From Candidatus Saccharimonadales bacterium (GTDB taxonomy: Bacteria > Patescibacteriota > Saccharimonadia > Saccharimonadales > UBA4665), in the NCBI GenBank assembly GCA_035692985.1, contig DASSHG010000009.1, positions 7,717-71,716 of the forward strand: a stretch of DNA of 64,000 bases, given 5' to 3'. The number at the start of each line of letters is the position of its first letter. Positions within the stretch are counted from its first letter, which is position 1. The notes beneath the pieces were generated by a model. That model was given only the letters and a program-made list of their open reading frames with translations, searched no databases and was not told the DNA's origin. Below, in pieces: positions 1 to 64,000 of the stretch. The translations under genes and the position numbers were made by a program.

Positions 1-405
1 AAAGCACTCAACGAAAAACTGCACCCTAACCTATTCCCCGGCCTCAATCCGGACAATTTACCCTATTTTGTGCCGATTGCTGCCGTGGCCCGCGGCCGCA
101 CCCTCATCCACGACTGGATGTACGAAAACCGTGCCATTTATTACACCGAGATGACCAAGGTCGGGGCTACTGTCGAGCTAGCGGATCCGCACCGCATCTA
201 CATTATCGGACCGACTAAGTTCAAAGCGGCCGACGTTGTCTGCCCACCGGCGCTGCGTCCCGCCAGCTTACTGCTAATCGGCATGCTCGCCGCCAAAGGC
301 ACCAGCATGCTGCGCAACGTCTACACTATCAATCGCGGCTATGAAGACCTGGCCGCTCGCCTCAACAGCCTCGGCGCCAAGATTACCGTATTGCACGAGA
401 TATAA
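1..405 (+). CDS. murA: UDP-N-acetylglucosamine 1-carboxyvinyltransferase, C-terminal part (5' end outside window)
   Basis: The frame is open from the window edge. The C-terminus ...CPPALRPASLLLIGMLAAKGTSMLRNVYTINRGYEDLAARLNSLGAKI is MurA-like. Stop TAA at 403-405. Confidence 0.85.
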   Translation, partial: KALNEKLHPNLFPGLNPDNLPYFVPIAAVARGRTLIHDWMYENRAIYYTEMTKVGATVELADPHRIYIIGPTKFKAADVVCPPALRPASLLLIGMLAAKGTSMLRNVYTINRGYEDLAARLNSLGAKITVLHEI

Positions 406-408
406 AGA

Positions 409-762
409 TTATGCGACCACTGGCTCTGCTGCCAGCTCACTGAAATATTCGCTGATTACTTCTGTCATGTGCTGGCTGGGAATAGCAACGTCTTTGCCAG
501 ACAGGTCTCTCATCATGCTTAAATTTCCTAAGGCTCTGCCCAGAGTTGCTACTCTCATATCAACAAACTGAGGATAATCTTCAGGTTTATGAGAATACGG
601 CCTCACCAGACCTAATGACAGCATGCCTGCGCCAACGTAGTTCCAGAAACGAAGCCCTTCAAGGCTACTAAAGCGAACGGCATCACCGAATGCCCATCTT
701 TCGTCATGCGTATCAAATCTCACTCGCGCTTTGTTACCCTCGTCAAGTGATTCGATATCCAT
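409..762 (-). CDS. hypothetical protein (117 aa), host-type composition
   Basis: ATG at 760-762, which is Met103 of the 409..1068 track ORF. Preceded by TGATATAAT plus 7 nt. The longer track version would cross attL into GC-rich foreign DNA. Confidence 0.5.
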   Translation of the reverse strand: MDIESLDEGNKARVRFDTHDERWAFGDAVRFSSLEGLRFWNYVGAGMLSLGLVRPYSHKPEDYPQFVDMRVATLGRALGNLSMMRDLSGKDVAIPSQHMTEVISEYFSELAAEPVVA

Positions 763-769
763 GACAATA

Positions 770-778
770 ATTATATCA
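770..778 (-). promoter_or_regulatory. extended -10 box (TGATATAAT) 7 nt upstream of ATG 762; leaderless-type promoter
   Basis: The reverse complement of 770-778 is TGATATAAT, the same 9-mer found at the tRNA and GGDEF promoters in this window. Confidence 0.45.
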
Positions 779-1173
779 TGCTGGTACCCCTCACGGGAGC
801 ACTTTCCAAAAACGGAACCGCCAATCAGCTCGCACGCCTGAACGCGCTCCGCAAGAAGCTGCTCCGGGAAGCCGCCAAAGCGCCCAAGCTTCCGACACCT
901 CCCCCACCACGCCGCATTGGCGAAATCTCCGGGGCCATCAACGAAGTCTTGACCAACGCGTGCGAGCCGCTGCATGCCGCCGAAATCCATCACGCAGTCG
1001 AGCGCCTGCTTGGCCGCTCCGTCAACTACCGCTCCGTCAAAGGCTGTCTGTCCGAGGGAGCGGCGCACCGCCCACCGCGATTTGAGCGCATCAGCTACGG
1101 GCGATACCGGCTAGCAGCAAACGCAGGACTGGCCTCGGCGAACCGCCGCCGAGATCGGGGGAGACAAACCTAG
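778..1173 (+). CDS. detached C-terminal segment of the split serine integrase (winged-helix, HARE-HTH-like pattern); expressed alone it would be 131 aa
   Basis: GC-rich third codon positions. ...EPLHAAEIHHAVERLLGRSVNYRSVKGCLSEGAAHRPPRFERISYGRYRL resembles a winged-helix pattern. The frame is in phase with the int ORF across the 9-bp repeat. ATG 778-780 lies in host DNA just outside the repeat. Confidence 0.55.
   Translation: MLVPLTGALSKNGTANQLARLNALRKKLLREAAKAPKLPTPPPPRRIGEISGAINEVLTNACEPLHAAEIHHAVERLLGRSVNYRSVKGCLSEGAAHRPPRFERISYGRYRLAANAGLASANRRRDRGRQT
782..790. repeat. attL core, direct repeat TGGTACCCC
   Basis: Identical 9-mer to 13121-13129. GC-rich DNA starts here. Confidence 0.7.
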
Positions 1174-2402
1174 AACGGAATATCCTGACTATCGTCTTCG
1201 TGTGCCTCAGCTCCGGCGCCGTCGTCTTGTGGAACCGTTTCAGAACCACCGTTGCCATCGCTCTCAAGCACCTCATCAGATTCCTGACCAAACAGAATTC
1301 GCAGCCGTCGCAATACCTCGTCATAGGTGATTACCGTCAAACTGAATAGCCCTTGTCGGAAATGGTTGAACGAGTCCTGCTGACGCTGATCAAGAGAGTC
1401 GAGCATTCCGCAGATGAGCACGCCCTTTGGATGCACGCGATTCAGCCCCGCGAAGCCGAGTCCAAGCGTATGACTGAAATTGTCAATGGCGACTGCTATC
1501 TGATTCCGCACTTGAACAATCCCACCCGAAAGATCGGCATGGATACTGTAGCTCTCATTTGGCAATCCAGAGCCAACATCTCCACGGTAGATCGAGCCGA
1601 CAAGCCCAGCCGACGGAGTCTTGATGTCCACTACAGAAAAGCTCTTGGTGCTTGCATCTGAGGCGAGAAAGTCCGTCGCCACACCACCTTTACCCTGACG
1701 CCCAAGCGGAAGCTTTCCCCCGAGATAAACCTCATCCCCAAGTATAAACACGGATGCTGAAAAGACTGCTTGGAGAATCCACGGATTACTAGAGAAGAAC
1801 TCGTGCCAGAAGGGCTCATCCCCCCGATGGCTTTGGAGGGCTGCTTCAAGCTCGTCTATGACAGCCTCACGATCAAGTTGTATCTTCGCAATCGCAAGAC
1901 GAGAAGCAAGGTCAGGGTCTTTTTCGGTCAGCGCCTTCCAAAACTCTTGCGAATAGCCATGATCCAGCATCTCTTGAATAGCCTGGGATTTGGTACTGTC
2001 GTCAACGATCAGCACCTCCTCCTTCTTTGCGACAACGAAGTTGGCGTCCCCGTATTGAACACCCTGCCCCTGGACGCGATATAGATGGGTCAGCTTCTCG
2101 AACAGCCGAGTCGTCGCCTCGGTGTCAAGCTCAATCGCCACACCACAGTCGGCAGGGACTTTGGTGAAGTTGACCTCATTCACATCCTTCCATGAACCGT
2201 CTTGGCCGATCTTTTGTCGGATGATTTCCCCTCGCACCCCGCCGGAATGAAGCCCAGGTCGAAACACCGTGCGAGTTCGAGCCGTGGTACTCAGCACGAT
2301 GTCATCCGCCGTGGCGTAACCACGCTTAACGTAGTGCGTCTTAATCTCGTCTGCCAAGTTACCTCCTAAGGTGAACGCGCCGGACAGCGGCCCGGCAGCC
2401 AC
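1170..2402 (-). CDS. sduA: Shedu-type defence nuclease SduA (DUF4263, PD-(D/E)xK)
   Basis: FWHEFFSSNPWILQ..., TDFL...SFSVVDIKTP (D...D-x-K), VQVRNQ, KGVLICG and a C-proximal VITYDEVL match the DUF4263 pattern from memory. Start is GTG 2402; an alternative TTG at 2357 follows GGAGGT. Confidence 0.7.
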   Translation of the reverse strand: MAAGPLSGAFTLGGNLADEIKTHYVKRGYATADDIVLSTTARTRTVFRPGLHSGGVRGEIIRQKIGQDGSWKDVNEVNFTKVPADCGVAIELDTEATTRLFEKLTHLYRVQGQGVQYGDANFVVAKKEEVLIVDDSTKSQAIQEMLDHGYSQEFWKALTEKDPDLASRLAIAKIQLDREAVIDELEAALQSHRGDEPFWHEFFSSNPWILQAVFSASVFILGDEVYLGGKLPLGRQGKGGVATDFLASDASTKSFSVVDIKTPSAGLVGSIYRGDVGSGLPNESYSIHADLSGGIVQVRNQIAVAIDNFSHTLGLGFAGLNRVHPKGVLICGMLDSLDQRQQDSFNHFRQGLFSLTVITYDEVLRRLRILFGQESDEVLESDGNGGSETVPQDDGAGAEAHEDDSQDIPF

Positions 2403-2482
2403 ACACGTAGTCTACGCCCAATGAGATAGTCGTGACAAGCGCTACACGGTCGGCCAGGCAGAGACGGCGTCGCTGCACCTAC

Positions 2483-2584
2483 CTAGCCACCAGCGCCTAT
2501 GCCAAAAAACACGGCAACGATCAGAACGAGTCCCGCAACAATGATGAAAACATTAATCGCCGTAGTATCAGCGAGAACGATCAC
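2483..2584 (-). CDS. 33-aa hydrophobic single-TM peptide (MIVLADTTAINVFIIVAGLVLIVAVFFGIGAGG)
   Basis: Below the ORF-track size cutoff. GTG start preceded by GGAAGGAGAA plus 6 nt. Lies 26 nt downstream of the 162-aa gene on the same strand. Confidence 0.4.
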   Translation of the reverse strand: MIVLADTTAINVFIIVAGLVLIVAVFFGIGAGG

Positions 2585-2610
2585 CTAGATTTCTCCTTCC
2601 TCGGGCGACT

Positions 2611-3099
2611 CTAGTCGATGATTGGCGTAAGCCACGCCGAAGCGTCGGAGAAATTGACGGGCTCAGTTCGAGAGTCAGCTCGTAGCTTGTTGAGGCGAAC
2701 ACGACGCTGGTTCTTGCCATCAAGATTGAAACGATCCTCAATGACCTCTCGCGTGGCTTTGAGGCCCTCGGTAATCTGGAAATCCTCATCGAAAAGAACC
2801 ACGACAACTGAGTCGTACTCGTCCTCGCTAATGGGCGATAAGACGGTGGGCGTGGAGTCCGGCGTTTCGCGACGGGACTTGACCTGGATTCGCTCGCCAG
2901 ACGGGGTCTTCACGTCCCATCCCTTCTGACTAAAGGAAGCCCGCTCGCCCTTGAAGTGGTCGCAGACAATCGCCTCAGCGATATCCCCCACAGGGTTATT
3001 ATTGGTGCGGATAACTCCGAGAGCACGAAGCTGGCGCATAATCGCAACCCAGTCGCTTAATAGCTCACATTTATCCTTGCTACTTGCGTCGTAGGCCAC
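2611..3099 (-). CDS. small PD-(D/E)xK-like nuclease-fold protein (162 aa), family not identified
   Basis: GDIAEAIV...KGWDV...RIQVKSRR reads as a D...(E/Q)xK-type motif. GTG start with GGTGGAG upstream. Confidence 0.5.
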   Translation of the reverse strand: MAYDASSKDKCELLSDWVAIMRQLRALGVIRTNNNPVGDIAEAIVCDHFKGERASFSQKGWDVKTPSGERIQVKSRRETPDSTPTVLSPISEDEYDSVVVVLFDEDFQITEGLKATREVIEDRFNLDGKNQRRVRLNKLRADSRTEPVNFSDASAWLTPIID

Positions 3100-3123
3100 G
3101 CCTTATCTGCTCCACCCCGACGG

Positions 3124-3294
3124 CTACGTCTTCGGACGTTCGCCAGCCTCTTCACGAAGCATTTCAATTTCCCGTCGCACTCCATTCAGTAAGTCCCAAG
3201 TGTACTCATCGTCTTCGGTCTTGATCTGAGCAGCAAGCTGACGGACAACCTCCTCAAGATTCCGCAGAGCGTTGAGTATCGTTGTTGAGGTCAT
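3124..3294 (-). CDS. 56-aa helical/charged small protein
   Basis: Translated by hand as MTSTTILNALRNLEEVVRQLAAQIKTEDDEYTWDLLNGVRREIEMLREEAGERPKT. Its ATG abuts the upstream stop (TAGATG). Below the ORF-track cutoff. Confidence 0.4.
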   Translation of the reverse strand: MTSTTILNALRNLEEVVRQLAAQIKTEDDEYTWDLLNGVRREIEMLREEAGERPKT

Positions 3295-3693
3295 CTAGCC
3301 CTGGTTTTCGTCTGCGAGCTGGCGTGCAGTAAGCCCAACTACGAGGGCAAGGAAGGCAGCTGCATCAGCTTGCCTCTCAGCCGCTGCCACGACCGATCCA
3401 GTGGCCTCGCCCTCTGGTACCTGTAAATGCAAGGGAATTGCAGCACGATGCGCTTCCATGCCTTCCCAAAAAGCTCGCTGCGCATCATCACCCATACCGA
3501 CCGATTCCCGAAGGGCTCGTAGCTGATCGGTCGTTTTCTCGCCGCCCGTGAAGCTCTGCTCGATCGCTTCACGCACCGTGATCTCACCGGCCTCGGCTTG
3601 CGCCAAAAGCTCGTCGCTAACTGGCTCAAGCGTCACGAAGTCTCCCCAGCGTCTGAACGCCTCTCTGACCTCCTCTGGGCCGATCTCCGCCAC
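3295..3693 (-). CDS. hypothetical protein (132 aa)
   Basis: GC-rich ORF with a GTG start. It is the second gene of a same-strand operon. No recognisable motif. Confidence 0.55.
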   Translation of the reverse strand: MAEIGPEEVREAFRRWGDFVTLEPVSDELLAQAEAGEITVREAIEQSFTGGEKTTDQLRALRESVGMGDDAQRAFWEGMEAHRAAIPLHLQVPEGEATGSVVAAAERQADAAAFLALVVGLTARQLADENQG

Positions 3694-3717
3694 CGAGCGA
3701 AGCCTACCGCCTGTCCG

Positions 3718-4050
3718 CTAGCTCCTGACGATCTGCGAAACGCGCTGATGGCTCATGCCCATCACCTGGGCGATGGCCTTCATCGGCAGACCGTCCTTGT
3801 AGGCGGCGCGAACGGCTTCGTCCCGCTCCTCGCGGAGCCGCTCGGCCGCCTTCTCCAGCTCGCCTTGACGACGGGCATAGTCCTTGGCAAAGGCCTTTAG
3901 GCGGGTTTTGGCCTGCGGTGCATGGCGTTTGGGACGGGCGATACAGAGGATGCTCTGCGGTATTCCTGCTAGTCGGTTAGCATGAAGTCCTACGCAGGGA
4001 GAGGCGGCCGCCTCATCCGACCTCGATTCACAAGGAGGCGTCGTTGCCAA
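3718..4050 (-). CDS. helix-turn-helix DNA-binding protein (sigma-70 region-4-like C-terminus); start uncertain
   Basis: The C-terminus is DGLPMKAIAQVMGMSHQRVSQIVRS. The only in-frame start candidates are TTG 4050, a TTG near 4110 and ATG 4221. The longest version overlaps the well-supported gene at 4044. Confidence 0.5.
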   Translation of the reverse strand: MATTPPCESRSDEAAASPCVGLHANRLAGIPQSILCIARPKRHAPQAKTRLKAFAKDYARRQGELEKAAERLREERDEAVRAAYKDGLPMKAIAQVMGMSHQRVSQIVRS

Positions 4051-4889
4051 GCCGAGTCCGACTTTCCACCAGCCGCGTGGCAGTTCTGATCGGAGCCGTC
4101 CTCTTGCTCCTGCCCACGTCAACGCTTGCAGCCAGCGCCGGGGGCAAGCACCGTCGTCACGCTCATCCCCAGGTGTCCTGGACGCTGCCGCATGTAGTGA
4201 GCGAAGGCCAAACGATTCCATTTACCTGGAAGGCCACCGGCCACCTTGGCCCCAACTACCGCCTCGTCGTCCAGCGGCCGGTGGGTACCGCCCATACCTG
4301 GAAAACCATGCTGAGACTGAAAACCCGTAAGGGCTCAGCCGAGCTGCCAGGACAAAAGCTTGGCACCTACCGCTTCCGACTGGCAGCGCTCCGAGGACAC
4401 CTGGTGCTGGCCCAGAAAGTCCTCGGCATCGATGCGTTCGGTCAAGTGCCGTTCTCGGTGCTGCTGCGCAATGGCTACCTGACTACTGGACACCTGGAAA
4501 ACGGCGTCTATGCCACGCCATCAAGCAGCTTTCCCTATGTCGGGGGAGCCTACGTTGGAGACCATGGACGACCGAACACGGTCTTTTCGGTGAACCACAA
4601 CCGGTGCTCGGCAGTCCACGTTGGCTTCGTGCTCGGTGAAACGCCCGGCGAAGGCTATAGCTACCCCGCATCAATCTACGGTGTCGTTACGCTGGTACAG
4701 CAGTCCCGTGATCCGGTTGCATCGGAAGTGCCCTTCAATGGCATCGGCTCGGTAGACGCGGAACTTGTGCCTGGTCAGACCTGGTCCCTGCTGGTTGAAG
4801 AAAACAACCGGGAAGGCAAGCTAGGGTCGCCGACCGTCTACTTCAATGGCTACGCCATCTGCGACAGCACGGAATCGTTCTTCTCGTAA
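4044..4889 (+). CDS. secreted hypothetical protein (281 aa)
   Basis: TTG start 5 nt after AAGGAGG. Signal-peptide-like N-terminus RVAVLIGAVLLLLPTSTLAASA. Confidence 0.6.
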   Translation: MPSRVRLSTSRVAVLIGAVLLLLPTSTLAASAGGKHRRHAHPQVSWTLPHVVSEGQTIPFTWKATGHLGPNYRLVVQRPVGTAHTWKTMLRLKTRKGSAELPGQKLGTYRFRLAALRGHLVLAQKVLGIDAFGQVPFSVLLRNGYLTTGHLENGVYATPSSSFPYVGGAYVGDHGRPNTVFSVNHNRCSAVHVGFVLGETPGEGYSYPASIYGVVTLVQQSRDPVASEVPFNGIGSVDAELVPGQTWSLLVEENNREGKLGSPTVYFNGYAICDSTESFFS

Positions 4890-4955
4890 AGCGCCAGGGT
4901 GGAGCGGGCGTCTCAACTTCGTTGATACTCCGATCTGTGCATACTTCACCCTCTA

Positions 4956-5738
4956 ATGGCGGACGGAGCGAATAGAGCCGCAGAACTGCTTCAGCAAGCC
5001 TATGCGAGCGGAGAGCTTTCTGAGGAGTCCTCACAGGCTCTGATCGCGGCTGGAGACGTTGGTCGGGAGGTCGGCTACGCGCTCGGTGGGGGCGGCCACG
5101 GTGACGAATTGTTGCTTGTCACTATCCTTGCCGACGATTCAGGGTCTATCTCAGTCATTCCGGGCGGTGCGGAGGCGGTTCGCCAGGGTCACAACCACTG
5201 CCTTGACGCGCTCGACACCGAACAGGGAGCCGAAGCGCTCGTCCACACGCGCTATCTGAATGCCGGCAGCTTGTCCCCCTATCGAGGTCTAGCTACTGCC
5301 ACGCGCCTTAGCGCCGAGAACTTTAATCCCGTAGCCGGTCATACGCCGCTCTACAGGCAATCCGTTCTCACGCTAGGTGCCGTCATGGCGAAGGTTCAAG
5401 AGCAGAAGGCCGAGGGGCGGCTTGTCAGGGCTTTCACGCTCATCATTACCGACGGCGGCGACAATGCATCGGGCCAGGTAAGCGCCCAGCATGTGAACTT
5501 CCTCGTCCGCGACATGCTGGACTTCTCAGACGATTACATCGTCGCCGGTATGGGCATCGGTCAACGCGCCACATTCCAGCCCATCTTTCGCGCGATGGGA
5601 ATCCCGGAGGGTTGGATTCTCACCGCCGATGCCTTGCCAGAGGAGATAAGCAAGCTGTTCCGCAAAATCGCGCAATCCCTCCAGCTTGCGGCAAGCGGCG
5701 AGGCTGGCTGGCTTCAACTGGAGGCCGGACCGCCCTGA
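4956..5738 (+). CDS. von Willebrand factor A (vWA) domain protein with intact MIDAS
   Basis: LLLVTILADDSGSIS (DxSxS), GHTPLY (Thr) and LIITDGGDN (Asp) are arranged as in vWA domains. Confidence 0.7.
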   Translation: MADGANRAAELLQQAYASGELSEESSQALIAAGDVGREVGYALGGGGHGDELLLVTILADDSGSISVIPGGAEAVRQGHNHCLDALDTEQGAEALVHTRYLNAGSLSPYRGLATATRLSAENFNPVAGHTPLYRQSVLTLGAVMAKVQEQKAEGRLVRAFTLIITDGGDNASGQVSAQHVNFLVRDMLDFSDDYIVAGMGIGQRATFQPIFRAMGIPEGWILTADALPEEISKLFRKIAQSLQLAASGEAGWLQLEAGPP

Positions 5739-6094
5739 GATGGTGGCGATTGACGCCCATCGCCGGTTTCCTCCTCCTGTGGCCAGCAGCGAGCCAGCTC
5801 CTGGTCGGCATCCGGACCGGCATAAATGCCAAGACCGGGCTTGTGGGCTAATGGCCGCTCTTCGTCCAAGTCGAAAGCGTGGCCAGTGTAGACATTTTTC
5901 GAACCAAAGAAGTTTTCGACACTGTCAATTCGCGATAGGTGGGTCGCATCTGCTCGATCTTCCTGATTTTCTAAAAAGACAAAGCCCTTCGCCGCATATT
6001 CCGGCCAATTGTCTTCGGTAATAATGTCACGCCGTACCCGCACGAAGTTGGGGTCGCTATCAGCGGTTGGCTGCTGGGCTGAGGATTCACTCAT
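5714..6094 (-). CDS. hypothetical protein (126 aa)
   Basis: ORF with an ATG start. It converges on, and overlaps, the vWA gene by 25 nt. It diverges from the J-domain gene across an AT-rich ~65-nt spacer. Confidence 0.45.
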   Translation of the reverse strand: MSESSAQQPTADSDPNFVRVRRDIITEDNWPEYAAKGFVFLENQEDRADATHLSRIDSVENFFGSKNVYTGHAFDLDEERPLAHKPGLGIYAGPDADQELARCWPQEEETGDGRQSPPSQGGPASS

Positions 6095-6159
6095 ATATTA
6101 CATCCTGTTTACATACCCAGCGTACGCCCCCCTCCCGTGTAAGTCCAGAGGGTGATGCA

Positions 6160-6924
6160 ATGCCCGACGATGCATCACTGGACTTCTTCAAGCTGCTTGG
6201 GGTCGGGCGCGATGCCTCCGACCAAGAAATCAAGAAAGCGCACAAACGGCTGGTCCGGAAGTACCACTCAGATACTGGCGGCGCGACAGCGAACGACGAG
6301 AAGTTCATGAAAATACAGGCGGCATATGAGACGCTTAAAGATCCCTACAAGCGAGCAGAACACGAAGCCGAGCTAGGAAAACAGGAGCAAGCGAAGATGC
6401 GTCGCCGCGAGCAAGCACGGCGGCGCCGAGCCCGCGCCCCAACGGAAGACGCGACGAATATCTTCGGGGAACACATCCGTGATTCCCACTCCAATACTGG
6501 ACCGGGCGTGTCGTCTCGGCCACCACACGCCGCGAGCCCACCCCCAAGAGCATCACCAGCCCCTCCGCCGCCAGGCTCTACCAACCGGCCGAAGCCGTCA
6601 CCGACCCCAGCGCCATCTTACCCGCCTCCGATGAGATGGTACGAGTATTTCCTCGCGGATTCCGTATCCGGAAAACTCCTCGCGCTGTTCGCATCAGCGG
6701 GACTGACGACTGCGGTCATTCTCATCCCCCATGCGGTGGCTACCGGCATAGAAGCGGGGGCATCTCAAGATCACAATTTTCTCGCGGCGCTTGTACTTCT
6801 CGCGGCCGGGCTCGCGGGCGGTATCGGGGGAATCTTTGGAATACTCCTGACGGCATACTGTTTCTTCTCCCTTATCGCTGTGACCCTACGGGAGATAGGC
6901 AGCGCCTTGCGTCAGACGCCGTAA
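6160..6924 (+). CDS. J-domain membrane protein with HSD in place of HPD
   Basis: LDFFKLLGVGRDASDQEIKKAHKRLVRKYHSDTGG...KIQAAYETLKDPYKRAEHE is a J domain. A Pro-rich linker and 2-3 C-terminal TM helices follow. ATG 6160 is Met32 of the track ORF. Confidence 0.7.
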   Translation: MPDDASLDFFKLLGVGRDASDQEIKKAHKRLVRKYHSDTGGATANDEKFMKIQAAYETLKDPYKRAEHEAELGKQEQAKMRRREQARRRRARAPTEDATNIFGEHIRDSHSNTGPGVSSRPPHAASPPPRASPAPPPPGSTNRPKPSPTPAPSYPPPMRWYEYFLADSVSGKLLALFASAGLTTAVILIPHAVATGIEAGASQDHNFLAALVLLAAGLAGGIGGIFGILLTAYCFFSLIAVTLREIGSALRQTP

Positions 6925-7952
6925 GTGTCGGCCTCCTCACCGGATAGTCGATAGAAGTCCGCCACCCGATACCAGTCCTCATCAATGAGGCCGATGAATT
7001 CATCGGCTGCTCGTTGCCAACGGTGGTAATCGCAGTCGCACTCTCCGCCGTCCGGCTCTAGGCAGTTCGCCCACCGGAGCCATACCCCCATCAGCTCTTG
7101 GCGTCGCTCACCAGCCTCGACCAAGAGATTTCCAAAGCCGTCCAACTCCTCATGCGGCGCATCAGCCAGCAACGTCCGGAGCCAGGAGCTGTCGGTCTCG
7201 CCTAGCGGCGCAAGAAGCTGGAGCTGGTAAATAGCGTCGGCCGCGGCGATCTCGCAGTCCATCTCCGCCAGCAGCCACAGGCCGCCTTGCTCATCCACGA
7301 AACGCTGCAAGGCCAGCTCAAACCTAGCCCACTGCCAGGTGATGTTGGCCAGGCGGTCAGAGACGGCGTGCCGGTCCTCCTCCTCGGCCGCCAGGTATCC
7401 CCTGAGCACCACCAGGTCATTTCTCATGCCAGCTACCGGTGTCCAGATGCGCCGGTAGCTACGGTGTTGCTCCAGCCAGTCGATGCCCAGGCCGGACTGC
7501 TCCGGCGTGCGCTCGGCTTCCATTCGGTGCCGGTGTCGCAAGCGGTAAGCGCTGTCAGCCGCACACAACTCGTCGGCAACCGCTTCGAGCAGCAATGGCT
7601 CGCGCTCCTTGCGGAAATGTTCCTGCGAGACGTGCAGGGCTCCGGCGGCTTGCCGTCGCCGCTCCTTGAGCAAGGAGCCACGAGTACCCGTAGCCAGGCC
7701 CAGCAAGATAGAGGCTGGCCCATTGCTACCGCCATCCAACCGCTGCGCGGCCTCCACGATCAGGGTATGGGCAGCCACCGCGAGATCGGTGTCTTGCTCG
7801 CTAGCTGACTTAGCTTTCACGAGCGCCAAGCCCAGGACCGTCGAGCAGGCCCGTAGGCCCTCGGTCGTGACGCCGCCGCGCAGCAAGTCTCCCAGCTCAG
7901 CGGCCAGCTCATCAGGTGACGGGATAGCTGCCTCGTTCATCAAGTTCCCCAC
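6912..7952 (-). CDS. hypothetical protein (346 aa; start GTG 7952 or ATG 7940)
   Basis: Long GC-rich ORF with a Cys/His-containing C-terminal part (CLEPDGGECDCDYH). No family recognised. Confidence 0.6.
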   Translation of the reverse strand: MGNLMNEAAIPSPDELAAELGDLLRGGVTTEGLRACSTVLGLALVKAKSASEQDTDLAVAAHTLIVEAAQRLDGGSNGPASILLGLATGTRGSLLKERRRQAAGALHVSQEHFRKEREPLLLEAVADELCAADSAYRLRHRHRMEAERTPEQSGLGIDWLEQHRSYRRIWTPVAGMRNDLVVLRGYLAAEEEDRHAVSDRLANITWQWARFELALQRFVDEQGGLWLLAEMDCEIAAADAIYQLQLLAPLGETDSSWLRTLLADAPHEELDGFGNLLVEAGERRQELMGVWLRWANCLEPDGGECDCDYHRWQRAADEFIGLIDEDWYRVADFYRLSGEEADTYGV

Positions 7953-8316
7953 TAAAGCACCGGGAAGCCCCCACTTGCTTCCTCGACGATGCGGTCGTGA
8001 ACAAACCGACCGTCTTTCTCATCGTCGCCATCGTAACCCTGAGCTTCTTGGTCTCGGCTGGACCGGCGCTGGTGGCTCTCGCTAACGCTGCCGTTCCACT
8101 CGTCCTGGTCGTCGGCGTGGTGGTCGTGGCGCTACGGCTCGTCTTTTTCCACACCCGACGCTGGTGATGGCAGGTGGAGATTTCAAGTTGTGCATTCCAC
8201 GCCTTGACCGGCCAACTGAAGCAGGCGGACAATGGAGGGTTACGTCTGAACCTGAGTTCCTCGCCCTCATCCCCGAAAACGTGACCTTCAAGAACTAAAT
8301 GAAGGGAGGTATCACC

Positions 8317-8469
8317 ATGCCAAGAAAACGAAAACCGACCAGGCAGGTCCGGGTCCGCGACATACCGCTGTCTGAGATTGACGAGACGAAGGTCGCCCTG
8401 GCGTTCTGGCTGATGGCCAAGCGCCTCATTGACGAACAGGACGCCGAAAGCGAATCGGTAGCGCCGTGA
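8317..8469 (+). CDS. 50-aa basic/acidic small protein, first gene of the transfer operon
   Basis: GAAGGGAGG lies 7 nt before the ATG. Its stop overlaps the next start (GTGA). Sequence MPRKRKPTRQVRVRDIPLSEIDETKVALAFWLMAKRLIDEQDAESESVAP. Confidence 0.45.
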   Translation: MPRKRKPTRQVRVRDIPLSEIDETKVALAFWLMAKRLIDEQDAESESVAP

Positions 8470-10547
8470 CCCACAAGAAGCTGGACTGGTTTCAGCTTCA
8501 GTTTCCGCAGGGAGTTGAGACAGACCACCTGCTGGCTGGCCTGTCGTCGTTCTCCGGCGTCCCGTTCCGCGCCCGCATCGTCCTCGACCTGACCGCCACG
8601 GCGGAAGGCATCAAGCACTTGCTGGGCGTAACGCCCAAAGACACCGGCACCGTCACCGCCGCGCTGCGCGCCGCCATGCCGAGTCTGCGCCTGGCTCACG
8701 TCGAAGCGCCACCGCGCCCACCACGCCGCTGGCTGTGGCAGACAGCGCCCCGCGTCGCCAGCCTGCGTAGTGAGGAGCCAATCGCCATTGCCGCCGCTCT
8801 CTTGTCCAGCCTGTTCCCGCTGGACGGTGATGAGGCTGTCCGTCTCACCTGGACGCTGCGCTCCTGGCCACGGCCGCCGTTGCCAGTCGGCCGCTATGAC
8901 GCCCAGGACGGACGAGAAAGGGTAGTGCGCGCCAAGCTGAGCCTGCCGGGCCTTGCCGCCTACGGCGAGCTGTCAACTGTCGCCAAAACGCCAGCCCGCC
9001 GTGCCGAGCTGACTCAGCGCACCGCCTCGGCCCTATGGAGCCTCAGCACTCCCTTTGGTCGCTTGGCCGTTGACCCATACTGGCTCGGACAAGTAGCCCG
9101 CCTGCTTGGCCTGCGCGGCCGTTACCTGAGCGCTCCAGAGCTGGCCGCCGTCATCGGCTGGCCGGTCGGCAGTCCCGACCTACCAGGCCTGGAGCTGGGC
9201 GCGGCCAAGCGGCTGGTGCCCGCCGCCAGCCTGCCCGAAGACGGCCGGGTTCTCGGTGTAAGCGACTTCGCCGGAATCACCCGACCGGTTGCTATCTCCG
9301 CCACCGCCTCGACGCGCGGGCTGTACGTCCTCGGCCCCACCGGCACCGGTAAGACCAATCTACTCAAGAACCTCATCCGCGATGACCTCGAGCAGGGCCG
9401 GGGCCTGGTGGTCGTGGAGACCAACGGCGATCTCATCCAAGAGCTGTGCGATGTCATCCCGCCGGAGCGTGTGAATGACGTAGTGCTGCTCGACCCGACC
9501 GACCGCGACAGCGCCGTCGGCTTCAACCCCCTCGCCAGCGGTTCCGAGCCCTCCCTGATCGCCGACCAGCTCTCTGAGCTGTTCCAGCGGCTCTGGGAGG
9601 CGTTCTGGGGACCGCGCACCGCCCAGCTGACCCACATGGGCTTGCTAACCCTGGCGCGCCGTCCTGGTTCCACGCTACTCGACCTGCCGCGCCTCTACCT
9701 TGACTCCGCTTTCCGCGAGAAGGTGTTGGCCGACCTGGACGATCCTCTCGGCCTCGGCCCGGACTGGCAGTGGTTCGAGAACCTGCCGACCCGCGAACAG
9801 GCCAACGTCGTCGCCCCCCTGCTCAACAAGGTGCGCGCCTTCACCGCGCGTCCGGCCATCCGCGCCATCGTCGGCCAGCCGAAGCCGCGCCTCACCATGC
9901 ACCAGATCATCGAGCAGAAAAAGGTGCTGCTCGTCCACCTGCCAAAGGGCCTGATCGGCTCCGAGACCGCACAACTGCTCGGCTGTCTCGTCCTCACAGC
10001 CGTTTGGCAGGCCGCCGCCGAACGGGCCGCCTTGCCGCCGAGCCAGCGCCACCCGGTCTCGCTCTACGTCGATGAGGTACAGGACTTCGCCTCGGCCCCG
10101 GTGCCCTGGGACGAGATGTTCGCCCAGGGGCGCAAGTACGGGCTGGCTCTGACCGCCGCCCATCAGAACCTTGAGCAACTGCCGAAGGAGCTGAGGGAGG
10201 TTGTGCTGGCCAATGCCCGTTCAAAGGCGGTGTTCGCCCTCAGCGCCACGGACGCGAGGACTATGGAGCGGCTGTTTGAGCCCGCCCTGACAGCCGCCGA
10301 CCTGCAAGCCCTTGACGCTTACTCGGTCGCCGCCCTGGTGGCACTGGACAATGGCAGCGCCGCCCGGCCGGTGACGCTGACCACGCCGCCGCCCGTGAAG
10401 TCACTGGGCAGCAGGGCGCAGGTCCGCGCGACCTCGCACCAACATTACGCCCGCCCGCGAGCTGAGATCGAGGCCGAACTGCGCCGAGGCGTAACTCCAA
10501 GGCGACCCAAAACGCCAGTCGGCCGCAAGCCCCGGAGGGCGTCATGA
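8466..10547 (+). CDS. TraD/VirD4-family (type IV secretion DNA-transfer) P-loop ATPase without N-terminal TM
   Basis: Walker A GPTGTGKT and Walker B LYVDEVQDF. The C-terminal FAQGRKYGLALTAAHQNLEQL resembles the TraD/TraG coupling-protein module. Confidence 0.7.
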   Translation: MTHKKLDWFQLQFPQGVETDHLLAGLSSFSGVPFRARIVLDLTATAEGIKHLLGVTPKDTGTVTAALRAAMPSLRLAHVEAPPRPPRRWLWQTAPRVASLRSEEPIAIAAALLSSLFPLDGDEAVRLTWTLRSWPRPPLPVGRYDAQDGRERVVRAKLSLPGLAAYGELSTVAKTPARRAELTQRTASALWSLSTPFGRLAVDPYWLGQVARLLGLRGRYLSAPELAAVIGWPVGSPDLPGLELGAAKRLVPAASLPEDGRVLGVSDFAGITRPVAISATASTRGLYVLGPTGTGKTNLLKNLIRDDLEQGRGLVVVETNGDLIQELCDVIPPERVNDVVLLDPTDRDSAVGFNPLASGSEPSLIADQLSELFQRLWEAFWGPRTAQLTHMGLLTLARRPGSTLLDLPRLYLDSAFREKVLADLDDPLGLGPDWQWFENLPTREQANVVAPLLNKVRAFTARPAIRAIVGQPKPRLTMHQIIEQKKVLLVHLPKGLIGSETAQLLGCLVLTAVWQAAAERAALPPSQRHPVSLYVDEVQDFASAPVPWDEMFAQGRKYGLALTAAHQNLEQLPKELREVVLANARSKAVFALSATDARTMERLFEPALTAADLQALDAYSVAALVALDNGSAARPVTLTTPPPVKSLGSRAQVRATSHQHYARPRAEIEAELRRGVTPRRPKTPVGRKPRRAS

Positions 10548-10663
10548 GCGCGCCGCTCGCCCGTCCGGTCGCGTCGAGCAGACCGCCGCTCATTCCAGCT
10601 CTCAAAGCCCCAACCCGGCCCATTTCGCTAACGACTGATTACGGAAAACGAGGTTGGCAATGA
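10544..10663 (+). CDS. possible 39-aa Pro/Arg-rich micro-ORF
   Basis: ATGA overlaps at both ends (10544-10547 and 10660-10663), with CGGAGGG upstream. Its composition could equally be GC-rich noise. Confidence 0.3.
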   Translation: MSAPLARPVASSRPPLIPALKAPTRPISLTTDYGKRGWQ

Positions 10664-11478
10664 GCGCCCGCTACGTCACGGCAGCGGCACTGCGGAAGCT
10701 GGCCGCCCAGCTCACCGAGCGGGACCACGAACTCGTCCAGACGGTCTGCGTCCTGCGCTTCGTGTCCGGCTCCCAGCTTCAACGGATGCACTTCACGGAC
10801 GCCGAAGGCGACGACGCCAACGCCCGCACCGCTCGCCGGGCTCTACTGCGCCTCGTCAGCCTGGGCGTGCTGGAGCGTCTGCCACGCCAGGTCGGAGGCG
10901 TCCGCGCCGGGAGTGCTGGATTCGTCTACCGGCTTGGCCGTGCCGGTCAGCGCCTGGCCGTCGAGCGGGGCTGGTCGTCGAACAGCCGCCGCCAGTGGCA
11001 GTCGCACGTACCGGGCAGGTTGTTCCTCGACCACGCCCTCCAGGTTGCTGAACTGCACACGCTGATCGTGGAAGCCGACCGCGCCGGGCTGGTCGAGTTG
11101 CTGTGGCTGGAGGCAGAGCCCGCCTGCTGGCGGTCCTACGGCCAGCGCGCCACTCTCAAGCCGGACAGCCATGTCCGGCTGGGCATCGGTGACTACGAGG
11201 ACAGCTACATGATTGAGGTGGACATGGGAACCGAGAGCAGCCGGACGCTGGAGCGCAAGCTGGGCGACTACCTGACCTACGAAGCCAGCGGGCGCGAGCA
11301 GGCCGAGCACGGCGTCTTCCCCAAGACGCTCTGGCTGGTGCCGGACGCAGAGCGGGCGAGGGTCATCGAGAGCTGCATCGAGCGGCTGCCGCGCTCAGCG
11401 CATCGGCTGTTCGCCGTCAACCAGTTCAAGGACGTGATCGCGGCCGTCGCGACCCCTGAACCAGCGGACAAAGGCTAG
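10660..11478 (+). CDS. replication-relaxation (Replic_Relax-like) family protein
   Basis: RRALLRLVSLGVLERLPRQVGGVRAGSAGFVYRLGRAGQRL (wHTH) and KPDSHVRL...YMIEVDMGTES...LERKLGDY match my recollection of the family. ATG 10660 follows ACGAGG. Confidence 0.65.
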   Translation: MSARYVTAAALRKLAAQLTERDHELVQTVCVLRFVSGSQLQRMHFTDAEGDDANARTARRALLRLVSLGVLERLPRQVGGVRAGSAGFVYRLGRAGQRLAVERGWSSNSRRQWQSHVPGRLFLDHALQVAELHTLIVEADRAGLVELLWLEAEPACWRSYGQRATLKPDSHVRLGIGDYEDSYMIEVDMGTESSRTLERKLGDYLTYEASGREQAEHGVFPKTLWLVPDAERARVIESCIERLPRSAHRLFAVNQFKDVIAAVATPEPADKG

Positions 11479-11526
11479 GAACGACTTGTTCCTGCAAGTA
11501 AAATAGAAGGAATAGAGAGGAGGGAT

Positions 11527-13329
11527 ATGAACCAAGAACAACCAACTAAACGCGCCGTCATCTACCTGCGCGTGTCGTCGGCCCAGCAGGCCGACAAGGA
11601 CTTCGACGCCGAGGGCTTCTCCATCCCCGGCCAACGCGAAGCCTGCACCCGCGAGGCCGACAAGCTCGGCGCTGAGATAGCTGATGAATACATCGACCGG
11701 GGCGAGTCCGCCAAGACCGCCCGCCGACCGGCGCTCCGGGCAATGCTCGACCGACTAGGGCGCAGCGACATTGACTACGTGATCGTCCACAAGGTGGACC
11801 GCCTGGCAAGGAACCGCGCCGACGACATCGAGATCGTCATGACCATCCGCAAAGCCGGAGCCCAGCTCGTCTCCGTCACCGAGAACATCGACGAGACGCC
11901 CTCGGGCCTGCTGATGCACGGCATCATGTCGTCAATCGCCGAGTTCTACAGCCGCAACCTGGCGGCTGAGGTCATGAAGGGGACGACGCAGAAGGCCAAG
12001 AGCGGGGGCACGCCGTTCCGTGCACCGGTCGGCTATCTGCACGACCGCCTGACGGTCGATGGCCGCGAGGTCCGCACCGTGGTTCTCGACCCGGAGCGCG
12101 CCCCGTTGATCCGCGAAGCCTTCAAGCTCTACACCACCGGCGACTACTCGCTTGCCGAGCTGGCGGCGATCATGGAGGAACGCGGCCTGCGCTCCCGCCC
12201 GACCCGCAAGTACTCGTCCCGCGCCCTCAAAGTCAAGGATCTGCACGCCATCCTGCGCAACTCCTACTACGTAGGCGTCGTCACCTACAACGGCAAGACC
12301 TATCCCGGTCGACACGAGCCGCTGGTGGACGAGGCGACGTTTGAGGAAGTTGGGGAGCTACTGACTTCCAAGCGCGTCAGCGGCGAACGCCCCTGGCGGC
12401 ACTTCCACTACCTGCGCGGTTCCATTTACTGCGGCGAGTGCCGCCGACGCCTGATCTACAGCCGCGCCAAAGGCAAGGGCGGCGAGTACGAGTACTTCGT
12501 CTGCGGGGGTCGCCAGCACGGCAACTGCAAACAGCGCAGCCACCGCGTGGAAGCAGTCGAGGCAGCCGTAGAGAACGCCTACGCCGACAAGGAGCTGAAC
12601 GACGAGCAGCGCGAGAAAGTCCGGCAGGCGATCCAGTCTCAGGTAGACGCCCTGACGCTCTTGTCCGCCGAGAAGGTGGCCGAGGGCGAAACGAAACTCG
12701 CCGAGCTTGAGAGGCAGGAACGGAAGCTCCTGACCGCCCACTACGCCGACCAGATATCCGAGGCGCTGTTCGCCGAGGAGCAGAAACGGATCAAACGGGA
12801 GCGCGTCGGTGCCGAAAAGCGCATCGACAGCCTGAGCGTCGATCACGAACAAGCCATGCAGACGCTCGACCTGGCACTCGCCCTGACGGACGACACCCAG
12901 CGGGCCTATCTGCAAGCTGGGCCGCAAGAACGGCGGCTACTGAACCAGGGGCTCTCAGACCGATTCGAGATACGGGACGAGGAAGTCGTCTGCGACCACC
13001 GAGCCGAGCCCTTCGGCCAGCTCCGCAAGCTCGGCAAGGGCTGGGACGGCAGCGAAGCCGCCACCAAAGCCAAAACCCTCGCCTCTGCTGAGAGAGACGA
13101 GGGTTTGAACGTCGCAAGCTTGGTACCCCGGGTAGGATTCGAACCTACGACCTATGGGTTAGAACTCCATTGCTCTATCCAGCTGAGCTACCGGGGCTTG
13201 GGGTGTTACGTGGTGCGGGATGGCGGAATCGAACCGCCAGCTCTAGCTTGGAAGGCTAGCGTATTAGCCGTTATACAAATCCCGCATAACAGAGGTGATT
13301 ATATCATACATGCTACAATCACAGCATGA
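11527..13329 (+). CDS. large serine recombinase (integrase); the last ~70 codons are read antisense through host tRNA genes
   Basis: AVIYLRVSSAQQ (catalytic Ser), VHKVDRLARN, a recombinase domain, the zinc ribbon CGECRRRL...FVCGG...GNC and a coiled coil. There is no stop before the att core at 13121. Stop TGA 13327-13329 lies in host DNA. Confidence 0.85.
   Translation: MNQEQPTKRAVIYLRVSSAQQADKDFDAEGFSIPGQREACTREADKLGAEIADEYIDRGESAKTARRPALRAMLDRLGRSDIDYVIVHKVDRLARNRADDIEIVMTIRKAGAQLVSVTENIDETPSGLLMHGIMSSIAEFYSRNLAAEVMKGTTQKAKSGGTPFRAPVGYLHDRLTVDGREVRTVVLDPERAPLIREAFKLYTTGDYSLAELAAIMEERGLRSRPTRKYSSRALKVKDLHAILRNSYYVGVVTYNGKTYPGRHEPLVDEATFEEVGELLTSKRVSGERPWRHFHYLRGSIYCGECRRRLIYSRAKGKGGEYEYFVCGGRQHGNCKQRSHRVEAVEAAVENAYADKELNDEQREKVRQAIQSQVDALTLLSAEKVAEGETKLAELERQERKLLTAHYADQISEALFAEEQKRIKRERVGAEKRIDSLSVDHEQAMQTLDLALALTDDTQRAYLQAGPQERRLLNQGLSDRFEIRDEEVVCDHRAEPFGQLRKLGKGWDGSEAATKAKTLASAERDEGLNVASLVPRVGFEPTTYGLELHCSIQLSYRGLGCYVVRDGGIEPPALAWKASVLAVIQIPHNRGDYIIHATITA
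13073..13106. repeat. perfect 9-bp inverted repeat (AAACCCTCG N16 CGAGGGTTT) 14 nt from the att core
   Basis: Seen directly. It lies inside the int ORF. It could be part of an att arm or a hairpin terminating the tRNA transcript. Confidence 0.5.
13121..13129. repeat. attR core, direct repeat TGGTACCCC (reverse complement of the tRNA-Arg 3' end GGGGTACCA)
   Basis: Identical to 782-790. GC-rich DNA ends here. Confidence 0.7.
13121..13197 (-). tRNA. tRNA-Arg (anticodon TCT), CCA encoded
   Basis: Hand-folded cloverleaf GCCCCGG/TA/GCTC..GAGC/ATGGA-GTTCTAA-CCCAT/AGGTC/GTAGG-TTCGAAT-CCTAC/CCGGGGT-ACCA. It has an A31-C39 mismatch and a G1-U72 pair. Confidence 0.85.
13211..13285 (-). tRNA. tRNA-Gly (anticodon TCC), CCA encoded
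   Basis: GCGGGAT..CTAGC-CTTCCAA-GCTAG..GGCGG-TTCGATT-CCGCC-ATCCCGC-ACCA. Confidence 0.9.
13289..13306 (-). promoter_or_regulatory. tRNA-Gly/Arg promoter: TGATATAATCACCTCTGT, ending 3 nt before the mature tRNA 5' end
   Basis: The 15-nt TATAATCACCTCTGT is identical at 16274-16288 (+) and 19513-19527 (-). Confidence 0.6.
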
Positions 13330-13553
13330 TAAGTGACTTTGCTTTCCTGGGCTTCGGCCCACTTATGAGCACAGTGGTCATCTTGGTTTTGCTGATTATT
13401 TTCGCGTTTGAAATTTGGATGTTCGTCAGCGCTATCACCAATAAAGTCATTGCCGGTACCGCCAAAATCTGGTGGATCGTGGGGATGGTGCTGATACACC
13501 CAATCGTGGCCATTATCTATTACTTTACCGACTATAAAAAAGAAGGCAGATAA
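13326..13553 (+). CDS. small membrane protein, PLD-nuclease N-terminal (PLDc_N)-like
   Basis: Two TM helices. ...FEIWMFVSAI...AKIWWIVGMVLIHPIVAIIYYF resembles the PLDc_N pattern. TGCTACAAT lies 6 nt before the ATG. Confidence 0.5.
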   Translation: MISDFAFLGFGPLMSTVVILVLLIIFAFEIWMFVSAITNKVIAGTAKIWWIVGMVLIHPIVAIIYYFTDYKKEGR

Positions 13554-13819
13554 TGGCCGCTCAACGATCCGACCCAGATAAAATTACCGAGATATCCACC
13601 GAGGCTCTGCACAGGCTGATCCAACAGCGGGACAGCGCCTTTAAGCGCCTGCCCCTCCTCTTTACTTTGCTGGGCGCATTCGGGCTAATGGCAACGTTTT
13701 ACGGATTCCAGCACATCATTAATAAGATTCCCGTACTGGCTGACAACCCCCTAATCACTCTCTGCGTAGGTTTGTTAACCCTTCTATTGACGGGTACTTT
13801 ATACAAGAAACTTGGCTGA
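13553..13819 (+). CDS. hypothetical membrane protein (88 aa)
   Basis: TAATG overlap with the upstream gene. Two predicted TM helices. Confidence 0.45.
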   Translation: MAAQRSDPDKITEISTEALHRLIQQRDSAFKRLPLLFTLLGAFGLMATFYGFQHIINKIPVLADNPLITLCVGLLTLLLTGTLYKKLG

Positions 13820-13900
13820 TGGTAAACCTGTTGTTCTGCGTTATTGCTTCTTAAAGGTGTCTGCTATATGCTGAGGATAGATTAAGCGTAAGGATTATCC

Positions 13901-14440
13901 ATGGCAAAAATACAAAGAAAAGTTATTGATAAGGTTTTCATCATGCTCGGCGTCTGTGCTACGGCAGTGTTGCTGGTAGTCGGCGGATTGGCCTGGTATG
14001 GTTATTCGTTCACTCATAAACAAGTAAAAGACGAGCTGTCGTCGCAAAAGATTTACTTTCCACTGAAAGGCAGCGCGGCGTTTAGCCCGGCTGAGTTCCC
14101 CGATCTTCAGAAATACGCCGGACAGCAAGTGGATACCGGCATCAAAGCCAAGGCTTACGCCAACGATTTCATTGGCCGGCACATAAAAAAGATTGCCGAT
14201 GGACAAACCTACTCCCAGGTCAGCACGGCGGCCCAGGCCGACCCAACCAACGCCACTTTGCAACAAGAAAAAAGCACCCTGTTCCAGGGTGAGACCCTGC
14301 GCGGTCTGCTACTGAACGCCTACGCGTTCGATACACTGGGCATGATTTCGTACTACGTGGCAATCACCGCTTTTATTGGCGCGATTATTTTTGCCCTGCT
14401 GGTGTTGGCAGGTTTGGGACACCTCAAACGCCTGGGGTAA
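13901..14440 (+). CDS. membrane protein (179 aa) preceding the ABC exporter
   Basis: N- and C-terminal TM helices flank a soluble domain. AAGGA lies upstream of the ATG. Confidence 0.55.
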   Translation: MAKIQRKVIDKVFIMLGVCATAVLLVVGGLAWYGYSFTHKQVKDELSSQKIYFPLKGSAAFSPAEFPDLQKYAGQQVDTGIKAKAYANDFIGRHIKKIADGQTYSQVSTAAQADPTNATLQQEKSTLFQGETLRGLLLNAYAFDTLGMISYYVAITAFIGAIIFALLVLAGLGHLKRLG

Positions 14441-14441
14441 T

Positions 14442-15155
14442 ATGCAGCCGGCTATCCGCATCAAAAATCTTTCCGTAATTCTGGGCGGACACTTTAAGGC
14501 GCTCAAAGATGTCAGCGTTGACCTGCCGGCCGGTCAGGTGATTGGTTTTATCGGGCCAAGCGGGGCCGGTAAAACGACGTTGATCCGCTCAATTATTGGA
14601 CGACAGTCTATAACCGGAGGATCAATAGATGTGCTGGGAATACCGGCTGGTTCGGCCAAATTGCGGCCTGAAATCGGCTATATGCCGCAGGCTCCGGCCG
14701 CCTATTTCGATCTGACCGTACGCCAAAACCTCCGTTATTTCGCAAAAATGAGGGGTAAAAGCAGCGGCAGCGTTGAATCCGTAATTAAGGAAGTCGGGCT
14801 GGATAAGCAAGCCAACCAGCTGGTATCGACACTATCGGGCGGACAAAAATCCCGCGTTTCTCTGGCCATTGCCCTACTGGGCGAACCGAAGTTACTGGCT
14901 CTAGATGAACCGACGGTCGGGGTGGATCCGGTGCTACGACAACAATTGTGGCAACTTTTCCGCAAACTGACCGATAGCGGCTCAACGCTGATAGTCAGCA
15001 GCCATGTCATGGACGAGGCCAGCCGCTGCGACCAGCTGCTGTTAATCCGCGAGGGCTCAATCCTGGCTTACGGAACTCCCGTCGAGTTAAAAAAGCAGAC
15101 TGGCACGCATTCCGTTGAAGACAGTTTTTTGACGCTGGTGGAGGGTAAGAAATGA
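14442..15155 (+). CDS. ABC transporter ATP-binding protein
   Basis: Walker A GPSGAGKTT, signature LSGGQKSR and Walker B LLALDEP. ATG 14442 is Met23 of the track ORF. Confidence 0.85.
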   Translation: MQPAIRIKNLSVILGGHFKALKDVSVDLPAGQVIGFIGPSGAGKTTLIRSIIGRQSITGGSIDVLGIPAGSAKLRPEIGYMPQAPAAYFDLTVRQNLRYFAKMRGKSSGSVESVIKEVGLDKQANQLVSTLSGGQKSRVSLAIALLGEPKLLALDEPTVGVDPVLRQQLWQLFRKLTDSGSTLIVSSHVMDEASRCDQLLLIREGSILAYGTPVELKKQTGTHSVEDSFLTLVEGKK

Positions 15156-15886
15156 GTCCCGCTAAAACCAGTGCTACGGCCGCCCGGGTAATCCGCCAAT
15201 TATCGCACGACCCCCGTTCATTGGCGCTGCTTTTCATAGTACCACCGGCGCTAATCACCATACTCAAGTACGTTTTCCAGGATGCGCCGCAGACCTTTGA
15301 CTACATTGCGCCGATGCTGCTCGGCATTTTTCCTTTGGTGATAATGTTTCTGGTAACCTCCATTGCCACGCTGCGCGAACGCACCAGCGGCACGCTCGAC
15401 CGGCTGATGGTTACGCCGGTGGCGAAGATAGATTTCATATTCGGTTACGCGATAGCTTTTTCGCTGGTGGCATTGATCCAGGCCTCGATAACTTGCTTCG
15501 TTATGCTTGGACTCTTGCAAGTAACGGTGCTAGGCGGAACCCTGCCGGCTTTGATTAGCGCCGTGCTAGCGGCTTTCCTGGGTACATCCATCGGCTTGTT
15601 CACAAGCGCTTTCGCTAACAGCGAGTTCCAGGCTATCCAATTCATGCCGGCTTTCGTTTTTCCCCAGCTATTGGTTTGCGGATTGTTCGTGGCCCGCGAC
15701 CAGATGGCCCGGCCGCTGCAGTGGTTTGCCGACATTATGCCGCTGACTTATAGTGTTGATGCTATGAAACAGGTAACTAAGCAAAGTGCTTGGACCGGTA
15801 CGCTATCGCGTGATTTGCTGGTGGTGGTTGGTTTTGGGATTGTAGCCCTGGTACTTGGCTCCATTACTATTCGACGCCAGGAGTAG
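15152..15886 (+). CDS. ABC-2 type transporter permease
   Basis: Six-TM protein whose start overlaps the ATPase stop (ATGA). Confidence 0.8.
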   Translation: MSPAKTSATAARVIRQLSHDPRSLALLFIVPPALITILKYVFQDAPQTFDYIAPMLLGIFPLVIMFLVTSIATLRERTSGTLDRLMVTPVAKIDFIFGYAIAFSLVALIQASITCFVMLGLLQVTVLGGTLPALISAVLAAFLGTSIGLFTSAFANSEFQAIQFMPAFVFPQLLVCGLFVARDQMARPLQWFADIMPLTYSVDAMKQVTKQSAWTGTLSRDLLVVVGFGIVALVLGSITIRRQE

Positions 15887-15992
15887 CACGGCGTGATTAA
15901 TATCGCTTGTGTTTTTATATTTTAGGCAGATAATGAGAAATGTGCTAGAACACAAAAATTCTGGCATGATAAATACACAAAGGTGAAACCAA

Positions 15993-16193
15993 ATGAAGGG
16001 TTTAGAAGAACTCTCTCGTAAGGCTCAGGTTGAAACGGGCGTGTTTGTACATGAGCTTGGCGCTTTCGTCATAGACGAGACGACCAGGTTAGTCTTGCGC
16101 GAACCTATCGAGCTAGGCTGGGTCCTGGAGAAATCAGCGGCAGTCGTACCTCTGCCAGCTCCTGCCCACGCGCTGGAACCCATGGCGGCATAA
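15993..16193 (+). CDS. hypothetical protein (66 aa)
   Basis: AAAGGTGA lies 6 nt upstream of the ATG. No motif recognised. Confidence 0.3.
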   Translation: MKGLEELSRKAQVETGVFVHELGAFVIDETTRLVLREPIELGWVLEKSAAVVPLPAPAHALEPMAA

Positions 16194-16273
16194 GCGGTCA
16201 TAAAAACTTGTCATTTTGGCAATGGTTGTTTATTTTTATATTTTTAGCGTTTGTAAAGTAATCAGTTTTTGCG

Positions 16274-16288
16274 TATAATCACCTCTGT
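16274..16288 (+). promoter_or_regulatory. tRNA-His promoter/leader motif TATAATCACCTCTGT
   Basis: Identical 15-mer to the other two tRNA promoters. It ends 4 nt before G-1 of tRNA-His. Confidence 0.6.
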
Positions 16289-16292
16289 TTAT

Positions 16293-16370
<78 letters not shown>

Positions 16371-16375
16371 GATTA

Positions 16376-16822
16376 TTAGTGATGATACTCGTGGACGATA
16401 GCATGGCCTTTGCCACGGGCAAGCAAGTAGCGGTTGACCGGCGTTGCAAAGATGAAAGCCACGAACAGGGCCAGCGTCAGGCTCCACCAGAATAGCAACG
16501 TGCCCGGACCAGCGGCTAAGGCGCCGGGAACCAGCAAGATTACGGCAGTATCGACAATTTCCATGGTGACTATCGACATGGTATCCGAAGCCAGAGCTAT
16601 CCGGCCGGCTCGTTTAAATGGCAACCCGCTCCGCAGTAAAGGCCGCATTGTCATAAGATAACCGAAGAAGAAAGCCAGCGGAATAGTCAGGCATTCGGTG
16701 GCCAAGTTGCTCCAATTCAACCCCGAGCCGATAACGCTGCCCAGTACTTCGCCAATAGCGCAACCGCTCAGGCAATGCAGGGTGGCCATGATGGCTAGTT
16801 TTGTAAGTGCCATAGCTTCCAT
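16376..16822 (-). CDS. DUF4396-like membrane protein
   Basis: N-terminal HCLSGCAIGE motif and 4 TM helices. Divergent from the P-type ATPase gene. Confidence 0.6.
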   Translation of the reverse strand: MEAMALTKLAIMATLHCLSGCAIGEVLGSVIGSGLNWSNLATECLTIPLAFFFGYLMTMRPLLRSGLPFKRAGRIALASDTMSIVTMEIVDTAVILLVPGALAAGPGTLLFWWSLTLALFVAFIFATPVNRYLLARGKGHAIVHEYHH

Positions 16823-16854
16823 TATAATCGGAAGAACGATTAAACTAGGAATTC

Positions 16855-18687
16855 ATGAAACGCGTACTGCATTTTTTGTGCCATTATAAGCTGTTTAGCT
16901 TAGCCGTATTGACTATCGTGGCTGGCCTAGTGCTGCAATTTAGCGGTCACCAGACTATCGCAAAATGGCTGATAAGTGTCGTTTCGATCGGGGAGGTCTT
17001 GCCGCTGGCCTGGAACATGTGGCAGGATATCCGGTCCGGCCGGTATGGAATTGATATCTTAGCGGCGACTGCCATCATCGCTTCAGTAGTTCTCGGACAG
17101 TATTGGGCGGCCATAGTGATTGTGCTAATGCTGACTGGCGGTGAGGCGCTGGAAGATTTTGCCCATCACCGCGCCCAGACGGAGCTAGATGAACTGCTCA
17201 AGCACGCGCCGCAAAAAGCCCGTATGTTGCGCAAAGGCAAAATTACGGAAGTGCCGGTAAGCGAGCTAAAAGTTGGCGATAAGATTATCATTAACGCCGG
17301 TGATCTAGTGCCGGCCGATGCCGTAGTGCTAGAAGGGTCGGCTAATTTTGACGAATCGTCTTTGACCGGTGAAAGCCTGCCCCAGTCCAAATCGACTAAA
17401 GACGATTTGCTTAGCGGCGCTATTAACCTGGACGGCGCAGTGACAGCCAAGGTGACCGCCGCGGCCAAGGATAGCCAATACCAGCAGATCATTAAACTGG
17501 TACGCAGTGCCGCCGGCAGCCAGGCGCCGTTCGTCCGGTTGGCCGACCGTTATAGTATCCCTTTTACGCTCGTGGCCTATGCTATCGCCGGGTCAGTTTG
17601 GGCCTATACTGGCCAGCCTATTCGTTTCCTGGAGGTGATTGTAGTGGCTACGCCTTGCCCATTATTGTTGGCAGCCCCAATCGCGCTAATCAGCGGGATG
17701 GCTAGAGCCAGTAAGTACGGTATCATCGTCAAGACCGGGTCAGCGCTGGAACGGCTGGCCGAAGCCCGGTCCATGGCTTTTGATAAGACCGGTACGCTGA
17801 CCCGAGGCAATCTGACGGTCGGCGACATCAGCGTCTACGGCCAATACACGAAAGATGAAGTTTTGGGTTTGGCGGCAAGCTTAGAACAAGGTTCTAATCA
17901 TTTAATCGCCCGCGCCATTATTGCCGGTGCCCAAGACCGGGGACTTAAAACTAAAAAAGCCAAGCACGTCCGTGAAGTGCCGGGTCTGGGTTTATCATCT
18001 GCCGTAAAAGGTAAAGAGGTGCTGGTTGGACGCCTGAGCTTCCTAGAAAAAAATAGTATTAAAATGCCACCCAGGTTTCATCAAGGTAACTCGCAGCAGA
18101 GCGTGGTTTATGTAGCTATGGATGGCAAGCTGGCTGGCATTATCAGCCTAAAGGATGAGTTGCGGCCGGAAACCGCCGATACATTGGCACGGCTGCGCGA
18201 GTTGGGTATCCGCGAGACTCTCATGGTTACCGGTGATAACAAGGCGACCGCTCAGGCTATAGCCAACCAGCTCGGTATCAGTCACGTACACGCCGAGGCC
18301 TTGCCCGCCGAAAAACTACACATCCTGGATGAGATTAAGCAGCGCCCCATCGCTTTCGTGGGCGACGGCGTCAATGACGCGCCAATCCTGACGGCCGCGG
18401 ATATTGGAATCGCCCTGGGCGCCCGCGGCTCGACCGCCGCCAGCGAGTCAGCGGATATGGTTATTATGCTGGATGATCTGGGCCGGGTGCCCGTGGCGGT
18501 AGCAGTGGCTAAACAAACCTTCCGGATAGCCCGGCAAAGTATTTTAATCGGTATCGGTCTGAGTGTGATGCTGATGCTTGTTTTTGCTACCGGTAAATTT
18601 TCACCCCTGACTGGCGCCGTAGTCCAGGAAGGCGTAGATATATTCGTAATTTTCAACGCTTTGCGTGCTCATATGATTACTACGTAA
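16855..18687 (+). CDS. heavy-metal P1B-type ATPase with TPCP membrane motif and no N-terminal metal-binding domain
   Basis: DKTGTLT, TGES, GDGVNDAP and VVATPCPLLLAAP. Confidence 0.85.
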   Translation: MKRVLHFLCHYKLFSLAVLTIVAGLVLQFSGHQTIAKWLISVVSIGEVLPLAWNMWQDIRSGRYGIDILAATAIIASVVLGQYWAAIVIVLMLTGGEALEDFAHHRAQTELDELLKHAPQKARMLRKGKITEVPVSELKVGDKIIINAGDLVPADAVVLEGSANFDESSLTGESLPQSKSTKDDLLSGAINLDGAVTAKVTAAAKDSQYQQIIKLVRSAAGSQAPFVRLADRYSIPFTLVAYAIAGSVWAYTGQPIRFLEVIVVATPCPLLLAAPIALISGMARASKYGIIVKTGSALERLAEARSMAFDKTGTLTRGNLTVGDISVYGQYTKDEVLGLAASLEQGSNHLIARAIIAGAQDRGLKTKKAKHVREVPGLGLSSAVKGKEVLVGRLSFLEKNSIKMPPRFHQGNSQQSVVYVAMDGKLAGIISLKDELRPETADTLARLRELGIRETLMVTGDNKATAQAIANQLGISHVHAEALPAEKLHILDEIKQRPIAFVGDGVNDAPILTAADIGIALGARGSTAASESADMVIMLDDLGRVPVAVAVAKQTFRIARQSILIGIGLSVMLMLVFATGKFSPLTGAVVQEGVDIFVIFNALRAHMITT

Positions 18688-19309
18688 GAAATCGCAGCGC
18701 GCCTGCCACTAGCACCGGTACCAGCAGATTATCCAAGCCGGCCACGCCGACATTTTCTACCGCGCTGGTAACTACTGAAAGATCAAAGATGAAAATCGCG
18801 GTCAGGTGCTGGCTGCTCTTGTACGAAAAGCCAGCTAAGATAGCCGCCGAAACTACCAGGAAAGTTAGCGTACCCAAGATGCTCTTGGCATGTCCAAACA
18901 CTATGTACCGGAAACGCTGGCCGTAGCGTGTACCGATAACGGCCGCGAAACCGTCCGCCAGGCTCATTTGCAGAAGCGCCGCCGCGTAAATCCATTTGTC
19001 GTGAGTGATAAACGTGACGGCGCCTACGGCTAGCGCGAAAAACAATTCTCCCCAAGTCGGCCGTTGCACGGTATGGATAGCCCGGAAAACGCGTAAGTAT
19101 TTTGATACGCCGACCACCAGCAAAAAGGCTACACTTAGCAACCGGATCTCATTCCAGCTTAGGAAAAACGGCCAAAATGCCACGAACGTGCCCACAGAAA
19201 TGTGGACGAACTTGCGCGTGAATTCAGTGTGCAGCCTTTGTTTGCGCCACCAAAGCTCACCAATTACCAACAATAAAAAAACTACCAGGCAAGTCGCGAG
19301 AATTCTCAT
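18680..19309 (-). CDS. polyprenol/diacylglycerol kinase-like (CTP-transferase family) membrane protein
   Basis: Multi-TM protein. ...SLADGFAAVIGTRYG resembles the phosphatidate cytidylyltransferase/dolichol kinase family. ATG 19309 is preferred over TTG 19327, which abuts the tRNA. Confidence 0.5.
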   Translation of the reverse strand: MRILATCLVVFLLLVIGELWWRKQRLHTEFTRKFVHISVGTFVAFWPFFLSWNEIRLLSVAFLLVVGVSKYLRVFRAIHTVQRPTWGELFFALAVGAVTFITHDKWIYAAALLQMSLADGFAAVIGTRYGQRFRYIVFGHAKSILGTLTFLVVSAAILAGFSYKSSQHLTAIFIFDLSVVTSAVENVGVAGLDNLLVPVLVAGALRFLT

Positions 19310-19330
19310 GCTTTGATTGTACAGCAAAAT

Positions 19331-19407
19331 TGGTCGGGGATGCGGGATTTGAACCCACGACCTCCGCGTCCCGAACGCGGCGCGCTACCAGGCTGCGCTA
19401 ATCCCCG
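19331..19407 (-). tRNA. tRNA-Pro (anticodon CGG), CCA encoded
   Basis: CGGGGAT..CCGCG-TTCGGGA-CGCGG..GTGGG-TTCAAAT-CCCGC-ATCCCCG-ACCA. Confidence 0.9.
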
Positions 19408-19425
19408 AAACTATCGTCATTGTAA

Positions 19426-19502
19426 TGGTCGGGGAGACAGGATTTGAACCTGCGACCCCGCGCTCCCAAAGCGCGTGCGCTACCGGACTGCGCCACTCCC
19501 CG
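19426..19502 (-). tRNA. tRNA-Pro (anticodon TGG), CCA encoded
   Basis: CGGGGAG..CGCGC-TTTGGGA-GCGCG..GCAGG-TTCAAAT-CCTGT-CTCCCCG-ACCA. Confidence 0.9.
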
Positions 19503-19512
19503 ACATATAAAT

Positions 19513-19530
19513 ACAGAGGTGATTATATCA
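19513..19530 (-). promoter_or_regulatory. tRNA-Pro operon promoter TGATATAATCACCTCTGT
   Basis: Same motif as at 13289-13306 and 16274-16288. Confidence 0.6.
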
Positions 19531-20310
19531 GAAAACTTGTCGAATTTGCTCAATAGAATTGGCTAGGCCGTTTTTGTTGGCGTTAACGAGCACGGCGTTG
19601 AATTGTTTTGGGCCTTTGGTTTCTAAAATGTTGCGGGTTGGTTTGCCGTCGCGCCAGCGAGGGATAACACTGTCAAATGTGATACCCAATGAGGCGTCCA
19701 GCGCGCCGCACATACCGACGTCGGTGACATGTGCCGTACCACCCGGCAGTACTCGCACGTCGGCCGTCGGCACGTGCCAATGGTCACCGGCCACCAACGT
19801 GGCCCGGCCATCCAGGTAGTGCCCGATGACGACTTTTTCGCTACTGAAGTCGCCATGCAGATTCACGACGATTGCCTTTTTCTCGACATCTTTTTGGTCT
19901 TCCAAAATCCTGTCGATGATTTGCAACGGGTTATCTATCGGTTTATCGGCATCTTTACCAACGATTTGTCCTAGCAAACTGACAACCAGTACACCGTCAA
20001 TATATTTCCAGCCGAGCCCTGGCGTGCCATCCGGATAGTTGGCCGGCCGGATGATTGGTTGCTTGGGATCGCTCATGGCGGGAATGATATCTTCGCGGTG
20101 CAAGCTCCAGTTGCCACCGGTGCAAAAATCCACGCCGGCTTTCCGTAACCTTTTGAAATCCGCCAATGTTATCCCCTTGCCCTCGCTGACATTCTCGGCC
20201 TGCGCGATGACCAGGTCAATTTTCTTATCTTTACGGAGCCCGGGTAAGACCTTCTCAACCGTCTCGATGCCCATCTCGCCCATCACATCACCAACATAGA
20301 GAATGCTCAT
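19528..20310 (-). CDS. ymdB: YmdB-like metallophosphoesterase (2',3'-cyclic-nucleotide phosphodiesterase family)
   Basis: [11 protein letters not shown]..., [10 protein letters not shown] and [10 protein letters not shown] motifs. It occupies the conserved position downstream of rny. Confidence 0.8.
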
Positions 20311-20319
20311 AGAGGTGTT

Positions 20320-21828
20320 TTACTTAGCGAACTCTATGGCGCGGGTTTCGCGGATGACGTTCACTTTGATGGTACCGGGATATTGCATGGTGGACTCAAT
20401 CTTAGTGGCAATGTCGCGGGCCAATTTGATGGCGCTGAGGTCGTCAATCGATTGCGGCTTAACAAAAACCCTGACTTCGCGGCCGGCGCTGATGGCGTAC
20501 GATTTCTCGATGCCCTTGAAACCATTGGCGACATTTTCCAGGTCACGCATACGGTCTCCGAAATTCTCGGCCGAGATATTGCGGGCGCCCGGGCGGGCAG
20601 CACTAATAGCATCAACCGTGCGGACAACTAAAGCCTCCACGGTCGTGGCCTCGACGTCATCGTGGTGCTGTTCGGCAGCCAGCGCGACCTCTTCCGGTGC
20701 ACCGTATTTGCGCAGGATCTCGCCGGAAATATGGTGATGCTTGCCTTCCATCTTGTGTGTCAGCGCCTTGCCGATATCGTGGACTAAGGCAGCGTATTTA
20801 GCCGTTTTGATGTCAGCGCCGACTTCCTCGGCGATCACCGCCGAGATGTGCGCCATTTCGGTAGAGTGCTTCAAGACGTTCTGGCCATAGCTGGTGCGGT
20901 ATTTTAGCTCGCCCAGCAGTTGCAAAATTTCTTTCGGAATGCCCACTACGCCGACTTCGCGGGCAGCGTCTTCACCAGCCCGGACAACATCTTTCTCAAC
21001 TTGCTTTTGGGCCTTGGCGACAACTTCTTCAATCCGGCCCGGATGAATCCGGCCGTCTTTTATGAGCATTTCCATGGCCTGGCGGGCTACCTCGCGGCGC
21101 ACCGGATCAAAGCTGCTCAAAACTATGTAGCCAGGCGTATCATCAACCATGATATCGACGCCGGTCGCCCGTTGCAGGGCCTGAATATTGCGGCCTTCCT
21201 TGCCGATAATCCGGCCTTTCATTTCATCATCTTCCAGTTTAATGCTGGTAACTGTGCGTTCGGCCGTAACCTCGCTGGCCATACGCTCCATGGCGGTGGT
21301 GATAATGACGGCTGCCTTTTCTTCGGCATTATCCCGGGCTTCGTTCTGCATTTTTTCAACCAGTCCAAGCAGGTCGTTTTTGATATCGCGTTCGGTCATT
21401 TGCATAAGCTTGTCGGCGGCATCAGCCTTGGAAAGCTTGGCGATTTTCTCCAGCTTGTCTTGTTGTTTACCACGGATCTCGCGGATTTCGTTTTTCAGTT
21501 CGTCAACCTCGTCTTCGCTTTTGCGAAGTTTCTCGCCGCGCTTGTCGAGCTCGTCGAGTTTTTTGTCCAGAGCCTCTTCGCGCGTTATCAGGCGTTTCTC
21601 CAGGTCCTTCAATTCCCGGCGCCGGGACTGCTCTTCTTTACGCGTTTCTTCAACGGCTTTGTTGGCTTCTTCGCGGGCTTGTTCCACCAGCTTTTCAGCC
21701 TCTTTTTTAGCCTTTTGGAGTTCTTTTTTAGCTTTTTCTTCTGCCGAGCCGACACGCTGTTTATTGATTGCCACATTGGCACCAAAACCAGCAGCCAGCC
21801 CAACTATAGCGAGCAATACTGCTAACAT
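20320..21828 (-). CDS. rny: ribonuclease Y
   Basis: N-terminal TM helix, Lys/Glu-rich coiled coil, KH domain (GRIIGKEGRNI) and HD domain (HDIGK). Confidence 0.9.
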   Translation of the reverse strand: MLAVLLAIVGLAAGFGANVAINKQRVGSAEEKAKKELQKAKKEAEKLVEQAREEANKAVEETRKEEQSRRRELKDLEKRLITREEALDKKLDELDKRGEKLRKSEDEVDELKNEIREIRGKQQDKLEKIAKLSKADAADKLMQMTERDIKNDLLGLVEKMQNEARDNAEEKAAVIITTAMERMASEVTAERTVTSIKLEDDEMKGRIIGKEGRNIQALQRATGVDIMVDDTPGYIVLSSFDPVRREVARQAMEMLIKDGRIHPGRIEEVVAKAQKQVEKDVVRAGEDAAREVGVVGIPKEILQLLGELKYRTSYGQNVLKHSTEMAHISAVIAEEVGADIKTAKYAALVHDIGKALTHKMEGKHHHISGEILRKYGAPEEVALAAEQHHDDVEATTVEALVVRTVDAISAARPGARNISAENFGDRMRDLENVANGFKGIEKSYAISAGREVRVFVKPQSIDDLSAIKLARDIATKIESTMQYPGTIKVNVIRETRAIEFAK

Positions 21829-21995
21829 ACTAGGTCCTTTCTATCTGCAGACCGGCGGTTCAAACAATCGCTATCACGTCTCTAGCCTGATAAAACCAAT
21901 CTGTAAGTTCGAATTAATTTAGGGTTTGTGAGGATCTGCAACTCTCAAAACGTGGCAATTCCTACCTTTAATATACGCCGCGCGGGCAGCCCTGG

Positions 21996-22388
21996 TCAAT
22001 GTTTCGGCTTGGTTATATGCGGCGGGGAGCCATACTCAGGTATTACAAGTTTGTCGTTTTTGCCGGCCCGTAATTCCTTGATTGACACTTGAATCCAGTT
22101 AGTGCCGGTTGCGCCAATAATTGGAATTGTTAGACTGTCGGCCAATGCGTTGGCCACGGTGACACCGATACGCAAGCCGGTAAAACTGCCCGGACCTTTA
22201 AAAACCGCTATGGCATTCAGGCCGTTTAATGAGCAGTCTTGGGATTCAAGCAATTCCTTTATCTTAATGTGGATTGTTTCAGCCAGTTGCCGGTGCGCCT
22301 GCCAAACTTCATAAGCTAATTGCCGGTCATCGTTAAACAAGCCGATTTCGGCCTCTGGTTTATCGGTACGGATGGTTAGTATTAGCAT
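21996..22388 (-). CDS. tsaB: tRNA t6A biosynthesis protein TsaB, short form (130 aa)
   Basis: LLILTIRTDKPEAEIGLF...VFKGPGSFTGLRIGVTVANALA is the TsaB/YeaZ N-terminal domain. It is followed by tsaE. Confidence 0.7.
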   Translation of the reverse strand: MLILTIRTDKPEAEIGLFNDDRQLAYEVWQAHRQLAETIHIKIKELLESQDCSLNGLNAIAVFKGPGSFTGLRIGVTVANALADSLTIPIIGATGTNWIQVSIKELRAGKNDKLVIPEYGSPPHITKPKH

Positions 22389-22396
22389 AATATTCG

Positions 22397-22864
22397 TTAA
22401 ATATTCTCCAAAAGATGTTCGAGGTGCTCAGGATAGGTAAAAACCAGGGTGCGGCTATTAGCGTCTTGCCCGTGAGACAATATCTTAATATTTATTCGTT
22501 GCCGAGGCAGCACGCCTTCCACGATATCACCCCATTCCACCACCACTACAGCCTTGGGATCGGCCAGCACCTCAGTTAGTTCATCACGCATAATTCCCGG
22601 CTCGGCCAGACGATAAAAGTCAAAATGGTACAAAGTTAGGCCTTTGGCCTTAGCATGGTATTCGTTACGTAGCGTGAAACTCGGACTGCGGACCGCGTCA
22701 CGGCTACCCATGCCGCGGGCCAGGCCGCACACAAAGGTGGTTTTGCCGCCGCCTAAATCGCTGGCCAGCTCTATCACTTCGCCGCCCTGCAATTCCCGAC
22801 CGACCTTTCCTGACAGCCACACAGTATCGTCAGGGCTACCTGACATGATTTGCCGTTTATTCAT
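22397..22864 (-). CDS. tsaE: tRNA t6A biosynthesis ATPase TsaE
   Basis: LASDLGGGKTTFVCGLARGMG, VRSPSFTL and YHFDFYRL motifs. Confidence 0.8.
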   Translation of the reverse strand: MNKRQIMSGSPDDTVWLSGKVGRELQGGEVIELASDLGGGKTTFVCGLARGMGSRDAVRSPSFTLRNEYHAKAKGLTLYHFDFYRLAEPGIMRDELTEVLADPKAVVVVEWGDIVEGVLPRQRINIKILSHGQDANSRTLVFTYPEHLEHLLENI

Positions 22865-23148
22865 CCTGCCTACAATTTACCACGCGGCGGAAACGTGCCG
22901 TAAGGAACGACCGGCCTGTTGCGATAAATTGAAACGATGCATGTCAAGGGAGAGGACATTCGCCGTCACTATTTCGCCGCACCGGTTTGTGATTGCACTT
23001 TATCCGCCGCATAGCATAGAGCGGATTGTACTGGGCGCCTGTCGCGATCCGCAAGCAGTAGCGTTTTGGAAGTGTCTCAAACATTAAATAAGTTAAGAAA
23101 TTGCGGTAAATACTTCGGGCTCTAACCCGAAAGCTATATACTATAAGC

Positions 23149-23667
23149 ATGTTGCAGTTGAGCGCCTCTTTGTTGAATAAAGCCGTGCTGTCACTCCGGA
23201 CAGGTACTCCAGTGGCGGCCATTTTGGGTCCGGTCATCAATCCCGACAACTTAAAGATTGAGGGATTTTACTGCCAGGACAGTATCGACAAAAAAGAACT
23301 CATTTTGCTTTCCCAAGATATCCGCGACATGTTGCCTAACGGCTACGTGGTGAACGACCACGACGTATTATCCGAGCCGGAAGAATTAGTCCGGCTGAAA
23401 GAGGTGCTGGCGCTGCGTTTTGATCTGATTGGCAAACAGGTCGTGACGGTTGACGGTCAAAAGGTCGGCAAGGTTAGCGATTACGCCGCCGAAACAGGTA
23501 CGATGGCGGTTCAGAAAATTTATGTAGCCCAATCAATATTAAAAAATTTTACGGGCGGATCTTTGAGTATAGACCGCTCCCAGATCCAAGAGATCACGCC
23601 GCGGCGCATCGTTATTAGTGAACTTTTGAAGAAAAGCCCGGCTACGGCGCCGGCGGCTATAGCTTAA
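23149..23667 (+). CDS. PRC-barrel-like domain protein (172 aa)
   Basis: Two repeats of the type L.GK.V....G.KVG.V.D. TATACT lies 6 nt before the ATG. Confidence 0.45.
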   Translation: MLQLSASLLNKAVLSLRTGTPVAAILGPVINPDNLKIEGFYCQDSIDKKELILLSQDIRDMLPNGYVVNDHDVLSEPEELVRLKEVLALRFDLIGKQVVTVDGQKVGKVSDYAAETGTMAVQKIYVAQSILKNFTGGSLSIDRSQIQEITPRRIVISELLKKSPATAPAAIA

Positions 23668-24266
23668 TCGTCATCCGTTAGCGCCGCTTTGATATCGTGA
23701 TAGTTGAAGCCTTGCCGCGCCAGGTATTGCATTAATTTTTGATCGTCCTGATATTTGGTTTGGCGGCGTTTGCGCCCAATGGTAGCTTGCAGGGCGGTTT
23801 GTTCGTCTGCGTGTTCCGAACCGAGGGCCTGTTCAATAATATCCGGCGAAATACGTTTTTTGCGAAGCTCAAGCGTGAGCTTGCGGCGTGAAGTAGGCTT
23901 GAGCAGTCGGCGGTCATTAACGAATGCCTGGGCAAATTTTTCATCGTCAACCAAGCCGATAATACTTAACTTGTTAAGTATTATTTCTATCTGGGGTAGG
24001 GGAGTTTTTTTGCGTTGTAGGTAGAATTCGATCTCCCATTTCGACCGCGGCCTGAGGGCGATATAGCGCAGCGTTTGGTTGTAGATTTTGTCGTCTTCGG
24101 AAAGTTTCTTGAACTCTTTCAGTTGCCCTGCTGTCAATACGTCGCCTGACGCTAATTTGCTTTCCAGCAACGCCGCCTCGCTCAACGAAAACGCGTATTT
24201 GCCATCAACAAAAATCGAATAGCGGTCTGTTCTTTTTATCTGCTGTTTTATGCTTGTAATTTTCAT
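23664..24266 (-). CDS. recX: regulatory protein RecX
   Basis: Three-repeat helical protein directly downstream of recA (RYSIFVDGKYAFSL..., ...YLARQGFNYHDI). Confidence 0.75.
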   Translation of the reverse strand: MKITSIKQQIKRTDRYSIFVDGKYAFSLSEAALLESKLASGDVLTAGQLKEFKKLSEDDKIYNQTLRYIALRPRSKWEIEFYLQRKKTPLPQIEIILNKLSIIGLVDDEKFAQAFVNDRRLLKPTSRRKLTLELRKKRISPDIIEQALGSEHADEQTALQATIGRKRRQTKYQDDQKLMQYLARQGFNYHDIKAALTDDD

Positions 24267-24307
24267 TACTCAAGTTGAAGCATCAGCTGTAAACCATTTT
24301 AGGTCAT

Positions 24308-25366
24308 CTACTCCTTGGCGGCTTCGATAGCGGCGGCGCGGACTTTTTTGGCCAGCTCGCTCAGGACTTTGGGATTTTCTTCGAGATATTTTTTGGTGGC
24401 CTCGCGGCCCTGGCCGATTTTCTCGCCGTTATAGGCGTACCAGGCTCCGGATTTTTCAACGATTTCGGCGGCGGCAGCCAGATCCAGGACGTCGCCCGGA
24501 ATGCTTATGCCTCGGTTGTACATAATGTCGAACTCAGCTTGGCGGAAAGGCGGCGCGACCTTGTTTTTGACAACTTTGACGCGCGTTCGGTTGCCAACCA
24601 CTTCCTCGCCCTGTTTAATTTGGCCGATGCGCCGGATATCCATACGCACTGATGAATAGAATTTCAAAGCATTGCCGCCAGTGGTCGTTTCCGGGTTACC
24701 GAACATTACACCAATCTTCATGCGAATCTGGTTAATGAAAATGACTGTAGCTTTGCTGCGGCTAATAACACCGGTCAGCTTGCGCAACGCCTGGCTCATG
24801 AGGCGAGCTTGCAAACCGGGCAGACTGTCGCCCATATCGCCCTCGATCTCAGACCGTGGCACGAGGGCTGCCACTGAATCGACAACGATTATATCCACGG
24901 CGTTGGAGCGGACCAGCGTTTCGGTAATTTCCAGGGCTTGTTCGCCATTGTCGGGTTGCGATAACAACAAATTGTCGGTATCAACGCCAATGCGTTTAGC
25001 GTAGGCCGGATCCAGGGCATGCTCGGCGTCGATGAAAGCCGCCGTGCCGCCGCTGCGCTGTACCTCGGCGATAGCGTGCAGTGTTAAGGTCGTCTTGCCG
25101 GAGCTTTCCGGGCCATAAACTTCGATGACGCGGCCACGCGGGATGCCCCCGCCCAAAGCCAAATCAAGACTCAAAGCACCGGTCGGAATGGTTTCCACGT
25201 TAGTGGTATGGGCTTCTCCTAATTTCATGATAGAACCCTTGCCAAACTGTTTTTCGATAGTTTCTACGGCCAAACCAAGTGCCTTGGCCTTGGCCTTGCC
25301 CTCGCTGGCGCTATTCTTAGCGGCTTTGTCTTTAGCTGTTTCTTTGATCGTTTTGCTGTCTGCCAT
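24308..25366 (-). CDS. recA: recombinase RecA
   Basis: [48 protein letters not shown]. Confidence 0.95.
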
Positions 25367-25567
25367 GAACCCTCCTGGCGTTTATTGTTGCCTTTTCTTT
25401 ACTAATATTTTAGCACTATAAAGCCCGCCTGTCGCTTTAGTAAATTGCTAGCGCTTAGTTTGTCCTGAAATTTTAATGACTAATTAATATTAATGACAGC
25501 TGGAGTCTAGTAAGCGTAACTGGTATGATAACTGTAGTATGAAAATAAAAAATGGTGGGGCCGGCAT

Positions 25568-27373
25568 ATGCGTATAGACGATTCCCTGCTTGAGAAGTTT
25601 CTGCTGGATGGCAAGCGTGCCAGTCAAGAAAAAATTGCCGGGCTGCGCCAGCAGGCGGCCGATGAGAAAAAGCCATTGCAAGACCTGGTGCTCCAGAATA
25701 ATTTGCTGAGCGAAAAAGACCTGACCAAACTCTACGCCGATGAGATTGAAGTGCCTTTCGTGGAGCTCAATCCGCAGGAAATCAAGCACGATGCCATGCA
25801 GTTGTTGCCGGAGCGGATTGCCCGCCAGTATAACGCCATTGTTTTTGACACCGATAAAAGCGGGATCAAGCTGGTGGCCATGGAGGATCCGGACGATATC
25901 CAGGCGCTGAACTTCTTGCACAAACAGCTGGGCAGCAACCTAAAGATTTATATAACTCCACGCAGCCAGTTGCAGACCGCGCTGGACCAGTACAGGGACA
26001 ACATTAGCAGCGAGTTGACTAAAGTTATCGCTGATGACACCGACGCCGAAGATAGCGGTGACATCGATGAACAAGATGTCGCCGAAGATTCGCCGATTGC
26101 CCAGACCGTAAATATTATCATTGAATACGGCGTTAAGGCGGGAGCCAGCGACATCCATATCGAGCCGCGCGAAAACGACGTGGTGGTGCGTTACCGGATT
26201 GACGGCTTGCTGCGCGAAGCCAACAAGTTGCCCCGCAAATTGCTCGGCGCCCTGATCAGCCGTATCAAAATTCTCAGCAACCTGAAGATCGACGAGCACC
26301 GGGCGCCGCAAGACGGGCGCTTTAAAGTCAACTTTAACGGCCAGGTATATGCCCTGCGCGTTTCAACATTACCAATTTTGGACGGTGAAAAAGTCGCCAT
26401 CCGGTTGCTGAACGAGTCCAGCAAACCGGCATCTTTTACGGAACTTGGTTTTTGGGGCGCCGCGCTGGAAGATTTACAGCACGCCATAGTCCAGCCTCAC
26501 GGCATGGTACTGGTAACCGGGCCAACCGGCTCCGGCAAGTCGACAACTTTGTTTAGCGTGTTGACTTCGCTGAATACTCCGAACGTAAATATCTCGACCG
26601 TGGAAGACCCTATTGAGTACCACATAGTCGGTGCTAACCAAACGCAAGTCAATCCGGTGGCCGGCATGACATTCGGCAGCGGCCTACGTGCCCTTTTGCG
26701 GCAGGATCCGAACATCATCATGGTCGGCGAAATCCGTGATAAAGAAACGGCCGATTTGGCAGTGCAAGCCGCCCTGACCGGCCATTTGGTCTTTAGCACG
26801 CTGCACACTAACAATGCCGCGACCTGCCTGCCGCGTTTGCTGGATATGGGCGTGGAGCCGTTCCTGATTGCCAGCACGGTGCGTGTCATCATTGCCCAGC
26901 GGCTGGTGCGTCGGCTATGCGGCGATTGCCGCGAAAGTTTTACGCCTGATACTACCTCCCTAAAGCAACTCGACAAATCATTCCGTCTAAGCGATAACGG
27001 CGGTTTCGAAAAACTTCACAAGCTGGAAGAATCGGCCCTGCAAGGTGGTATAGGTAAAGCTACCGCGGCCGGCAACGCTGAAGCCGACAAGTTAAGCAGT
27101 ACTGAATCCACTATCACCCGGCTGTGGCGTCCGCACGATGGCGGCTGTGAGAACTGCAACCATAGCGGCTATAAAGGACGTATTGGCATTTATGAAGTCT
27201 TAAATAATTCTGAGAATATCCAAAAAATGATTGTCGGCAGCAGCACCAGCGAGGACATCCAGCGGACTGCCATTGCCAGCGGCATGATTACTATGCACTT
27301 GGACGGCCTGGTTAAAGCCCTGCGCGGGCAGACTAGCGTGGAAGAGGTTTTGCGCGTGACAGTGGAGGAATAA
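25568..27373 (+). CDS. pilB: type IV pilus assembly ATPase PilB (GspE family)
   Basis: Walker A GPTGSGKST, the Asp/His boxes, and the tetracysteine CGDC...CENC. Confidence 0.9.
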   Translation: MRIDDSLLEKFLLDGKRASQEKIAGLRQQAADEKKPLQDLVLQNNLLSEKDLTKLYADEIEVPFVELNPQEIKHDAMQLLPERIARQYNAIVFDTDKSGIKLVAMEDPDDIQALNFLHKQLGSNLKIYITPRSQLQTALDQYRDNISSELTKVIADDTDAEDSGDIDEQDVAEDSPIAQTVNIIIEYGVKAGASDIHIEPRENDVVVRYRIDGLLREANKLPRKLLGALISRIKILSNLKIDEHRAPQDGRFKVNFNGQVYALRVSTLPILDGEKVAIRLLNESSKPASFTELGFWGAALEDLQHAIVQPHGMVLVTGPTGSGKSTTLFSVLTSLNTPNVNISTVEDPIEYHIVGANQTQVNPVAGMTFGSGLRALLRQDPNIIMVGEIRDKETADLAVQAALTGHLVFSTLHTNNAATCLPRLLDMGVEPFLIASTVRVIIAQRLVRRLCGDCRESFTPDTTSLKQLDKSFRLSDNGGFEKLHKLEESALQGGIGKATAAGNAEADKLSSTESTITRLWRPHDGGCENCNHSGYKGRIGIYEVLNNSENIQKMIVGSSTSEDIQRTAIASGMITMHLDGLVKALRGQTSVEEVLRVTVEE

Positions 27374-27385
27374 GGAATACCAATA

Positions 27386-28654
27386 ATGCAGTTTACCTAC
27401 AAGGCGCTCAATATAGACGGCAAGACTGTCACCGGCACGGCCGAGGCCACATCCAAACAGGCCCTGTTGGCGCTATTACGCCGGCAAGGTGTCCGGCCAA
27501 TGCTAATAGAACCCAAAAAGGAAAAAAAGTGGTTCAGTAGTCTGTTCGGACCGTCCAAAAAAATTAAATCGTCCGATTTGGTTATTTTTACTCGGCAACT
27601 ATCGACAATGGTTTCGGCCGGCGTACCGTTGGCCCGTTCTTTGGCCGCTCTTCAAAGTGATGCCGCCAGTCCGTATATGCGCCAAGTGCTGGCCGGAGTT
27701 ACTAAAGACGTCGAGAGCGGCCTGCCGCTGGGCGCGGCCTTCGCTAAATATCCAACGGTGTTTTCTGACGTTTACGTAAATATGGTGAAAGCCGGCGAAG
27801 AAGGCGGTATCCTGGATAAAATCCTGAAGCGGCTGGCCTTACAGGTCGAGCTAGACGCTAGCATACGCAAGAAAATACGGAGCGCCATGATGTATCCGAT
27901 GGTGATCCTAACGATTACTATCGTGGCCTTTTTCGGCATTATGCTGTTTATCGTGCCAAAACTGGGTAAATTACTGACCGGCCTGGGCGGCCCCAACGCC
28001 AAGCTGCCCGTCTATACGCAGGTCCTGCTGAGTATAAGCAATTTTTGTTCCAGGCCGACTATCCTGGCCCATACCCATCTGCCGCTAATCTCCAAAACCC
28101 CTAATTTGATCTTGTTGCTTATTCTGGCGGCTATCGGCGCCGTGTACCTGGGGCGCTATATCCGGACACCAAAAGGCAGATATCGTTTTGACGACCTGAT
28201 GCTGCGGTTGCCGGTGATAAAAGTTATTGTACTGAAAACCGCCATAGCCCGTTTCGCGCGGACTTTCGCGGCATTAATGGGCGCCGGCGTGAGCGTTCTG
28301 GATTCCTTGGATGTTACCGGCGCGGCTATTGGCAACAAGGTCATTGAAGAAGAGTTGAGAGCGGCGGCCAAGGAAGTCCAGAGCGGCAAACAGCTTAGCG
28401 AGCCGCTGGGCCGCAGCAAGCACTTTCCGCCGATCGTAGCCCAAATGCTAATGGTCGGCGAAGAAACTGGCCAGATCGACACGGTACTGGTCAAGATAGC
28501 TGATTTTTACGAGGAAGAGGTCCAGGTGCTGATTGACGGTATGGCCGCCATAATCGAACCAGTGATGATTATATTTCTGGGTGCCGGTGTCGGCCTGATT
28601 GCCGCCTCGGTAATGGGTCCCATAGCCAATCTGAGCAAAAACATCGGTAATTAG
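27386..28654 (+). CDS. pilC: type IV pilus platform protein PilC (T2SS F family)
   Basis: Two T2SF repeats, three TM segments, and GGAGGAATAAGGA upstream. Confidence 0.9.
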   Translation: MQFTYKALNIDGKTVTGTAEATSKQALLALLRRQGVRPMLIEPKKEKKWFSSLFGPSKKIKSSDLVIFTRQLSTMVSAGVPLARSLAALQSDAASPYMRQVLAGVTKDVESGLPLGAAFAKYPTVFSDVYVNMVKAGEEGGILDKILKRLALQVELDASIRKKIRSAMMYPMVILTITIVAFFGIMLFIVPKLGKLLTGLGGPNAKLPVYTQVLLSISNFCSRPTILAHTHLPLISKTPNLILLLILAAIGAVYLGRYIRTPKGRYRFDDLMLRLPVIKVIVLKTAIARFARTFAALMGAGVSVLDSLDVTGAAIGNKVIEEELRAAAKEVQSGKQLSEPLGRSKHFPPIVAQMLMVGEETGQIDTVLVKIADFYEEEVQVLIDGMAAIIEPVMIIFLGAGVGLIAASVMGPIANLSKNIGN

Positions 28655-28670
28655 TTTTTCCACAGAACGG

Positions 28671-28698
28671 TTGACGTTATACCGTTTATGTTTATAAT
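28671..28698 (+). promoter_or_regulatory. sigma-70-type promoter of the major pilin gene (TTGACG-16 nt-TATAAT)
   Basis: Read directly. It implies a leader of roughly 85-90 nt before ATG 28790. Confidence 0.55.
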
Positions 28699-28789
28699 CA
28701 TACCCAGATACTTGGACTTGCTATAATTAAGGCGCGTCCAAAGATCAATAATCAAAATAATAACAAATTTAGGAAGGGTGGGTCCTTAA

Positions 28790-29278
28790 ATGATCTCTCT
28801 CAAGAAACGAAACCTTAACAACAAGGGTTTTACTATCGTCGAACTCTTGATCGTAATTGTCGTCATCGGCATTTTGGCGCTGCTAGTTATAACTACATAC
28901 AGCGGCATTCAGGCCAAAGCGCGCAACGCTAAACGCCAGACTGATATCCAGTCTATACAGACACAGCTGGAAGCTTTCTTCAGCCAGAACGGCTACTATC
29001 CGAACTTGGGTGATATGAACGATTCCACCTGGTTGGACACTAATATGAAGAGTCTGGACCAGACCGCTTTGACTGACCCGTCAAATCCGAGCGATAGCAA
29101 GACGCTGGCCGATACCCCGACCGACAAGCAGTACTCTTACCAAGTTACAAAGTCTGACGGCACGAGCTGCGAAGGCGCTACCCCCGCGGACACCGCCTGC
29201 GCCAAGTACACCTTGACCGCTAAGTACGAAGGCACCGTAAACGGTCAAACCGAGTACCAGAAGTCGAACCTCGACTAA
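28790..29278 (+). CDS. major type IV pilin
   Basis: Prepilin leader ...NNKG/FTIVELLIVIVVIGILA with Glu5. C-terminal Cys pair. Confidence 0.85.
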   Translation: MISLKKRNLNNKGFTIVELLIVIVVIGILALLVITTYSGIQAKARNAKRQTDIQSIQTQLEAFFSQNGYYPNLGDMNDSTWLDTNMKSLDQTALTDPSNPSDSKTLADTPTDKQYSYQVTKSDGTSCEGATPADTACAKYTLTAKYEGTVNGQTEYQKSNLD

Positions 29279-29300
29279 GGAACGAGCGACTCTCCCGCTC

Positions 29301-29330
29301 AAAAGACCTCCGGACAACCGGAGGTCTTTT
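29301..29330 (+). terminator. rho-independent terminator after the pilin gene
   Basis: AAAAGACCTCCGG-acaa-CCGGAGGTCTTTT. Confidence 0.8.
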
Positions 29331-29361
29331 ACTAAGCGGTTAATTATTCCTATAATAAAGC

Positions 29362-29763
29362 ATGAGCATGATAAAAGATGAGCCGGCCGGTTTCACGATA
29401 GTAGAGTTATTGGTAGCCATAGCTGTGATCGGTATAGCGATTGGTTCGCTCACCAGCCTGTTTATTAGCATCCGGAATATCCAGCAGCAGACTATCTATG
29501 CCGACACTGCCACCCGGGCCGCCCAGCGTGAAATCGAAACACTGCGCAACGACAACTACGCCTCTTTGACGCCCGGCCAATCAATTGATTTTACTTCCCA
29601 GCTGACCGGCAGCCTGCCGCCCGGCAGCAGCGGTTCGGTCCAGGTCAGCCAGCCAGCCACCGACCTGAGGCGTGTGGATGTAACCGTCACCTATACGGCT
29701 GACGGGAAACAGCACAACACTACCCTAAGCTCCTTAATTGGCGTGATTGGAATAACCCAATGA
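29362..29763 (+). CDS. minor pilin / pseudopilin
   Basis: ...PAG/FTIVELLVAIAVIGIA prepilin N-terminus. TATAAT lies 5 nt before the ATG. Confidence 0.75.
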   Translation: MSMIKDEPAGFTIVELLVAIAVIGIAIGSLTSLFISIRNIQQQTIYADTATRAAQREIETLRNDNYASLTPGQSIDFTSQLTGSLPPGSSGSVQVSQPATDLRRVDVTVTYTADGKQHNTTLSSLIGVIGITQ

Positions 29764-30428
29764 AGCGGCTTGATGGTGGCGGTTTTACGCTCGTTGAAGC
29801 CCTAGTGTCATTGGTGGTGACGACAGCAGTAGTCTTGGTGCTGACCAATTATATGCTTGGCAACGTCCAGCAAAGCACTACCGACCTGAGCCGTGATACG
29901 ATTATAAAAGAAACTGAGCAGGGTCTGGATCTGGCCGCTAACGACATCCGTGTCAGCGCCAACGCCGACGACAATAACCGCTGGCCGGACGCCAACAGCC
30001 CCGGCGGTGCCGCCAACCAATACGGCTGGCAATCCAATGGTTCTACCCTGGTGCTGGCTACCGCCGCCACGGACCAATCGGGCAATGTTATTTTCTCTGA
30101 TGCCGCCAATTACATAACCGCAAAAAATAATGTTGTGTACTACGTGCAAAATAGCACATTATACAAGCGGGTGATCGCGGCGCCGGCGGCGGGTAATGCC
30201 GCCGTTACGACCTGTCCGGCTGCCAGCGCTAGCAGCTCCTGTCCGGCTGACAAAGAGCTGCTACACAACGTAAGTGATTTTAGTGTTACCTATTTGAATG
30301 GCCAAAACCAATCGGTCTCCCCAACTGACGCGCGTTCCATAGAGCTGCACGTAACGGTCACTAAGAAAGTATTCGGCCAGCCGGTAAACGCCGATTACAC
30401 GACAAGGATGGTATTCCGCAATGATTAA
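29760..30428 (+). CDS. minor pilin
   Basis: ...GGG/FTLVEALVSLVV prepilin N-terminus. ATGA overlap with the upstream gene. Confidence 0.75.
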   Translation: MKRLDGGGFTLVEALVSLVVTTAVVLVLTNYMLGNVQQSTTDLSRDTIIKETEQGLDLAANDIRVSANADDNNRWPDANSPGGAANQYGWQSNGSTLVLATAATDQSGNVIFSDAANYITAKNNVVYYVQNSTLYKRVIAAPAAGNAAVTTCPAASASSSCPADKELLHNVSDFSVTYLNGQNQSVSPTDARSIELHVTVTKKVFGQPVNADYTTRMVFRND

Positions 30429-31833
30429 GCAACACGATCAAGATAGCCAGAGCGGGCTAATACTCATTAGCGTTATTATTGCTATCAGCGCGCTGATGAT
30501 AGTGGGGTTCGCGCTGGTGAGTTCCAGCACCAGCCAGTATTTGTTAACCAGCCAGAGCACCTATCGTGCTAACGCTCTGTTAGCGGCCGAAGCCGGCATT
30601 GAGCAGTCCTTGCAGCAACTAAACAGCAACGATAACTTCAGCGGCTACCCTACGGCCCAGCAATTTTTTGACGATACCGACCAGGGCTTGGGTACCTATA
30701 CCGCCACCGTCACAAACGACCCCCATAACGCCAACGCGCGGGTTATTACCTCTACCGGCAAAGTCTATCGCTACCATAACACCAGCTCGCCGGTCAGTAC
30801 CCGGATAGTCCGGGTCACAGCCGTAGGCACCAGCTCACAGGGATATTCCGTGTATTCAGGACCGGGCGGCTTGATACTGGGCGGCAGCGCGGCGATTACC
30901 AACTCTTCGGTCTACGTTAACGGTACGATTTCGCTATCCGGCACCGCTAAAATCGGTACCGCCAGCCAGCCGCTGACGGTAAATGTCGCCAATCAGGCCT
31001 GCCCCGCCGGTAACGACCCCGGTCCGACTTACCCGCAAGTCTGTACCTCCAGCCAACCTATAAGCCTAGCTTACAGCACTAATATATACGGAACTGTCTG
31101 CGCTACCGGCCAGACCAGCACAGGACCAAACAATAATATCCAGGGAGGCAATGGCGGTGCCGGCCTGAAGCCGGGCTGCACCGCTCCAGCCGTTAGCACG
31201 CCAACCTATGACCGCAATGCCCAAATCGGTGCTGTCACCACAACTAGTGCCGGCAATAACAATACCTATGTGTGTGACTCCTGGCCGTTTGACCGCACTT
31301 GGCCGGCCAACTTAGAATTAACCGGCAACGTCAGCGTCGGCAACAGTTGCAACTTAGTAGTTAAAGGCAATGTTTATATAACCGGCAATCTGGACATCAG
31401 TGGCGCGGCGCGCATCACCGTGGACGATAGTGCCGGCACAACCCGACCGGTAATTATCGTCGACGGCACCATAACGGTTGGCGGGTCGGCCCAATTGATC
31501 ACCAACTCGTCCGGTACCGGCATTGAGTTCATCAGTTTTAAGAGTACCGCCAGCTGCAGCCCCAATTGCACCAGCCTAAGCGGCAGCGACCTGAAAACAT
31601 CATCCAGCACCCAAACAGTCAGCATTGGCGGCGCGGCCAGCCTGCCTGGTATGGTGTTTGACGCCTATTGGGGGAAGATTAAGGTAGCTGGCAGCGGCAA
31701 CATCGGTTCGGCGATTGGCCAGACTGTTGATATGAGCGGCGCCGGTACGGTAACTTTTGGCACTACATTATCGTCCGGAGCCCGCACCTGGACTATCAGT
31801 AGCTATCAGGAACTGTACCCGAACCAGCTTTAA
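30421..31833 (+). CDS. large PilX-like minor pilin / putative tip protein (470 aa)
   Basis: Hydrophobic N-terminus SGLILISVIIAISALMIVGFALV. The C-terminal part is rich in G/N/T/S short repeats (GNVYITGNLDISGAARITV), which looks beta-helix-like. Confidence 0.6.
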   Translation: MIKQHDQDSQSGLILISVIIAISALMIVGFALVSSSTSQYLLTSQSTYRANALLAAEAGIEQSLQQLNSNDNFSGYPTAQQFFDDTDQGLGTYTATVTNDPHNANARVITSTGKVYRYHNTSSPVSTRIVRVTAVGTSSQGYSVYSGPGGLILGGSAAITNSSVYVNGTISLSGTAKIGTASQPLTVNVANQACPAGNDPGPTYPQVCTSSQPISLAYSTNIYGTVCATGQTSTGPNNNIQGGNGGAGLKPGCTAPAVSTPTYDRNAQIGAVTTTSAGNNNTYVCDSWPFDRTWPANLELTGNVSVGNSCNLVVKGNVYITGNLDISGAARITVDDSAGTTRPVIIVDGTITVGGSAQLITNSSGTGIEFISFKSTASCSPNCTSLSGSDLKTSSSTQTVSIGGAASLPGMVFDAYWGKIKVAGSGNIGSAIGQTVDMSGAGTVTFGTTLSSGARTWTISSYQELYPNQL

Positions 31834-31926
31834 CGGTATAATTATTAGACAGACGAGGTCTGGGTGGGCAGCCATGAAAACGATTACACAATACAAAATT
31901 TTATCTGATGTCAAAATAACTATTCT

Positions 31927-33030
31927 ATGAATATGACAAAGAGCGCGGCTTTTTTTCATGATAAACCATTGTTTGGACTGGAGATCGGTCACGGATCAAT
32001 GAAAGTCATGCAAGTGGGCGCTAATCTGTCTCCAGCCAGCGCCAAGTCCGCTCCCGCGGCACGGCGCCTGATTGGCTACGGAGCCACGACTTTTGACACG
32101 GCATCGCAAAAAGACGGTGTTATCGTCCAGCCGGAAATTGTGGCCAAAGCCGCGTTGGAGCTGTTTCGAAACCGTCTGGTCGGTGATATAACTACCCGCC
32201 GCGTGGCGATCGCCATACCAGCTTACCGGACCTTTACCAGGTCATTGCGCTTACCAAAACTTAAGCCTAAAGAGCTCAGCGAAGCTGTCCAGTTGGAGGC
32301 AGAACAGTATATACCGCTGCCGCTGGAAGAGCTTTATTTAGATTACGATGTCATCGGGCAGATAGGTGATTCTATGGAATTGTTCGCCGTGGCTACGCCG
32401 CGCAATATCGTTGATTCATACCTGGATTTGGCCCAAATTCTCGGTCTGGAAACAGTTTTGATAGAGCCCACCTTGAGCTCGCTCGGAAGACTTTTCTCTC
32501 TCGACAGCCAGCATGATATACCGGCTATTATTATTAATCTGGGGTCGGTTTCGTCGGATATCAGTATCTTTGATGGCCGCATACTAATAACTGGCACGGT
32601 TCAGGGCGGCGGCGAAGATTTTACCCGTTCAATTAAAGAAAAACTGGATGTCAGCCTGCAAGAAGCGGCGTTGATAAAAACCCGCTACGGCCTGGGCGTC
32701 AGCAAAAAACAAGTCGCTATTAAAGAAGCCTTGGAACCAATTTTGCAGGAAATTGTCAAAGAGATCCGCCGCATGGTGCGTTATTATAGCGAACGCTACG
32801 GCTTAAAACGGCCTATCGAACAGGTCGTTACGCTTGGCGGCGGCGCCAACATGCCAGGGCTTGACGAATATCTAACGGAAACTTTACATTTGGCCGTACG
32901 CCATAGCGAACCCTGGCAATATTTGGATTTTAAAGGCTTGCAGCCGCCCGGTGTATCGGACCGCCCGATGTATTCTACCGCGGCCGGCCTGAGCTTGGCG
33001 CGGCCACACGAGGTTTTCGGCAATGATTAA
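31927..33030 (+). CDS. pilM: type IV pilus assembly protein PilM (actin-like ATPase fold)
   Basis: LFGLEIGHGSMKVMQV... and position directly before the pilN-like gene. Confidence 0.8.
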   Translation: MNMTKSAAFFHDKPLFGLEIGHGSMKVMQVGANLSPASAKSAPAARRLIGYGATTFDTASQKDGVIVQPEIVAKAALELFRNRLVGDITTRRVAIAIPAYRTFTRSLRLPKLKPKELSEAVQLEAEQYIPLPLEELYLDYDVIGQIGDSMELFAVATPRNIVDSYLDLAQILGLETVLIEPTLSSLGRLFSLDSQHDIPAIIINLGSVSSDISIFDGRILITGTVQGGGEDFTRSIKEKLDVSLQEAALIKTRYGLGVSKKQVAIKEALEPILQEIVKEIRRMVRYYSERYGLKRPIEQVVTLGGGANMPGLDEYLTETLHLAVRHSEPWQYLDFKGLQPPGVSDRPMYSTAAGLSLARPHEVFGND

Positions 33031-33616
33031 CCTGCTACCTCCGGAAATCAAAGAAAATTACCGGTATGGACGCCGCAATGTCAGCCTGCGCAAGTGGGCT
33101 GTCGGTTGTTTAGCTGCTCTGGTTGGCCTGGGCATTATAACGACTTACGGGCTGCTGGTCCTGCAACAATCAACGAATCATTACAACCACAAGATCGCCG
33201 CTTCAAAAGCCCTATTCAAAAAAGAAGATTTCACGGGCACCCAGGCGCACGTCCAGGATATAAGCAATAGCTTTAAACTAGTGGTGAAAGTTTTGGGCAA
33301 AGAGGTGCTGTTCTCACAGCTTATCAAACAAATCGGCGCTAGTATGCCGGCTAACGCTAACCTGACAGGCCTGGATATCAGTAGCGTGCAAGGCGGATTA
33401 GATATAACGGCGAACGCAATTGACTATAAGACCGCGACCCAAGTCCAGGTCAACCTGTCGGACCCGGCTAATAAAATATTCGACAAAGCGGATATAGTAA
33501 ATATCACTTGCAATGATGCCACAAACTCAAGCTACCCATGCCAAGTAACCATCCGTGCCCTCTTTGCTAAGAATAATCCCTTCCTGTTCATTAACAATAA
33601 GACGGGGCAACCATGA
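33023..33616 (+). CDS. pilN: PilN-like fimbrial assembly protein
   Basis: MINLLPPEIKE... followed by a single TM helix. Confidence 0.7.
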   Translation: MINLLPPEIKENYRYGRRNVSLRKWAVGCLAALVGLGIITTYGLLVLQQSTNHYNHKIAASKALFKKEDFTGTQAHVQDISNSFKLVVKVLGKEVLFSQLIKQIGASMPANANLTGLDISSVQGGLDITANAIDYKTATQVQVNLSDPANKIFDKADIVNITCNDATNSSYPCQVTIRALFAKNNPFLFINNKTGQP

Positions 33617-34275
33617 ACGTAAGCAGCAAGCAGGTATATTGGGGTCTGTTGGTTTTAATTGCTCTGTTGCTGTTAGCATTACCGGTAAGCGCTTACAAAA
33701 TTAACGGCTTACTAGCTTCACGGGCCCAGGTACAGCTGAAAGCCAAAAGCGAGGCTTTAGACCAGGAACAGAATAGTTTTGAGATAGCTCAACAAAATAT
33801 CAAGAAATATGCCGGCCTGGAGAAAATCGCCCAGGCGATTGTACCGCAAGATAAAAGCCAGGCCGAAGCCGTACGTGAAATTGTCAACATAGCAGACCAG
33901 AATGGCATTGCTATAGGGTCGCTTTCTTTTCCGCCTTCGTCGCTTGGCAGTACCTCCGGAGCTGGCACCAGTTCCAGCAATAGCTCCGCGAGTTCCGCGG
34001 CGTCGGCTTCCAGCCCCGCCGCTAATGCCAGCAGTTCGCAGAACAAACTTTCACAACTGACGTCCGTAAGCGGCATACCTGGAGTTTACCAACTGCCAAT
34101 TACGGTCACTAGCGATTCTAAAAAACCAATCCAGTATAATCAGTTAATTAATTTCTTGGGCGACCTGGAGCATAACCGCCGTACGGCCCAGGTTAATTCT
34201 ATTAGTATTAGTCCCGTGGGAAATGGTAAATACCTGACTTTTGTTATTGTATTAAATGAGTATATTAAGCCATGA
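33613..34275 (+). CDS. PilO-like pilus assembly protein with Ser/Ala-rich insert
   Basis: N-terminal TM helix, coiled coil and position after pilN. Low-complexity SSSNSSASSAASASSPAANASSS. Confidence 0.5.
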   Translation: MNVSSKQVYWGLLVLIALLLLALPVSAYKINGLLASRAQVQLKAKSEALDQEQNSFEIAQQNIKKYAGLEKIAQAIVPQDKSQAEAVREIVNIADQNGIAIGSLSFPPSSLGSTSGAGTSSSNSSASSAASASSPAANASSSQNKLSQLTSVSGIPGVYQLPITVTSDSKKPIQYNQLINFLGDLEHNRRTAQVNSISISPVGNGKYLTFVIVLNEYIKP

Positions 34276-34583
34276 AAAGCAACACGCCAAACGCCCGGTT
34301 AGAAGATATAAGCAGGCAATTTAGCGCCTTAATGATAAGGTTGCGGCGTTACCGTCTGGAACTGTTCCTAGTATTCGTTATCTGCATATACGGCCTGGTA
34401 ATCTGGCGGATCAATACAATGTTAACAGCCCAGCCAACCCCCGAAGCGGTCACCAGTCAAGTTAAAGCCAACGGCATTCCCCAGATCGACCCCGCAGTTG
34501 TCCAACAGCTGCAAAACCTCCGTGATAATAGCGTTAACGTGCAGGTGCTATTTGACCAGGGGCGCAATAACCCGTTCCAGTAA
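34272..34583 (+). CDS. hypothetical single-TM protein (103 aa), last gene of the pilus operon
   Basis: ATGA overlap with the upstream gene. One TM helix. Confidence 0.5.
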   Translation: MKSNTPNARLEDISRQFSALMIRLRRYRLELFLVFVICIYGLVIWRINTMLTAQPTPEAVTSQVKANGIPQIDPAVVQQLQNLRDNSVNVQVLFDQGRNNPFQ

Positions 34584-35237
34584 TTATTGTGGGGCAGCGT
34601 CCGGAAACACTGGCGGAGCGCTATATGGTTCCTGTTTGCCCCCATGGTGAGCCTGCTCAAAGGCTTCCCTGGCAGCCAGGATTTTTTGGGCGTAGTAATT
34701 AGAGTTGGGACAATACGGAAAAACGAACTTACTGCGCTCACCGGCCGTTTCCACCCTAAGCGTACCGTATCTAAATAATTGGGCCGGTATGCCGGTTTGT
34801 TCGGCAGTAACATCTTCCAGGTTACCCAACGAAAGCTGTGAAGATTGCCTGCTGAATAAGCTGGTCTGCGTAATTTGCGTTAGGCTGTCGCTGGTCACTA
34901 CCCAGCTATTACCCCAATAAACCTTGTTAGCAATGAACACGAAAGCCAGGACTATACCGGCAATCACCAGGAAAATAAGGCTGCTGATTGTCATGACTGG
35001 TCCGCGGTGGTCAGAATCAATGCCCGGCGCTACAACAAATGCCAGCACGGCAAACACCAAAAGCAAAATGCCACCCATACTGTAAACACCGAACATACCG
35101 ATAGGATGACGCTTTATCTCACAGATAGTTTGTTCGCCGGGTTGCGTAACCTCCAGGGGATTGTGGATTTGCGGCAGCTGTGTCAATTGTGGCGATGGTT
35201 GAGACGGTGGTTGCGGATTGGCGTCTTGGGGGTTCAT
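34584..35237 (-). CDS. membrane protein with bacterial PH (YdbS/YdbT-like) domain
   Basis: Pro/Gln-rich N-terminus, two TM helices, then ...LGNLEDVTAEQTGIPAQLFRYGTLRVETAG. Confidence 0.55.
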   Translation of the reverse strand: MNPQDANPQPPSQPSPQLTQLPQIHNPLEVTQPGEQTICEIKRHPIGMFGVYSMGGILLLVFAVLAFVVAPGIDSDHRGPVMTISSLIFLVIAGIVLAFVFIANKVYWGNSWVVTSDSLTQITQTSLFSRQSSQLSLGNLEDVTAEQTGIPAQLFRYGTLRVETAGERSKFVFPYCPNSNYYAQKILAAREAFEQAHHGGKQEPYSAPPVFPDAAPQ

Positions 35238-35247
35238 AACTGTCTCA

Positions 35248-36279
35248 TTATAACAACGATGGCTGTTGTTTGTCGTTCTTTGGCCGCCTGTTTAGGTGTT
35301 TGTAAGCCCGCGGCGTTGCCTTGCGGCCCCGCGGCGTACGTTCCAATAATCCAATTTGCAACAAATACGGCTCATAAAAATCTTCCAGCGTGCCACGCTC
35401 TTCAGCTGTCAGGGCAGCCAGTGTTTCTACCCCAACCGGGCCACCGTCATAGTTGTCGATAATGGCCGTTAGCAACATCCTGTCGGCGGCGTCCAGGCCA
35501 AGTTCGTCAATATCGAGCAGCTCCAGGGCCTTGTGGCCCAGCGGCACGTCAATTATGCCATCGCCATTGACGTCGGCGTAATCGCGCACCCGTTTTAGTA
35601 AGCGGTTAGCGATGCGCGGGGTCAGGCGGGAGCGTTTGGCCAGTTCAGCGGCGGCTTTCTTATCTATTTTGACGCCTAGTATCTTGGCAGCCCGCTCGAT
35701 GATCTGTTGGACCTCTTCGGGTTTGTAGAATTCCAGACGGTGGATCATGCCGAAACGATCGCGCAAAGGCGCGGCCAGCGAGCCAGTGCGGGTAGTGGCG
35801 CCAATAATTGTAAATTTTGGTAAATCCAGCCTTAGGGAGCGCGCGCTTGGACCCTTGCCCAGCATAATATCCAGCTTGAAATCCTCCATGGCGCTATACA
35901 GCACTTCTTCGACGTTGCGGTTCAAGCGGTGGATTTCGTCTATAAATAAGATGTCGCCGTCTTGGAGATTAGTCATCAGGCTGGCTAAGTCGCCGGCCCG
36001 CTCGACAGCCGGCCCGGATGTTACCCTGATCTGCGCGCCCATTTCATTGGCGATGACATTAGCCAGCGTCGTTTTGCCGAGGCCTGGCGGGCCGTGCAGC
36101 AGCACATGATCGATCGGTTCGCCGCGTTTTTTTGCGGCTTTTATAGACAGCTGCAAATTCTTTTTGAGCCGCTCCTGGCCGATGTAATTGGCAAAATCCC
36201 GCGGCCGCAGCGTAACTTCTATCTTCTGTTCTTCCGGCTCCTCCGGCTCCGCTCCGGCATTTACGATACGGTCAATCAT
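35248..36279 (-). CDS. ruvB: Holliday junction helicase RuvB
   Basis: [26 protein letters not shown]. Confidence 0.95.
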
Positions 36280-36905
36280 TTAGCCGCCTTAAGATTAACG
36301 ATAATTTCTGATACTTCCATGGTTTTTGGCAAATCCAGTAGCTGCTTAATAAACTTTGCAACGTCTTGAACGTTCATTTGATTGTTATCATCTTCTGGCC
36401 CGAACGCGGCTGGAAATAAACTTACGACGCGGGACGGGTATTCTTTTAGCGCGAGGCGCAGATCAGCACTGAATCCACGCAAAGCCCACTTGGACGCGCT
36501 ATATGCCGGAGCGCCAGTTGAGGTATTGATTGCCGCTATAGAAGAAATATTCACAATATCCGTACCGTCTTTTTTAATCCGGTCGATAAGCTCGGATTCC
36601 AACAACATAGGCGCCTTGGCATGAATCGCCATGTTAAGTTCAATTTCTTCCTCGGAAATTTTTCCTAGTGGCGCGGCGTTATATAAGCCAGCGGCACTGA
36701 TAATCGCTTCCAGGGGTTCGTTGATTGATTCTATATCTTTGGCTGCTGATGTTACCTCTCCGCCGACAAGAAAATCGCATGAAATGTTATGATCGGCCTC
36801 AGGATTCTTATGCCGCGCAATGCTAACTACGGTTTTGTTGTCAGCTTTGAACAGTTTTACCAGCTCTTGCCCGAGCCGGCCACTGCCACCGGTAATAACA
36901 ATCAC
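36276..36905 (-). CDS. short-chain dehydrogenase/reductase (SDR) family protein
   Basis: TGGSGRLG Rossmann motif and YSASK catalytic motif. GTGA and ATGA overlaps with ruvA and ruvB. Confidence 0.8.
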
Positions 36906-37489
36906 TTGGAAACTCCTTTCAAAGCCTGTTTGATGCGGTCTTCGGTCGGTAATTTGGCGTCGATTTTCTGCAATGCGGCGGCGGCATCGGCGGTAGTGTA
37001 GCCCAGAGCAACCAGCGCCTCCACGGCCTCGTCTTTCATTAATCTTTCGTCCGATTGCAGCATGCCGGTTGATTCCAAGTCCACGCCGACTAGGCCGACC
37101 TTATCCTTTAGATCCACAACCACACGCTCGGCTACTCGTTTGCCGACACCTGGAGCCTGCTGGATAAATTTCACGTCGCCGGCGGCAATAGCCTGGCGTA
37201 CATCTGTCGCGGAACCAATGCTTAACATGTTAAGTGCCATTTTAGGCCCCACGCCATTAACGCCTAGCAACTGTTCAAACAAGTTTTTAATATCGCGGCT
37301 TAGAAACCCGAACAAATCGTGCGACTGCTCGCGGATGTGTTCGTAAATGTAAGCTTTTACCTGCTCGCCATTAACCAGCTTGCCGTGGTCTTCGGCCGTC
37401 ACGTATACGCCATAGCCGGTACCCTGAACCTCGACCACTACCATGTCCGACAGTTTTTCCTGGACTACACCAGTAAGCGTTGCAATCAT
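36902..37489 (-). CDS. ruvA: Holliday junction DNA-binding protein RuvA
   Basis: MIATLTGVV... OB domain and LLGVNGVGPKMAL HhH motifs. Confidence 0.9.
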   Translation of the reverse strand: MIATLTGVVQEKLSDMVVVEVQGTGYGVYVTAEDHGKLVNGEQVKAYIYEHIREQSHDLFGFLSRDIKNLFEQLLGVNGVGPKMALNMLSIGSATDVRQAIAAGDVKFIQQAPGVGKRVAERVVVDLKDKVGLVGVDLESTGMLQSDERLMKDEAVEALVALGYTTADAAAALQKIDAKLPTEDRIKQALKGVSK

Positions 37490-37531
37490 TAGCTATATTA
37501 TCTCATAAGGCGGCGCCCGAGGCTACGCCGT

Positions 37532-37570
37532 AAAAAACCGCCAACACAGTAAGGATAATGCTGGCGGTTT
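37532..37570 (-). terminator. probable intrinsic terminator between the Pro-rich ORF and ruvA
   Basis: Minus strand AAACCGCCA-18 nt loop-TGGCGGTTT followed by TTTTTT. The loop is long, so confidence is only moderate. Confidence 0.45.
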
Positions 37571-37589
37571 GATTACGTTGCGGCAAAAA

Positions 37590-37769
37590 TTAGACTGCCG
37601 GGTCGGCTGGAGGACCAGCCGGCGGTTCAACAGGTGTAACCGGAGCTTCCGGAGCACCTGGCTCTGGAACCGGTGACGGACCGGGGTCCGGTGCTGGTGT
37701 CGGGTCGGGTGCCGGAGGCGGCGTGACGCCGGGATCGTTAGCCGGCGGAGTTGGATCTGTTGGGGGCAT
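37590..37769 (-). CDS. 59-aa proline-rich small protein
   Basis: AAGGAG lies 8 nt before the ATG. Sequence MPPTDPTPPANDPGVTPPPAPDPTPAPDPGPSPVPEPGAPEAPVTPVEPPAGPPADPAV. Just below the ORF-track cutoff. Confidence 0.45.
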   Translation of the reverse strand: MPPTDPTPPANDPGVTPPPAPDPTPAPDPGPSPVPEPGAPEAPVTPVEPPAGPPADPAV

Positions 37770-37829
37770 GGGAGAGTCTCCTTATTTTTATTGTTTAATA
37801 TGACCTCTTAACTGTAACACAAGAAAGCT

Positions 37830-38306
37830 TTAGCGCAAATGCTTTGTCATGCTATGCGTGATAGCGGCAGCCAGGGCGTCGGCGCAGTCATCCGGCGTGG
37901 GCACGGTTTTAAGTTTCAAAATTACCCGCACCATCTCTTGGATCTGTTTCTTTTCGGCCCGGCCATATCCAGTCAGAGCCTGTTTTATTTGCAGTGGCGT
38001 ATATTCATAAATTTCCAGTCCGGCCTGCTGGCCAGCTAGTAGTACCACTCCGCGGGCCTGGGCGACCGTCATAGCGGTAGTCACATTTTGGGCGAAATAG
38101 AGCTTTTCTACCGACATAACCGTTGGCTTGGATTGGGCAATTATGTCTGATACTTCTTCGAAAATTGTCTGCAGCCGTACCGCATCGTCTTCTTTAGCCG
38201 GTGTCCGGATCACGCCAGCATCCACTAACTGTGCAGTATTGTTGTCGGCCTCAATCACCCCGAAACCGAGGATGCCAGTGCCAGGGTCAATACCTAGGAT
38301 TCTCAT
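37830..38306 (-). CDS. ruvC: Holliday junction resolvase RuvC
   Basis: MRILGIDPGTGILGFGV... is a RuvC/RNase H fold. Overlaps the yebC stop. Confidence 0.9.
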   Translation of the reverse strand: MRILGIDPGTGILGFGVIEADNNTAQLVDAGVIRTPAKEDDAVRLQTIFEEVSDIIAQSKPTVMSVEKLYFAQNVTTAMTVAQARGVVLLAGQQAGLEIYEYTPLQIKQALTGYGRAEKKQIQEMVRVILKLKTVPTPDDCADALAAAITHSMTKHLR

Positions 38307-39034
38307 GGCTGCTTCAGCAGTTCCTCGGGAATATCGAAGTTTACGTGCGTGTTGGTGATTTCGTCGATGTCTTCCAGGGCGTCCATCAGGCGCATGATTT
38401 TGGCAGCGGTGGAAGCATCGCTGACTTCTACGGTGTTTTTTGGCACGTAAGTCAGTTCGGCGGATTCAATTTTGAGGCCGCTTTTGTCCAGGGCTTCGCG
38501 AACTTTCATCAGCTCTTTCGGGTCGGTGTAAATCAGTGATTCGCCGTCTTCTTCCTGCACGTCATCGGCGCCAGCTTCCAGAGCTTGCAAGAGCATCTCG
38601 TCGCCAGTTTCCTTTACGCGGATCATACCGCGTCGATCAAACTGAAAAACCACGGCGCCTTTCTCGGCGATGTTGCCGCCATGCTTGGAAAAGGCCAGTC
38701 GGACGTCGGGATATGTGCGGTTAATGTTATCTGTGGCGCACTCCGCCAGGATGGCCACGCCGCCCGGGCCATAACCTTCGTACAAAACTTCCTGCATCTG
38801 CGCGGCATCTTTGTCTTTGGCCCGATCAATTGAGCGCTGGATGTTGGCAGCCGGCATATTGGCAGACTTGGCGTTGTCGATCGCCATGCGCAGGGCAAAG
38901 TTGCTTTCCGGATCGATGCCGCCACGGGCGGCCACGGCGATGGCGTTGCCCAGTTTGGTAAATACCGCACCGCGAGCCGCGTCCTTAGCCGCTTTCTGCC
39001 GTTTGATAGTTGACCATTTACTGTGTCCGCTCAT
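38303..39034 (-). CDS. yebC: YebC/PmpR family DNA-binding regulator
   Basis: MSGHSKWSTIKRQKAAKDAARG... is canonical. Confidence 0.9.
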   Translation of the reverse strand: MSGHSKWSTIKRQKAAKDAARGAVFTKLGNAIAVAARGGIDPESNFALRMAIDNAKSANMPAANIQRSIDRAKDKDAAQMQEVLYEGYGPGGVAILAECATDNINRTYPDVRLAFSKHGGNIAEKGAVVFQFDRRGMIRVKETGDEMLLQALEAGADDVQEEDGESLIYTDPKELMKVREALDKSGLKIESAELTYVPKNTVEVSDASTAAKIMRLMDALEDIDEITNTHVNFDIPEELLKQP

Positions 39035-39044
39035 TTTCTATCTG

Positions 39045-40634
39045 TTATTTTAGCAGATTTTGGATGTTTTGTCTGCGGAGCATCCTGGCCTTGAGCCTCT
39101 CCCAACCTATCGAAAGCTCTGGGTGCCATTCGTATAGAATGTAGACGCCGGCGGCAGCCACTACCGCGGCAATCGCGTACCAATGCTGACCAGCAGCCCT
39201 GGCAGCGGTTTTGATGTCGTGAATAGCTGTTATTTTGGGTTGGATTTTGCGGCATCGGCCAGTGTCAGGGTTTCGCTTCTGTCCAGCCTTGCAAGGTTTT
39301 TGGCTTTTTGCGGCGCCCAGCACAGAGCGACACCGGTTAGTAGCTGGATTCCGTTCCTGACCCTGCTTGCATGGAGTTGCTGTTTTGACAATTGCTGTAA
39401 TTGATTTGCAGCGGCCAGTGTCAGGGTTGCGCTCTTGGCCCGGCTTGCAGACCGCCGGCACAGCGGTGGCCGTGGCTATAGCACGGCAACGATTGGTTTC
39501 AGGATTACGTTCTTGATTGACGGCACAGGGTTTTAGCGATGGAGCAGCCATTGCGGGCGCGGTAAGTACCACTAAGGGAAAATAATTTGGTCCGGCCGGT
39601 TGGGGCGAGCTGGTCCACTGCCAGTCAGCGCCGTCAAAGGCCCAGGCCTGGCCGGTTTTACTGTCGGTGCTGGCATCAGGATATTCTATAACCGGCTGGT
39701 AAGTTTGCGCGCCGTAAGCGTCTTCCAGCCATACATAGCCGCCCGTCTGGGTCAGGCCCAAGGCCGAACCGTCATTTTTGGTATTGACCAATTGGTACTG
39801 ACCAGGTGCCAGATCGCCACTTAGACTAATCGTGTTGCTGGACGAGGTTTTCAAGCCGCCATAACTAGTACGCAAGCGGTAGTTTACCAGGTCTATCGTG
39901 GTACCAGAGCCATTGAATAATTTTACGTAATCATCGCACAGCAAGCTGGTATCGGTCGGCGAACAGCTAAGCGAACGGGGCAGCAACTCAACGATTTGCA
40001 GACCAGCAGTATCTGGTGGCGGTTGGTATAACGGCGTGCTGTAGAGTCCGGCCGTACCGGTCGCGAGCAAATTATAGTCCGCTGCGAAAGTACCAGTGAC
40101 ACTTAGCGATGACTTGCCGCGCTGCTTATGCTGGGCCCAGTTGTTGGCCGTTAATGTACCCGGCAAGAAAGTGATATTCTGCCAGTTAGTGCCGTCAGCA
40201 CCTAGCAACTGTATTGCGGACAGCTGCGCCGAAACGCAACCCGCTAAAAAATCATCCGGAACCGAAAAATGGGCTTCTGTTGCGTCACCGTTGGGAGCAC
40301 CCCGCTCAAAGCTAAAGTAAGATTTGGGCAGTAGCCAGCCCGCCGGTGCCGTCGCCGAATAGGTACGATCCACGCATCCGGCCGCCAAATCATGCACGGT
40401 GAACCGCAGCTGGGCGCCGGTTAGCTGCACCGGCGCGTCGGATTGGTTATATAGTTCGGCGAACTCCAACATACTGCTGCCACCAAAAGTAGTAATCAAT
40501 ACATCCGGCTGGCTGCTAGCCGGCGTGGAGGCCGGCGGCTGGACAGTGCTATCAACCGCTTGGGCGGAAATTGGAGTGATGACCGGCATCACCACGCTCA
40601 CGGTTATAACAACCAAGCTGATAATTTTTTTCAT
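39045..40634 (-). CDS. surface protein with signal peptide, two lamin-tail-domain (LTD)-like modules, 4 Cys-bracketed repeats and a C-terminal TM anchor
   Basis: LEFAELYNQSDAPVQLTGAQLRF and DDYVKLFNGSGTTIDLVNYRLRT resemble the LTD core. AAAGGAGAGG ribosome-binding site. Confidence 0.6.
   Translation of the reverse strand: MKKIISLVVITVSVVMPVITPISAQAVDSTVQPPASTPASSQPDVLITTFGGSSMLEFAELYNQSDAPVQLTGAQLRFTVHDLAAGCVDRTYSATAPAGWLLPKSYFSFERGAPNGDATEAHFSVPDDFLAGCVSAQLSAIQLLGADGTNWQNITFLPGTLTANNWAQHKQRGKSSLSVTGTFAADYNLLATGTAGLYSTPLYQPPPDTAGLQIVELLPRSLSCSPTDTSLLCDDYVKLFNGSGTTIDLVNYRLRTSYGGLKTSSSNTISLSGDLAPGQYQLVNTKNDGSALGLTQTGGYVWLEDAYGAQTYQPVIEYPDASTDSKTGQAWAFDGADWQWTSSPQPAGPNYFPLVVLTAPAMAAPSLKPCAVNQERNPETNRCRAIATATAVPAVCKPGQERNPDTGRCKSITAIVKTATPCKQGQERNPATNRCRSVLGAAKSQKPCKAGQKRNPDTGRCRKIQPKITAIHDIKTAARAAGQHWYAIAAVVAAAGVYILYEWHPELSIGWERLKARMLRRQNIQNLLK
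39246..39527 (-). repeat. four tandem 26-aa (78-nt) coding repeats, C-x-x-G/N-Q-E/K-R-N-P-x-T-x-R-C-R/K plus an 11-aa spacer
   Basis: CAVNQERNPETNRCR / CKPGQERNPDTGRCK / CKQGQERNPATNRCR / CKAGQKRNPDTGRCR at aa 370-463. Confidence 0.8.
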
Positions 40635-40721
40635 AATTGCTACCTCTCCTTTCTGTTAATCTACTATTGGGATTTGCATTGTGACGCGGCAGCCGAGATC
40701 CTGTCAAACTTCCATTAAAAT

Positions 40722-42197
40722 TTAATGATATTCTTCGCCAACTAGGCTTCCGGTTCGGAAATCATAACCAATTTTACGTTTTAGCCGCCAGATAAACAGC
40801 AGTATCGCAGCGTATGCCAGCACCATGCCGCGCGCGTCCAGACGGGCCACGGCGCCGGCGCCCGGAGCACCCGCCATCCAGACCGTCACTTTGCTTGTAT
40901 AGCTGAGCAGCACAGAGGCTGGCCAACCCGCCCAATGGGTCGCGGCTGCCGGCAGGAACATGCCCGCCGCGCCGGCCACAGTCGCAGCCAGCATAGTAAG
41001 CGGCATAAACGGCAATACCAGCAAGTTGGCTGGCAAACCATATATCGAATATTGCTGGAAGGCGAAAGCCATAAGCGGCGTGGTGACGATTTGTACCGCT
41101 AGAGTGTCGACAATAATCTGCTTGATCTCACCGTGGTGTTCCTCGCCCCAAAACCAGCGCTTGAGCATCGGCCCCAGCACAATCAGACCGCCGTACGCCA
41201 CAAAAGTCATATACCAGCCGACATCTCCCCAGACAAACGCTGGATCAATAAACGCCGTGGTAGCAGCCGCCACCGACAGCAAAACCACAGGGTGTGGCCA
41301 ACGGCCGTAATACCAAGTGGCCAAGCTCAAACTGGTCACTATAGCAGTCCGCGCCATTGGTGCCACGAACCCGGCAACCAGCGTTAACCCAAAAAGCATT
41401 CCTCCTGCCGCCAACATAGCCAACCGCTTGGAAATACGCAGGCAAAGCCGGCGTATCAAACGCACTAAAATAGTCACATTGTAGCCGCCGGCAATTACCA
41501 GATGTATCAATCCAACCAATTGCAGTTGCTTGATCAGGATGTCCGGCACCAGGTTATGCTGGCCGGTCAAATAACCAATCCCTAAAGCCGCTTCTTGCTG
41601 CGGTACGGTTCGCTCCAAACCGGTATCAAACGCGTCGCGCACGCTTCGTGATGGATCACCGCCAGGCGGCCGGATGGCACTCGTTAGTTTGGCGAACGAC
41701 ATGCTGGCAGCATAACTGCCGAAGCCAGGCCGCAGCTCGCCCGATAATTCAATCTGGTCCCCACGCTTTAAAGACAGCCCCGTTGAAGAGCTAGCCCACA
41801 CTTGGCCGCCCAAACGGGTTTGGCCAATCCGTACGTCTCGCAATCTTAGGCCGGCTTGACCGCTTTTGACAGTTATGTCGTCGGCAATGGTGCCATGCAG
41901 CTGCACTGTTTGGCCTATAAAAACCCGGTAATTAGATGTTTCTGCCAGCCGGTTTTCACCGCGCCACAAACCCAGCACCAAGCCGGCGGCAATTGCTATG
42001 AACACTAGCGCGACCGTGGGCGACCGTTTCATAACGACAACCGCTAGCAATAAACCTCCGGCGATAGCCGGCTGAGTGCCAGCAAATAGAGGCTTGCGGA
42101 ACGTAGCCGCCAAAATAATTCCGGCCATCAAGGCAGCCGAAAACCACGTCAAAAGCCAGGATACATGCAGCGGCCGCCGCCAAATGCCCAACAACAT
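40722..42197 (-). CDS. comEC: ComEC/Rec2 DNA-uptake channel protein lacking the C-terminal metallo-beta-lactamase domain
   Basis: An N-terminal TM and OB-like part, then the Competence domain (...LVGLIHLVIAGGYNVTILV...). At 491 aa it ends after the last TM segments. Confidence 0.7.
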   Translation of the reverse strand: MLLGIWRRPLHVSWLLTWFSAALMAGIILAATFRKPLFAGTQPAIAGGLLLAVVVMKRSPTVALVFIAIAAGLVLGLWRGENRLAETSNYRVFIGQTVQLHGTIADDITVKSGQAGLRLRDVRIGQTRLGGQVWASSSTGLSLKRGDQIELSGELRPGFGSYAASMSFAKLTSAIRPPGGDPSRSVRDAFDTGLERTVPQQEAALGIGYLTGQHNLVPDILIKQLQLVGLIHLVIAGGYNVTILVRLIRRLCLRISKRLAMLAAGGMLFGLTLVAGFVAPMARTAIVTSLSLATWYYGRWPHPVVLLSVAAATTAFIDPAFVWGDVGWYMTFVAYGGLIVLGPMLKRWFWGEEHHGEIKQIIVDTLAVQIVTTPLMAFAFQQYSIYGLPANLLVLPFMPLTMLAATVAGAAGMFLPAAATHWAGWPASVLLSYTSKVTVWMAGAPGAGAVARLDARGMVLAYAAILLFIWRLKRKIGYDFRTGSLVGEEYH

Positions 42198-42261
42198 TGG
42201 CCCTGATTATCGTCCATGCCCACCCGATAAACAAAAGAGAGTGCCAAAGACATTAAATAAT

Positions 42262-42981
42262 TTAATTTCCTACGGTTGGCACTACTTGGTCCGGGCATAA
42301 ATCCAGCACTTTTACCATAGCTTTGTGCTCCGCGGCCGTTACCCATAAACGATACTTCCGTTTCACAGCTATCTGCCGGGCCACATAACGGCATTCATAA
42401 TTCACATTCGGCGGCAGCCAGGCAGCCGCGTCGCCATCACCCTTTTGCTCATTGGACGGCCCATCGACCGCTAACAGTTCCAGCGGATCGTTATACAGTT
42501 GCTCGCGCTGGCTTTTAGAAAGTTGCTGGGCGCCGGTTTGCCACGAATCTGAGACAGCCACCACGTGGTCAATCTGTACCGCCGCGGACGTATTCGGGCC
42601 GCGTACGAAATGAATAGCCTTGCCCGTATATGGATCATTCAGGGTACCGGCCATAACCGTACAATCCGCTGGCGAGCGGTAGTACACGCCAATCATATCC
42701 CTGGCCAAAATTTTGTCGCGGATAGTACACGTATCCACCTTAGCCCAGCCGTCGCTAAATTGCTGGCGGTTGTAGCCGGTCTTCGAGGCCGGCGGCCGGA
42801 CCGCCAGCCCGCTCAGAACCGTCATCGCCAAAGACAGCTTCTGGTTCGCCGGCACCGATACGGTCTGGTGCGACTGCCGCCAATCCGCCGCCATCAAACC
42901 GCCAACTACCATGGCAGCAATCAGCACGATCGTCATACTGCGCCGCAACCGCCATTTTCCGATCGGTTTCATATCCGGCAT
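42262..42981 (-). CDS. secreted/membrane-anchored His-Me finger nuclease (DUF1524 / GmrSD C-terminal-like)
   Basis: N-terminal TM helix. VQIDHVVAVSDSWQTGA and LLAVDGPSNEQKGDGDAAAWLPP match the DUF1524 motifs. Confidence 0.7.
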   Translation of the reverse strand: MPDMKPIGKWRLRRSMTIVLIAAMVVGGLMAADWRQSHQTVSVPANQKLSLAMTVLSGLAVRPPASKTGYNRQQFSDGWAKVDTCTIRDKILARDMIGVYYRSPADCTVMAGTLNDPYTGKAIHFVRGPNTSAAVQIDHVVAVSDSWQTGAQQLSKSQREQLYNDPLELLAVDGPSNEQKGDGDAAAWLPPNVNYECRYVARQIAVKRKYRLWVTAAEHKAMVKVLDLCPDQVVPTVGN

Positions 42982-43059
42982 TTTACCAGCGCCGGCAATG
43001 AATGTTTTACAACTTTAAGGAAAGCTTAATGAAATTTCGCTTATTTTTACTTGTTTTTA

Positions 43060-43248
43060 TCAGCTTTTAGGATATCTGTGATCGCCTATAAAAGCCTGAG
43101 CAGAAAATACTATGACAGGAATGCTTAAGAAACCTGTAAGGTATTGCGGCAGAGTTGTGACTTCACCGGGCTTAAATACATCGTGAAAAAACAGTAAATC
43201 TACGAAGAGGAATCCAAGGATGAGCACAGCACTGATTATCTTTTTCAT
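43060..43248 (-). CDS. small two-TM membrane protein (62 aa)
   Basis: Hydrophobic ORF with no recognisable motif. Confidence 0.4.
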   Translation of the reverse strand: MKKIISAVLILGFLFVDLLFFHDVFKPGEVTTLPQYLTGFLSIPVIVFSAQAFIGDHRYPKS

Positions 43249-43289
43249 ATATTTATTGTACTACGTAAGACAAATACTTATGAGTGGTC

Positions 43290-43366
43290 TGGAGGGCCCA
43301 GTGGGACTCGAACCCACGACACCCTGCTTAAAAGGCAGGTGCTCTAACCAGCTGAGCTATGGGCCC
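43290..43366 (-). tRNA. tRNA-Lys (anticodon TTT), CCA encoded
   Basis: GGGCCCA..CCTGC-CTTTTAA-GCAGG..GTGGG-TTCGAGT-CCCAC-TGGGCCC-T-CCA. Confidence 0.9.
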
Positions 43367-43435
43367 GCACTTTAAGTGGCGGGAGGCCGGTAAATTAACT
43401 CCTTACATTATCTGTAATTCAGCCAAAAAGTCAAT

Positions 43436-43951
43436 CTAGCTCTTGTGCTTACGATGTTTGGACCAGCCGCCCGCGTGCGGACGCTGCATCCAGAGAACCA
43501 CCAAACAAACCACGGCACTCAGGCCGATAATCACGTTTTGGGCTTGCTGGGCTTGCCACCACAGATTAGAAGCAATTATATTATGCGACAAATTTGGTGA
43601 CAGCAGCGGAACTACCAGTAAAGCTCCCAACAGCCCGACGCCAGCTGCCGGTAAAAGATTCATGGCCAAGCGGACGCTATCACTAACTGTGCGGATCATA
43701 AAAAACGCTGTCAGCACTGCCGGCAACAGCAATAAAGCCAGCTTAATATTACCGTTTGTGGTCGTGACCACAGTGGTGGTGTGCGACGACGAAAAAGTGG
43801 TCAGCCAAGTGCTGGCATCACTGGCCACGAACTGCACCAACACATTGCCTAAGCAGAGGCTCAAAAAAACCAAAGCAGCGTTGATGCGCAGCACCATCAG
43901 CAAAACGGCAGGAACCAGGACGATGGCGGCAAGTGTAAGTTCAGGCGACAT
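43436..43951 (-). CDS. multi-TM membrane protein (171 aa)
   Basis: Five hydrophobic segments and a basic C-terminus. Confidence 0.55.
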   Translation of the reverse strand: MSPELTLAAIVLVPAVLLMVLRINAALVFLSLCLGNVLVQFVASDASTWLTTFSSSHTTTVVTTTNGNIKLALLLLPAVLTAFFMIRTVSDSVRLAMNLLPAAGVGLLGALLVVPLLSPNLSHNIIASNLWWQAQQAQNVIIGLSAVVCLVVLWMQRPHAGGWSKHRKHKS

Positions 43952-43974
43952 ATGATTAAACTATACCATGAGCG

Positions 43975-44118
43975 CTATGGCCAGGATATGTGTTGCTGGG
44001 CGTGCAGCACACGCGTATAGGCCAAATAAATCACTGCGCCAAGAATGATTAGGATAAGGATCAGCATAGGGATAAACCCAGATTGGTTAAGTTGTCGTTT
44101 TAAATCCACAATAAGCAT
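43975..44118 (-). CDS. possible 47-aa single-TM peptide
   Basis: MLIVDLKRQLNQSGFIPMLILILIILGAVIYLAYTRVLHAQQHISWP. It lies 23 nt upstream of the 171-aa gene. No clear ribosome-binding site. Confidence 0.25.
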   Translation of the reverse strand: MLIVDLKRQLNQSGFIPMLILILIILGAVIYLAYTRVLHAQQHISWP

Positions 44119-44166
44119 AATTATTAACGAAATGTTACGTTTGCGCAAGGCATATACCGCTTAAAC

Positions 44167-44195
44167 TTGCTTTGCTTAATTTATTATGATATAAT
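44167..44195 (+). promoter_or_regulatory. promoter TTGCTT-17 nt-TATAAT with TG extension, 6 nt before ATG 44202 (leaderless type)
   Basis: Read directly: TGATATAAT-actacc-ATG. Confidence 0.5.
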
Positions 44196-44201
44196 ACTAC
44201 C

Positions 44202-44885
44202 ATGACATCTCCCGATCTAACCCCGCCAGAAGTAGACGACCATTATTTGGCCACCCATGACCACCTGACCGGCTTGCTGAACCGGCGCGGGATGGACGAG
44301 CAACTGGATATTTTTTTGGAAGAGTATCCAGGCCATTTCGCCGCGCTTATGGTAGATCTGGATGAGCTGAAAAAGACCAACGCCCAGCAAGGATATGATA
44401 ATGGGAGCGAACTTGTAAAACATGCCGCCCTGACGTTACAGGTTGCTACCAGACACCATGATGAAGAGCGTGAAGCTAAAGACAATCTTCGCAAAAAAGA
44501 ATTTCATGACGACGTTTTATCTATTAGCCGCCATTCTCAGGAGGCGCGCATGGGTGGCGATGAATTCCTCTTGCTTCTCCCCTGCGTCGATACCCCCGAG
44601 AAACTGGCAATTGTCGGTGAGCGGGTCCGGCAAAAACTGAAAGTGGAAAGTATACGCGCGTCTGTCGGAGGCGCGGTCCATCAAAGACCCATGCAGCCCT
44701 CTGAACTGCTTAGCCTTGCCGATTTCGCCATGCGAGCAGATAAGGAAAAACGCAAACTTGGCCGCTATACTCCGGAACAGCATGAGGCTGTGTTGTATAT
44801 TGGCTCCATAGCGTCAGACCACAATATTGATCCATTTGATATTTCTTCTTTGCTGATTGCGCTTGAGCACCGCGGCCAGAAATAA
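44202..44885 (+). CDS. stand-alone GGDEF-domain protein
   Basis: HDHLTGLLNRRG, MVDLDELKKTN and ARMGGDEFLLLLP. No sensor domain and no RxxD I-site. Confidence 0.75.
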   Translation: MTSPDLTPPEVDDHYLATHDHLTGLLNRRGMDEQLDIFLEEYPGHFAALMVDLDELKKTNAQQGYDNGSELVKHAALTLQVATRHHDEEREAKDNLRKKEFHDDVLSISRHSQEARMGGDEFLLLLPCVDTPEKLAIVGERVRQKLKVESIRASVGGAVHQRPMQPSELLSLADFAMRADKEKRKLGRYTPEQHEAVLYIGSIASDHNIDPFDISSLLIALEHRGQK

Positions 44886-44905
44886 AAAAAGCGTTTTATG
44901 CTTTC

Positions 44906-45985
44906 TTATGCTTTATCAAAATCAGCCAGTAGCTCTTTTTGACGCTTGCTAAGTTTAGCCGGCACATCGACCAAGATGGTCACGATCTGGGCGCCCCGGC
45001 TGTTGCCTTTTAGATGAGGCACGCCGTGGCCGCTGAGTTTGAAGTCCGAGCCGGGCTGGGTGCCAGCCGGTACTTTCATAAGTACCGGTCCGTCGACGGT
45101 CTGCACTTCTATTTCCGCGCCTAGAGCTGCCTCTACCATACCGATATGTTCTTCGCTTAAGATTAAATCGCCCTCGCGGGTGAAGTGTTTATGCGGTTTG
45201 ACGCGGACATTCACATACAGGTCGCCCTTGGGTCCGTTAGCGATAGCTTCGCCGTGTTCGCGCAGGCGGATGGTTGCGCCGTCGTCAATACCAGCCGGGA
45301 TTTTCAGTTGGACTGTCTGCTTTTTGGTTTGCGTGCCCTGGCCCTTGCAAACAGTACATGCTTTTTCCGGCACCTTGCCGGCGCCATGGCACTTTGGGCA
45401 AATTGCCGCCTGCTGGATATTGCCAAATATGGTCCGCGATACGGTTACCACTTGGCCGGAGCCGCCGCACTGGTCGCAGGTCTTTAGCTCGTGGCCCGGC
45501 TCCACGGTGGTGCCTTTGCAATGTTCGCAGGTGTCATCGAGGTTCAGCGTTAAGTCGACTTCAGTACCAAAAACAGCCTGCTCAAAACTGATTTCCACAT
45601 TGGCTTCTACGTCGCGACCGCGGGTCTGGCGGCGCTGGCCCTGCGGCTGGCCGCCGCCAAAGAAACTGCTGAAGATATCGCCCAGGCCCAGATCGCCGAA
45701 GTCAAAGTTTACATTCTGGCCCCCTGCGCCGCCGAATGGATTGCCGCCGCCAAACGGGTTGCCGCTGGCACCACCTACCCCGGCGTGGCCGAACTGGTCG
45801 TAACGCTTGCGTTTCTCTGTGTCCTTAAGAACTTCGTAGGCCTCGTTAATTTCTTTGAACTTTTCTTCATTGCCGCCGCGGTCCGGATGGTGCTCGATAG
45901 CCGCCCGACGAAAAGATTTTTTAATCTCGTCCGCCGAGGCGTCTTTCTTTACCCCCAAAACTTCGTAATAATCGCGCTTAGCCAT
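44906..45985 (-). CDS. dnaJ: chaperone DnaJ
   Basis: MAKRDYYEVLGV...HHPDRGG, a G/F region and 4 CxxCxGxG motifs. ATG 45985 follows AGGGAG. Confidence 0.95.
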   Translation of the reverse strand: MAKRDYYEVLGVKKDASADEIKKSFRRAAIEHHPDRGGNEEKFKEINEAYEVLKDTEKRKRYDQFGHAGVGGASGNPFGGGNPFGGAGGQNVNFDFGDLGLGDIFSSFFGGGQPQGQRRQTRGRDVEANVEISFEQAVFGTEVDLTLNLDDTCEHCKGTTVEPGHELKTCDQCGGSGQVVTVSRTIFGNIQQAAICPKCHGAGKVPEKACTVCKGQGTQTKKQTVQLKIPAGIDDGATIRLREHGEAIANGPKGDLYVNVRVKPHKHFTREGDLILSEEHIGMVEAALGAEIEVQTVDGPVLMKVPAGTQPGSDFKLSGHGVPHLKGNSRGAQIVTILVDVPAKLSKRQKELLADFDKA

Positions 45986-46262
45986 TGGACGCTCCCTGGC
46001 GTATCGCTGTTTCAGCCAGAATAAGCACATCTTCGCAACGATTTAGCGGCACGTTGCAGGCATTGGCCAAATACTTTCTGAGCGCCTTCCTGCAGTCTCT
46101 CTCTACTGAGGGGTCATTAAAATTGCACTCCGCAAAAACACCTAGCACATCCTGCACTATAAGACTACCGGAGGCATCAGCAACCAGCACGTCTGCTTCG
46201 TGCCTTTTTTCCATGTCCCTCCATATGGGATCTTCTGCAGTGATTCTTCTAGCTCTACTCAT
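45978..46262 (-). CDS. hypothetical protein (94 aa) inside the dnaK operon
   Basis: Its stop overlaps the dnaJ start by 8 nt. No motif recognised. Confidence 0.5.
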   Translation of the reverse strand: MSRARRITAEDPIWRDMEKRHEADVLVADASGSLIVQDVLGVFAECNFNDPSVERDCRKALRKYLANACNVPLNRCEDVLILAETAIRQGASNG

Positions 46263-46281
46263 CGTTATATTCTATCAATCT

Positions 46282-46767
46282 TTAGGTTGTGTCGCTTGGC
46301 GCGCGGCGTTCTCTAGCCAACCATGACCTGATTATATCTATAAAGCCAAGCATATCTTCCGCGTTCGGTGTGGTTGTACCTAGTTTGGCCTGCTCCATCA
46401 TATCATCACGCAGCCACTCTAAAAGTTCTCGAGGAACCAGGGCTTCGCGATCATGCTCCAGATATAGATCCAGCTCCTTGGTGTCAAATACCCGCAACTT
46501 AGTTTTGTCTGGCTCTATAAACGCTAAATATATCTTGGTGTCTGCGGTTTCTTGATAGTCATTGCCGTCGATAGCCATGAACGAATACTGGCTTGGTTCA
46601 CCCTCTTGTGGGGGATTATGTATCAACTGGTATTGGAGGTCGCGGCTTACCGAGCCAAAGATAACACTCAGGTGTTCATAGCGCGAGGTTTGGTCCAGTT
46701 CACCTAACGGAGCCCAGGGGCCCTCATGAGGCAGCTCGCCGGGATCAGCTGGTGGCCGCTCCTCCAT
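46282..46767 (-). CDS. hypothetical protein (161 aa) inside the dnaK operon
   Basis: Starts 3 nt after the dnaK stop. No motif recognised. Confidence 0.55.
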   Translation of the reverse strand: MEERPPADPGELPHEGPWAPLGELDQTSRYEHLSVIFGSVSRDLQYQLIHNPPQEGEPSQYSFMAIDGNDYQETADTKIYLAFIEPDKTKLRVFDTKELDLYLEHDREALVPRELLEWLRDDMMEQAKLGTTTPNAEDMLGFIDIIRSWLARERRAPSDTT

Positions 46768-46770
46768 TGA

Positions 46771-48690
46771 CTATTTGTCTTCCTTGTCTTTGTCGTCGAC
46801 AACTTCGCCTTCCACGGCTTCGTCCTTTTTGCCATCTTTGTCGTCAGAGTCGCTTTCAGACTTAGACTCATCAGCCGAGGCTTGCTCGTACATCTTGCTG
46901 CCGATTGGCATCAGTTTGTCGTTCAGTTCCTTGGTGGCGTTTTCCAGAGCCTCTTTGTCGGCCTTCTCGTCGGCCACGACTTTCTTGGCAGCCTCTACGG
47001 CTTCGTCCAGAATCTTCTTGTCATCGTCGCTCAGTTTGTCGCCGTTGTCGTTCTTGAGCTTTTCGGCCTGGTAAACAGCGCTGTCCAGCAAGTTGTGGGC
47101 TTCTACCAACTCTTTCTTGGTTTTGTCTTCGTCGGCGTGAGCTTCGGCGTCTTTGGCCATCTTCTCAACTTCTGTCTTATCTAGGTTGCCCGAACCGCTG
47201 ATGGTAATGCTCTGTTCTTTGCCGGAACCTTTGTCTTTGGCGGTGACGTTTAGGATGCCGTTGGCGTCGATATTGAAGGTGACTTCAATCTGCGGAACGC
47301 CGCGCGGTGCCGGTGGGATGCCGTCCAATATGAAGCGGCCGAGTGATTTGTTGCCTTCTATCATGTCGCGCTCGCCTTGGGCCACATGGACTTCCACTTG
47401 CGGCTGGTTGTCGGCGGCGGTTGAGAAGACTTCTGATTTGCTGGTCGGGATGGTGGTGTTGCGCTCGATCAACTTGGTCATGACACCACCCATAGTCTCG
47501 ATGCCGAGACTCAGTGGCGTTACGTCCAGCAGCAGCACGTCTTTGACGTCGCCCTGCAGAACACCACCCTGTATAGCCGCGCCAATAGCTACGACTTCGT
47601 CCGGGTTAACGCCTTTCATAGGGTCTTTGCCGAAGATGCCTTTGACCTTTTCCTGAACGGCCGGCATGCGGGTCATGCCACCGACTAAAACGACGGCGTC
47701 GATGTCGCTGGCCTTAAGGCTGGCGTCTTTCAATGCTTTTTCGCACGGAGCGGCCGTCTTGTCGATCAGCTCGGCCACCAGACTTTCCAGCTTGGCGCGG
47801 GTCAGTTTATGCTCAAAGTGTTTAGGCCCTTCGGCATCAGCCGTTAGAAATGGCAGGTTTACATCAACCTCTTGCGCTGTCGAAAGTTCGATCTTGGCCT
47901 TTTCGGCTTCGTCACGCAGCCGTTGCATGGCAGCTTTATCGTCAGTGATGTCGATACCGTGTTCTTTTTTGAACTCATCGGCAAAGTAGTTGATGACCAC
48001 GCGGTCAAAGTCGGCGCCGCCGAGGTGAGTGTCACCATTGGTAGACTTAACTTCAAAAACGCCGTCGCCCAGTTCCAAAATAGAGACATCGAACGTACCG
48101 CCGCCAAGATCATAGACGGCGATTTTCTCGTCTTTTTTGCCTTCTTTATCGAGACCATAGGCCAGTGCAGCAGCTGTCGGCTCATTAATGATGCGCTTGA
48201 CTTCCAAACCGGCGATCTTGCCGGCGTCTTTGGTGGCTTGGCGCTGGGAATCATCAAAGTAGGCCGGCACGGTAATAACGGCTTCAGTAACTTTCCCGCC
48301 GAGGAAACTTTCGGCATCACTCTTGAGCTTGCCGAGAATCATGGCGCTAACTTCTTCCGGACTGTACTCTTTGTCGCCCATCTTTACTTTGGTGCTAGTG
48401 CCGCTTTTGACGATCTCGTAGCCCATCAATTTAAGGTCGCGCTGAACTTCTTTATCGCTGAACTTGCGGCCAATCAGGCGCTTAACTTCATAGATAGTGT
48501 TTTTGCTATTGGTAACCTGCTGGCGCCGGGCCACTTGGCCGACTAGCCGTTCGCCGTTTTTATTGACAGCCACGACAGACGGCGTGGTGCGGTTGCCCTC
48601 GCTGTTAGCTATAATTTCCGGTTTGCCGCTTTGCATGACGGCCATGGCCGAGTTAGTGGTACCAAGGTCAATTCCGATTATCTTGCTCAT
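46771..48690 (-). CDS. dnaK: chaperone DnaK (Hsp70)
   Basis: [28 protein letters not shown], and an acidic C-terminus. Confidence 0.97.
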
Positions 48691-48747
48691 GAATACATAC
48701 CCTTTCTTTAATTAGCAGACTTATATTACTGATGTCAGTGTAGTAAA

Positions 48748-48774
48748 TTAGCACTCTCGTGTCAAGAGTGCCAA
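48748..48774. promoter_or_regulatory. CIRCE operator (TTAGCACTC-N9-GAGTGCCAA) overlapping the dnaK promoter
   Basis: One mismatch to the TTAGCACTC-N9-GAGTGCTAA consensus. On the coding strand the spacer begins with TTGACA, followed 17 nt later by TACACT. Confidence 0.85.
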
Positions 48775-48802
48775 ATGTAGTTCTTTTGTCTACAGCCAAT
48801 AA

Positions 48803-49084
48803 TTAAAAGAATTCGTTTGTAAATCCGCTCTCCAGTCGTTCCCGAGCCGCTACCGATCCAATCTGTTTCTCCAGAATATAAGATTTCAGCAAAACCTCGT
48901 CAGCTTCTTTTCTCTCTTCTGCTCTTCTACCTAGATATGACAATAGCCCCTCGCCTTTCTCAATATGACTCGGAACAAAAGCGTCCCTATAAGTACTGGC
49001 TATGTCTGCGACGGCCAACCTGAACATTTTCTGCCCTATTAAAAACCTATCGGTTAGTGTGGTGGTTTTATCTTGTCGTTCCAT
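48803..49084 (-). CDS. hypothetical protein (93 aa) between grpE and dnaK
   Basis: Starts 4 nt after the grpE stop. No motif recognised. Confidence 0.5.
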   Translation of the reverse strand: MERQDKTTTLTDRFLIGQKMFRLAVADIASTYRDAFVPSHIEKGEGLLSYLGRRAEERKEADEVLLKSYILEKQIGSVAARERLESGFTNEFF

Positions 49085-49088
49085 GCAA

Positions 49089-49550
49089 TTAGTTTTTAAC
49101 TTTCACCATGGCGTGGCGGATGACTTCGTCGCCGAGTTTGTAGCCGGCCTGGAGCTCTTCGGATACGATTTCGTGTTCGCCGTCACCTTCTTCCATGCCG
49201 ACCGCTTCGTGCAAGTGCGGATCAAACGGCTGGCCGACCGTTTTGATACGCTCCACGCCCATGTCGGCCAGGGTTTTTTCGAATTGTTTGACTACACCCT
49301 GGACGCCCTTTATATAGTCATCGTCTTTGAGATTGGCCGGTACGTGCTTGAGCGCCCGCTCGAAATTGTCAATTACTGGTAACAGATCATGGATGACATT
49401 TGCTTTGGCGGCGCTGCGCAGCCGCGCGATTTCTTCTTCGTGCCGGCGGCGCAGGTTGAGAGCGTCGGCCCGTTCGCGCTTGAGTGCGTCAGTCAATTCT
49501 TCAATTTGATCGTTATTAGTCGCTGGTTTGCCGCTTTTTGGCTTAGTCAT
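49089..49550 (-). CDS. grpE: nucleotide exchange factor GrpE
   Basis: ...RRHEEEIARLRSAAKANVIHDLLPVIDNFERAL...GYKLGDEVIRHAMVKV. Confidence 0.9.
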   Translation of the reverse strand: MTKPKSGKPATNNDQIEELTDALKRERADALNLRRRHEEEIARLRSAAKANVIHDLLPVIDNFERALKHVPANLKDDDYIKGVQGVVKQFEKTLADMGVERIKTVGQPFDPHLHEAVGMEEGDGEHEIVSEELQAGYKLGDEVIRHAMVKVKN

Positions 49551-49833
49551 TAGAGTTCCTCCCGTCCGACAAAACGTGGTTCATGATTATAAAATCGGTG
49601 TTTTTACAGATAGCTATCCTGGCCAGCATGCTAATCTGCCGGTCGTCAATATCTTTACCGATACCTTCATCATAAAGGTCGTCTATGTAATCATTGGCTT
49701 CTTTGATGGCGTCTTTTTGGCCGTAAATAGTAGTTGTGGACTTGTCGTGGCCTAGTTCAATTGTGAAGGTATCGGCGGCATCATAAAAAATTTTATAAAT
49801 TACGGCGTGTTCAGCCGCCAGATTCTCAGTCAT
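49543..49833 (-). CDS. hypothetical protein (96 aa) between hrcA and grpE
   Basis: 8-nt overlaps with both neighbours. AGAGGAGGTG ribosome-binding site. Confidence 0.55.
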   Translation of the reverse strand: MTENLAAEHAVIYKIFYDAADTFTIELGHDKSTTTIYGQKDAIKEANDYIDDLYDEGIGKDIDDRQISMLARIAICKNTDFIIMNHVLSDGRNSND

Positions 49834-50533
49834 ACAACACCTCCTCTAATTCCTGACCGGCGCGGGAGACCAGGGCCATAACGTCACGGTAGCTTTGGCG
49901 GGTCGGACCGAGCGTGCCTATGTAGCTGCGATCGGAAAAAGGACTGCGGAAACGGCTGATTACCAGGCTGGCGCCGGCCGTACGGCCCACCGGGTTTTCG
50001 TGGCCTATATATACGCTGAGAGGTTCGTTGGGCGCGGCCTCGCGCAGCCATGGTTCGAGATTATCGAGCAGTTGCGCGATTTGTTGTACCTGGGCGCCGC
50101 CAACAAATTCCGGCTGGCCGAAGAGGTTGCTTAGGCCGCTCATATATAACTGGTTGCCGATGGTCGCCAGGCCAAGGTTATGAGTAAGTTCGACTAGAGT
50201 ATCGACGGCATTGCGGATCATGCGCTCCGGCGCGCCGGCTTGTTGCACGCGGGCTGCCAAAGCTTTCTCGGCCCGTCCTGCCGGCAATTTTTTACCTTCC
50301 GGTTCGTTTAAATTATTAACATAAAAGCGATAGCCTTTATCCGTCGGCACGCGGCCGGCGCTGGTATGCGGCTGGGTAATGTAGCCGTGGCGCTCCAATT
50401 CGGCCATTTCGGCGCGGATAGTAGCCGAGCTGACATTAAAAAGCTTGGCCAGCAAAGTAGAGCCGACCGGGCTGGCTACCTCGGCGTACTGTTCGACTAT
50501 GGCACTTAAGATACTCTGTTGGCGCTGCGTCAT
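49826..50533 (-). CDS. hrcA: heat-inducible repressor HrcA, short form (235 aa)
   Basis: The N-terminal wHTH is QRQQSILSAIVEQYAEVASPVGSTLLAK...SSATIRAEMAELERHGYITQPHTSAGRVPTDKGYRFYV. The C-terminus is GTLGPTRQSY. Confidence 0.85.
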   Translation of the reverse strand: MTQRQQSILSAIVEQYAEVASPVGSTLLAKLFNVSSATIRAEMAELERHGYITQPHTSAGRVPTDKGYRFYVNNLNEPEGKKLPAGRAEKALAARVQQAGAPERMIRNAVDTLVELTHNLGLATIGNQLYMSGLSNLFGQPEFVGGAQVQQIAQLLDNLEPWLREAAPNEPLSVYIGHENPVGRTAGASLVISRFRSPFSDRSYIGTLGPTRQSYRDVMALVSRAGQELEEVLYD

Positions 50534-50552
50534 ATGCCTGCATTTTATAATC

Positions 50553-50579
50553 TTAGCACTCTGACGTCAAGAGTGCTAA
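50553..50579. promoter_or_regulatory. CIRCE operator (TTAGCACTC-N9-GAGTGCTAA) overlapping the hrcA promoter
   Basis: Perfect consensus. On the coding strand the spacer begins with TTGACG, then 17 nt, TAAAAT, 8 nt and the ATG. Confidence 0.9.
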
Positions 50580-50588
50580 CAGGCCAAT

Positions 50589-51305
50589 CTAGTTAAGTTT
50601 TGCCAGCAAATCCTGGGCCAGGGCTCGGGCAGTTTCGGACTCACGACCGGGGGGTGCGCCGTGAGCGATGGTGTCGGCGGTCTCGACTGCCCGGTCGAGG
50701 TCGTCGTTGATGACGAATCGGAAGTAATCTTTTTGGAGGGCTTCGTGGAGTTCTGTCTTGGCGGTCTGCATGCGGCGGCGAATATCTTCGTGTTCTATGA
50801 CGCCCTCATAACGGCTTTTCAGACGCTGTTGCCAGACTTCGTAACTTGGTGGCAATACGAACAGCGCTTGCACGCTATCAGTAATGGTTTCATATTCGGC
50901 TACGCCTTGCACTTCTATGTCGGTCAAGGCGATTTTGTGCTCATCATGAGCGCGTTGAATTTCGGCGGCGCTGGTGCCGTAGACGTTGCCGCTATACATC
51001 TTGGCCTCCACGAAAGCGCCATCATCTAGCATTTTTTCGGCGTCAGCTAAGTTTATAAAATGATACTCGCGGCCATCTTGCTCTAGTATCCCCTGGTTTT
51101 CCCGGGGCCGGCGCGTAGTGTGCGAGACAATGTGATGATAGCGGCGGGTTTTTAGCAATTGGTGCTTGATGCTGTCTTTGCCGGCACCAGAAACGCCTAC
51201 CAACAATAAAATCGGGGTGTTTTGAACTAATTCAATAGTGGCGGCCGAGGGCTTGTAGTCCTGTAGTTTTTGTTTCAGACCCGCCGCCTGCGCGGAATCT
51301 TCCAT
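50589..51305 (-). CDS. gmk: guanylate kinase-family protein
   Basis: GVSGAGKDS P-loop and HTTRRPRENQGILEQDGREYHF. ATG 51305 is preferred because TATAAT lies 6 nt upstream. The track start at 51347 is a TTG. Confidence 0.7.
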   Translation of the reverse strand: MEDSAQAAGLKQKLQDYKPSAATIELVQNTPILLLVGVSGAGKDSIKHQLLKTRRYHHIVSHTTRRPRENQGILEQDGREYHFINLADAEKMLDDGAFVEAKMYSGNVYGTSAAEIQRAHDEHKIALTDIEVQGVAEYETITDSVQALFVLPPSYEVWQQRLKSRYEGVIEHEDIRRRMQTAKTELHEALQKDYFRFVINDDLDRAVETADTIAHGAPPGRESETARALAQDLLAKLN

Positions 51306-51350
51306 TGCCTTATTATAAACCGTGCCATGCTTTCCCCGCAAGTGCAAATA

Positions 51351-52085
51351 TTAACTAGATGATGAGTAGGGTCTGGGAACGTAATGGCTAATGCCGTAAA
51401 TCATGGATGGGACAACCAGCCAACCTACTGCTAGAGCAGCCAGTAACCCGAGCTTGGGCTGAAGAAGCCAAACTATTAGGAAAAACGTAAAAAGTGCCAG
51501 GAAGTTTCGAATCTGTTCAGTTATAAGCACCGGGAGTTGCTCGCGCATTATATAGACAGTGAAGATTCCGTTGAATGGAAAAGTTATAGCCGCTCCAAAT
51601 ATAAGACCTTTTATGCCGATTATCGAGTATGCCAATACAAAAATAATTGATCCTCTTATTATGTAATCTTTGCCTTTTAAATTTACTTGAACCTTGCGGT
51701 AATGCTTTTGATGTAATTTGATCGGTTTCACTATATATATGAGCCAGCAGACAACAAGAATAAAATACCCGATCAGAAATGGTACGTTAACGATGAATCT
51801 ATTGAGCGTACCGAGTCCAACATAAAGGGCTACGCTGATAATAATCGCCGGTATTATATGGATTTTTAATTTCTTGTGTAGCAACCAGGTCACAGTCATG
51901 AATGTCAATACAAGCAGCAATCCTACCAAGTAAGTGATGTTTACGTTTCCTCCTGTTCCAAACAATAGAATAGTTATAGGAATTGGCAGACTATAAATAG
52001 CCGCTCTGAGCTTTGGCGAAGAAACCGATGATATTAGCAATATACTGATTGTAATTGCGGTTGCTAATATGACTTCTTCCATCAA
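51351..52085 (-). CDS. polytopic membrane protein (244 aa)
   Basis: About 8 TM helices. ATGA overlap with the lepA stop. Confidence 0.6.
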   Translation of the reverse strand: MMEEVILATAITISILLISSVSSPKLRAAIYSLPIPITILLFGTGGNVNITYLVGLLLVLTFMTVTWLLHKKLKIHIIPAIIISVALYVGLGTLNRFIVNVPFLIGYFILVVCWLIYIVKPIKLHQKHYRKVQVNLKGKDYIIRGSIIFVLAYSIIGIKGLIFGAAITFPFNGIFTVYIMREQLPVLITEQIRNFLALFTFFLIVWLLQPKLGLLAALAVGWLVVPSMIYGISHYVPRPYSSSS

Positions 52086-53863
52086 TCCTTCCTTTTTAGC
52101 ATGACAGTGAAAGCCTCGGCTGGAATGTCGACTTTGCCGAATTTTTTGAGGCGTTTTTTGCCTTTGGCCTGTTTGGCCAATTGTTTCTTTTTGCGGGAGA
52201 CGTCGCCGCCGTACAGGCCGGATGTGACGTCTTTGCGGTAAGCGCTGAGATCTTCGCGGGCGATGAATTTGCCGCCGATAGCCGCCTGCAAAGCAACTTT
52301 GAAATTCTGCCGCGGAATGACGTCTTTGAGTTTTTCGACCGTTTCGCGGCCTAGCTTTTGGGCCTCGCTGCGGTGGGCCATGACGCTCAGCGCGCCGACA
52401 ATCTCACCGGCCACGTAAAAATCGACCCGTACTAAATCTTCTGGCCGGTAATCGGCCAATTCGTAATTGAATGACCCGTAACCGCTGGTCAGGCTTTTGA
52501 GCTGGTCGTAAAAATCTGTCAATAGATTGGCCAGCGGCGCCTCAAAACTTATGACCGCTCTTTTGTCGACATAGCTAATGTTCTTTTGCTGGCCGCGCTT
52601 GGCACTGATAAGCTGGATGACCGGTCCGACGTAATCCTGCGGCACAATGATTTCACCGTTAATCCATGGCTCATGGATTTCTTTGATTTTGGCGGGATCG
52701 GGCAGATCGGCGGCGCTTTTTATATCCAGGTCCGCGTCGCCCAATAAGACGACGTGATAGTCAGTCGACGGGTTGGTGACGATAAGTTCCAGGTTATATT
52801 CGCGCTCCAGCCGCTCGCGGATAATGTCCATGTGCAACAAGCCGAGGAAACCGACTCGCACGCCGAAACCCAGCACCGGTGAATTTTCCGGCGCGAACCT
52901 GAGCGCCGAATCGCTCAGGCTGAGTTTTTCGACGGCATCTTTTAGGAGCTGGTAATTTTCGCTGCTATCCGGGAAAAAGCCGGCATAGACGAACGGCTGG
53001 ACGTCTTTATAGCCCGGTAATGGTATGGCGGCAGTATGGGCGTTTAAAGTAATCGTATCACCCACTTTTGCCTCTCTCGTGCTCTTGAGATTAGTTACGA
53101 TGTAACCGATTTCACCCGCGCCCAATGATTTCTCGGCAGTCATTTCCGGCGTTAGCGCACCGACTTCTAATGCTAGGCCGCTAGCGTTGGTGGCCATCAT
53201 TTTAATCTGTGTGTTTTTATCTATCGCGCCGTCAAAAACCCGCACATATAGAATGACGCCGCGGTAATCATCGTAATATGAATCGAAAATTAGCGCCCTG
53301 GTCTCTGTCTTTTCCGATTTTTTAGGCGCGGGAACTTTATCAATGACGGCTTGCAGAACCGCTTCGACGTTCTGGCCGGTTTTGGCCGAGATCTCGATGA
53401 TATCTTGGCGCTCACAGCCGAGCAAGCTAACGATCTCGGCGCTCACCCGCTCCGTGTCAGCAGCCGGCAGATCAATCTTGTTAAGCACCGGTATGATAGT
53501 CAGATTAGCGTCCATGGCTAAATACACATTGGCCAGCGTCTGCGCCTGGATGCCCTGCGTAGCATCCACCACCAGCAGCGCGCCTTCGCAGGCTTGCAAA
53601 CTGCGCGACACTTCGTAGCTGAAATCCACGTGGCCGGGCGTATCAATCAGGTTCAGCTCGTAGCCATCATGGCGCATTCGCACCGGCGCCAGCTTGATAG
53701 TAATGCCTTTTTCACGTTCCAGCTCCATCTTGTCTAGAAGCTGGGCTTTCATGTCGCGCTTCTGCACGGTGCCAGTCAGCTCGAGCAACCTGTCGGCCAG
53801 CGTCGACTTACCGTGGTCAATATGAGCAATGATACAAAAATTGCGTATGTGGTTCTGAGTCAT
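52082..53863 (-). CDS. lepA: translation elongation factor 4 (LepA)
   Basis: IRNFCIIAHIDHGKSTLADR, DTPGHVDF, NKID, and the LepA C-terminal domain. Confidence 0.95.
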   Translation of the reverse strand: MTQNHIRNFCIIAHIDHGKSTLADRLLELTGTVQKRDMKAQLLDKMELEREKGITIKLAPVRMRHDGYELNLIDTPGHVDFSYEVSRSLQACEGALLVVDATQGIQAQTLANVYLAMDANLTIIPVLNKIDLPAADTERVSAEIVSLLGCERQDIIEISAKTGQNVEAVLQAVIDKVPAPKKSEKTETRALIFDSYYDDYRGVILYVRVFDGAIDKNTQIKMMATNASGLALEVGALTPEMTAEKSLGAGEIGYIVTNLKSTREAKVGDTITLNAHTAAIPLPGYKDVQPFVYAGFFPDSSENYQLLKDAVEKLSLSDSALRFAPENSPVLGFGVRVGFLGLLHMDIIRERLEREYNLELIVTNPSTDYHVVLLGDADLDIKSAADLPDPAKIKEIHEPWINGEIIVPQDYVGPVIQLISAKRGQQKNISYVDKRAVISFEAPLANLLTDFYDQLKSLTSGYGSFNYELADYRPEDLVRVDFYVAGEIVGALSVMAHRSEAQKLGRETVEKLKDVIPRQNFKVALQAAIGGKFIAREDLSAYRKDVTSGLYGGDVSRKKKQLAKQAKGKKRLKKFGKVDIPAEAFTVMLKRKD

Positions 53864-53931
53864 TCGTTCCAGTATAACAGAGGTGCGGTAATGAGCTTGC
53901 TTTTTAAAAAATTTGATGAATAATATACTGT

Positions 53932-54522
53932 ATGTCAGAACTTACGACAGATACTGGCCAAGCCGCGTCCCCCGGCACAAGATTAATGCACCTTTACCAT
54001 GATTTATGGCGCGCCAATAATACAATAGAGTCAAATGGCGACATTCTACGGGGCTCCCTTGATGATGCTGTGGGTACATTTATAAACACCGGGCTAAACA
54101 ACGAAAGAGTCCAATCTGGCCATATTACTCTAGAAGAGTTAGCCAAATTAGGTAAAACTGCGCTTGAAACGTATAGTGCCCGCCAGGTAGCTGAGTCTGA
54201 AAGTATGGAAGCAGAACACAGAAAAGATACGGTAATAAAATCTATTAGCGAGGTGTGCGCCGAGCTAGTTGGCAGCACCGTACACGTAGAGGCTATCGAC
54301 AAGCCAGGATCCATTAAGCCCATCCTATATAGGTCAAGCCCTTGGAATAGAGACAAGTGGGCACCTCAAGCAAGCGGTTTATTAGCCCGTTCACGATCAT
54401 ATGAACGACTTAGGTTACTGCCTAGAGGTTTCTTGAGTAGCCTGCGTGGTAGTGATTACGTCGTAGGGCCTTTCTTCGATAGCGACGGTGATCAAATAGT
54501 AGAGCTTACGATTGAAGCTTAG
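53932..54522 (+). CDS. hypothetical protein (196 aa)
   Basis: ORF with no recognisable motif. Convergent with radC, overlapping it by 4 nt. Confidence 0.5.
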   Translation: MSELTTDTGQAASPGTRLMHLYHDLWRANNTIESNGDILRGSLDDAVGTFINTGLNNERVQSGHITLEELAKLGKTALETYSARQVAESESMEAEHRKDTVIKSISEVCAELVGSTVHVEAIDKPGSIKPILYRSSPWNRDKWAPQASGLLARSRSYERLRLLPRGFLSSLRGSDYVVGPFFDSDGDQIVELTIEA

Positions 54523-55286
54523 TCTTTCCCCTCAATCATTTCCAGGATGCTGACATATTGGCCGGGCGTAATGACCAGATGGTCAAGCAGTTCGATGCCG
54601 AGAACTTTGCCGGCAGCGATTAACTGTTCGGTGATATGAATGTCGGGCGTGGTCGGTTCCAGCTGGCCGGATGGGTGATTGTGCGCCAGGATGATCGCCA
54701 CGGCACCGCGTTCAATCGCCGGCTGGAAAACCTCGCGCGGATGCACTACGTTGGAAGTCAAGCTGCCGATAGAGATTACCTCGTCGTGTACAACCCGGTA
54801 GCGGCTATTTAGGTATAGGCCGCGCAGCTGCTCTTTTTGGTTGGTTCCGATCTCCTTAAGGTATTGGTAGGCTTGTTTGGCGTTGCGGACGTGGACCGGC
54901 CGACCCGATGTTTGGCGGGCATAAAAACGCCGCCCCAGCTCCAGGCTGGCAACTATCTGGCAGGCTTTGTTCAGGGAAATTTCCGCGGTCTGGCTAAGGC
55001 GCTGTGGGTTGAACTCGCTGGCAATCGCCTTTTCGCCGTATTCGCGCAGAGTGCGGCGGGCCATAGCTAAAACATCTTCGTTGCGGTTGCCTACGCCCCA
55101 TAAGATAGCTACCAGCTCGGCAACTGAAAGGTTGGTCGCGCCGCTGTGCAGCATGCGCTCGCGTGGCCGTTCGTCTTCGGGCAGGTCTTTGACGCGCAGT
55201 ACATACTGCGGATCAGTTTCGGTAAAAACCAGGTCATGGTCTGTGACGGCATAATCAGTGCTGGTTTTCACAAGTGTCTGTGGCAT
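54519..55286 (-). CDS. radC: RadC-like JAB-domain protein
   Basis: DERPRERM..., HhH region, ILAHNHPSG. Confidence 0.85.
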   Translation of the reverse strand: MPQTLVKTSTDYAVTDHDLVFTETDPQYVLRVKDLPEDERPRERMLHSGATNLSVAELVAILWGVGNRNEDVLAMARRTLREYGEKAIASEFNPQRLSQTAEISLNKACQIVASLELGRRFYARQTSGRPVHVRNAKQAYQYLKEIGTNQKEQLRGLYLNSRYRVVHDEVISIGSLTSNVVHPREVFQPAIERGAVAIILAHNHPSGQLEPTTPDIHITEQLIAAGKVLGIELLDHLVITPGQYVSILEMIEGKD

Positions 55287-55347
55287 AGCCCTAATTATAC
55301 CTCCCTCTACCCCAAAAAATATTAAATCTTTGTTAAATAAGACAAAA

Positions 55348-56946
55348 TTACAATCCCAGCTTGATTGGTTTCAGGATAATTTTACGCAGCCGGTTAAAGA
55401 GCGGTTTGACCTCATCCAGGCCGAACAGCGCCGATACGCCAATATGAACGCCGAAAGTAACAGCGGCTATAAGCAGTAACTTGGAACCCAGCTCAAAAAT
55501 ACCTTTATCCTTAATGCCGAGCGGATATAGCGATATCATAACGAAAGCGGCGACCACGCTAAAGCCGGTTACCGACACAATACGCCAGACACCGCCCCAG
55601 AAACGGACATCAAACAGCTTGGGGTCGCGTACCAGCATGATGATTGACAGCACAAAAACTTCTAGCGCGGCAACGATTGACTGAGCCAGTGCCAGACCGG
55701 CTACGCCGTAAGCGCGAGGCCGGGACAAGCTAATCGCCAGGAATACGTTCAGAGCGATAACAAATAGCGAAACAACCAGCGGGGTAATAGTGTCTTTTTG
55801 GGCATAATACCAGCGCGAAATCAGCGAATATAATATGCGGAAGAAGATGGCCGCCGCGAGAAAACCAAAGATGGTGGCGATCTGGTTGTTGCCGTTAGTA
55901 TAAATCAAGCGAGCCAGGTAGCCGCGGGCGAAGTAGCAAACCGTCACCAGCGGCGCGCTAATCCAAATCATAGCCCGTAGGACCGTTAAGAAATCTTTTC
56001 GGAATAGATCCGGCCGGTGCTGGCTGAGCCGCGCATTAAGCCGCGGGAAAGCCGCCGTGGAAATAGCCGTGCCAATGAGTAAAATCGGTGCCGTGCTCAA
56101 AATATAGGCATTGCTCCAATAGGTTATACTGCCCGATCCCAGACCGCTGGCAATATGTGTCTCAACTACGTTTTCAACCTGGTCCATGCCCTGGTCCAGC
56201 GAGCGCGGAGGCAAGTTGCGCAGCACGGTGTGGAATTCACGGCTTTTCCACATAATGTTCGGCCGCCAATTAAAACTGGTGCCCCACAAGCCGCAAGCCA
56301 CTATTATCAACTGCAAAACGGCGCCAATCAGGGCGCCTACGCCCAAACCAACCAACCCAATATTGTCCTTGAAAATAAAGATACTCATAATGATCGACAG
56401 GTTGTAAAACAGCGGTGCGATGGCAAAGAAGAAAAAGCGCCCCATAGTTTGCTGGACACTGGTCAGGATTCCGGAAATAGTAAATAGCAACGGGTTAAGA
56501 GCCAGGAAGCGCATAATGGTGGCCGCAGTATGCAGCTGCGTCGGCGACAAGCCTGGCGCCACGATATGCTTAATAAGCGGTTCGGCAAAAATCAGGATGA
56601 TAACTGCTACCACTGCCATGATGATAGCCAGCAGGTTCAGCAGCGAGTCAGCCAGCTCCCAGGCGCTGCGCCGGCCAATACGATGCAGCCGGTCTGATAA
56701 AACAGGCATGAAAGCCACGCCCAAAGCACCGGCCGCCAACGTGAAAAAGAAAAAATCCGGAATGGTGAAAGCGGCGAAATAGGCATCGGTGCTTTGCGGT
56801 CCGGTGGTTGGGAAGTTAGCATTTACCAGCTTGGTGCGCAAGAAACCCAGCAATTGGCCGGCAAAAGCCGTCGACATTAGCAATAAAGCGGCATTGCTGA
56901 TGTTGATGCGCGGCTTCTTTTTTATCGGCGCGGTCGGGCTATTCAT
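55348..56946 (-). CDS. murJ: lipid II flippase MurJ (MviN)
   Basis: 532 aa with about 14 TM helices. The N-terminus ...LLMSTAFAGQLLGFLRTKLVNANF is typical. Confidence 0.8.
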   Translation of the reverse strand: MNSPTAPIKKKPRINISNAALLLMSTAFAGQLLGFLRTKLVNANFPTTGPQSTDAYFAAFTIPDFFFFTLAAGALGVAFMPVLSDRLHRIGRRSAWELADSLLNLLAIIMAVVAVIILIFAEPLIKHIVAPGLSPTQLHTAATIMRFLALNPLLFTISGILTSVQQTMGRFFFFAIAPLFYNLSIIMSIFIFKDNIGLVGLGVGALIGAVLQLIIVACGLWGTSFNWRPNIMWKSREFHTVLRNLPPRSLDQGMDQVENVVETHIASGLGSGSITYWSNAYILSTAPILLIGTAISTAAFPRLNARLSQHRPDLFRKDFLTVLRAMIWISAPLVTVCYFARGYLARLIYTNGNNQIATIFGFLAAAIFFRILYSLISRWYYAQKDTITPLVVSLFVIALNVFLAISLSRPRAYGVAGLALAQSIVAALEVFVLSIIMLVRDPKLFDVRFWGGVWRIVSVTGFSVVAAFVMISLYPLGIKDKGIFELGSKLLLIAAVTFGVHIGVSALFGLDEVKPLFNRLRKIILKPIKLGL

Positions 56947-57007
56947 TGTTCAATTCACCCTATAGTATAAAGCAGCCGGTGGTGAGATAACAGGGCAATT
57001 ATAGCTA

Positions 57008-58876
57008 TTAATACAAGCTGGCGCCGGCAGGCATTTTGGAGCCTTTGAGGGTTTCCAGGACTTCGTCGGCGTTGACGGTTTCTTTTTCCAGCAGCCTGTC
57101 TTTGAGTTTTTCGAGATGTGACAGGTTGGCTTTTATAACGGTGCGGGCGCGGGTAGCCGCTTCCGTGATCAGTGACTCTACTTCGTCATCGATGGCTTTG
57201 GCCGTTTCGTCGGAGTAGTCGCGTTCGTGAATGAGCTTGTCGATCATCATGCCGTCATCGGTCTTGAAGACCTGGTCGCGCAGTTTCTGGCCCATGCCCT
57301 GGTTGACAATCATATCGCGGGCTACTTCGGCGGCATGTTGCAAGTCGTTGCTGGCGCCGGTGGTTATGCGGTCTTTGCCCAGCACCACTTCCTCGGCGAT
57401 GCGGCCGCCGAGGCCGCGGGCCAGCATATCTTTGAATTGTATGAGCGAAACGAACACCCTGTCTTCGGGCGGGATGAACCAGGTTACACCGCCGGCGGCA
57501 CCGCGCGGAATAATAGTCACTTTGTGCACCGGATCGCTATCCGGCAATACGTGGCCCACCAAAGCATGTCCGGCTTCGTGGTAGGCGGTTGTTAGCTTAT
57601 CGGCCTCGGTCATAACTTTGCTCTTGCGTTCCGGACCAATGGCGACGCGCTCAAAAGCGTCGGTTACGTCATGCTCGGTGATTTCATTATGCGAGTTGCG
57701 GGCGGCGATGATGGCTGACTCATTGGCTATGTTGGCTAGGTCGGCGCCGGATGAGCCGGCGGCTTTGGCGGCCAGAGAATCGAGGTCGACTTTTTTGCTA
57801 AGCGGCTTTTTGGCAAAATGGACCTTCAGGATGGCTTCGCGGTCTTTGCGGTCCGGCAGACTGATGTTAACCCGGCGGTCAAACCGGCCGGGTCGCAACA
57901 GCGCCGGGTCAAGCACGTCAGACCGGTTAGTGGCGGCTAAGACAATAACGTTTTGGCCCTGTTCAAAACCGTCCATCTCTACCAGGATCTGGTTCAGTGT
58001 TTGTTCGCGCTCGTCGTGTCCGCCACCCATGCCGGAACCGCGGCGACGGCCAACGGCATCAATTTCATCAACGAAAATAATACATGGGGCGTTCTTTTTG
58101 GCTTTGGCGAACAGGTCGCGCACCCGGCTGGCACCGACGCCGACGAACATTTCCACGAACTCAGAACCGGAAATACTAAAGAATGGCACATTGGCCTCGC
58201 CGGCGGCGGCCCGGGCTAGCATGGTCTTGCCAGTGCCCGGCGGGCCGACCAGCAACACGCCTTTGGGAATCCGGGCGCCCATACTGGCGAATTTTTTAGG
58301 AAATTTAAGGAATTCAACGACTTCTTCCAAATCTTGCTTGGCCTCAGCGCTGCCGGCAATCTCTTTAAATGTCATTTTATCTTTTTCGTTGCCGTAGAGG
58401 CGGGCCCGGCTTTTGCCGAAACTCAGCGCCTGGTTGCCCTGGCCCTGGGCGCTCCGCAGCATGTAATAAAGAATGCCGCCGATTAACAGCACCGGTACGA
58501 TAGCCTCGGCCAAGCCGAGCCAAGTAGAGTTACTGCTGGAGGCGGGCTTGTACGAAACAGAGACTTTGGAAGTATTGAAACCCTGCTCTTTCAAGCTGGA
58601 GTTAGTGTCCACATAGGTCTTTAGGGTAGCGCGGCTCTCGCCTTTCGGTGTAATATCTAGCTCGTTATTGCTGACTACTATTTTGCTGTACTTACCGGCG
58701 TTGGTATCAGCGATTGCCTGGCTGGCGGAAATAGTCTTTAGCGAACTGGGTTGGTTCACTGCCGCCACAATCACCAGACCGAATAATATAATCAGCGCGA
58801 TAAAACCCGCATTTTTCATGCCGCGATTATTGCCCTTGGTTGGCTTACGATTGGGCCGTAAGGATTTTTTATCCAT
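57008..58876 (-). CDS. ftsH: ATP-dependent zinc metalloprotease FtsH
   Basis: [20 protein letters not shown] region, HEAGHAL. Confidence 0.97.
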
Positions 58877-58909
58877 GGCTAAGATTATACCCTCGCATGT
58901 AAATTTTTC

Positions 58910-59785
58910 CTAGCGCTCTGCCACGACGAGTGCCAAACTATCGTGCTGGGCTTTCATAATGGCCCCTCCCGCCACATCGAATTGCCGGTCAGTCGGCCCT
59001 GTCTTAGCGGCTACTACTAGCCTCTCCAGCGTCCTGCGATCAAAGTCGCGGATGTCATGCTGGCGCAACCACGCAGCCATAACCTCCAGTGACACTTGAT
59101 GCGGCAGTTGGTTAAACCACAGCTTATCTATGAGTTGGCCACTGATTTGCTGTCCTAAAAATATGTCGAGTTCGTTATTATTATCCCGCGCTTGTTCCAA
59201 AAGTTTTAAAAAAGCTTGCCTATTTTGTTCGTCAAAACGCGGCACAAGATTGTGGCGGATGTAATTCCGCAAATAAGTCCGGTCTGTATTGGTGCTGTCT
59301 TCGCGCCACTCTAAGCCATGCCGATGAGCATAGGCAATGAGGTCCTTTTTAGGTACTTTGAGCAGCGGCCGTTTTAGGCCTGGCCGGTCACCAAGAGCGC
59401 TCAAACCTTTCCGGCCGGTTCCGCGCAACAGATTAATAATGGCTGTTTCCAGAACGTCATCCTGGTGATGGGCAGTGATAATTGCATGGGCCCCATACTT
59501 ATGCTGGATTTTTTTTAGGAAGTCATAACGGGCCTGCCGGGCTGCGGCCTCGCTGGCACCGGCTCCCAGCCGGCCTTCGGCGCACTCAAACGGTACATCG
59601 TAATTCCGTGTCAAAGACTCCGCGAACCACTTGTCTTGGGTTGAATCACTCCGCATGCCATGGTCAAAATGCGCCACCACGAGGTCTACATTAGGCAACC
59701 CGCATAGCAAATCCAGCAAAACCACCGAATCCACGCCGCCTGATACGGCAACTACATACTTGCCCGGCTCCAGCTTAATATCCAT
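58910..59785 (-). CDS. tilS: tRNA(Ile)-lysidine synthetase TilS
   Basis: PP-loop VAVSGGVDSVVLL. It occupies the conserved position upstream of ftsH. Confidence 0.85.
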   Translation of the reverse strand: MDIKLEPGKYVVAVSGGVDSVVLLDLLCGLPNVDLVVAHFDHGMRSDSTQDKWFAESLTRNYDVPFECAEGRLGAGASEAAARQARYDFLKKIQHKYGAHAIITAHHQDDVLETAIINLLRGTGRKGLSALGDRPGLKRPLLKVPKKDLIAYAHRHGLEWREDSTNTDRTYLRNYIRHNLVPRFDEQNRQAFLKLLEQARDNNNELDIFLGQQISGQLIDKLWFNQLPHQVSLEVMAAWLRQHDIRDFDRRTLERLVVAAKTGPTDRQFDVAGGAIMKAQHDSLALVVAER

Positions 59786-59801
59786 CCAGTATAATTATAG
59801 T

Positions 59802-60344
59802 GTGAAACAGCTCTACTTCATACGCCACGGCGAAAGCGAGTTCAATGCCGCCCATGTCTGGAACGGTTCATCGGACACGCCGCTGACGCCCAAAGGCCGC
59901 GAACAGGCCAAACTGGCGGGACAAAGGGCTCGCCAGCAAGGTCTGGCGTTCGATGTTATTATCAGCTCGCCGCTCTCACGAGCTCACGATACAGCTAAAC
60001 ACGTGGCTTCCGAACTAGACTATCCCCATGACAAGATTATCCTCAGCGACCACTTTATAGAACGCGATTTTGGCAATCTGGAAGGCCGCAAAGACCTGGT
60101 GGCCGGCACTAAATATTTCATAGACGAGTCAGCCATAGACCCTTACGATGGCGTGGAACGGTTGCAAGACCTACAGAAACGCATGGATGATTTCCTAGCT
60201 TACCTGCATAGTCTGCCGCACGACACGATTCTGGTAGTTGGCCACGGCGGCTCCGGACGGGCTTTGCGCCGGGCCATCCACAAAGAGCCGCTAGGCAAGC
60301 GCGGTAAAAGCCTCGGCAACGCCGAACTAGTGAGGTTTATATGA
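59802..60344 (+). CDS. histidine phosphatase (phosphoglycerate mutase-like) family protein
   Basis: LYFIRHGESEFN and ...VVGHGGSGRAL. GTG 59802 lies 6 nt after TATAAT. The track ORF start at 59631 lies inside tilS. Confidence 0.75.
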   Translation: MKQLYFIRHGESEFNAAHVWNGSSDTPLTPKGREQAKLAGQRARQQGLAFDVIISSPLSRAHDTAKHVASELDYPHDKIILSDHFIERDFGNLEGRKDLVAGTKYFIDESAIDPYDGVERLQDLQKRMDDFLAYLHSLPHDTILVVGHGGSGRALRRAIHKEPLGKRGKSLGNAELVRFI

Positions 60345-60964
60345 CAAAGCAAGGTAACCTACCATCAATGGACAGGCTAATGGAGCTGCAGCAACTAATC
60401 GCCGATTTTGCTGATATTAAACGCATGGTACCTATCATGGATAAGCAACGCAGCGAAAATGATGTTGAACATAGTTACGGACTGGCGCTTACCTGCTGGT
60501 TCCTAGCACCCAAAATTGCCCCGACTTTAGCTTTAACTAAAATCCTCAAGTATGCCCTCGCCCATGACATAGTAGAAATACATAGCGGTGATGTTTTCGC
60601 ATTTGATAAAAAGAAAGTCCACACCAAAGATGCCCAAGAAGATAGGGCGCTGAATAAACTGGGTCGGGAGTGGGCAGATTTTCCTGAGTTAGTCGATGCT
60701 GCCCGTACTTATAAAAACAAGAGTGATGCCGAAGCCAGATTCGTGTATGCGGTAGATAAAATATTGCCAGCGATCATGACTAAAATCGGTGTAGATGAAA
60801 AATTTTGGACAAAACATAAAATAACGCGTGAGATGCACGAAACAGAAAAGCGCACTAAGATGAGTCATTCGCCAGAGGTTCTACCTTATGTAGACCTGAT
60901 TAATGAATGGATGCTCAACCCTGACAGATTTTATAAGCCATCACGAGCTGGCCAACAGATGTGA
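60341..60964 (+). CDS. HD-domain phosphohydrolase (YfbR-like 5'-nucleotidase family)
   Basis: VEHSYGLA...ALAHDIVEIHSGD. ATGA overlap with the upstream gene. Confidence 0.7.
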   Translation: MTKQGNLPSMDRLMELQQLIADFADIKRMVPIMDKQRSENDVEHSYGLALTCWFLAPKIAPTLALTKILKYALAHDIVEIHSGDVFAFDKKKVHTKDAQEDRALNKLGREWADFPELVDAARTYKNKSDAEARFVYAVDKILPAIMTKIGVDEKFWTKHKITREMHETEKRTKMSHSPEVLPYVDLINEWMLNPDRFYKPSRAGQQM

Positions 60965-60996
60965 ATCGTGGTATATTTTACCCTGATACGGCATAC

Positions 60997-61073
60997 GGCG
61001 GCGTAGCTCAGTTGGTTAGAGCACAGGACTCATAAGCCTGGGGTCAGTGGTTCAAGTCCACTCGCCGCTACCA
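60997..61073 (+). tRNA. tRNA-Met, elongator-like (anticodon CAT), CCA encoded
   Basis: GGCGGCGTAGCTCAGTTGGTTAGAGCACAGGACTCATAAGCCTGGGGTC... is very close to enterobacterial elongator tRNA-Met. tRNA-Ile2 (lysidine) cannot be excluded. Confidence 0.8.
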
Positions 61074-61133
61074 TTTTTATTCATGCTTATGCTTGCTCAC
61101 GAGTTGTTAGATAGTTTAGGATAATGACAGCTT

Positions 61134-61832
61134 ATGTCCAATCCTGAACATACTACAAATCATGACATTGACAACTACATTCATCCTCCCCTAAATCCTG
61201 GTTCTGATCCTGCCGAAACAGCCGTTAGGCTGGAAGCCAAACGAGCTAAAATTAGACAATCTATGGAGACTTTCAGTCAGCGGCAGGCGGCATCGGCGGC
61301 CAGAGCCCAGGCCCGGAAAGACAAACGTGACCGCGAACTGCTAGCCCAGCGAGAGGGTAAAACTTACCGCCGGCCAAAACTGACTTATAAAGACAACCCA
61401 ACGGGCTATGGCTGGCTCATACCTAAAGATGGCAGCACGCCGCCTATCTTAGTTTCTCACGACGCAAAGACCGACGGTCTCTTCATCTCACGAAATGGTG
61501 ATGACGAAAAAAGCCAGAAAAGTCCGGTCTTTGAGCTGATTTACCAAGGCTCCTGGGACATAGTTAATCTTCTGGAGATGCAGGTCTTGCCTGACACTAC
61601 AGAAGATCAACCGCCGCGACACCTAGCTTTTTTTGATAAAAAAGGAGTGTTCTACGATCAGGCCAGGCTAAAGAGGCTTGACGAACATCTTCATAACGAT
61701 GGCGAGACATTTTCCGTCAAGCACACTGCCGTCTTTTCCCTGCCACACAATGGCAAGGAGTATGATATGCCCATAGCTATTGATAACATTTATTGCATCT
61801 CTCTGGCTAGGCCAGAAGACCCCGGTTCTTAA
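61134..61832 (+). CDS. hypothetical protein (232 aa)
   Basis: ORF with GATAAT 8 nt before the ATG. No motif recognised. Confidence 0.5.
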   Translation: MSNPEHTTNHDIDNYIHPPLNPGSDPAETAVRLEAKRAKIRQSMETFSQRQAASAARAQARKDKRDRELLAQREGKTYRRPKLTYKDNPTGYGWLIPKDGSTPPILVSHDAKTDGLFISRNGDDEKSQKSPVFELIYQGSWDIVNLLEMQVLPDTTEDQPPRHLAFFDKKGVFYDQARLKRLDEHLHNDGETFSVKHTAVFSLPHNGKEYDMPIAIDNIYCISLARPEDPGS

Positions 61833-62061
61833 GCAGAAAAATTTTAGATGCTTTGTCTAGATAACTAGAGCTTTTCCAATATAAGATCAACTTCTTTGAT
61901 CTCCTGGTCGGGTGTGGCCACGTACTCAAACGATAGGCCGCTGGAAGATTTCACTACAATTACTCCTTTTTTGTTTTATTTTTTAGTGTTGGTTTATTTT
62001 TGTTTGGATTAACCTATGTCCATAATACCGTTTATGCTTACCGCGGCACAAGTGCGTTAGG

Positions 62062-62430
62062 TCAATAATGTGTTGTATTTTTTGCAGATTTGTTGGTCAC
62101 CCAGACAGCTACCACAGCCAGCACTACCAGAATAGCCACCACGACCAGCAAGACACCATTCGGATGATGCTGCGGTTTGGGGTCCGGTTTAGTCGTTTGG
62201 GCAACGGTTTGCGTCGAGGCGTCCAGGTTGGCCACCGGCAAGATAGTACTGTTTAACGGAATGCCGTCGCTGCCGCCCCCCGGTCCAGCCAAAAGACTAT
62301 CAGCCGTACCCGGCTGAACGCTCTTAGCCGCCGCGGCCGGCGGCGCGCCGGAACCAGCCGACATTTGCGGGCTCTGGGTGTTTGCCTGGCTGGTAGGTCC
62401 CCCACCGCCGCCAGTAATTGATAGTGCCAT
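62062..62430 (-). CDS. C-terminally anchored Gly/Pro/Ala-rich surface protein (122 aa)
   Basis: Low-complexity N-terminal part and the TM helix LLVVVAILVVLAVVAVWV near the C-terminus. Confidence 0.45.
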   Translation of the reverse strand: MALSITGGGGGPTSQANTQSPQMSAGSGAPPAAAAKSVQPGTADSLLAGPGGGSDGIPLNSTILPVANLDASTQTVAQTTKPDPKPQHHPNGVLLVVVAILVVLAVVAVWVTNKSAKNTTHY

Positions 62431-62577
62431 TACGCCCTATTGTAAAGTACCTGGCCAGGATTAACTACTTTTTCTTAGCCCTGGAAACAGTCGGCAAGCG
62501 GCCGCATGACAATGAACTCGCGTGGCTAGGTTAGCGGACATTAGCGGCAAGATAGACTATATCAGGCTGCCAAATTA

Positions 62578-63444
62578 CTAATTAATGCAGGAAGCGTCGT
62601 AATCAATGTTCTTAGAGACGTACTGGGCAAGTACGACTTGACTACCAGTAGTTAAGCCTGGCAGTTTACAGTTCGCTTGCGCGCCAGAAATCGAGCTAGC
62701 GCCAGGCAGCCAGCTTGGTAGACCATTCAAACTGCTGGTCGCGCTAACCGTGCCGGCTATTTGCTGCCATTGGTAACCTGTAGAATAGAGACCGACTTTT
62801 GCTCCACCGACGCCCGTAAAATAAGCAACCATGCCTTCAAGATCGGCAGTATTCTTGGAATTATCATTAGTCCAGCTATTGCCAGTTTCTACGTCCAAGT
62901 ACCACGTGTAAGTACTTGGATTCGTAACACCTCTTCGATTAAAATCGAGGTTTGCCATATTGTAGCCGTACTGCCATGCGCATGCAGTATCATTGGCGCC
63001 TGTGCAAGAGCCATACGGATCTTGATCTATGGCACCGGTAACAACGTCATTGTTATTCTTCGGCCAGTCGCCCACAGCCGGGGTTACATCACCCGGGTTA
63101 GCCGTATTCACATATAGAGAAGCTTTAGGCTGGTTTGTGCCGCCCTTTGAAGCGTTAGCCCATGACACTTCTTGAGCAAGACAAGGGTTGGTCGTATTCG
63201 CCAAGCCGCCATTCACGCCTACAATACCGAATGCCTGCCCTCTTGGCAGTGACATATGTTTTGCACACTGCGGCCATGAGACGTCATTACCGGTCAGGAC
63301 AGTTGGTGCAGGTGTGGCACCACCGCCACCTCCTCCGCCCGGATGAGTTGGCTTAGCTGCTGCCGCTGGCGCTACAAGCATCAACGAAGATATGAGACTA
63401 AGAGTGATAACTTTGAGAATATTTTTCATTTCTTCAGTATACAC
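62578..63444 (-). CDS. secreted glycoside-hydrolase-like protein (GH25-like / muramidase-like fold?)
   Basis: Signal peptide. GNDVSWPQC... and TWYLDVETGNSW resemble the GH25-type D-x-E region. This is a weak assignment made by eye. Confidence 0.4.
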   Translation of the reverse strand: MYTEEMKNILKVITLSLISSLMLVAPAAAAKPTHPGGGGGGGATPAPTVLTGNDVSWPQCAKHMSLPRGQAFGIVGVNGGLANTTNPCLAQEVSWANASKGGTNQPKASLYVNTANPGDVTPAVGDWPKNNNDVVTGAIDQDPYGSCTGANDTACAWQYGYNMANLDFNRRGVTNPSTYTWYLDVETGNSWTNDNSKNTADLEGMVAYFTGVGGAKVGLYSTGYQWQQIAGTVSATSSLNGLPSWLPGASSISGAQANCKLPGLTTGSQVVLAQYVSKNIDYDASCIN

Positions 63445-63513
63445 TAGATGCTTTGTGCCATTACCTTTTGCAGATCAAACAAAAAGTCCTCCGAAGAGGA
63501 CAGTAGTCTCACT

Positions 63514-63588
63514 TGGTTGCGGGGGCAGGACTCGAACCTGCGACCTTGTGGTTATGAGCCACACGAGCTGCCGCTGCTCCACCCCGCA
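63514..63588 (-). tRNA. initiator-like tRNA-Met (anticodon CAT), CCA encoded
   Basis: TGCGGGGTGGAGCAGC..AGCTCGTGTGGCTCATAACCACAAGGTCGCAGGTTCGAGTCCTGCCCCCGCAACCA closely parallels bacterial tRNA-fMet. It has U1-A72 and only two G-C pairs next to the anticodon loop. Confidence 0.8.
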
Positions 63589-63648
63589 CATCATCCATAA
63601 CGGATGTTGATTTTGTTTACATTAGTGTAGCAAACAGAGGTCACCAAG

Positions 63649-64000
63649 TCAATTGCCGCCGTTATCTTGGCGATGTAAAAAGAAGTCGACCCAAGACTGG
63701 AAATTTTTCTGGTAAGCGGGTTGGTGATCGCTGGCCGATGGCGTCTTGCTGGCCGGCGGATCCACCGTATATGATAACGCCACGCTCTGTGGTACTATAA
63801 TCTCCTTCTCGCCGGGCGCCGCCAAACCGAAATTCTGGCGTGCCGACAGCTCCAAATACTGATTGCTGTTGAAATAATTATTCTGTAGTGCCAGGTTATT
63901 GTTCTTGAGTTTCTGGACATCGGTCTGTTGGCGCAACCCGGAAATTTGTTTCTGCAATTCATAATTAGTCTGGATGCTCTTGATGCCGCTCCAACTTATC
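63649..64000 (-). CDS. ftsB: septum formation initiator FtsB/DivIC family protein (5' end probably outside window)
   Basis: A coiled-coil segment followed by YLELSARQNFGLAAPGEKEIIV. The frame stays open to the window edge upstream of the track TTG start. Confidence 0.65.
   Translation of the reverse strand, partial: ISWSGIKSIQTNYELQKQISGLRQQTDVQKLKNNNLALQNNYFNSNQYLELSARQNFGLAAPGEKEIIVPQSVALSYTVDPPASKTPSASDHQPAYQKNFQSWVDFFLHRQDNGGN

Follow-up and report, generated by a model that had tools for sequence, protein, structure and literature searches.

Positions 791-13120 of the window (the whole 64-kb stretch of DNA analysed) very probably constitute an integrative, probably mobilizable element that belongs to a modular family found mainly in high-GC soil Actinomycetota (Solirubrobacterales). 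Anatomy and relatives together suggest that its large serine recombinase (LSR) recombined attP with the extreme 3' end of a tRNA-Arg(TCT) gene in a Saccharimonadales chromosome, a reaction that would have left the tRNA-Arg intact. What is new is a predicted LSR ORF that runs over its own recombination site, such that integration would change the C-terminus of the enzyme.

Synteny with 80 related genomes identifies the flanks of the element as Saccharimonadales, in keeping with the Saccharibacteria/CPR-type host proposed in the initial annotation. The MurA C-terminus is 69-93% identical to that of 80 Saccharibacteria MAG loci, gene order is collinear with such loci from 14 to 22 kb, and the ATPase of the window is deposited as HET7060203.1 (Candidatus Saccharimon...). 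The annotation had proposed a search of related genomes for sites free of the island: island genes are missing from all 80 related Saccharimonadales loci, and the tRNA-Arg of locus L054 (76/77 identical to that of the window) is uninterrupted and has no insertion. Pattern searches of genome contigs and viral contigs gave 0 matches to the empty site of this exact element and to the circular junction that the annotation had foreseen.

The ends of the element are marked by the following features.

782..790 (no strand): attL core, formed by the left TGGTACCCC copy; DNA of the island begins within or just past the core (homology to the related element L081 starts at 784)
13073..13106 (minus strand): conserved 14-bp hairpin in the 3' coding end of the LSR gene (5-element alignment; folding energy)
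13121..13129 (no strand): attR core, formed by the right TGGTACCCC copy, which reads as the tRNA-Arg 3' end GGGGTACCA on the other strand
13121..13197 (minus strand): intact tRNA-Arg(TCT), probable integration target (attB B' arm; ARAGORN; Rfam 64.1 bits)
13211..13285 (minus strand): tRNA-Gly(TCC), upstream partner of tRNA-Arg (ARAGORN; Rfam)

The 64 kb contain exactly two copies of the 9-bp repeat TGGTACCCC (0.23 copies expected by chance; at least two copies in 2/100 shuffles), the right one of which forms the 3' end of the intact tRNA-Arg(TCT), as initially described. The abrupt compositional change reported at both repeats is likewise present in GC, GC3 and tetranucleotide composition. GC content is 51.6% at 1-781, 62.0% at 791-13120 and 51.6% at 13130-64000; in 100-bp windows the left end shows a step from 0.45 to 0.62, and the right end a fall through 0.68, 0.54 and 0.42. 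The three mobility genes have a GC3 of 81-86% versus 57-65% for host genes, and tetranucleotide distance from the host profile is 30-48 in the island (host windows: 18.5 +/- 2.9, maximum 24.8). Within the island, GC rises from 55.9% (791-3250) and 60.8% (3251-8250) to 66.2% (8251-13120), which agrees with the earlier description of the cargo segment as intermediate. Homology running past the repeats had been named as evidence against these boundaries; in blastn against L081 the match is confined to 784-13145, with its right limit inside the tRNA. Deleting the element in silico reproduces the compact layout previously outlined (...GGGGTACCA-GCA-TGATATAAT-TATTGTC-ATG).

The crossover likely falls within GTAC (13123-13126). 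The two junctions of L081 have only GTAC in common, which speaks against taking the 9-bp repeat for a staggered-cut duplication and fits a 2-bp serine-recombinase crossover within a chance-extended attP/attB identity. The hairpin at 13073-13106 has 97% of its cells paired and 4 compensatory pairs among 5 elements (dG -33.5 kcal/mol, z -3.5). Read in the tRNA sense, it is found 14 nt past CCA and is followed by U-GGCUUUGG. A simple terminator scan did not call this hairpin, which may serve the tRNA operon as a terminator brought in by the element, or be a piece of the attP architecture.

The genes of the element are as follows.

778..1173 (plus strand): winged-helix (HARE-HTH-like) ORF at the left end (Pfam HARE-HTH 2.6e-4, below cut-off)
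1170..2402 (minus strand): Shedu nuclease SduA, cargo slot 1 (Pfam SduA_N 7.6e-11, SduA_C 7.6e-17; PADLOC SduA 4.5e-49)
2611..3099 (minus strand): DUF6998 / type II methyl-directed restriction enzyme-like protein, slot 1 (Pfam DUF6998 8.6e-11; PADLOC mREase_II 4.5e-25)
3295..3693 (minus strand): hypothetical protein, slot 1, no family match in Pfam/PADLOC scans
3718..4221 (minus strand): backbone gene encoding a sigma-70 region 4-type HTH at the C-terminus (Pfam Sigma70_r4 2e-5)
4044..4889 (plus strand): backbone gene, 281 aa, signal-peptide-like N-terminus (89% identical in L081)
4956..7952 (no strand): cargo slot 2, not common to L081 (ORF list, profile scans, blastn), with the next four ORFs
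4956-5738 (plus strand): slot 2 ORF
5714-6094 (minus strand): slot 2 ORF
6067-6924 (plus strand): slot 2 ORF with a DnaJ domain and hydrophobic C-terminus
6912-7952 (minus strand): slot 2 ORF
8466..10547 (plus strand): type IV coupling-protein-like ATPase, 693 aa (Pfam TrwB_AAD_bind 9.2e-10)
10654..11478 (plus strand): Replic_Relax protein (Pfam PF13814 1e-31)
11527..13329 (plus strand): LSR ORF (Pfam Resolvase 5.7e-34, Recombinase 2e-14, Zn_ribbon_recom 1.7e-9)

The initial annotation listed a mobility kit of serine recombinase, Replic_Relax-like protein and TraD/VirD4-like ATPase next to a Shedu gene, and profile searches recover all four. Replic_Relax proteins are classed as MOBC relaxases with a PD-(D/E)XK fold (PMC5357655, PMC3424549). 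The ATPase scores 38.4 bits against TrwB_AAD_bind (cut-off 20.5) and has Walker A (GPTGTGKT) and Walker B (LYVDE) motifs; its likeness to coupling proteins is partial, with weak TraD/VirD4 NCBIfam matches and no obvious membrane anchor (no hydrophobic 20-mer). Because profile scans of the island ORFs detected neither a VirB4-type gene of type IV secretion nor an FtsK-like translocase or any replication gene, self-transfer is unsupported. The backbone consists of the winged-helix ORF, the HTH gene, the secreted protein, small ORFs, the ATPase, the MOBC relaxase and the LSR, and is broken up by two variable slots. The block at 3716-4891 has 88% DNA identity with L081; the true start of gene 3718-4221 is probably downstream of the listed ATG because this ORF overlaps 4044-4889, the product of which has no family match in profile searches. 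The Shedu gene is not present in L081. As slot 1 here is filled by Shedu and the methyl-directed restriction enzyme, the element can be regarded as a putative mobile defence island.

The 3' end of the LSR gene is predicted to contain attP itself. The conserved part of the protein is encoded up to 13119 with no stop ahead of the crossover, and the integrated ORF continues for 69 extra codons in antisense through tRNA-Arg and tRNA-Gly. The ORF at 778-1173 starts at an ATG that is host DNA, and the element itself supplies it with no start codon; over the predicted circular junction it is in frame with the LSR, as it is in L081. Its product has an AF2 pLDDT of 88, and its structure matches are winged-helix folds. 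The circular form is thus predicted to encode a 661-aa LSR fused to a winged-helix domain, and the integrated form an LSR with a junk antisense-tRNA tail and a detached winged-helix ORF. Homologues show both states. Among the 120 best LSR homologues, 108-109 terminate in antisense-tRNA peptides of the G[FLIV]EP type and 7 have attP-type tails; in unintegrated forms the LSR ORF goes on, in some lineages into the winged-helix domain. P0108 (LSR and winged helix in contiguous DNA) and P0112 (tRNA tail) are 82% identical as far as SLVR and then unrelated, and P0179 and P0229 are partial LSR-winged-helix fusions. The fusion is not universal, as P0005/L084 shows. Such an isoform switch is a candidate means of controlling directionality.

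It is possible, with a likelihood only somewhat short of even, that the missing LSR stop and the in-frame winged-helix ORF regulate nothing and are a by-product of where the att site lies. By this account, attP simply shares sequence with the 3' end of the LSR gene, the tails have no effect, and the winged helix is normally made alone from (A/T/G)TG in the core. LSR tails past the crossover are indeed whatever the host tRNA encodes, and the attP-form LSR of P0005 stops 25 codons past the core in an element that has no winged-helix gene. Most homologues of the winged helix appear in gene calls as separate ORFs of ~110 aa that begin at the junction, such as MPLLGAL.. and MVRLLGA..; the antisense of CA in CCA is TG, which makes the junction codon NTG. 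Against a mere by-product, the frame over the junction is kept in lineages just 48% identical (the window, L081, P0108, P0179 and P0229), neither the window nor L081 has an ATG, GTG or TTG inside the element ahead of the conserved N-terminal helix, and in the family alignment peptide conservation begins exactly at the junction.

The actinobacterial look first noticed in codon usage and gene kit is reflected in the relatives of the mobility genes, the closest of which are in high-GC genomes. The closest relatives of the island proteins (76-90% amino-acid identity) are in genomes of 70-75% GC, one of them assigned to Solirubrobacterales. L081 sits at tRNA-Glu(CTC), with flanks of ~70% GC and a GreA that is 86-88% identical to, and groups with, Solirubrobacterales GreA; its proteins match the winged-helix ORF (77%), HTH (72%), secreted protein (89%), ATPase (86%), relaxase (76%) and LSR (89%). 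The closest LSR (L083, 90%) uses a near-identical tRNA-Arg(TCT) end in a host of 70-75% GC, which explains how the site could be found in another phylum. L093, at tRNA-Ser, has a similar ATPase (84%) and relaxase (73%) but an LSR just 39% identical. Flanks of the three elements are 70-77% GC. Every named LSR relative belongs to Solirubrobacterales or Solirubrobacteraceae, as do 3/4 named relatives of the ATPase from other genomes. No actual donor is identified, because nucleotide identity to the nearest relative is just 80-88%. Direct host-to-epibiont transfer is at most plausible, because one close ATPase relative is labelled Chloroflexota and element GC is ~62-64% in both host types. The DNA may have arrived by type IV secretion system mobilization or by uptake through the ComEC and type IV pilus machinery of the recipient.

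The reverse direction, in which Saccharimonadales/CPR would be the original home of the family and actinobacteria would have received it as spill-over, is very unlikely. The same Saccharimonadales contig does encode two diverged ATPase copies (100% and 73% identical), and the GC content of the element matches neither host type; however, island genes are in 0/80 related loci, the GC3 of the mobility genes is far from that of the host, and all other located or named relatives are in high-GC, Solirubrobacterales or Chloroflexota genomes. There is still less reason to see the remains of a prophage or a classical AICE like pSAM2 or SLP1: size (~12 kb) and 3'-tRNA location resemble AICEs and satellites (PMC2440964), but the island ORFs scanned include no capsid, portal, terminase or tail gene, and no FtsK/SpoIIIE TraB, RepSA/RepAM/Prim-Pol or tyrosine integrase. 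Least credible of all is an assembly or binning chimera, in which a piece of actinobacterial DNA was fused to Saccharimonadales sequence through a conserved stretch of tRNA; T-arms do vary little between phyla and the source is a metagenome-assembled genome, but the block joins Saccharimonadales DNA at both ends within one contig, with a perfect 9-bp repeat at the junctions, a Saccharimonadales-type tRNA-Arg unlike the tRNAs adjoining L081 and L083, and an LSR tail unique to this junction among the homologues compared.

The preferred reading, an integrative and probably mobilizable element, has partial counterparts among known systems. Gene 1170-2402 resembles Shedu (SduA, DUF4263) anti-phage defence genes in having both SduA domains and a full-length PADLOC SduA match; unlike known Shedu, the predicted copy is cargo of an element in a CPR genome. 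Prochlorococcus tycheposons, 27/937 of which have an LSR instead of a tyrosine recombinase (bioRxiv 10.1101/2020.12.28.424599), also carry cargo and integrate site-specifically, but they are not related to the island in lineage or in gene kit, having replication genes and no relaxase/ATPase pair, and no ORF-spanning attP is reported for them. IMEs with a MOBC (Replic_Relax, PF13814) relaxase are catalogued in streptococci (Coluzzi et al. 2017, PMC5357655). They too are small and combine their own site-specific recombinase, a PD-(D/E)XK relaxase, a coupling-protein-like ATPase and cargo without mating-pore genes. In contrast, the hosts here are Actinomycetota and a CPR bacterium, an LSR targets the tRNA 3' end, the ATPase has no obvious membrane anchor, and neither an oriT nor a helper element has been recognised.

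Serine recombinases that integrate into tRNA-Leu are a rare type found in a Mycobacterium AICE group (Ghinet et al. 2011, PMC3218068). AICEs are similarly elements of 10-17 kb at tRNA 3' ends in Actinomycetota, but the island has a relaxase and coupling-protein-like ATPase in place of an FtsK-like TraB or Rep protein. To our knowledge, an LSR ORF crossing attP has not been described for AICEs. The LSR shares with phage large serine integrases (phiC31, Bxb1, A118, SPbeta) the Resolvase, Recombinase, zinc-ribbon order and short att sites, in which a few bp of attP/attB identity suffice (GTAC in L081). Those integrases have protein-coding or intergenic targets, their own stop codon and a separate RDF for directionality. 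No RDF was identified in the island. A parallel in design is the integration-dependent immunity of mycobacteriophages BPs and Brujita and of M. abscessus prophages (Broussard et al. 2013; PMC4557955, PMC8092301), where attP also lies in coding sequence, attB is a tRNA 3' end, and C-termini differ between free and integrated forms. There, the repressor is split and the integrase is a tyrosine recombinase; here, it is the serine recombinase itself that would be split, and the part removed is predicted to be a winged-helix domain.

The ends of the element are marked by a direct repeat. Within the 64-kb window, the 9-bp sequence TGGTACCCC is found only at 782-790 (attL) and 13121-13129 (attR); 0.23 copies are expected by chance, and two copies are reached in 2 of 100 shuffles. 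ARAGORN and Rfam both identify an intact tRNA gene adjoining the right end, with a second tRNA gene beside it:

13121-13197, minus strand: tRNA-Arg(TCT), intact
13211-13285, minus strand: tRNA-Gly(TCC), directly upstream of tRNA-Arg

Because tRNA-Arg lies on the minus strand at 13121-13197, the right repeat is the antisense of its last nine bases, GGGGTACCA. An intact tRNA at one end and a copy of the tRNA end at the opposite boundary are the arrangement of a tRNA-inserted genomic island. The initial annotation had described this repeat and an abrupt change in composition at both of its copies, and both observations hold. GC content is 51.6% left of the island, 62.0% within it and 51.6% over the remaining 51 kb; in 100-bp windows it steps from 0.45 to 0.62 at the left end and passes through 0.68, 0.54 and 0.42 at the right end. 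The three mobility genes have a GC3 of 81-86%, compared with 57-65% for host genes, and every 2-kb island window has a tetranucleotide distance of 30-48 from the host profile (host windows 18.5 +/- 2.9, maximum 24.8). The Shedu segment has a GC content near the host level (54-56%), yet its tetranucleotide distance also falls within the island range. DNA homology to a related element (on contig L081) begins at 784 and stops at 13145, which provides an independent check of the boundaries. The bases common to both junctions amount to 9 bp in the window and only GTAC in L081. Judged from the sequence, the element is inserted site-specifically at the tRNA-Arg 3' end and leaves the tRNA intact.

The DNA surrounding the island is of Saccharibacteria/CPR type, as had been proposed. 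The window opens with a truncated MurA that shares 69-93% identity with its counterparts in 80 Saccharibacteria/Saccharimonadales MAGs, the genes at 14 to 22 kb are collinear with related Saccharimonadales genomes, and the remainder of the window encodes RNase Y, PilB/PilC, ComEC, DnaK, LepA and FtsH. The NCBI entry for the window ATPase is HET7060203.1; it belongs to a 276,746-bp contig of a Candidatus Saccharimon... MAG. An assembly chimera was rejected as an explanation of the island. No homologues of any island protein were found in 80 related Saccharimonadales loci, and one of these (L054) carries an unoccupied tRNA-Arg(TCT) with the same 3' end that is identical to that of the window at 76 of 77 positions, so that the same tRNA occurs without the island in related genomes. 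The predicted empty site is CCCGGGGTACCAGCATGATATAAT and the predicted circular junction is CGCAAGCT-TGGTACCCC-TCACGGGAGC. The empty-site pattern (tRNA end, N0-12, TGATATAAT) had no matches in the genome contig collection because the DNA beyond the tRNA is unconserved among the related Saccharimonadales genomes, and the circular-junction (attP) pattern had no matches in the viral contig collection.

The locus itself has been rearranged. The gene order in five relatives (L047, L054, L058, L008 and L010) is murA(+), tRNA-Gly(+), tRNA-Arg(+), whereas both tRNAs are on the minus strand in the window; the block consisting of ORF 409-762, the island, tRNA-Arg and tRNA-Gly (406-13320) is thus inverted with respect to the conserved backbone. 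A search of the window found no inverted repeats at the ends of this segment, and no extra tRNA-Arg fragments are present in 1-16000. ORF 409-762 (minus strand, 117 aa) is an orphan between murA and the island, with a GC3 of 0.44 versus 0.57-0.65 for host genes. It has no family match and no homologue in the 80 related loci, and may be what is left of an earlier insertion at this tRNA hot spot. In three other relatives (L001, L002 and L016), 2-3 kb are inserted between tRNA-Gly(TCC) and tRNA-Arg(TCT), and in two more (L003 and L013) the tRNAs are rearranged, which makes the tRNA-Gly/tRNA-Arg locus a hot spot of variation in Saccharimonadales. The host DNA of the window also encodes, at 25568-28654 and 40722-42197, a PilB-type ATPase (T2SSE, 1.5e-129), PilC (T2SSF) and ComEC (Competence, 1e-30), DNA-uptake machinery that could serve as an entry route for foreign DNA.

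The genes of the island are as follows:

778-1173: winged-helix ORF, left end of the island
1170-2402: Shedu SduA (SduA_N 7.6e-11, SduA_C 7.6e-17; PADLOC PDLC00399 4.5e-49 over 19-370)
2611-3099: DUF6998 protein, matching type II methyl-directed restriction enzymes (4.5e-25)
Between the DUF6998 protein and the HTH gene: hypothetical protein
3718-4221, minus strand: HTH protein, conserved backbone ORF
4044-4889, plus strand: secreted-looking protein of 281 aa, conserved backbone ORF
Between the secreted-looking protein and the ATPase: four ORFs with no assigned role, one with a DnaJ domain
8466-10547: coupling-protein-like ATPase, 693 aa (PF10412, TrwB_AAD_bind, 38.4 bits, 9.2e-10, above the cut-off and covering profile positions 7-111 only; Walker A GPTGTGKT, Walker B LYVDE)
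10654-11478: Replic_Relax protein, the relaxase (PF13814, 1e-31)
11527-13329: large serine recombinase, LSR (Resolvase PF00239 5.7e-34, Recombinase PF07508 2e-14 and Zn_ribbon_recom PF13408 1.7e-9, in that order)

The Pfam matches bear out the mobility kit that had been read from the sequence (serine recombinase, Replic_Relax-like protein and TraD/VirD4-like ATPase). The LSR has the domain order of large serine recombinases (Resolvase, Recombinase, zinc beta-ribbon) and a catalytic serine motif, VIYLRVSSAQQ, at residues 11-21 (read by eye against the known YxRVSS). The ATPase is a P-loop NTPase of the TrwB/TraG type found in type IV coupling proteins (VirD4/TraD/TrwB); a crude test for an N-terminal transmembrane anchor found no 20-residue window with at least 15 hydrophobic residues. 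Replic_Relax proteins are the MOBC relaxase class in CONJscan terms (PMC5357655) and have a PD-(D/E)XK fold (PMC3424549). SduA is a predicted Shedu protein with a DUF4263 nuclease domain. The two backbone ORFs at 3718-4221 and 4044-4889 overlap by 178 bp on opposite strands, and the L081 annotation calls the plus-strand gene only; the true start of the HTH gene probably lies downstream of the listed ATG.

No VirB4, VirB6 or FtsK families were found in island ORFs of at least 95 aa (Pfam and NCBIfam), and there are no phage structural genes or replication initiators among the island ORFs. A prophage was rejected because phage structural genes are absent from the island. An AICE of the pSAM2/SLP1 type was rejected because no FtsK/SpoIIIE-like TraB and no RepSA, RepAM or Prim-Pol domain is present, and a self-transmissible ICE of the T4SS type because the same search of ORFs of at least 95 aa gave no VirB4-type ATPase or mating-pore proteins. 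With its own integrase, relaxase and coupling-type ATPase, and with no mating-pore genes, phage structural genes, VirB4-/FtsK-type translocase or replication gene, the kit is that of an integrative mobilizable element (IME).

A related element is on the 504-kb contig L081, which has the same backbone genes in the same order. Amino acid identities to the window proteins are 77% (winged-helix ORF), 72% (HTH protein), 89% (secreted protein), 86% (ATPase), 76% (relaxase) and 89% (LSR). At the DNA level, four blocks that are 80-88% identical are split by two unrelated cargo slots (window 1116-3715 and 4892-8095), and the gene layout shows a modular backbone with putative defence cargo. In L081 the element is located at the tRNA-Glu(CTC) 3' end, between flanks of approximately 70% GC, and the flanking GreA is 86-88% identical to Solirubrobacterales-named proteins (8 of 9 named matches). 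The nearest LSR to that of the window is P0001 (90% identity; locus L083), at the tRNA-Arg(TCT) 3' end of a 70-75% GC organism, where the junction sequence is TTTGGTACCCCCGGCAGGATTCGAACC versus TTGGTACCCCGGGTAGGATTCGAACC in the window. The tRNA half of the target is thus nearly the same in both phyla, a simple reason why the integrase could use the Saccharimonadales site. A third carrier, L093 (flank approximately 75% GC), has an ATPase and a relaxase with 84% and 73% identity to those of the window and an LSR with just 39% identity, located at 13072-14896 at tRNA-Ser(TGA); this pairing indicates that integrase modules are swapped between backbones. The L093 LSR ORF likewise reads into its tRNA in antisense, the same stop-less design.

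The named LSR relatives are all from Solirubrobacterales or Solirubrobacteraceae, as are three of the four named ATPase relatives outside this genome (the fourth is labelled Chloroflexota). The closest relatives are in genomes of Solirubrobacterales type. This agrees with the actinobacterial look first ascribed to the codon usage and gene kit of the island. The GC content of the element is approximately 60-66% whichever host type carries it, a composition that is peculiar to the element and does not copy that of a donor genome. A second ATPase, HET7060269.1 (P0306; 73% identity), is encoded outside the window on the same 276,746-bp contig, 66 accession numbers away, so this genome took up the element family at least twice. 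HET7060269.1 suggests that the genome carries another, diverged element from this family. Exact-sequence queries with three window proteins (ORF 409-762, the ABC permease and the relaxase) and with P0306 matched no record. A tblastn search of plasmids with the ATPase gave distant matches only (38% identity or less, best in Streptomyces and Embleya), and a metagenome scan with the LSR gave only 8 loci, mostly short.

The LSR ORF reaches the crossover without a stop codon. After integration it extends by another 69 codons through tRNA-Arg and tRNA-Gly in antisense (...SLVP|RVGFEPTTYGLELH...) to a stop at 13329. Such antisense-tRNA peptides, right after a conserved ...GGLNVxSLV, end 108-109 of the 120 best LSR homologues (e.g. 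SLVPLRGFEPRFPD and MVELAGLEPATSWVRS). Seven of the 120 carry another conserved motif, L-x-G-x-L-S-N, instead, and the window encodes a stretch of this type right of the left repeat (LVPLTGALSKNG...). Because their tails match the sequence right of the left repeat, these seven homologues are attP-form, unintegrated copies. Locus L084 contains an attP of this type on contiguous DNA, and the attP-form LSR relatives in metagenomes (P0005, P0108 and others) suggest that free forms occur.

When the ends of the window element are joined in silico, the LSR and ORF 778-1173 form an uninterrupted 661-aa ORF, and the LSR and winged-helix ORF of L081 are likewise uninterrupted when its ends are joined. 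A natural before/after pair is provided by P0108 (674 aa, on contiguous DNA of L082) and P0112, which are 82% identical up to SLVR; after this point, P0108 continues into the winged-helix domain and P0112 into antisense tRNA. P0179 and P0229 are partial genes running from the LSR C-terminus into the winged-helix domain. The fusion is not universal, as the P0005 LSR stops 25 codons past the core and has no winged-helix gene. The reading frames thus place attP inside the LSR ORF, with predicted C-termini that differ between the free and integrated states, as in gene switches of the BPs/Brujita type.

The winged-helix ORF shows the other side of this arrangement. Its listed ATG at 778 is host DNA, and the junction codon at attL (778-786), in frame with this ATG, is CTG. 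Conservation of the family begins exactly at the junction, and neither the window element nor that of L081 contains an ATG, GTG or TTG before the conserved helix at the N-terminus. The CA of CCA reads TG in antisense, which gives the junction codon the form NTG; with most host flanks, the winged-helix ORF would thereby acquire a start codon. Most of 533 winged-helix-domain homologues are called as stand-alone ORFs of approximately 110 aa that start at the junction. In one relative (P0217), the winged-helix start is preceded by an antisense-tRNA peptide at a distance of approximately 40 residues, so a tRNA fragment may lie to the left of attL; in another (P0149), a host hydrolase ORF reads straight into the winged-helix ORF.

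The AF2 model of the window protein is confident (pLDDT 88.3) and predicts a long helix joined by a proline-rich linker to a winged helix; the modelled helices (45-58, 65-76 and 82-94) and strands (100-104 and 107-110) would form a three-helix bundle with a beta-hairpin wing. The best Foldseek matches are to the winged helices of Rok (DBD), ZBP1 (Z-alpha) and Fur/PadR; their E-values are weak (at least 2e-3), and target TM-scores reach 0.87. The window protein scores 21.8 bits against HARE-HTH (PF05066), below the gathering score of 25.9, and 4 of 22 family members match this domain at E-values of 0.01 or lower (best 3.8e-6). Searching PDB sequences with the winged-helix profile produced no meaningful match.

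The right end of the element also has conserved structure. Within the LSR coding sequence, positions 13073-13106 form a 14-bp hairpin that has four compensatory pairs across five elements and folds at -33.5 kcal/mol (z -3.5). On the tRNA-sense strand it lies 14 nt past the tRNA-Arg CCA and is followed by U-GGCUUUGG; it was not called by a simple terminator scan, and by inference it may stand in for the tRNA operon's terminator. The element-side attR arm GGTTTGAAC (13102-13110) is, read by eye, a 7/9 inverted match to the tRNA T-loop GGTTCGAAT (13135-13145). The two are equidistant from the GT at 13123-13124, which makes attR a quasi-palindrome.

The proposed mechanism can be outlined as follows. 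The LSR would catalyse attP x attB recombination, with crossover in GTAC. In the free state, the C-terminus of the integrase would be encoded by the element itself and would, in some lineages, be a winged-helix DNA-binding domain. Once integrated, the element would make a truncated integrase with a junk tail, and the winged-helix ORF would be detached. This C-terminal switch would bias the reaction towards integration and against excision without a classical RDF (the directionality factor of serine integrases). The consistent tRNA-end design, with attP in the integrase ORF across the 120 best homologues, is of interest for directionality control, and matters for genome-engineering toolkits that call for compact att sites at conserved targets.

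The finding stands, and the initial interpretation of the island as an actinobacterial-looking element in a CPR-type genome is supported. Transfer would have been from Actinomycetota to Saccharimonadales. To our knowledge, intact mobile elements common to CPR and another phylum at 76-90% protein identity have rarely been documented at base-pair resolution. Candidate routes between cells would be mobilization by a type IV secretion system and uptake via the ComEC/pilus genes present in the window. Patescibacteria carry conjugation-related type IV secretion clusters, mostly without a relaxase (bioRxiv 10.1101/2025.01.22.634366), and an element supplying a CPR genome with both a relaxase and a coupling-type ATPase bears on whether this machinery can move DNA. 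The island indicates that CPR genomes can acquire defence islands from other phyla. Saccharibacteria in culture live on Actinomycetota (PMC10746230). For soil Saccharimonadales few hosts are known, and an element family present twice in one genome is a testable link to Solirubrobacterales; a family moving between the two orders could, if this is true, mark host-epibiont pairs in soil.

Two aspects stand out: an element common to an actinobacterial order and a CPR lineage, and an integrase that rewrites its own C-terminus on integration. The most far-reaching reading is tentative, and we consider it possible rather than probable: a large, undescribed clade of tRNA-3'-end serine integrases would have attP within the integrase gene itself, recombination would serve as an intrinsic state switch favouring integration over excision with no classical RDF, and the family would be mobile between Solirubrobacterales and Saccharimonadales as a possible host-epibiont marker. 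The literature searched (not exhaustively) contained no description of this element family in CPR genomes or of an LSR family with an ORF spanning attP at tRNA ends. Genomic islands and cross-phylum phage links are known in CPR bacteria (PMC12455944, PMC10746230). According to Islander (2014), no serine integrase was known to target a tRNA gene (PMC4383910), and Ghinet et al. (2011) described serine-integrase integration at tRNAs as rare, with a Mycobacterium AICE group at tRNA-Leu and phage phiRSM1 (PMC3218068); among tycheposons, 27 of 937 carry an LSR. The element belongs to known kinds, being a tRNA-inserted mobilizable defence island with a serine integrase. [quoted passage not shown]

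Follow-up and report, generated by a model that had tools for sequence, protein, structure and literature searches.

Results

The Shedu gene and its domains

The window, by which we mean the whole 64,000-nucleotide stretch of a Candidatus Saccharimonadales MAG analysed here, carries, on its minus strand at 1170-2402, an open reading frame (ORF) for a Shedu nuclease of Type 1A, composed of SduA_N and SduA_C. The original prediction had given these bounds, which hold, and had left out the strand. Read from its GTG, this whole Shedu (SduA) ORF yields 410 aa, the TAG stop at 1170-1172 being included in the coordinates, and HET7060192.1 (NCBI), which falls in the same 90% cluster as the window protein, is 410 aa long as well. 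The more likely true start is a TTG at 2355-2357, separated by 4 nt from an AGGAGG at 2362-2367 (together 2355-2367, minus strand), which gives a protein of 395 aa. A 96%-identical homologue, P0001, has 395 aa, equal to the TTG-start form, and the 395-aa form is found as an exact sequence in the protein collection.

Pfam, alignment and AF2 place an SduA_N sensor domain, the sPC4/Whirly-like PF21407 of Type 1A Shedus, at 2058-2318 on the minus strand. The N-terminal ~130 aa had been thought to match nothing, which is wrong: residues 29-115 match PF21407 with an E value of 7.6e-11, AF2 models residues 1-110 with pLDDT 83-97, and the PC4 homologues 4bg7 and 5a4n are weak Foldseek matches. In N-domains of the B. 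cereus type the fold is of an ssDNA-binding kind and one Arg is essential; the equivalent of that residue, B. cereus R29, sits in RTRTVFRP (2256-2279, minus strand). R29 is invariant in our alignment A1; it falls in the column of the B. cereus Arg and belongs to the putative nucleic-acid-binding face.

The nuclease domain, SduA_C or DUF4263 of the PD-(D/E)xK type, lies at 1311-1820 on the minus strand and was identified by Pfam, PADLOC and alignment. Its motifs are GVATDFL (1665-1685), VVDIKTP (1614-1634) and IVQVRN (1503-1520), all on the minus strand, and D229, K246 and Q282 (395-aa numbering) are invariant across 150 sequences. The assignment to Shedu and DUF4263, made at first from the letters of the sequence, withstands profile searches, with E values of 7.6e-17 for Pfam SduA_C (PF14082; score 62.4 against a cutoff of 27 bits) and 4.5e-49 for the PADLOC SduA profile. 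Among known structures, phmmer aligns residues 15-370 (numbered on the 410-aa form) with PDB 8ti8 at E 3e-30, and Foldseek matches 8ti9 (E 6e-12). SduA_N and SduA_C are the only domains of the window protein, and no OB fold was found in it, so it is no SSB, and its likeness to SSB is confined to the tail described below.

Upstream on the same strand, 208 bp from the Shedu ORF, lies a gene for a DUF6998 protein (2611-3099, minus strand), a PADLOC mREase_II-like putative methyl-directed restriction enzyme. This putative enzyme gives the Shedu gene a defence-island context.

An acidic tail ends in an SSB-like tip

The core of the window protein ends in RILFG and is followed by a 38-residue tail, QESDEVLESDGNGGSETVPQDDGAGAEAHEDDSQDIPF (1173-1286), and then by the TAG at 1170-1172. 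With 13 D/E, 9 G/S and no K/R, this tail consists of a polyanionic linker, QESDEVLESDGNGGSETVPQDDGAGAEAHEDDSQ (1185-1286, minus strand), assigned as disordered from its AF2 confidence and composition and hypervariable among homologues, and the final D-I-P-F (1173-1184, minus strand), an SSB-Ct-like tip recognised from the sequence and from a family logo of [DE][DE][ILV]PF. Both the tail sequence, ending in D-I-P-F before the stop, and the likeness of its end to the SSB tip had been predicted, and both are confirmed, the second in that the family logo is the SSB-Ct consensus. That consensus is represented by DDDIPF in E. coli SSB (PMC5872125) and by DDEPPF in mycobacterial SSB (PMC3575820, PMC7847540). 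The window protein ends S-Q-D-I-P-F, so that a single acidic residue, D at -4, directly precedes IPF; at -5 and -6 it has Q and S against D-D in E. coli SSB, and its own D-D lies at -7/-8.

The tail module is real. Across the window, one of 422 stop-to-stop ORFs (at least 60 aa, six frames) ends in [DE][ILVMFP]P[FW], and that one is the Shedu ORF. Compared with P0001, the window protein has 346 of 357 core residues and 32 of 38 tail residues identical, and the last 6 residues are all identical.

A conserved tip on a variable linker

We counted a tip wherever a protein ended in x-P-[F/W] following a tail of at least 8 aa. That the tail might be absent or non-conserved in homologues had been named as the finding that would overturn the prediction; in fact the tip is kept, for example in 68 of 120 close homologues, and it is the linker that varies. 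Tips were also counted in 23 of 110 unbiased 50%-identity representatives gathered with a core-only query, in 17 of 62 genome loci, and in 52 of 120 members of a separate alphaproteobacterial lineage. Tip carriers have tails of 11-61 aa with a median net charge of -6. In a logo of 108 tips, position -5 is D/E in 90 and -4 in 100; -3 is I in 60, L in 23, P in 7, F in 6, V in 6 and M in 4; -2 is P in all 108; and -1 is F in 99 and W in 9. This consensus lacks the Q-L-x-L-F pattern of beta-clamp-binding motifs and the non-polar LAA-type end of ssrA-like degrons, and both of these readings of the tip were rejected.

The tip is shared by carriers whose nuclease cores are down to 21% identical, and among close carriers core identity is 63% and linker identity 29%. 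The loci that we fetched, 0.9 Mb in all, contain 4,093 ORFs; 21 of these have x-P-[FW] at their end, 20 of them Shedu genes, a background of 1 non-Shedu ORF per ~4,070. The comparison of sequences thus shows purifying selection on the tip in many lineages of Shedu, with a linker that drifts, and a putative mimic of the SSB tip would be present on roughly a fifth to half of Shedu proteins, in several lineages. At the same time the tip is labile in evolution, with 53 parsimony changes over 264 sequences, which counts against reading it as an SSB-tip mimic. We also counted against that reading the Trp-ended tips (9 of 108, 8%), as we know of no SSB tip with a terminal Trp.

Frequent loss of the tip would fit a generic solubility or entropic tail, or a tip that is read by a client outside repair, such as ClpX, for control of Shedu levels by proteolysis or unfoldase action. 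ClpX is activated by a mycobacterial SSB 10-mer, FGGGDDEPPF, with a requirement for the terminal Phe, but SSB itself is not degraded by ClpXP (PMC7847540). A generic tail, for its part, would not hold [DE][DE][ILV]PF at the C-terminus across cores 21% identical, and we consider this whole group of explanations improbable.

Distribution of tips and tip variants

The tip was not found in any named Bacillota Shedu, all of which are tail-less, and it is missing from both characterised Shedus, so the core function of Shedu does not need it. Plasmid Shedus of cultured Priestia, Mycobacterium, Rhodococcus, Glutamicibacter, P. aeruginosa and Rhizobium are all without a tip, and nothing in the phage GenBank collection matched. 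On one viral contig (L091) the SSB ends in PDPEPEF and the adjoining Shedu is without a canonical tip.

Tip-bearing Shedus lie, for example, on DATIIP010000017, CAYMOS010000004, OY969898.1, OY969117.1, CAWJUR010000002 and NZ_OZ245801.1, besides the window's own contig of 276,746 bp. Several tip variants occur among the carriers. Homologues of the Reyranella or Bradyrhizobium lineage end in -DDDIPF, identical to the tip of E. coli SSB. The -IPF tip is found in Solirubrobacterales and Acidimicrobiales and the -LPF tip in two Bacteroidota, and the alphaproteobacterial lineage has I, V, M or T at -3 and neither L nor P. Saccharibacteria have -IPF as well as -LPF tips, which we counted against the reading as an SSB-tip mimic. 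Two -EPPF Shedus adjoin DUF397 and HTH_31/DUF5753 gene pairs, which are typical of Actinobacteria. These two, the -3 residues of the alphaproteobacterial lineage and the -LPF of the two Bacteroidota are hints that the variant may match the tip of the SSB in the same genome. The contexts of four proteins of our set (P0265, P0103, P0067 and P0084) have 58-66% GC.

We had considered that the tip might be limited to Shedus with the Whirly N-domain, and this is ruled out by carriers in Reyranella, Rhizomicrobium and Arcicella and by one Chloroflexota protein, all of which bear the tip and do not match PF21407. Such carriers argue for a reader of the tip outside the sensor domain.

Neither a cis pocket nor a co-encoded partner was found

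If the tail acted on the protein that carries it, one might expect it to be a self-inhibitory pseudo-substrate. In such a model the polyanionic linker would imitate DNA and cover either the nuclease groove or the basic, nucleic-acid-binding face of the sensor domain, whether of its own protomer or of the next one; the aromatic tip would be its anchor, and real substrate would displace it. The acidic tails of SSB, T7 gp2.5 and T4 gp32 compete with ssDNA. Shedu linkers consist of 30% D/E and 4% K/R, and a polyanionic linker, unlike that of E. coli SSB, is at least as well explained by DNA mimicry or self-inhibition as by mimicry of SSB. [quoted passage not shown] Structure prediction points the other way. 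Neither tail nor tip was placed by AF2 in two lineages, that of the window protein (38-aa tail, pLDDT 47-61) and a second one (12-aa tail, pLDDT below 50), with the tip at about 50 or lower in both, and no cis docking of either was predicted in these monomer models built from deep alignments. The tail is thus predicted to be disordered. Docking in trans within the tetramer is outside the reach of monomer models, so they disfavour self-inhibition only weakly. A dedicated pocket should also leave a near all-or-none column in the core, and no core column has such an association with the presence of the tip among 87 carriers and 63 non-carriers; R153, the best of the basic columns tried, is basic in 74 of the 87 and 34 of the 63, a weak association confounded by phylogeny, and was set aside. 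Finally, a private pocket would not require the exact SSB consensus both with and without the PF21407 N-domain. Self-inhibition is the strongest of the rival explanations, though on balance we find it doubtful.

As for a dedicated partner, no obligatory co-encoded one exists among the 79 loci, in keeping with Shedu as a single-gene system: no neighbouring family is present in more than 9 of the 79, and none tracks the tip. Any partner must then be a housekeeping protein or phage-encoded. No ssb gene was found in the window (tblastn with SSB) or in 80 fetched loci.

One such partner could be SSB itself. Among SSB tetramers, the tips of one bind the OB folds of its neighbours; Shedu tails might likewise bind this fold in host or phage SSB, which would bring Shedu onto ssDNA coated by SSB, or into condensates of SSB, until it is freed when ssDNA appears. 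The geometry of a tetramer with four tails is SSB-like, and phage SSBs trigger several defence systems. Within SSB, the contact of tip and OB fold is weak and largely electrostatic, and such a contact does not explain why P at -2 and F at -1 are so strictly conserved. Condensation of SSB via linker and tip has been described (bioRxiv 797431), but the composition of the Shedu linker is unlike the condensation-prone Gly/Gln/Pro linker, and we give this model little credence.

Discussion

We favour a reading in which the tail mimics the SSB tip and docks in trans on the pockets of SSB clients, that is, host or phage proteins of DNA metabolism, and on the sequence evidence we put its probability at roughly 0.45. 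The original prediction had likewise offered docking on such pockets, together with competition for SSB interactions and self-inhibition, as possible roles. The window protein, a Type 1A Shedu, would have gained an accessory C-terminal module made of a disordered polyanionic linker and a copy of the SSB tip ([DE][DE][ILV]-P-F-COOH). Since characterised Shedus are homotetramers, we infer that a tailed Shedu would show four tips, like SSB, and that these tips would enter the hydrophobic-pocket/basic-ridge sites through which the SSB tip is normally recognised by proteins of DNA replication, repair and recombination. Candidate host readers are exonucleases and helicases such as RecJ, RecQ, ExoI, PriA and RecO, and on the phage side the candidates are annealases and replication proteins making use of the host's SSB tip. 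Docking would carry the nuclease to ssDNA or dsDNA ends of the invader and to its replication or recombination intermediates, or alternatively the docked tips would recruit and stimulate host degradative enzymes at the DNA to which Shedu is bound or which it has cut. In addition, DNA-binding surfaces may be shielded by the acidic linker until substrate comes.

Lambda Red-beta binds the host SSB tip with a Kd of 11 uM (PMC6393309), which supports phage proteins as possible readers. It is tempting to speculate further that the tail is bait, such that a Shedu tetramer copying the tip is captured by phage proteins that evolved to hijack host SSB (annealases of the Red-beta or Orf type, or phage helicase loaders), and that the invader's own machinery would deliver the nuclease to phage DNA or license it there. 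We think this version unlikely, but if it were true, an immune protein would sense infection by mimicking a host hub motif. A 2026 review holds that the N-terminal sensor does not suffice for Shedu specificity and that further, possibly host-specific determinants must exist (PMC12904381), and the bait model would supply this missing determinant.

Why would an SSB tip on Shedu matter? Docking of the mimic on SSB clients is a concrete candidate for how Shedu tells invader from host DNA. If it is true, an immune nuclease would be tied to the SSB interaction network of replication, repair and recombination, which phages also exploit, and, in the literature we found, no defence protein before Shedu would have been shown to bear the SSB tip itself instead of sensing SSB. 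The original prediction had supposed that the feature is undescribed for Shedu, and we agree: neither founding Shedu paper mentions "SSB" or "acidic", and no paper in the literature searched links Shedu with an SSB-like tail. As the tail is missing from both model Shedus, present mechanistic models would overlook it.

Comparison with known systems

The closest characterised relative is the Type 1A Shedu of B. cereus B4264 (PDB 8ti8/8ti9; Gu et al., bioRxiv 10.1101/2023.08.10.552793), which shares a three-part architecture with the window protein: the PF21407 N-domain with its essential Arg R29, a helical linker and the DUF4263 nuclease. The B. cereus protein, of 382 aa, has E-I-K where the window protein has D-I-K, and it ends ~6 residues past the core, without an acidic tail or tip. 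E. coli SduA, which defends as a single gene and senses DNA ends, shares the nuclease core and the tetrameric family but has another N-terminal clamp domain and stops ~5 residues past the core, without a tail (PDB 8ps4/8ps5; Loeff et al., bioRxiv 10.1101/2023.08.10.552762).

The tail is more like that of SSB. Both have [DE][DE][ILP]-P-F at the extreme C-terminus, with I, L and P as variants at -3 in each, both join a conserved tip to a disordered linker whose length and sequence vary, and SSB is a tetramer with four tails as the characterised relatives of the window protein are homotetramers. They differ in that SSB proteins have an OB fold and tail-bearing Shedus none, and in that the linker is Gly/Gln/Pro-rich in E. 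coli SSB and polyanionic in Shedu. In the latter respect the Shedu tail resembles that of the T7 SSB, gp2.5, as both are strongly acidic, unstructured and Phe-ended; the gp2.5 tail serves protein-protein docking and its terminal Phe is functionally essential. T7 tails end otherwise than in I-P-F, and they belong to replication proteins of other organisms rather than to an immune nuclease. The T7 gp4 helicase-primase has an acidic tail similar to that of gp2.5, and so provides a precedent for an enzyme other than SSB that copies an SSB tail.

Results

The Shedu gene lies at 1170-2402 on the minus strand, the plus-strand reading of the same coordinates being full of stops; the original prediction had described its tail correctly as written and left the strand unstated. 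NCBI already annotates the gene as Shedu. From a GTG start the ORF encodes 410 aa, the length of NCBI HET7060192.1 from the same 90% cluster, and from an alternative TTG at 2355-2357, 4 nt after a perfect AGGAGG (2362-2367), it encodes 395 aa. The TTG is the likelier start because 395 aa is the length of both P0001, a 96%-identical homologue, and the exact sequence in the protein collection; homologues begin at the TTG, and the annotated GTG start (2355-2402, minus) probably adds 15 codons too many. The core (...RILFG) is followed by 38 residues, QESDEVLESDGNGGSETVPQDDGAGAEAHEDDSQDIPF, of which 13 are acidic and none basic, and then by TAG.

Assignment to the DUF4263/Shedu family was borne out by profile searches: the nuclease core SduA_C (PF14082) matches residues 195-364 (E 7.6e-17), and the best PADLOC SduA model spans nearly the whole protein (E 4.5e-49). 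The N-terminal ~130 aa had been said to match nothing, which was wrong, as the sensor domain SduA_N (PF21407) matches residues 29-115 (E 7.6e-11). Bacillus cereus Shedu (8ti8/8ti9) is the nearest protein of known structure (E 3e-30 by phmmer over residues 15-370; E 6e-12 by Foldseek). It is a Type 1A protein whose N-domain has an sPC4/Whirly-like fold, is a proposed sensor of single-stranded nucleic acid, and loses defence in the R29A mutant (Gu et al.). The equivalent Arg is invariant in our homologue alignment, and the nuclease motif residues are all present (Asp in GVATDFL, D-x-K in VVDIKTP, Gln in IVQVRN). The window protein is a clear Type 1A member with an undescribed, conserved accessory module. 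An AF2 model built with 150 sequences is confident in the core (mean pLDDT 88.5) and predicts the tail to be disordered (pLDDT 47-61).

The tail is kept in homologues, which was the check that the original prediction had proposed. We placed the core end by HMM in 292 proteins and counted a terminal x-P-[F/W] as a tip when the tail had at least 8 aa; by this count the tip occurs in 68 of 120 close homologues, 23 of 110 representatives and 17 of 62 named-genome proteins. Because the representatives, members of clusters at 50% identity, were retrieved with a query restricted to the core, the tail cannot bias that set. In the best 120 homologues, at 53-96% identity, the last residue is F in 75 and W in 12; the endings include DIPF (28), DLPF (10), EIPF (8), DIPW (4) and EPPF (4). 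Across 108 tips, counting back from the C-terminus, D/E occupies -5 in 83% and -4 in 93%, -3 is I 60, L 23, P 7, F 6, V 6 or M 4, -2 is P in 100%, and -1 is F in 99 and W in 9. Tail length in carriers ranges from 11 to 61 aa, and the median net charge is -6. A second Shedu lineage, its named members mostly Alphaproteobacteria and its N-domain without a PF21407 match, has the tip in 52 of 120 (IPF 36, VPF 9, MPF 6, TPF 1).

Chance is excluded as the source of the tip. The Shedu ORF alone has such an end among 422 window ORFs. The fetched loci, 0.9 Mb in all, contain 4,093 ORFs, and of the 21 that end x-P-[FW] 20 are Shedu genes and the other is basic and probably spurious. Between close carriers the nuclease core is 63% identical versus 29% for the linker, and between the window protein and P0001 the core is identical at 346 of 357 positions and the tail at 32 of 38, including all of the last six. 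Even carriers whose cores are just 21% identical have the tip in common; selection acts on the tip and not on the linker. On a 264-tip tree its presence takes 53 parsimony changes versus ~81 with shuffled states; being so labile, the tip is an accessory, non-essential feature, dispensable in many lineages.

Tips ending in W (D-I-P-W, E-I-P-W, E-V-P-W, D-F-P-W; ~8%) occur in P0005, P0008, P0009, P0016, P0019, P0020, P0080, P0098 and locus L018, and to our knowledge SSBs do not use a terminal Trp. Near-variants (-IAF, -IIF, -IDF, -LDF, -EWW) also occur, and together these endings suggest that in some hosts a bulkier aromatic may be accepted, or preferred, by whatever reads the tip. Bipartite tails, 20 of 184 tails of at least 15 aa and all within the window protein's close clade (P0030, P0031, P0035, P0049, P0073, P0082, P0093, P0106, P0120 and others), carry an internal DD[IVE]PWP(D/T)EP ~25 residues upstream of a terminal D[LF]PF, often with a central D-W. 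Since an internal copy offers no free carboxylate, it may be a second, different docking site.

On its 276,746-bp contig, part of a Candidatus Saccharimonadales (TM7) MAG, the gene is flanked by the 3' end of an ORF that resembles murA (identified from its translation) and, directly upstream on the same strand across a 208-bp gap, a DUF6998/mREase_II-like gene (2611-3099, minus; PADLOC mREase_II E 4.5e-25, Pfam DUF6998 E 8.6e-11). The latter is a putative methyl-directed restriction enzyme, and with Shedu it makes up a small defence islet. Downstream are two overlapping, competing candidate ORFs, 409-1068 (minus) and 778-1173 (plus); the plus ORF (131 aa; weak HARE-HTH match, E 2.6e-4, below the Pfam cutoff) converges on Shedu, and the overlap at 1170-1173 covers the Shedu stop and the last base of its final Phe codon. 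Adjoining the islet is a high-GC island (3000-13330; 59-69% GC versus 50-55% in the flanks) with genes for a sigma70-r4-like HTH protein (3718-4221, minus), a DnaJ-domain protein (6067-6924, plus), a TrwB/TraG-like coupling ATPase (8466-10547, plus), a Replic_Relax protein (10654-11478, plus) and a large serine recombinase (11527-13329, plus), and with tRNA-Arg(tct) (13121-13197) and tRNA-Gly(tcc) (13211-13285) at its end. The island has the appearance of an integrative element, mobilisable or conjugative, and its high GC may point to an origin in Actinobacteria, the group on which TM7 bacteria live. The closest genome-resolved relatives (L001-L013; 53-61% identity in the best tblastn segment) come from other Saccharibacteria, from Solirubrobacterales, Acidimicrobiales/Acidimicrobiaceae and Mycobacterium MAGs, and from one Burkholderiaceae MAG, a spread that suggests that TM7 epibionts and Actinomycetota have exchanged the gene horizontally. 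Three IMG/VR viral contigs (L091, at 15846-16418; L092; L093) also encode Shedu relatives, two of them with the tip (DIDDLPF, and a very acidic tail ending EAEQLPF); the SSB of L091 is 63% identical to that of M. tuberculosis and has an atypical tip, PDPEPEF.

Discussion

Taking the existence, predicted disorder, composition, conservation pattern and distribution of the tail as established, we infer everything that follows about its function. The reading we consider most likely, at roughly 45%, is that the tail mimics the SSB tip and works in trans. Four tips would dock into the SSB-Ct pockets of proteins, from host or phage, that act in replication, repair or recombination. The nuclease would thereby be brought to ssDNA/dsDNA ends of the invader or, alternatively, host exonucleases and helicases would be recruited to DNA engaged by Shedu. 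We favour trans mimicry because the exact SSB consensus is kept across different N-domains and across cores just 21% identical; a private pocket would not need it. That the tip occurs with and without a PF21407 match makes it less likely that its function depends on a single sensor fold. There is a precedent in phage lambda, whose Red-beta has a Kd of 11 uM for the E. coli SSB-Ct peptide (PMC6393309).

The main rival, which we consider rather unlikely, is a self-inhibitory, DNA-mimicking tail. In its favour, the linker is polyanionic and Shedu is known to be autoinhibited; T7 gp2.5 too has an acidic tail with an essential terminal Phe. AF2 monomers find no position for the tip, either in the window protein or in an alphaproteobacterial homologue whose tail is only 12 aa long, and in no core column does the residue follow tip presence almost without exception, as a dedicated pocket should. 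This is weak evidence against cis docking, since a monomer model is blind to trans docking within the tetramer. Self-inhibition and trans mimicry are not mutually exclusive, and SSB's own tail serves both roles.

No gene family neighbouring Shedu loci tracks the tip, so any partner must be housekeeping, phage-encoded or Shedu itself. That the tail binds SSB itself seems improbable to us, and we give as little weight to control by ClpX, although mycobacterial ClpX is activated by an SSB 10-mer in a Phe-dependent manner (PMC7847540), or to a tail without a specific partner. The variants at -3 are consistent with tips tuned to resident SSB-reading pockets, in cases that are few and confounded by descent. 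Two -EPPF Shedus adjoin DUF397 + HTH_31/DUF5753 gene pairs characteristic of Actinobacteria, a group in which SSB ends in DDEPPF; the alphaproteobacterial lineage has I/V/M/T only, and two Bacteroidota carriers have -LPF.

The two founding Shedu papers use neither the word 'SSB' nor 'acidic' and describe no C-terminal tail, and our searches for literature linking Shedu or anti-phage defence with SSB, SSB-Ct, a C-terminal tail or mimicry returned nothing relevant. As the original prediction supposed, the feature is undescribed in the literature searched. According to a recent review, the specificity of Shedu must depend on additional determinants, which may be host-specific, and the tail is a concrete, cheaply testable candidate for one. 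It is real, widespread and surprising to a specialist, even if we only infer its function and many lineages dispense with it.

The model Shedus of B. cereus (382 aa) and E. coli (411 aa) differ from the window protein in ending ~5-6 residues past the core, without a tail. Compared with SSB, the window protein has no OB fold and a single acidic residue directly before IPF, 8% of Shedu tips end in Trp, and the linker is polyanionic (D+E 30%, K+R 4%) where that of E. coli SSB is Gly/Gln/Pro-rich. The tip nevertheless equals the SSB-Ct consensus, which reads DDDIPF for E. coli (PMC5872125) and DDEPPF for mycobacteria (PMC3575820, PMC7847540), and as in SSB it forms the very C-terminal end of a linker that is disordered and little conserved. 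Because the Shedus characterised so far form homotetramers, each complex would, like SSB, display four tips.

Follow-up and report, generated by a model that had tools for sequence, protein, structure and literature searches.

A small defence islet is very probably carried by Candidatus Saccharimonadales as cargo of an integrative element of actinobacterial type. Two independent single-gene defences, a BisI-type restriction enzyme and Shedu, would make up the islet, and the four other ORFs packed around the enzyme gene would be lineage-specific passengers. The stretch of DNA analysed here (the window) comprises 64 kb of a 277-kb contig.

Organisation of the locus and its mobile element

The relevant features of the window are as follows.
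1170-2402, minus strand: Shedu (SduA) defence nuclease, separated by 80 nt from the 33-aa ORF upstream of it
2483-2584, minus strand: 33-aa ORF, GTG start
2611-3099, minus strand: 162-aa ORF of the BisI-family (DUF6998) enzyme, GTG start
3124-3294, minus strand: 56-aa ORF, ATG start abutting the TAG stop of the 132-aa gene
3295-3693, minus strand: 132-aa ORF, GTG start
3718-4050, minus strand: helix-turn-helix (HTH) ORF, TTG start
8466-10547, plus strand: type IV coupling protein (Pfam)
10654-11478, plus strand: Replic_Relax protein (Pfam)
from 11527, plus strand: large serine recombinase (Pfam), its ORF running into the tRNA genes
13121-13285, minus strand: tRNA-Arg and tRNA-Gly (tRNA search)

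All five ORFs between 2483 and 4050 lie on the minus strand with intergenic gaps of 24, 0, 24 and 26 nt, as an earlier reading of this DNA (the initial annotation) had described, and the motifs that it quoted from their products (MSHQRVSQIVRS, GDIAEAIV, GWDV and IQVKSRR) were all recovered. Given this tight packing, which includes a TAGATG junction, the five ORFs are probably co-transcribed. A scan for promoters and terminators returned counts matching the shuffle expectation, and no convincing internal one was found.

The neighbouring gene at 1170-2402 had been named as Shedu, and domain searches agree. Its product matched Pfam SduA_N (7.6e-11) and SduA_C (7.6e-17), and the PADLOC model SduA (PDLC00399) aligned over nearly its full length at 4.5e-49.

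The element backbone (8466-13285) has a GC content of 58-68%, compared with about 50% elsewhere in the window, and the best plasmid matches of the coupling protein were to Streptomyces and Embleya. No attachment-site repeats of the element were found, as would be expected of a recombinase of the serine type. A search of positions 1-14000 against Rfam revealed no RNA family apart from the two tRNAs. The analysis confirmed an integrative, high-GC element of actinobacterial type in a Saccharimonadales genome, with the five ORFs and Shedu in its cargo region. Together with the family of the enzyme, described below, the backbone and Shedu uphold the original view of a defence-related locus within mobile-element cargo.

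A second assembly of the locus (Logan, L001) was 100% identical in DNA sequence to the window; substitution patterns in the small ORFs are therefore uninformative with respect to selection. A chimeric assembly was considered and rejected, since the left junction is present in two assemblies, which may share the same reads. Public gene models differ from ours. The NCBI record versions give 142 aa for the enzyme (162 here) and 113 aa for the 132-aa protein, and both models are too short, as the N-termini are conserved among homologs. The initial annotation had also expected the 56-aa and 33-aa ORFs to be missed by routine annotation, which holds in part: NCBI is not a listed source for either product, but the gene calls of the Logan assembly list both (the HTH ORF is absent from them).

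The 162-aa protein is assigned to the BisI family

On the basis of its sequence and predicted structure, the 162-aa protein is clearly placed in the BisI family (Pfam DUF6998) of modification-dependent type IIM restriction endonucleases. It matched DUF6998 at 8.6e-11 (42.4 bits against a gathering score cut-off of 27) and the PADLOC model mREase_II (PDLC03212) at 4.5e-25. A single-sequence search of the PDB returned Eco15I (1.3e-18) and NhoI (1.6e-18), to whose solved structures the protein is 30-36% identical. With a 38-sequence profile of its relatives, the matches were NhoI at 8.3e-30 and Eco15I at 3.7e-29, covering residues 6-151. Furthermore, when an AlphaFold2 model of the protein (pLDDT 89.7, pTM 0.86) was compared with known structures using Foldseek, ranks 1 to 12 were all occupied by NhoI or Eco15I (best E 7e-13, TM 0.65-0.69).

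Next in the Foldseek ranking came PvuII (E about 1e-3, TM about 0.5), which the study of the NhoI and Eco15I structures identified as the closest canonical enzyme (PMC11347163). PvuII, a canonical type IIP enzyme, shares the dimeric PD-(D/E)XK architecture but has no significant sequence similarity to the 162-aa protein. It also cuts unmodified CAGCTG and needs both M.PvuII and a C-protein controller, whereas neither a methyltransferase nor a C-box arrangement is seen at the present locus.

The initial annotation had pointed to a nuclease-like D...(E/Q)xK arrangement in this protein and had picked the true catalytic residues of a PD-(D/E)xK nuclease. Its opinion that no named system could be assigned is superseded, the nuclease belonging to the characterised BisI/Eco15I/NhoI family. 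The catalytic residues E42, W61-D62 and Q72-V73-K74 are intact and align with NhoI E50, W69-D70 and Q80-V-K82. Among the 38 aligned relatives, E42, D62 and K74 never vary, and conservation of Q72 is at least 90%; in Eco15I every residue of this set (the helix Glu, xD and QxK) is essential.

The protein resembles the family (BisI, NhoI, the N-terminal domain of Eco15I, AspTB23I and others) in several further respects. It is a single small domain of 162 aa with a PD-(D/E)XK core of the E...D...QxK form, and BisI-family enzymes are 150-190 aa in length, several of them being carried by mobile elements (PMC4926085), as this one is. Also held in common are an N-terminal helix (dimer-forming in NhoI), a minor-groove Asn, an external-pocket Arg and Ser, the same predicted fold and the lack of a cognate methyltransferase nearby. 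Indeed, a domain search detected no methyltransferase domain in the products neighbouring the enzyme, and no C5 or N6 methyltransferase motif was present in window ORFs of at least 200 aa. Studied members of the BisI family show activity when purified on their own (PMC4926085, PMC11347163). The members tested include actinobacterial enzymes of low identity to BisI. The enzyme stands alone, a single-gene defence of a known family.

By homology with NhoI and Eco15I, the enzyme would be expected to form a homodimer via its N-terminal helix and to clamp onto duplex DNA. Cleavage would presumably take place within a short GCNGC-like site when several (two to four) cytosines bear 5-methyl or 5-hydroxymethyl groups, through a one-metal PD-(D/E)XK site formed by E42, D62 and Q72-x-K74. 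Such an enzyme would need no companion methyltransferase, and its likely target would be incoming phage or plasmid DNA with modified cytosines.

The internal methyl pocket is altered in a subclade

The enzyme departs from the BisI family in its host and in one of its methyl pockets. The present host is a member of the Saccharimonadales (candidate phyla radiation), whereas relatives of the enzyme are found nearly all in Actinomycetota; its own subclade is mainly from Solirubrobacterales and other Thermoleophilia.

The external methyl pocket and the minor-groove contacts are retained, with NhoI N42, S65, R84 and S98 corresponding to N34, S57, R76 and S88 in the enzyme. Of these, N34 and S88 do not vary in the 38-sequence alignment, and R76 and S88, which belong to the external pocket, are conserved throughout. 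The internal pocket, in contrast, has been rebuilt or lost. The (H/R)(V/I/T/M) motif that forms part of it (H139-V140 in NhoI) is absent, G127-K128 preceding the conserved N130 in a loop that is one residue shorter, and the proximal-subunit arginine of the same pocket (NhoI R101, Eco15I R98) is replaced by S91. Subclade members at 74-80% identity carry DGK, DEK or DKK at the motif position and an ISE, ISD or ISG motif at position 91. More distant relatives possess HV, YV or HQ at the former; actinobacterial ones among them retain HV or YV together with the arginine, which is kept (IRD) in relatives at 50-62% identity.

Since the subclade lacks both internal-pocket elements of NhoI and Eco15I, the specificity of the enzyme may differ, and for this reason its modification dependence and GCNGC target are less certain than its family membership. 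Both elements of the internal pocket were lost by a paired change (R to S at 91; HV to GK together with a one-residue deletion) while the core and external pocket were kept. This allows the tentative suggestion, drawn from sequence comparison, that the subclade enzyme could have acquired a new modification or sequence requirement, for example methyl groups on the outer cytosines alone or a different base modification.

The same missing motif and missing equivalent of NhoI Arg101 might instead indicate that the subclade enzyme is not modification-dependent, so that it cuts or nicks unmodified DNA or some other modified target, or is catalytically idle. There is precedent for such behaviour within the family: Bth171I and Bce1273I cleave DNA that carries no modification, and for 11 of the 34 BisI homologs tested no activity was seen with the substrates used (PMC4926085). 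We nevertheless judge this unlikely for the enzyme described here. The catalytic residues and external-pocket R76 and S88 are conserved or invariant across the 38 relatives, which suggests purifying selection on an active enzyme, and an enzyme cutting unmodified DNA would need a methyltransferase, none of which adjoins it in the window.

Relatives of the enzyme stand alone

Relatives of the enzyme were examined at 60 loci (19 metagenome loci, 3 long contigs and 38 genome loci), with flanks of at most 4-8 kb per locus and much less on short contigs. Within these flanks, homologs of the HTH, 132-aa, 56-aa and 33-aa products were present at none of the 60 loci, and a profile of the 132-aa family found no match in the 38 genome loci. 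Shedu was also found at none of the 60. The neighbours of the relatives vary by locus, comprising C5 methylase/HNH/NERD/HicAB genes, an integrase, a tRNA or a gene for a ribbon-helix-helix protein. The altered pocket is shared by relatives at 75-80% protein identity, and these too are solitary, with neighbours of other kinds. When the window was compared with the loci of these close relatives by blastn, similarity was limited to 2611-3101, that is, to the borders of the enzyme ORF.

The initial annotation had proposed a module consisting of nuclease, regulator and small partner, and had looked to co-occurrence of the 132-aa, 56-aa and 162-aa products in other genomes. The trio was not found to co-occur elsewhere, an outcome that the initial annotation had itself named as refuting the module. 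No other product of the array accompanies a relative of the enzyme at any of the 60 loci, and no nuclease or homolog of the 56-aa product was seen in the four other contexts of the 132-aa family.

It is thus very improbable that the five genes form a lineage-specific functional module in which the HTH protein represses the operon and the nuclease is held in check or switched on by the 132-aa, 56-aa and/or 33-aa products, for instance as an inhibitor of self-nicking or in the manner of a toxin-antitoxin pair. The arrangement of the array, with its shared strand, short gaps, stop/start junction and lack of a convincing internal promoter or terminator, would suit such a module. Expression of some characterised BisI-family members is toxic, and these enzymes nick or cut DNA that bears no modification (PMC8281217, PMC4926085); for some homologs the toxicity arises through the nicking (PMC8281217). 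A locally evolved regulator or inhibitor is therefore conceivable, all the more as the altered pocket of the subclade might loosen specificity. Set against this are the 60 loci without partners, the DNA similarity that stops at the ends of the enzyme ORF, the solitary close relatives with the same altered pocket and the occurrence of the 132-aa family without nucleases. Additionally, none of the four products matched a toxin-antitoxin or defence family in PADLOC, Pfam or NCBIfam. That the non-conserved small products act as locally evolved regulators of the altered-pocket enzyme is the less likely reading.

Because the four small neighbours accompany the enzyme at none of the 60 other loci, we regard the locus as an ordinary defence islet and not as a new system. 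The 162-aa enzyme is the sole conserved, assignable gene among the five. Shedu is an independent neighbour, its adjacency being typical of defence-island clustering and not the mark of a joint system.

The HTH and 132-aa products

Searches of PADLOC, Pfam, NCBIfam and PHROGs yielded no significant match to the 132-aa, 56-aa or 33-aa product, and generic HTH matches alone for the putative regulator. The PADLOC and Foldseek comparisons that the initial annotation had recommended were informative for the enzyme, identified as mREase_II and NhoI-like, but returned no PADLOC match for the three other small products and no fold match for the 132-aa protein.

The HTH product is small and basic, with a C-terminal HTH resembling sigma-70 region 4 (Pfam Sigma70_r4, 2e-05, 24.4 bits with the cut-off at 24.1). 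It also matched phrog_686, a 76-aa HTH DNA-binding protein, at 5.4e-07; no match was found in plasmid and phage records. Its reading frame is open upstream to an ATG at 4221, a stretch that overlaps a divergent 281-aa gene starting at 4044. No canonical start codon lies between TTG 4050 and ATG 3783, and codon-position GC is coding-like from 3718 to about 3945 only. These features render the 5' end, or even the integrity, of the gene uncertain: it may start at TTG 4050 or at a non-canonical codon near 3942-3963, or may be 5'-truncated.

The 132-aa protein is acidic (pI 4.4; family range 4.2-4.9), all-helical and a member of a rare uncharacterised family. A word-index search matched only the protein itself, and exhaustive HMMER searching recovered 12 full-length distant homologs at 34-44% identity. 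Its structural model (pLDDT 74) had no fold match in the PDB or among viral structures (BFVD), with nothing below E 0.8. Three of the four other family contexts adjoin resolvase/recombinase or integrase genes. In two of the loci (L026 and L027) the homolog overlaps the end of a gene for a conserved HTH/coiled-coil protein, and in L025 a C-terminal fragment of that protein lies upstream of the homolog. The 132-aa protein is not a partner of the nuclease.

These contexts could suggest that the HTH and 132-aa genes, and perhaps the 56-aa ORF as well, belonged to the element earlier as an accessory module, the 132-aa protein serving in establishment or against host defences under the control of a small DNA-binding regulator, and that the enzyme and Shedu were inserted downstream later as separate cassettes. 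The acidity of the family, its repeated association with recombination genes and an HTH/coiled-coil gene, and the behaviour of the enzyme as a single-gene cassette are all compatible with this history. We consider it possible, if somewhat doubtful. The family has no functional annotation or structural match, and its upstream HTH/coiled-coil partner bears no detectable similarity to the HTH protein of the window. Moreover, one homolog (P0123) resides among ordinary chromosomal-looking genes, and acidity by itself argues only weakly for a DNA mimic.

The 56-aa and 33-aa ORFs

Neither of these two ORFs had a homolog other than itself among about 5.8 billion protein clusters. The only database match of the 56-aa ORF, whose putative product is charged and was described as helical in the initial annotation, was itself in the Logan assembly of the same DNA, and the 33-aa product forms a cluster with a single member. 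In Pfam, PADLOC, NCBIfam and PHROGs, the 56-aa ORF had no family match below E 0.005 and the 33-aa ORF no family matches. No homolog of the 56-aa product was present at any locus examined for relatives of the enzyme or for the 132-aa family. The case for these small ORFs consists of placement, a Shine-Dalgarno sequence and composition, and not of conservation.

The 33-aa product is hydrophobic (GRAVY 2.2). It may represent a small membrane peptide, or else the ORF may have arisen by chance in the spacer that separates the enzyme from Shedu. RNA folding of this spacer was not significant (z = -1.2). A type I toxin was considered for the 33-aa peptide and dropped, there being no antisense RNA or family evidence.

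It is plausible that neither small ORF is a gene, both being open frames in spacer DNA that cassette insertion left behind, and that the HTH ORF is a 5'-truncated remnant, although we do not favour this explanation. Such an origin would account for the lack of homologs, for the fact that NCBI is no source for either product and for the coding-like part of the HTH ORF having no canonical start. An open frame of 56 codons at 57% GC is moreover not rare, with an estimated chance of about 0.13 per frame, and in no relative do the flanks resemble those of the enzyme. Conversely, the 56-aa ORF occupies precisely the space available to it, beginning at the stop of the preceding gene and ending 24 nt short of the enzyme gene, and the GTG of the 33-aa ORF is preceded at 8 nt by a strong Shine-Dalgarno sequence, GGAAGGAG. 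The codon-position GC pattern of both is like that of neighbouring real genes, and both were called by an independent gene caller.

In the reading that we prefer, the four ORFs would be passengers. One encodes a small HTH protein of generic type and another belongs to a rare family of acidic helical proteins typical of mobile elements, while two have no homologs.

Discussion

The array has a superficial counterpart in C-protein restriction-modification operons and type II toxin-antitoxin modules, in which a small HTH gene likewise heads a co-directional array containing a nuclease, with small ORFs in between. Unlike the controllers of the former, the HTH protein of the window is sigma-70 region-4-like and not XRE- or C-protein-like, and two ORFs separate its gene from that of the enzyme. 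As the HTH belongs to a different class and conservation of it beside relatives of the enzyme is lacking, a C-protein-type controller was dropped. In the case of type II toxin-antitoxin modules, no product matches a toxin or antitoxin family. Shedu (SduA, DUF4263) is akin to the enzyme in being a single-gene nuclease defence, but its sequence is unrelated to all five ORFs, and the 60 loci with relatives of the enzyme lack it.

Through this analysis, a gene annotated publicly as hypothetical and with too short a start becomes an identified defence enzyme, and an apparent new system is removed from the list of candidates. The ultra-small bacterium described here belongs to a group, the Saccharimonadales, that is known to live on Actinomycetota hosts. 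The presence of a BisI-type enzyme and Shedu on an element of actinobacterial type suggests that defence genes have probably moved from the host phylum into its epibiont. The altered-pocket subclade offers a cheap and well-defined target for enzymology and, if its specificity does differ from that of BisI, would provide a new reagent for reading cytosine modification.

The 162-aa product is a BisI-family enzyme by homology

The initial annotation described five closely spaced ORFs on one strand beside a Shedu gene. Coordinates and SduA matches bear this out, with the ORFs separated by 24, 0, 24 and 26 nt.

Features of the operon and the adjoining Shedu gene
3718-4050, minus strand: HTH gene, TTG start
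3295-3693, minus strand: 132-aa gene, GTG start
3124-3294, minus strand: 56-aa ORF, ATG start immediately 3' of the TAG stop of the 132-aa gene
2611-3099, minus strand: 162-aa gene (the enzyme), GTG start
2483-2584, minus strand: 33-aa ORF, GTG start, with GGAAGGAG 8 nt upstream
1170-2402, minus strand: Shedu, with SduA_N and SduA_C (PADLOC SduA, 4.5e-49), 80 nt past the 33-aa ORF

The operon containing the nuclease-like 162-aa product had been considered unassignable to any named system. This product can be assigned, since profile, structure and residue matches all lead to the BisI family. The protein matched Pfam DUF6998 above threshold (8.6e-11) and PADLOC's type II methyl-directed restriction enzyme model (4.5e-25). 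Only two solved structures were matched by its sequence, Eco15I (8q5m, 1.3e-18) and NhoI (8q5n, 1.6e-18), and with a profile of 38 relatives these matches strengthened to 8.3e-30 for NhoI and 3.7e-29 for Eco15I, spanning residues 6-151. When the AlphaFold2 model (pLDDT 89.7, pTM 0.86) was searched against the PDB, NhoI and Eco15I chains occupied ranks 1 to 12 (best E 7e-13, TM 0.65-0.69), followed by PvuII and DpnI, a structural relationship also given in the NhoI/Eco15I structure paper (PMC11347163).

Residues were mapped from NhoI following that paper (PMC11347163), in which the PDB chain index equals the published numbering plus 2. All of the mapped catalytic, minor-groove and external-pocket residues are conserved in the enzyme, and the majority do not vary among the 38 relatives.

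Residues of NhoI and their counterparts in the enzyme
Glu50, E42: catalytic
Trp69-Asp70, W61-D62: catalytic
Gln80-Val-Lys82, Q72-V73-K74: catalytic
Asn42, N34: minor-groove contact
Ser65, S57: minor-groove contact
Arg84, R76: external methyl pocket
Ser98, S88: external methyl pocket

[quoted passage not shown] They cleave within GCNGC sites in which two to four cytosines bear a 5-methyl or 5-hydroxymethyl group, and several of the enzymes are located on mobile elements (PMC4926085). Judged by homology, membership of the 162-aa protein in this BisI/DUF6998 group of type IIM restriction enzymes is secure. Its homologs also indicate that GTG at 3099 is the true start, because they share a conserved N-terminal SYDASxKDKxELLSDW and Eco15I aligns from residue 7 onwards. 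At 142 aa instead of 162, the NCBI record is too short, with conserved residues preceding the annotated start.

The internal methyl pocket is altered in the enzyme's subclade

NhoI and Eco15I read each inner methyl group (G5mCNGC) through both subunits: one contributes a His-Val pair (family motif (H/R)(V/I/T/M)) and the other an arginine, Arg101 in NhoI and Arg98 in Eco15I (PMC11347163). In the profile alignment, the enzyme has G127-K128 at the HV columns directly before the conserved N130, in a loop shortened by one residue. This site reads DGK, DEK or DKK in every subclade member (74-80% identity) and HV, YV or HQ in more distant actinobacterial relatives. The column of the pocket arginine holds S91 in the enzyme, with ISE, ISD or ISG across the subclade as against IRD in others. 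Thus, relative to NhoI and Eco15I, both halves of the internal pocket have changed together in the subclade, whereas the catalytic site and external pocket are retained. That the enzyme cuts methylated GCNGC is consequently a weaker proposition than its family membership, and one we favour only slightly; the rival reading is that modification dependence has been changed or lost in this subclade.

At one locus, L028 (4944-8519), a 79%-identity relative lies approximately 700 bp downstream of genes for a C5 DNA methylase (PF00145), Methyltransf_35 and HATPase_c_3, with HNH_repeat, NERD and HicAB genes on its other side. A C5 methylase beside a presumed methyl-dependent enzyme implies either non-overlapping specificities or a different target for the subclade.

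The enzyme gene travels without its neighbours

Loci containing enzyme relatives were collected from metagenomes (19), long contigs (3, at 78-79% identity) and genomes (38). Sensitive tblastn with all window products recovered the enzyme relative in 60 of 60 loci and, within flanks of at most 4-8 kb (far shorter on short contigs), homologs of the HTH, 132-aa, 56-aa, 33-aa and Shedu products in none; an HMM of the 132-aa family likewise found no match among the 38 genome loci. At the nucleotide level, the window resembles the closest loci over 2611-3101 only, an interval that coincides with the enzyme ORF give or take a few bases. Neighbours vary from locus to locus, and include the C5 methylase, HNH, NERD and HicAB genes, a tyrosine integrase island, a ribbon-helix-helix gene, and a tRNA-His gene or degenerate tRNA fragment. 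Because similarity stops at the ORF borders and neighbours differ, sequence comparison identifies the enzyme gene as a mobile single-gene cassette at island edges.

In actinobacterial relatives, the cassette was observed 90-250 bp from a tRNA-His gene or an approximately 60-nt degenerate tRNA fragment (L003 1467-1541, L006 2917-2991, L028 7752-7813; also L002, L029, L031-L033 and L036). The fragment scores 35.9 bits against Rfam tRNA, and copies of it recur both inside single loci and from one locus to another. Such an arrangement is consistent with cargo carried at the margin of islands that have integrated into tRNA genes.

The 132-aa protein has a separate distribution. A word-index search returned the query alone; exhaustive HMMER against 1.84 billion representatives found 12 full-length relatives (96-142 aa, 34-44% identity). 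The 132-aa start is correct and the 113-aa NCBI version too short, since I4, A12, D18 and F19 are conserved upstream of the latter's start. The family is acidic (pI 4.2-4.9), and the protein is predicted to be all-helical (pLDDT 74), its model matching no structure in either the PDB or BFVD. Neither a DUF6998 gene nor a 56-aa homolog was present in any of the four family contexts examined; a resolvase or integrase adjoins the homolog in three. In L026 (4252-5393) and L027 (572-1443), the homolog's ORF overlaps the 3' part of a gene for a conserved, uncharacterised HTH/coiled-coil protein, complete at 250 and 167 aa respectively; in L025 (1-841), an 80-aa C-terminal fragment of the same protein lies upstream. 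The HTH/coiled-coil protein bears no similarity to the window HTH. The 132-aa homolog and this protein, beside a resolvase or integrase, may form an unrecognised two-gene mobile-element module.

The proposal of an uncharacterised five-gene defence or toxin-antitoxin-like unit is therefore not supported, its small members being non-conserved: the partners are absent from all 60 enzyme loci and the 132-aa contexts lack DUF6998. Absence of co-occurrence outside this element is the outcome that the initial annotation had named as refuting the unit. A rival is a module that evolved locally to regulate the enzyme or to confer immunity to it. The tight operon and the published toxicity of some BisI homologs (PMC8281217) make this plausible, but it is contradicted by close relatives with the same altered pocket, which stand alone. 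We consider the four other ORFs probably to be co-transcribed passengers, of which the HTH and 132-aa genes may constitute an older accessory module of the element.

For the 56-aa and 33-aa ORFs, the rival reading is that they are non-coding. Database searches returned no relatives of either, their sole other copy is a Logan assembly locus (L001) whose DNA is identical to the window, and the sources listed for their products do not include NCBI. Both are present in the Logan gene calls for this same DNA.

The 5' end of the HTH gene is also doubtful. Downstream of the TTG at 4050, no ATG, GTG or TTG occurs before position 3783, and the coding-like GC pattern by codon position is limited to 3718 to approximately 3945 (0.70/0.46/0.78, against 0.63/0.63/0.51 for 3946-4050). 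The best profile match is a 76-aa phage HTH family. Furthermore, a divergent 281-aa gene on the plus strand, which has a perfect AAGGAGG Shine-Dalgarno and a secreted-looking product, starts with TTG at 4044 and so shares 7 nt with the proposed HTH start; this overlap leaves no intergenic promoter space and deepens the doubt. The gene either encodes approximately 75 aa from an unusual start or is 5'-truncated.

An integrative element of actinobacterial type

The window comes from a contig of 276,746 bp in a metagenome-assembled Candidatus Saccharimonadales genome. GC content is 55-68% at window positions ~400-13,300 and approximately 50% elsewhere. The high-GC stretch carries genes for a large serine recombinase, its ORF extending into tRNA-Arg and tRNA-Gly, together with a Replic_Relax protein and a type IV coupling protein; the stretch is an integrative element, probably mobilisable. 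The enzyme and Shedu genes lie at its far end, adjoining murA. These features substantiate the earlier view of mobile-element cargo beside a defence gene. Within 409-1173, a 219-aa minus-strand ORF, present in the Logan gene calls and without family matches, overlaps a 131-aa plus-strand ORF with a weak HARE-HTH match (E 2.6e-4, below cut-off).

Among plasmids, the coupling protein finds its best matches in Streptomyces and Embleya (36-38% identity), and enzyme relatives come nearly all from Solirubrobacterales, Thermoleophilia or other Actinomycetes. Saccharibacteria usually live on Actinomycetota. Since the best matches of element genes are actinobacterial, acquisition of the element from Actinomycetota into a Saccharibacteria genome is suggested.

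GCNGC is strongly over-represented in the chromosomal part (13301-64000), where base composition predicts 225 occurrences and 574 are observed; for the element part, 116 are predicted and 160 observed. This abundance provides many potential BisI-type host sites, and if the enzyme is BisI-like these have to remain unmethylated. No methyltransferase gene was seen within the 64-kb window.

Proposed function

The enzyme is characterised by its homology, fold, intact active site, single-gene mobility and defence-island and mobile-element context. It would dimerise via helix alpha-0, with a beta-hairpin closing over duplex DNA, and modified cytosines in a short GCNGC-like site would trigger cleavage inside it. 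Phage or plasmid DNA containing m5C or 5hmC would thereby be restricted without a methyltransferase being required; the host would have to leave the target sites unmethylated, and Shedu would presumably work independently. Of modest interest are the altered-pocket subclade and the presence, in a candidate-phyla-radiation genome, of an element of actinobacterial type rich in defence genes.
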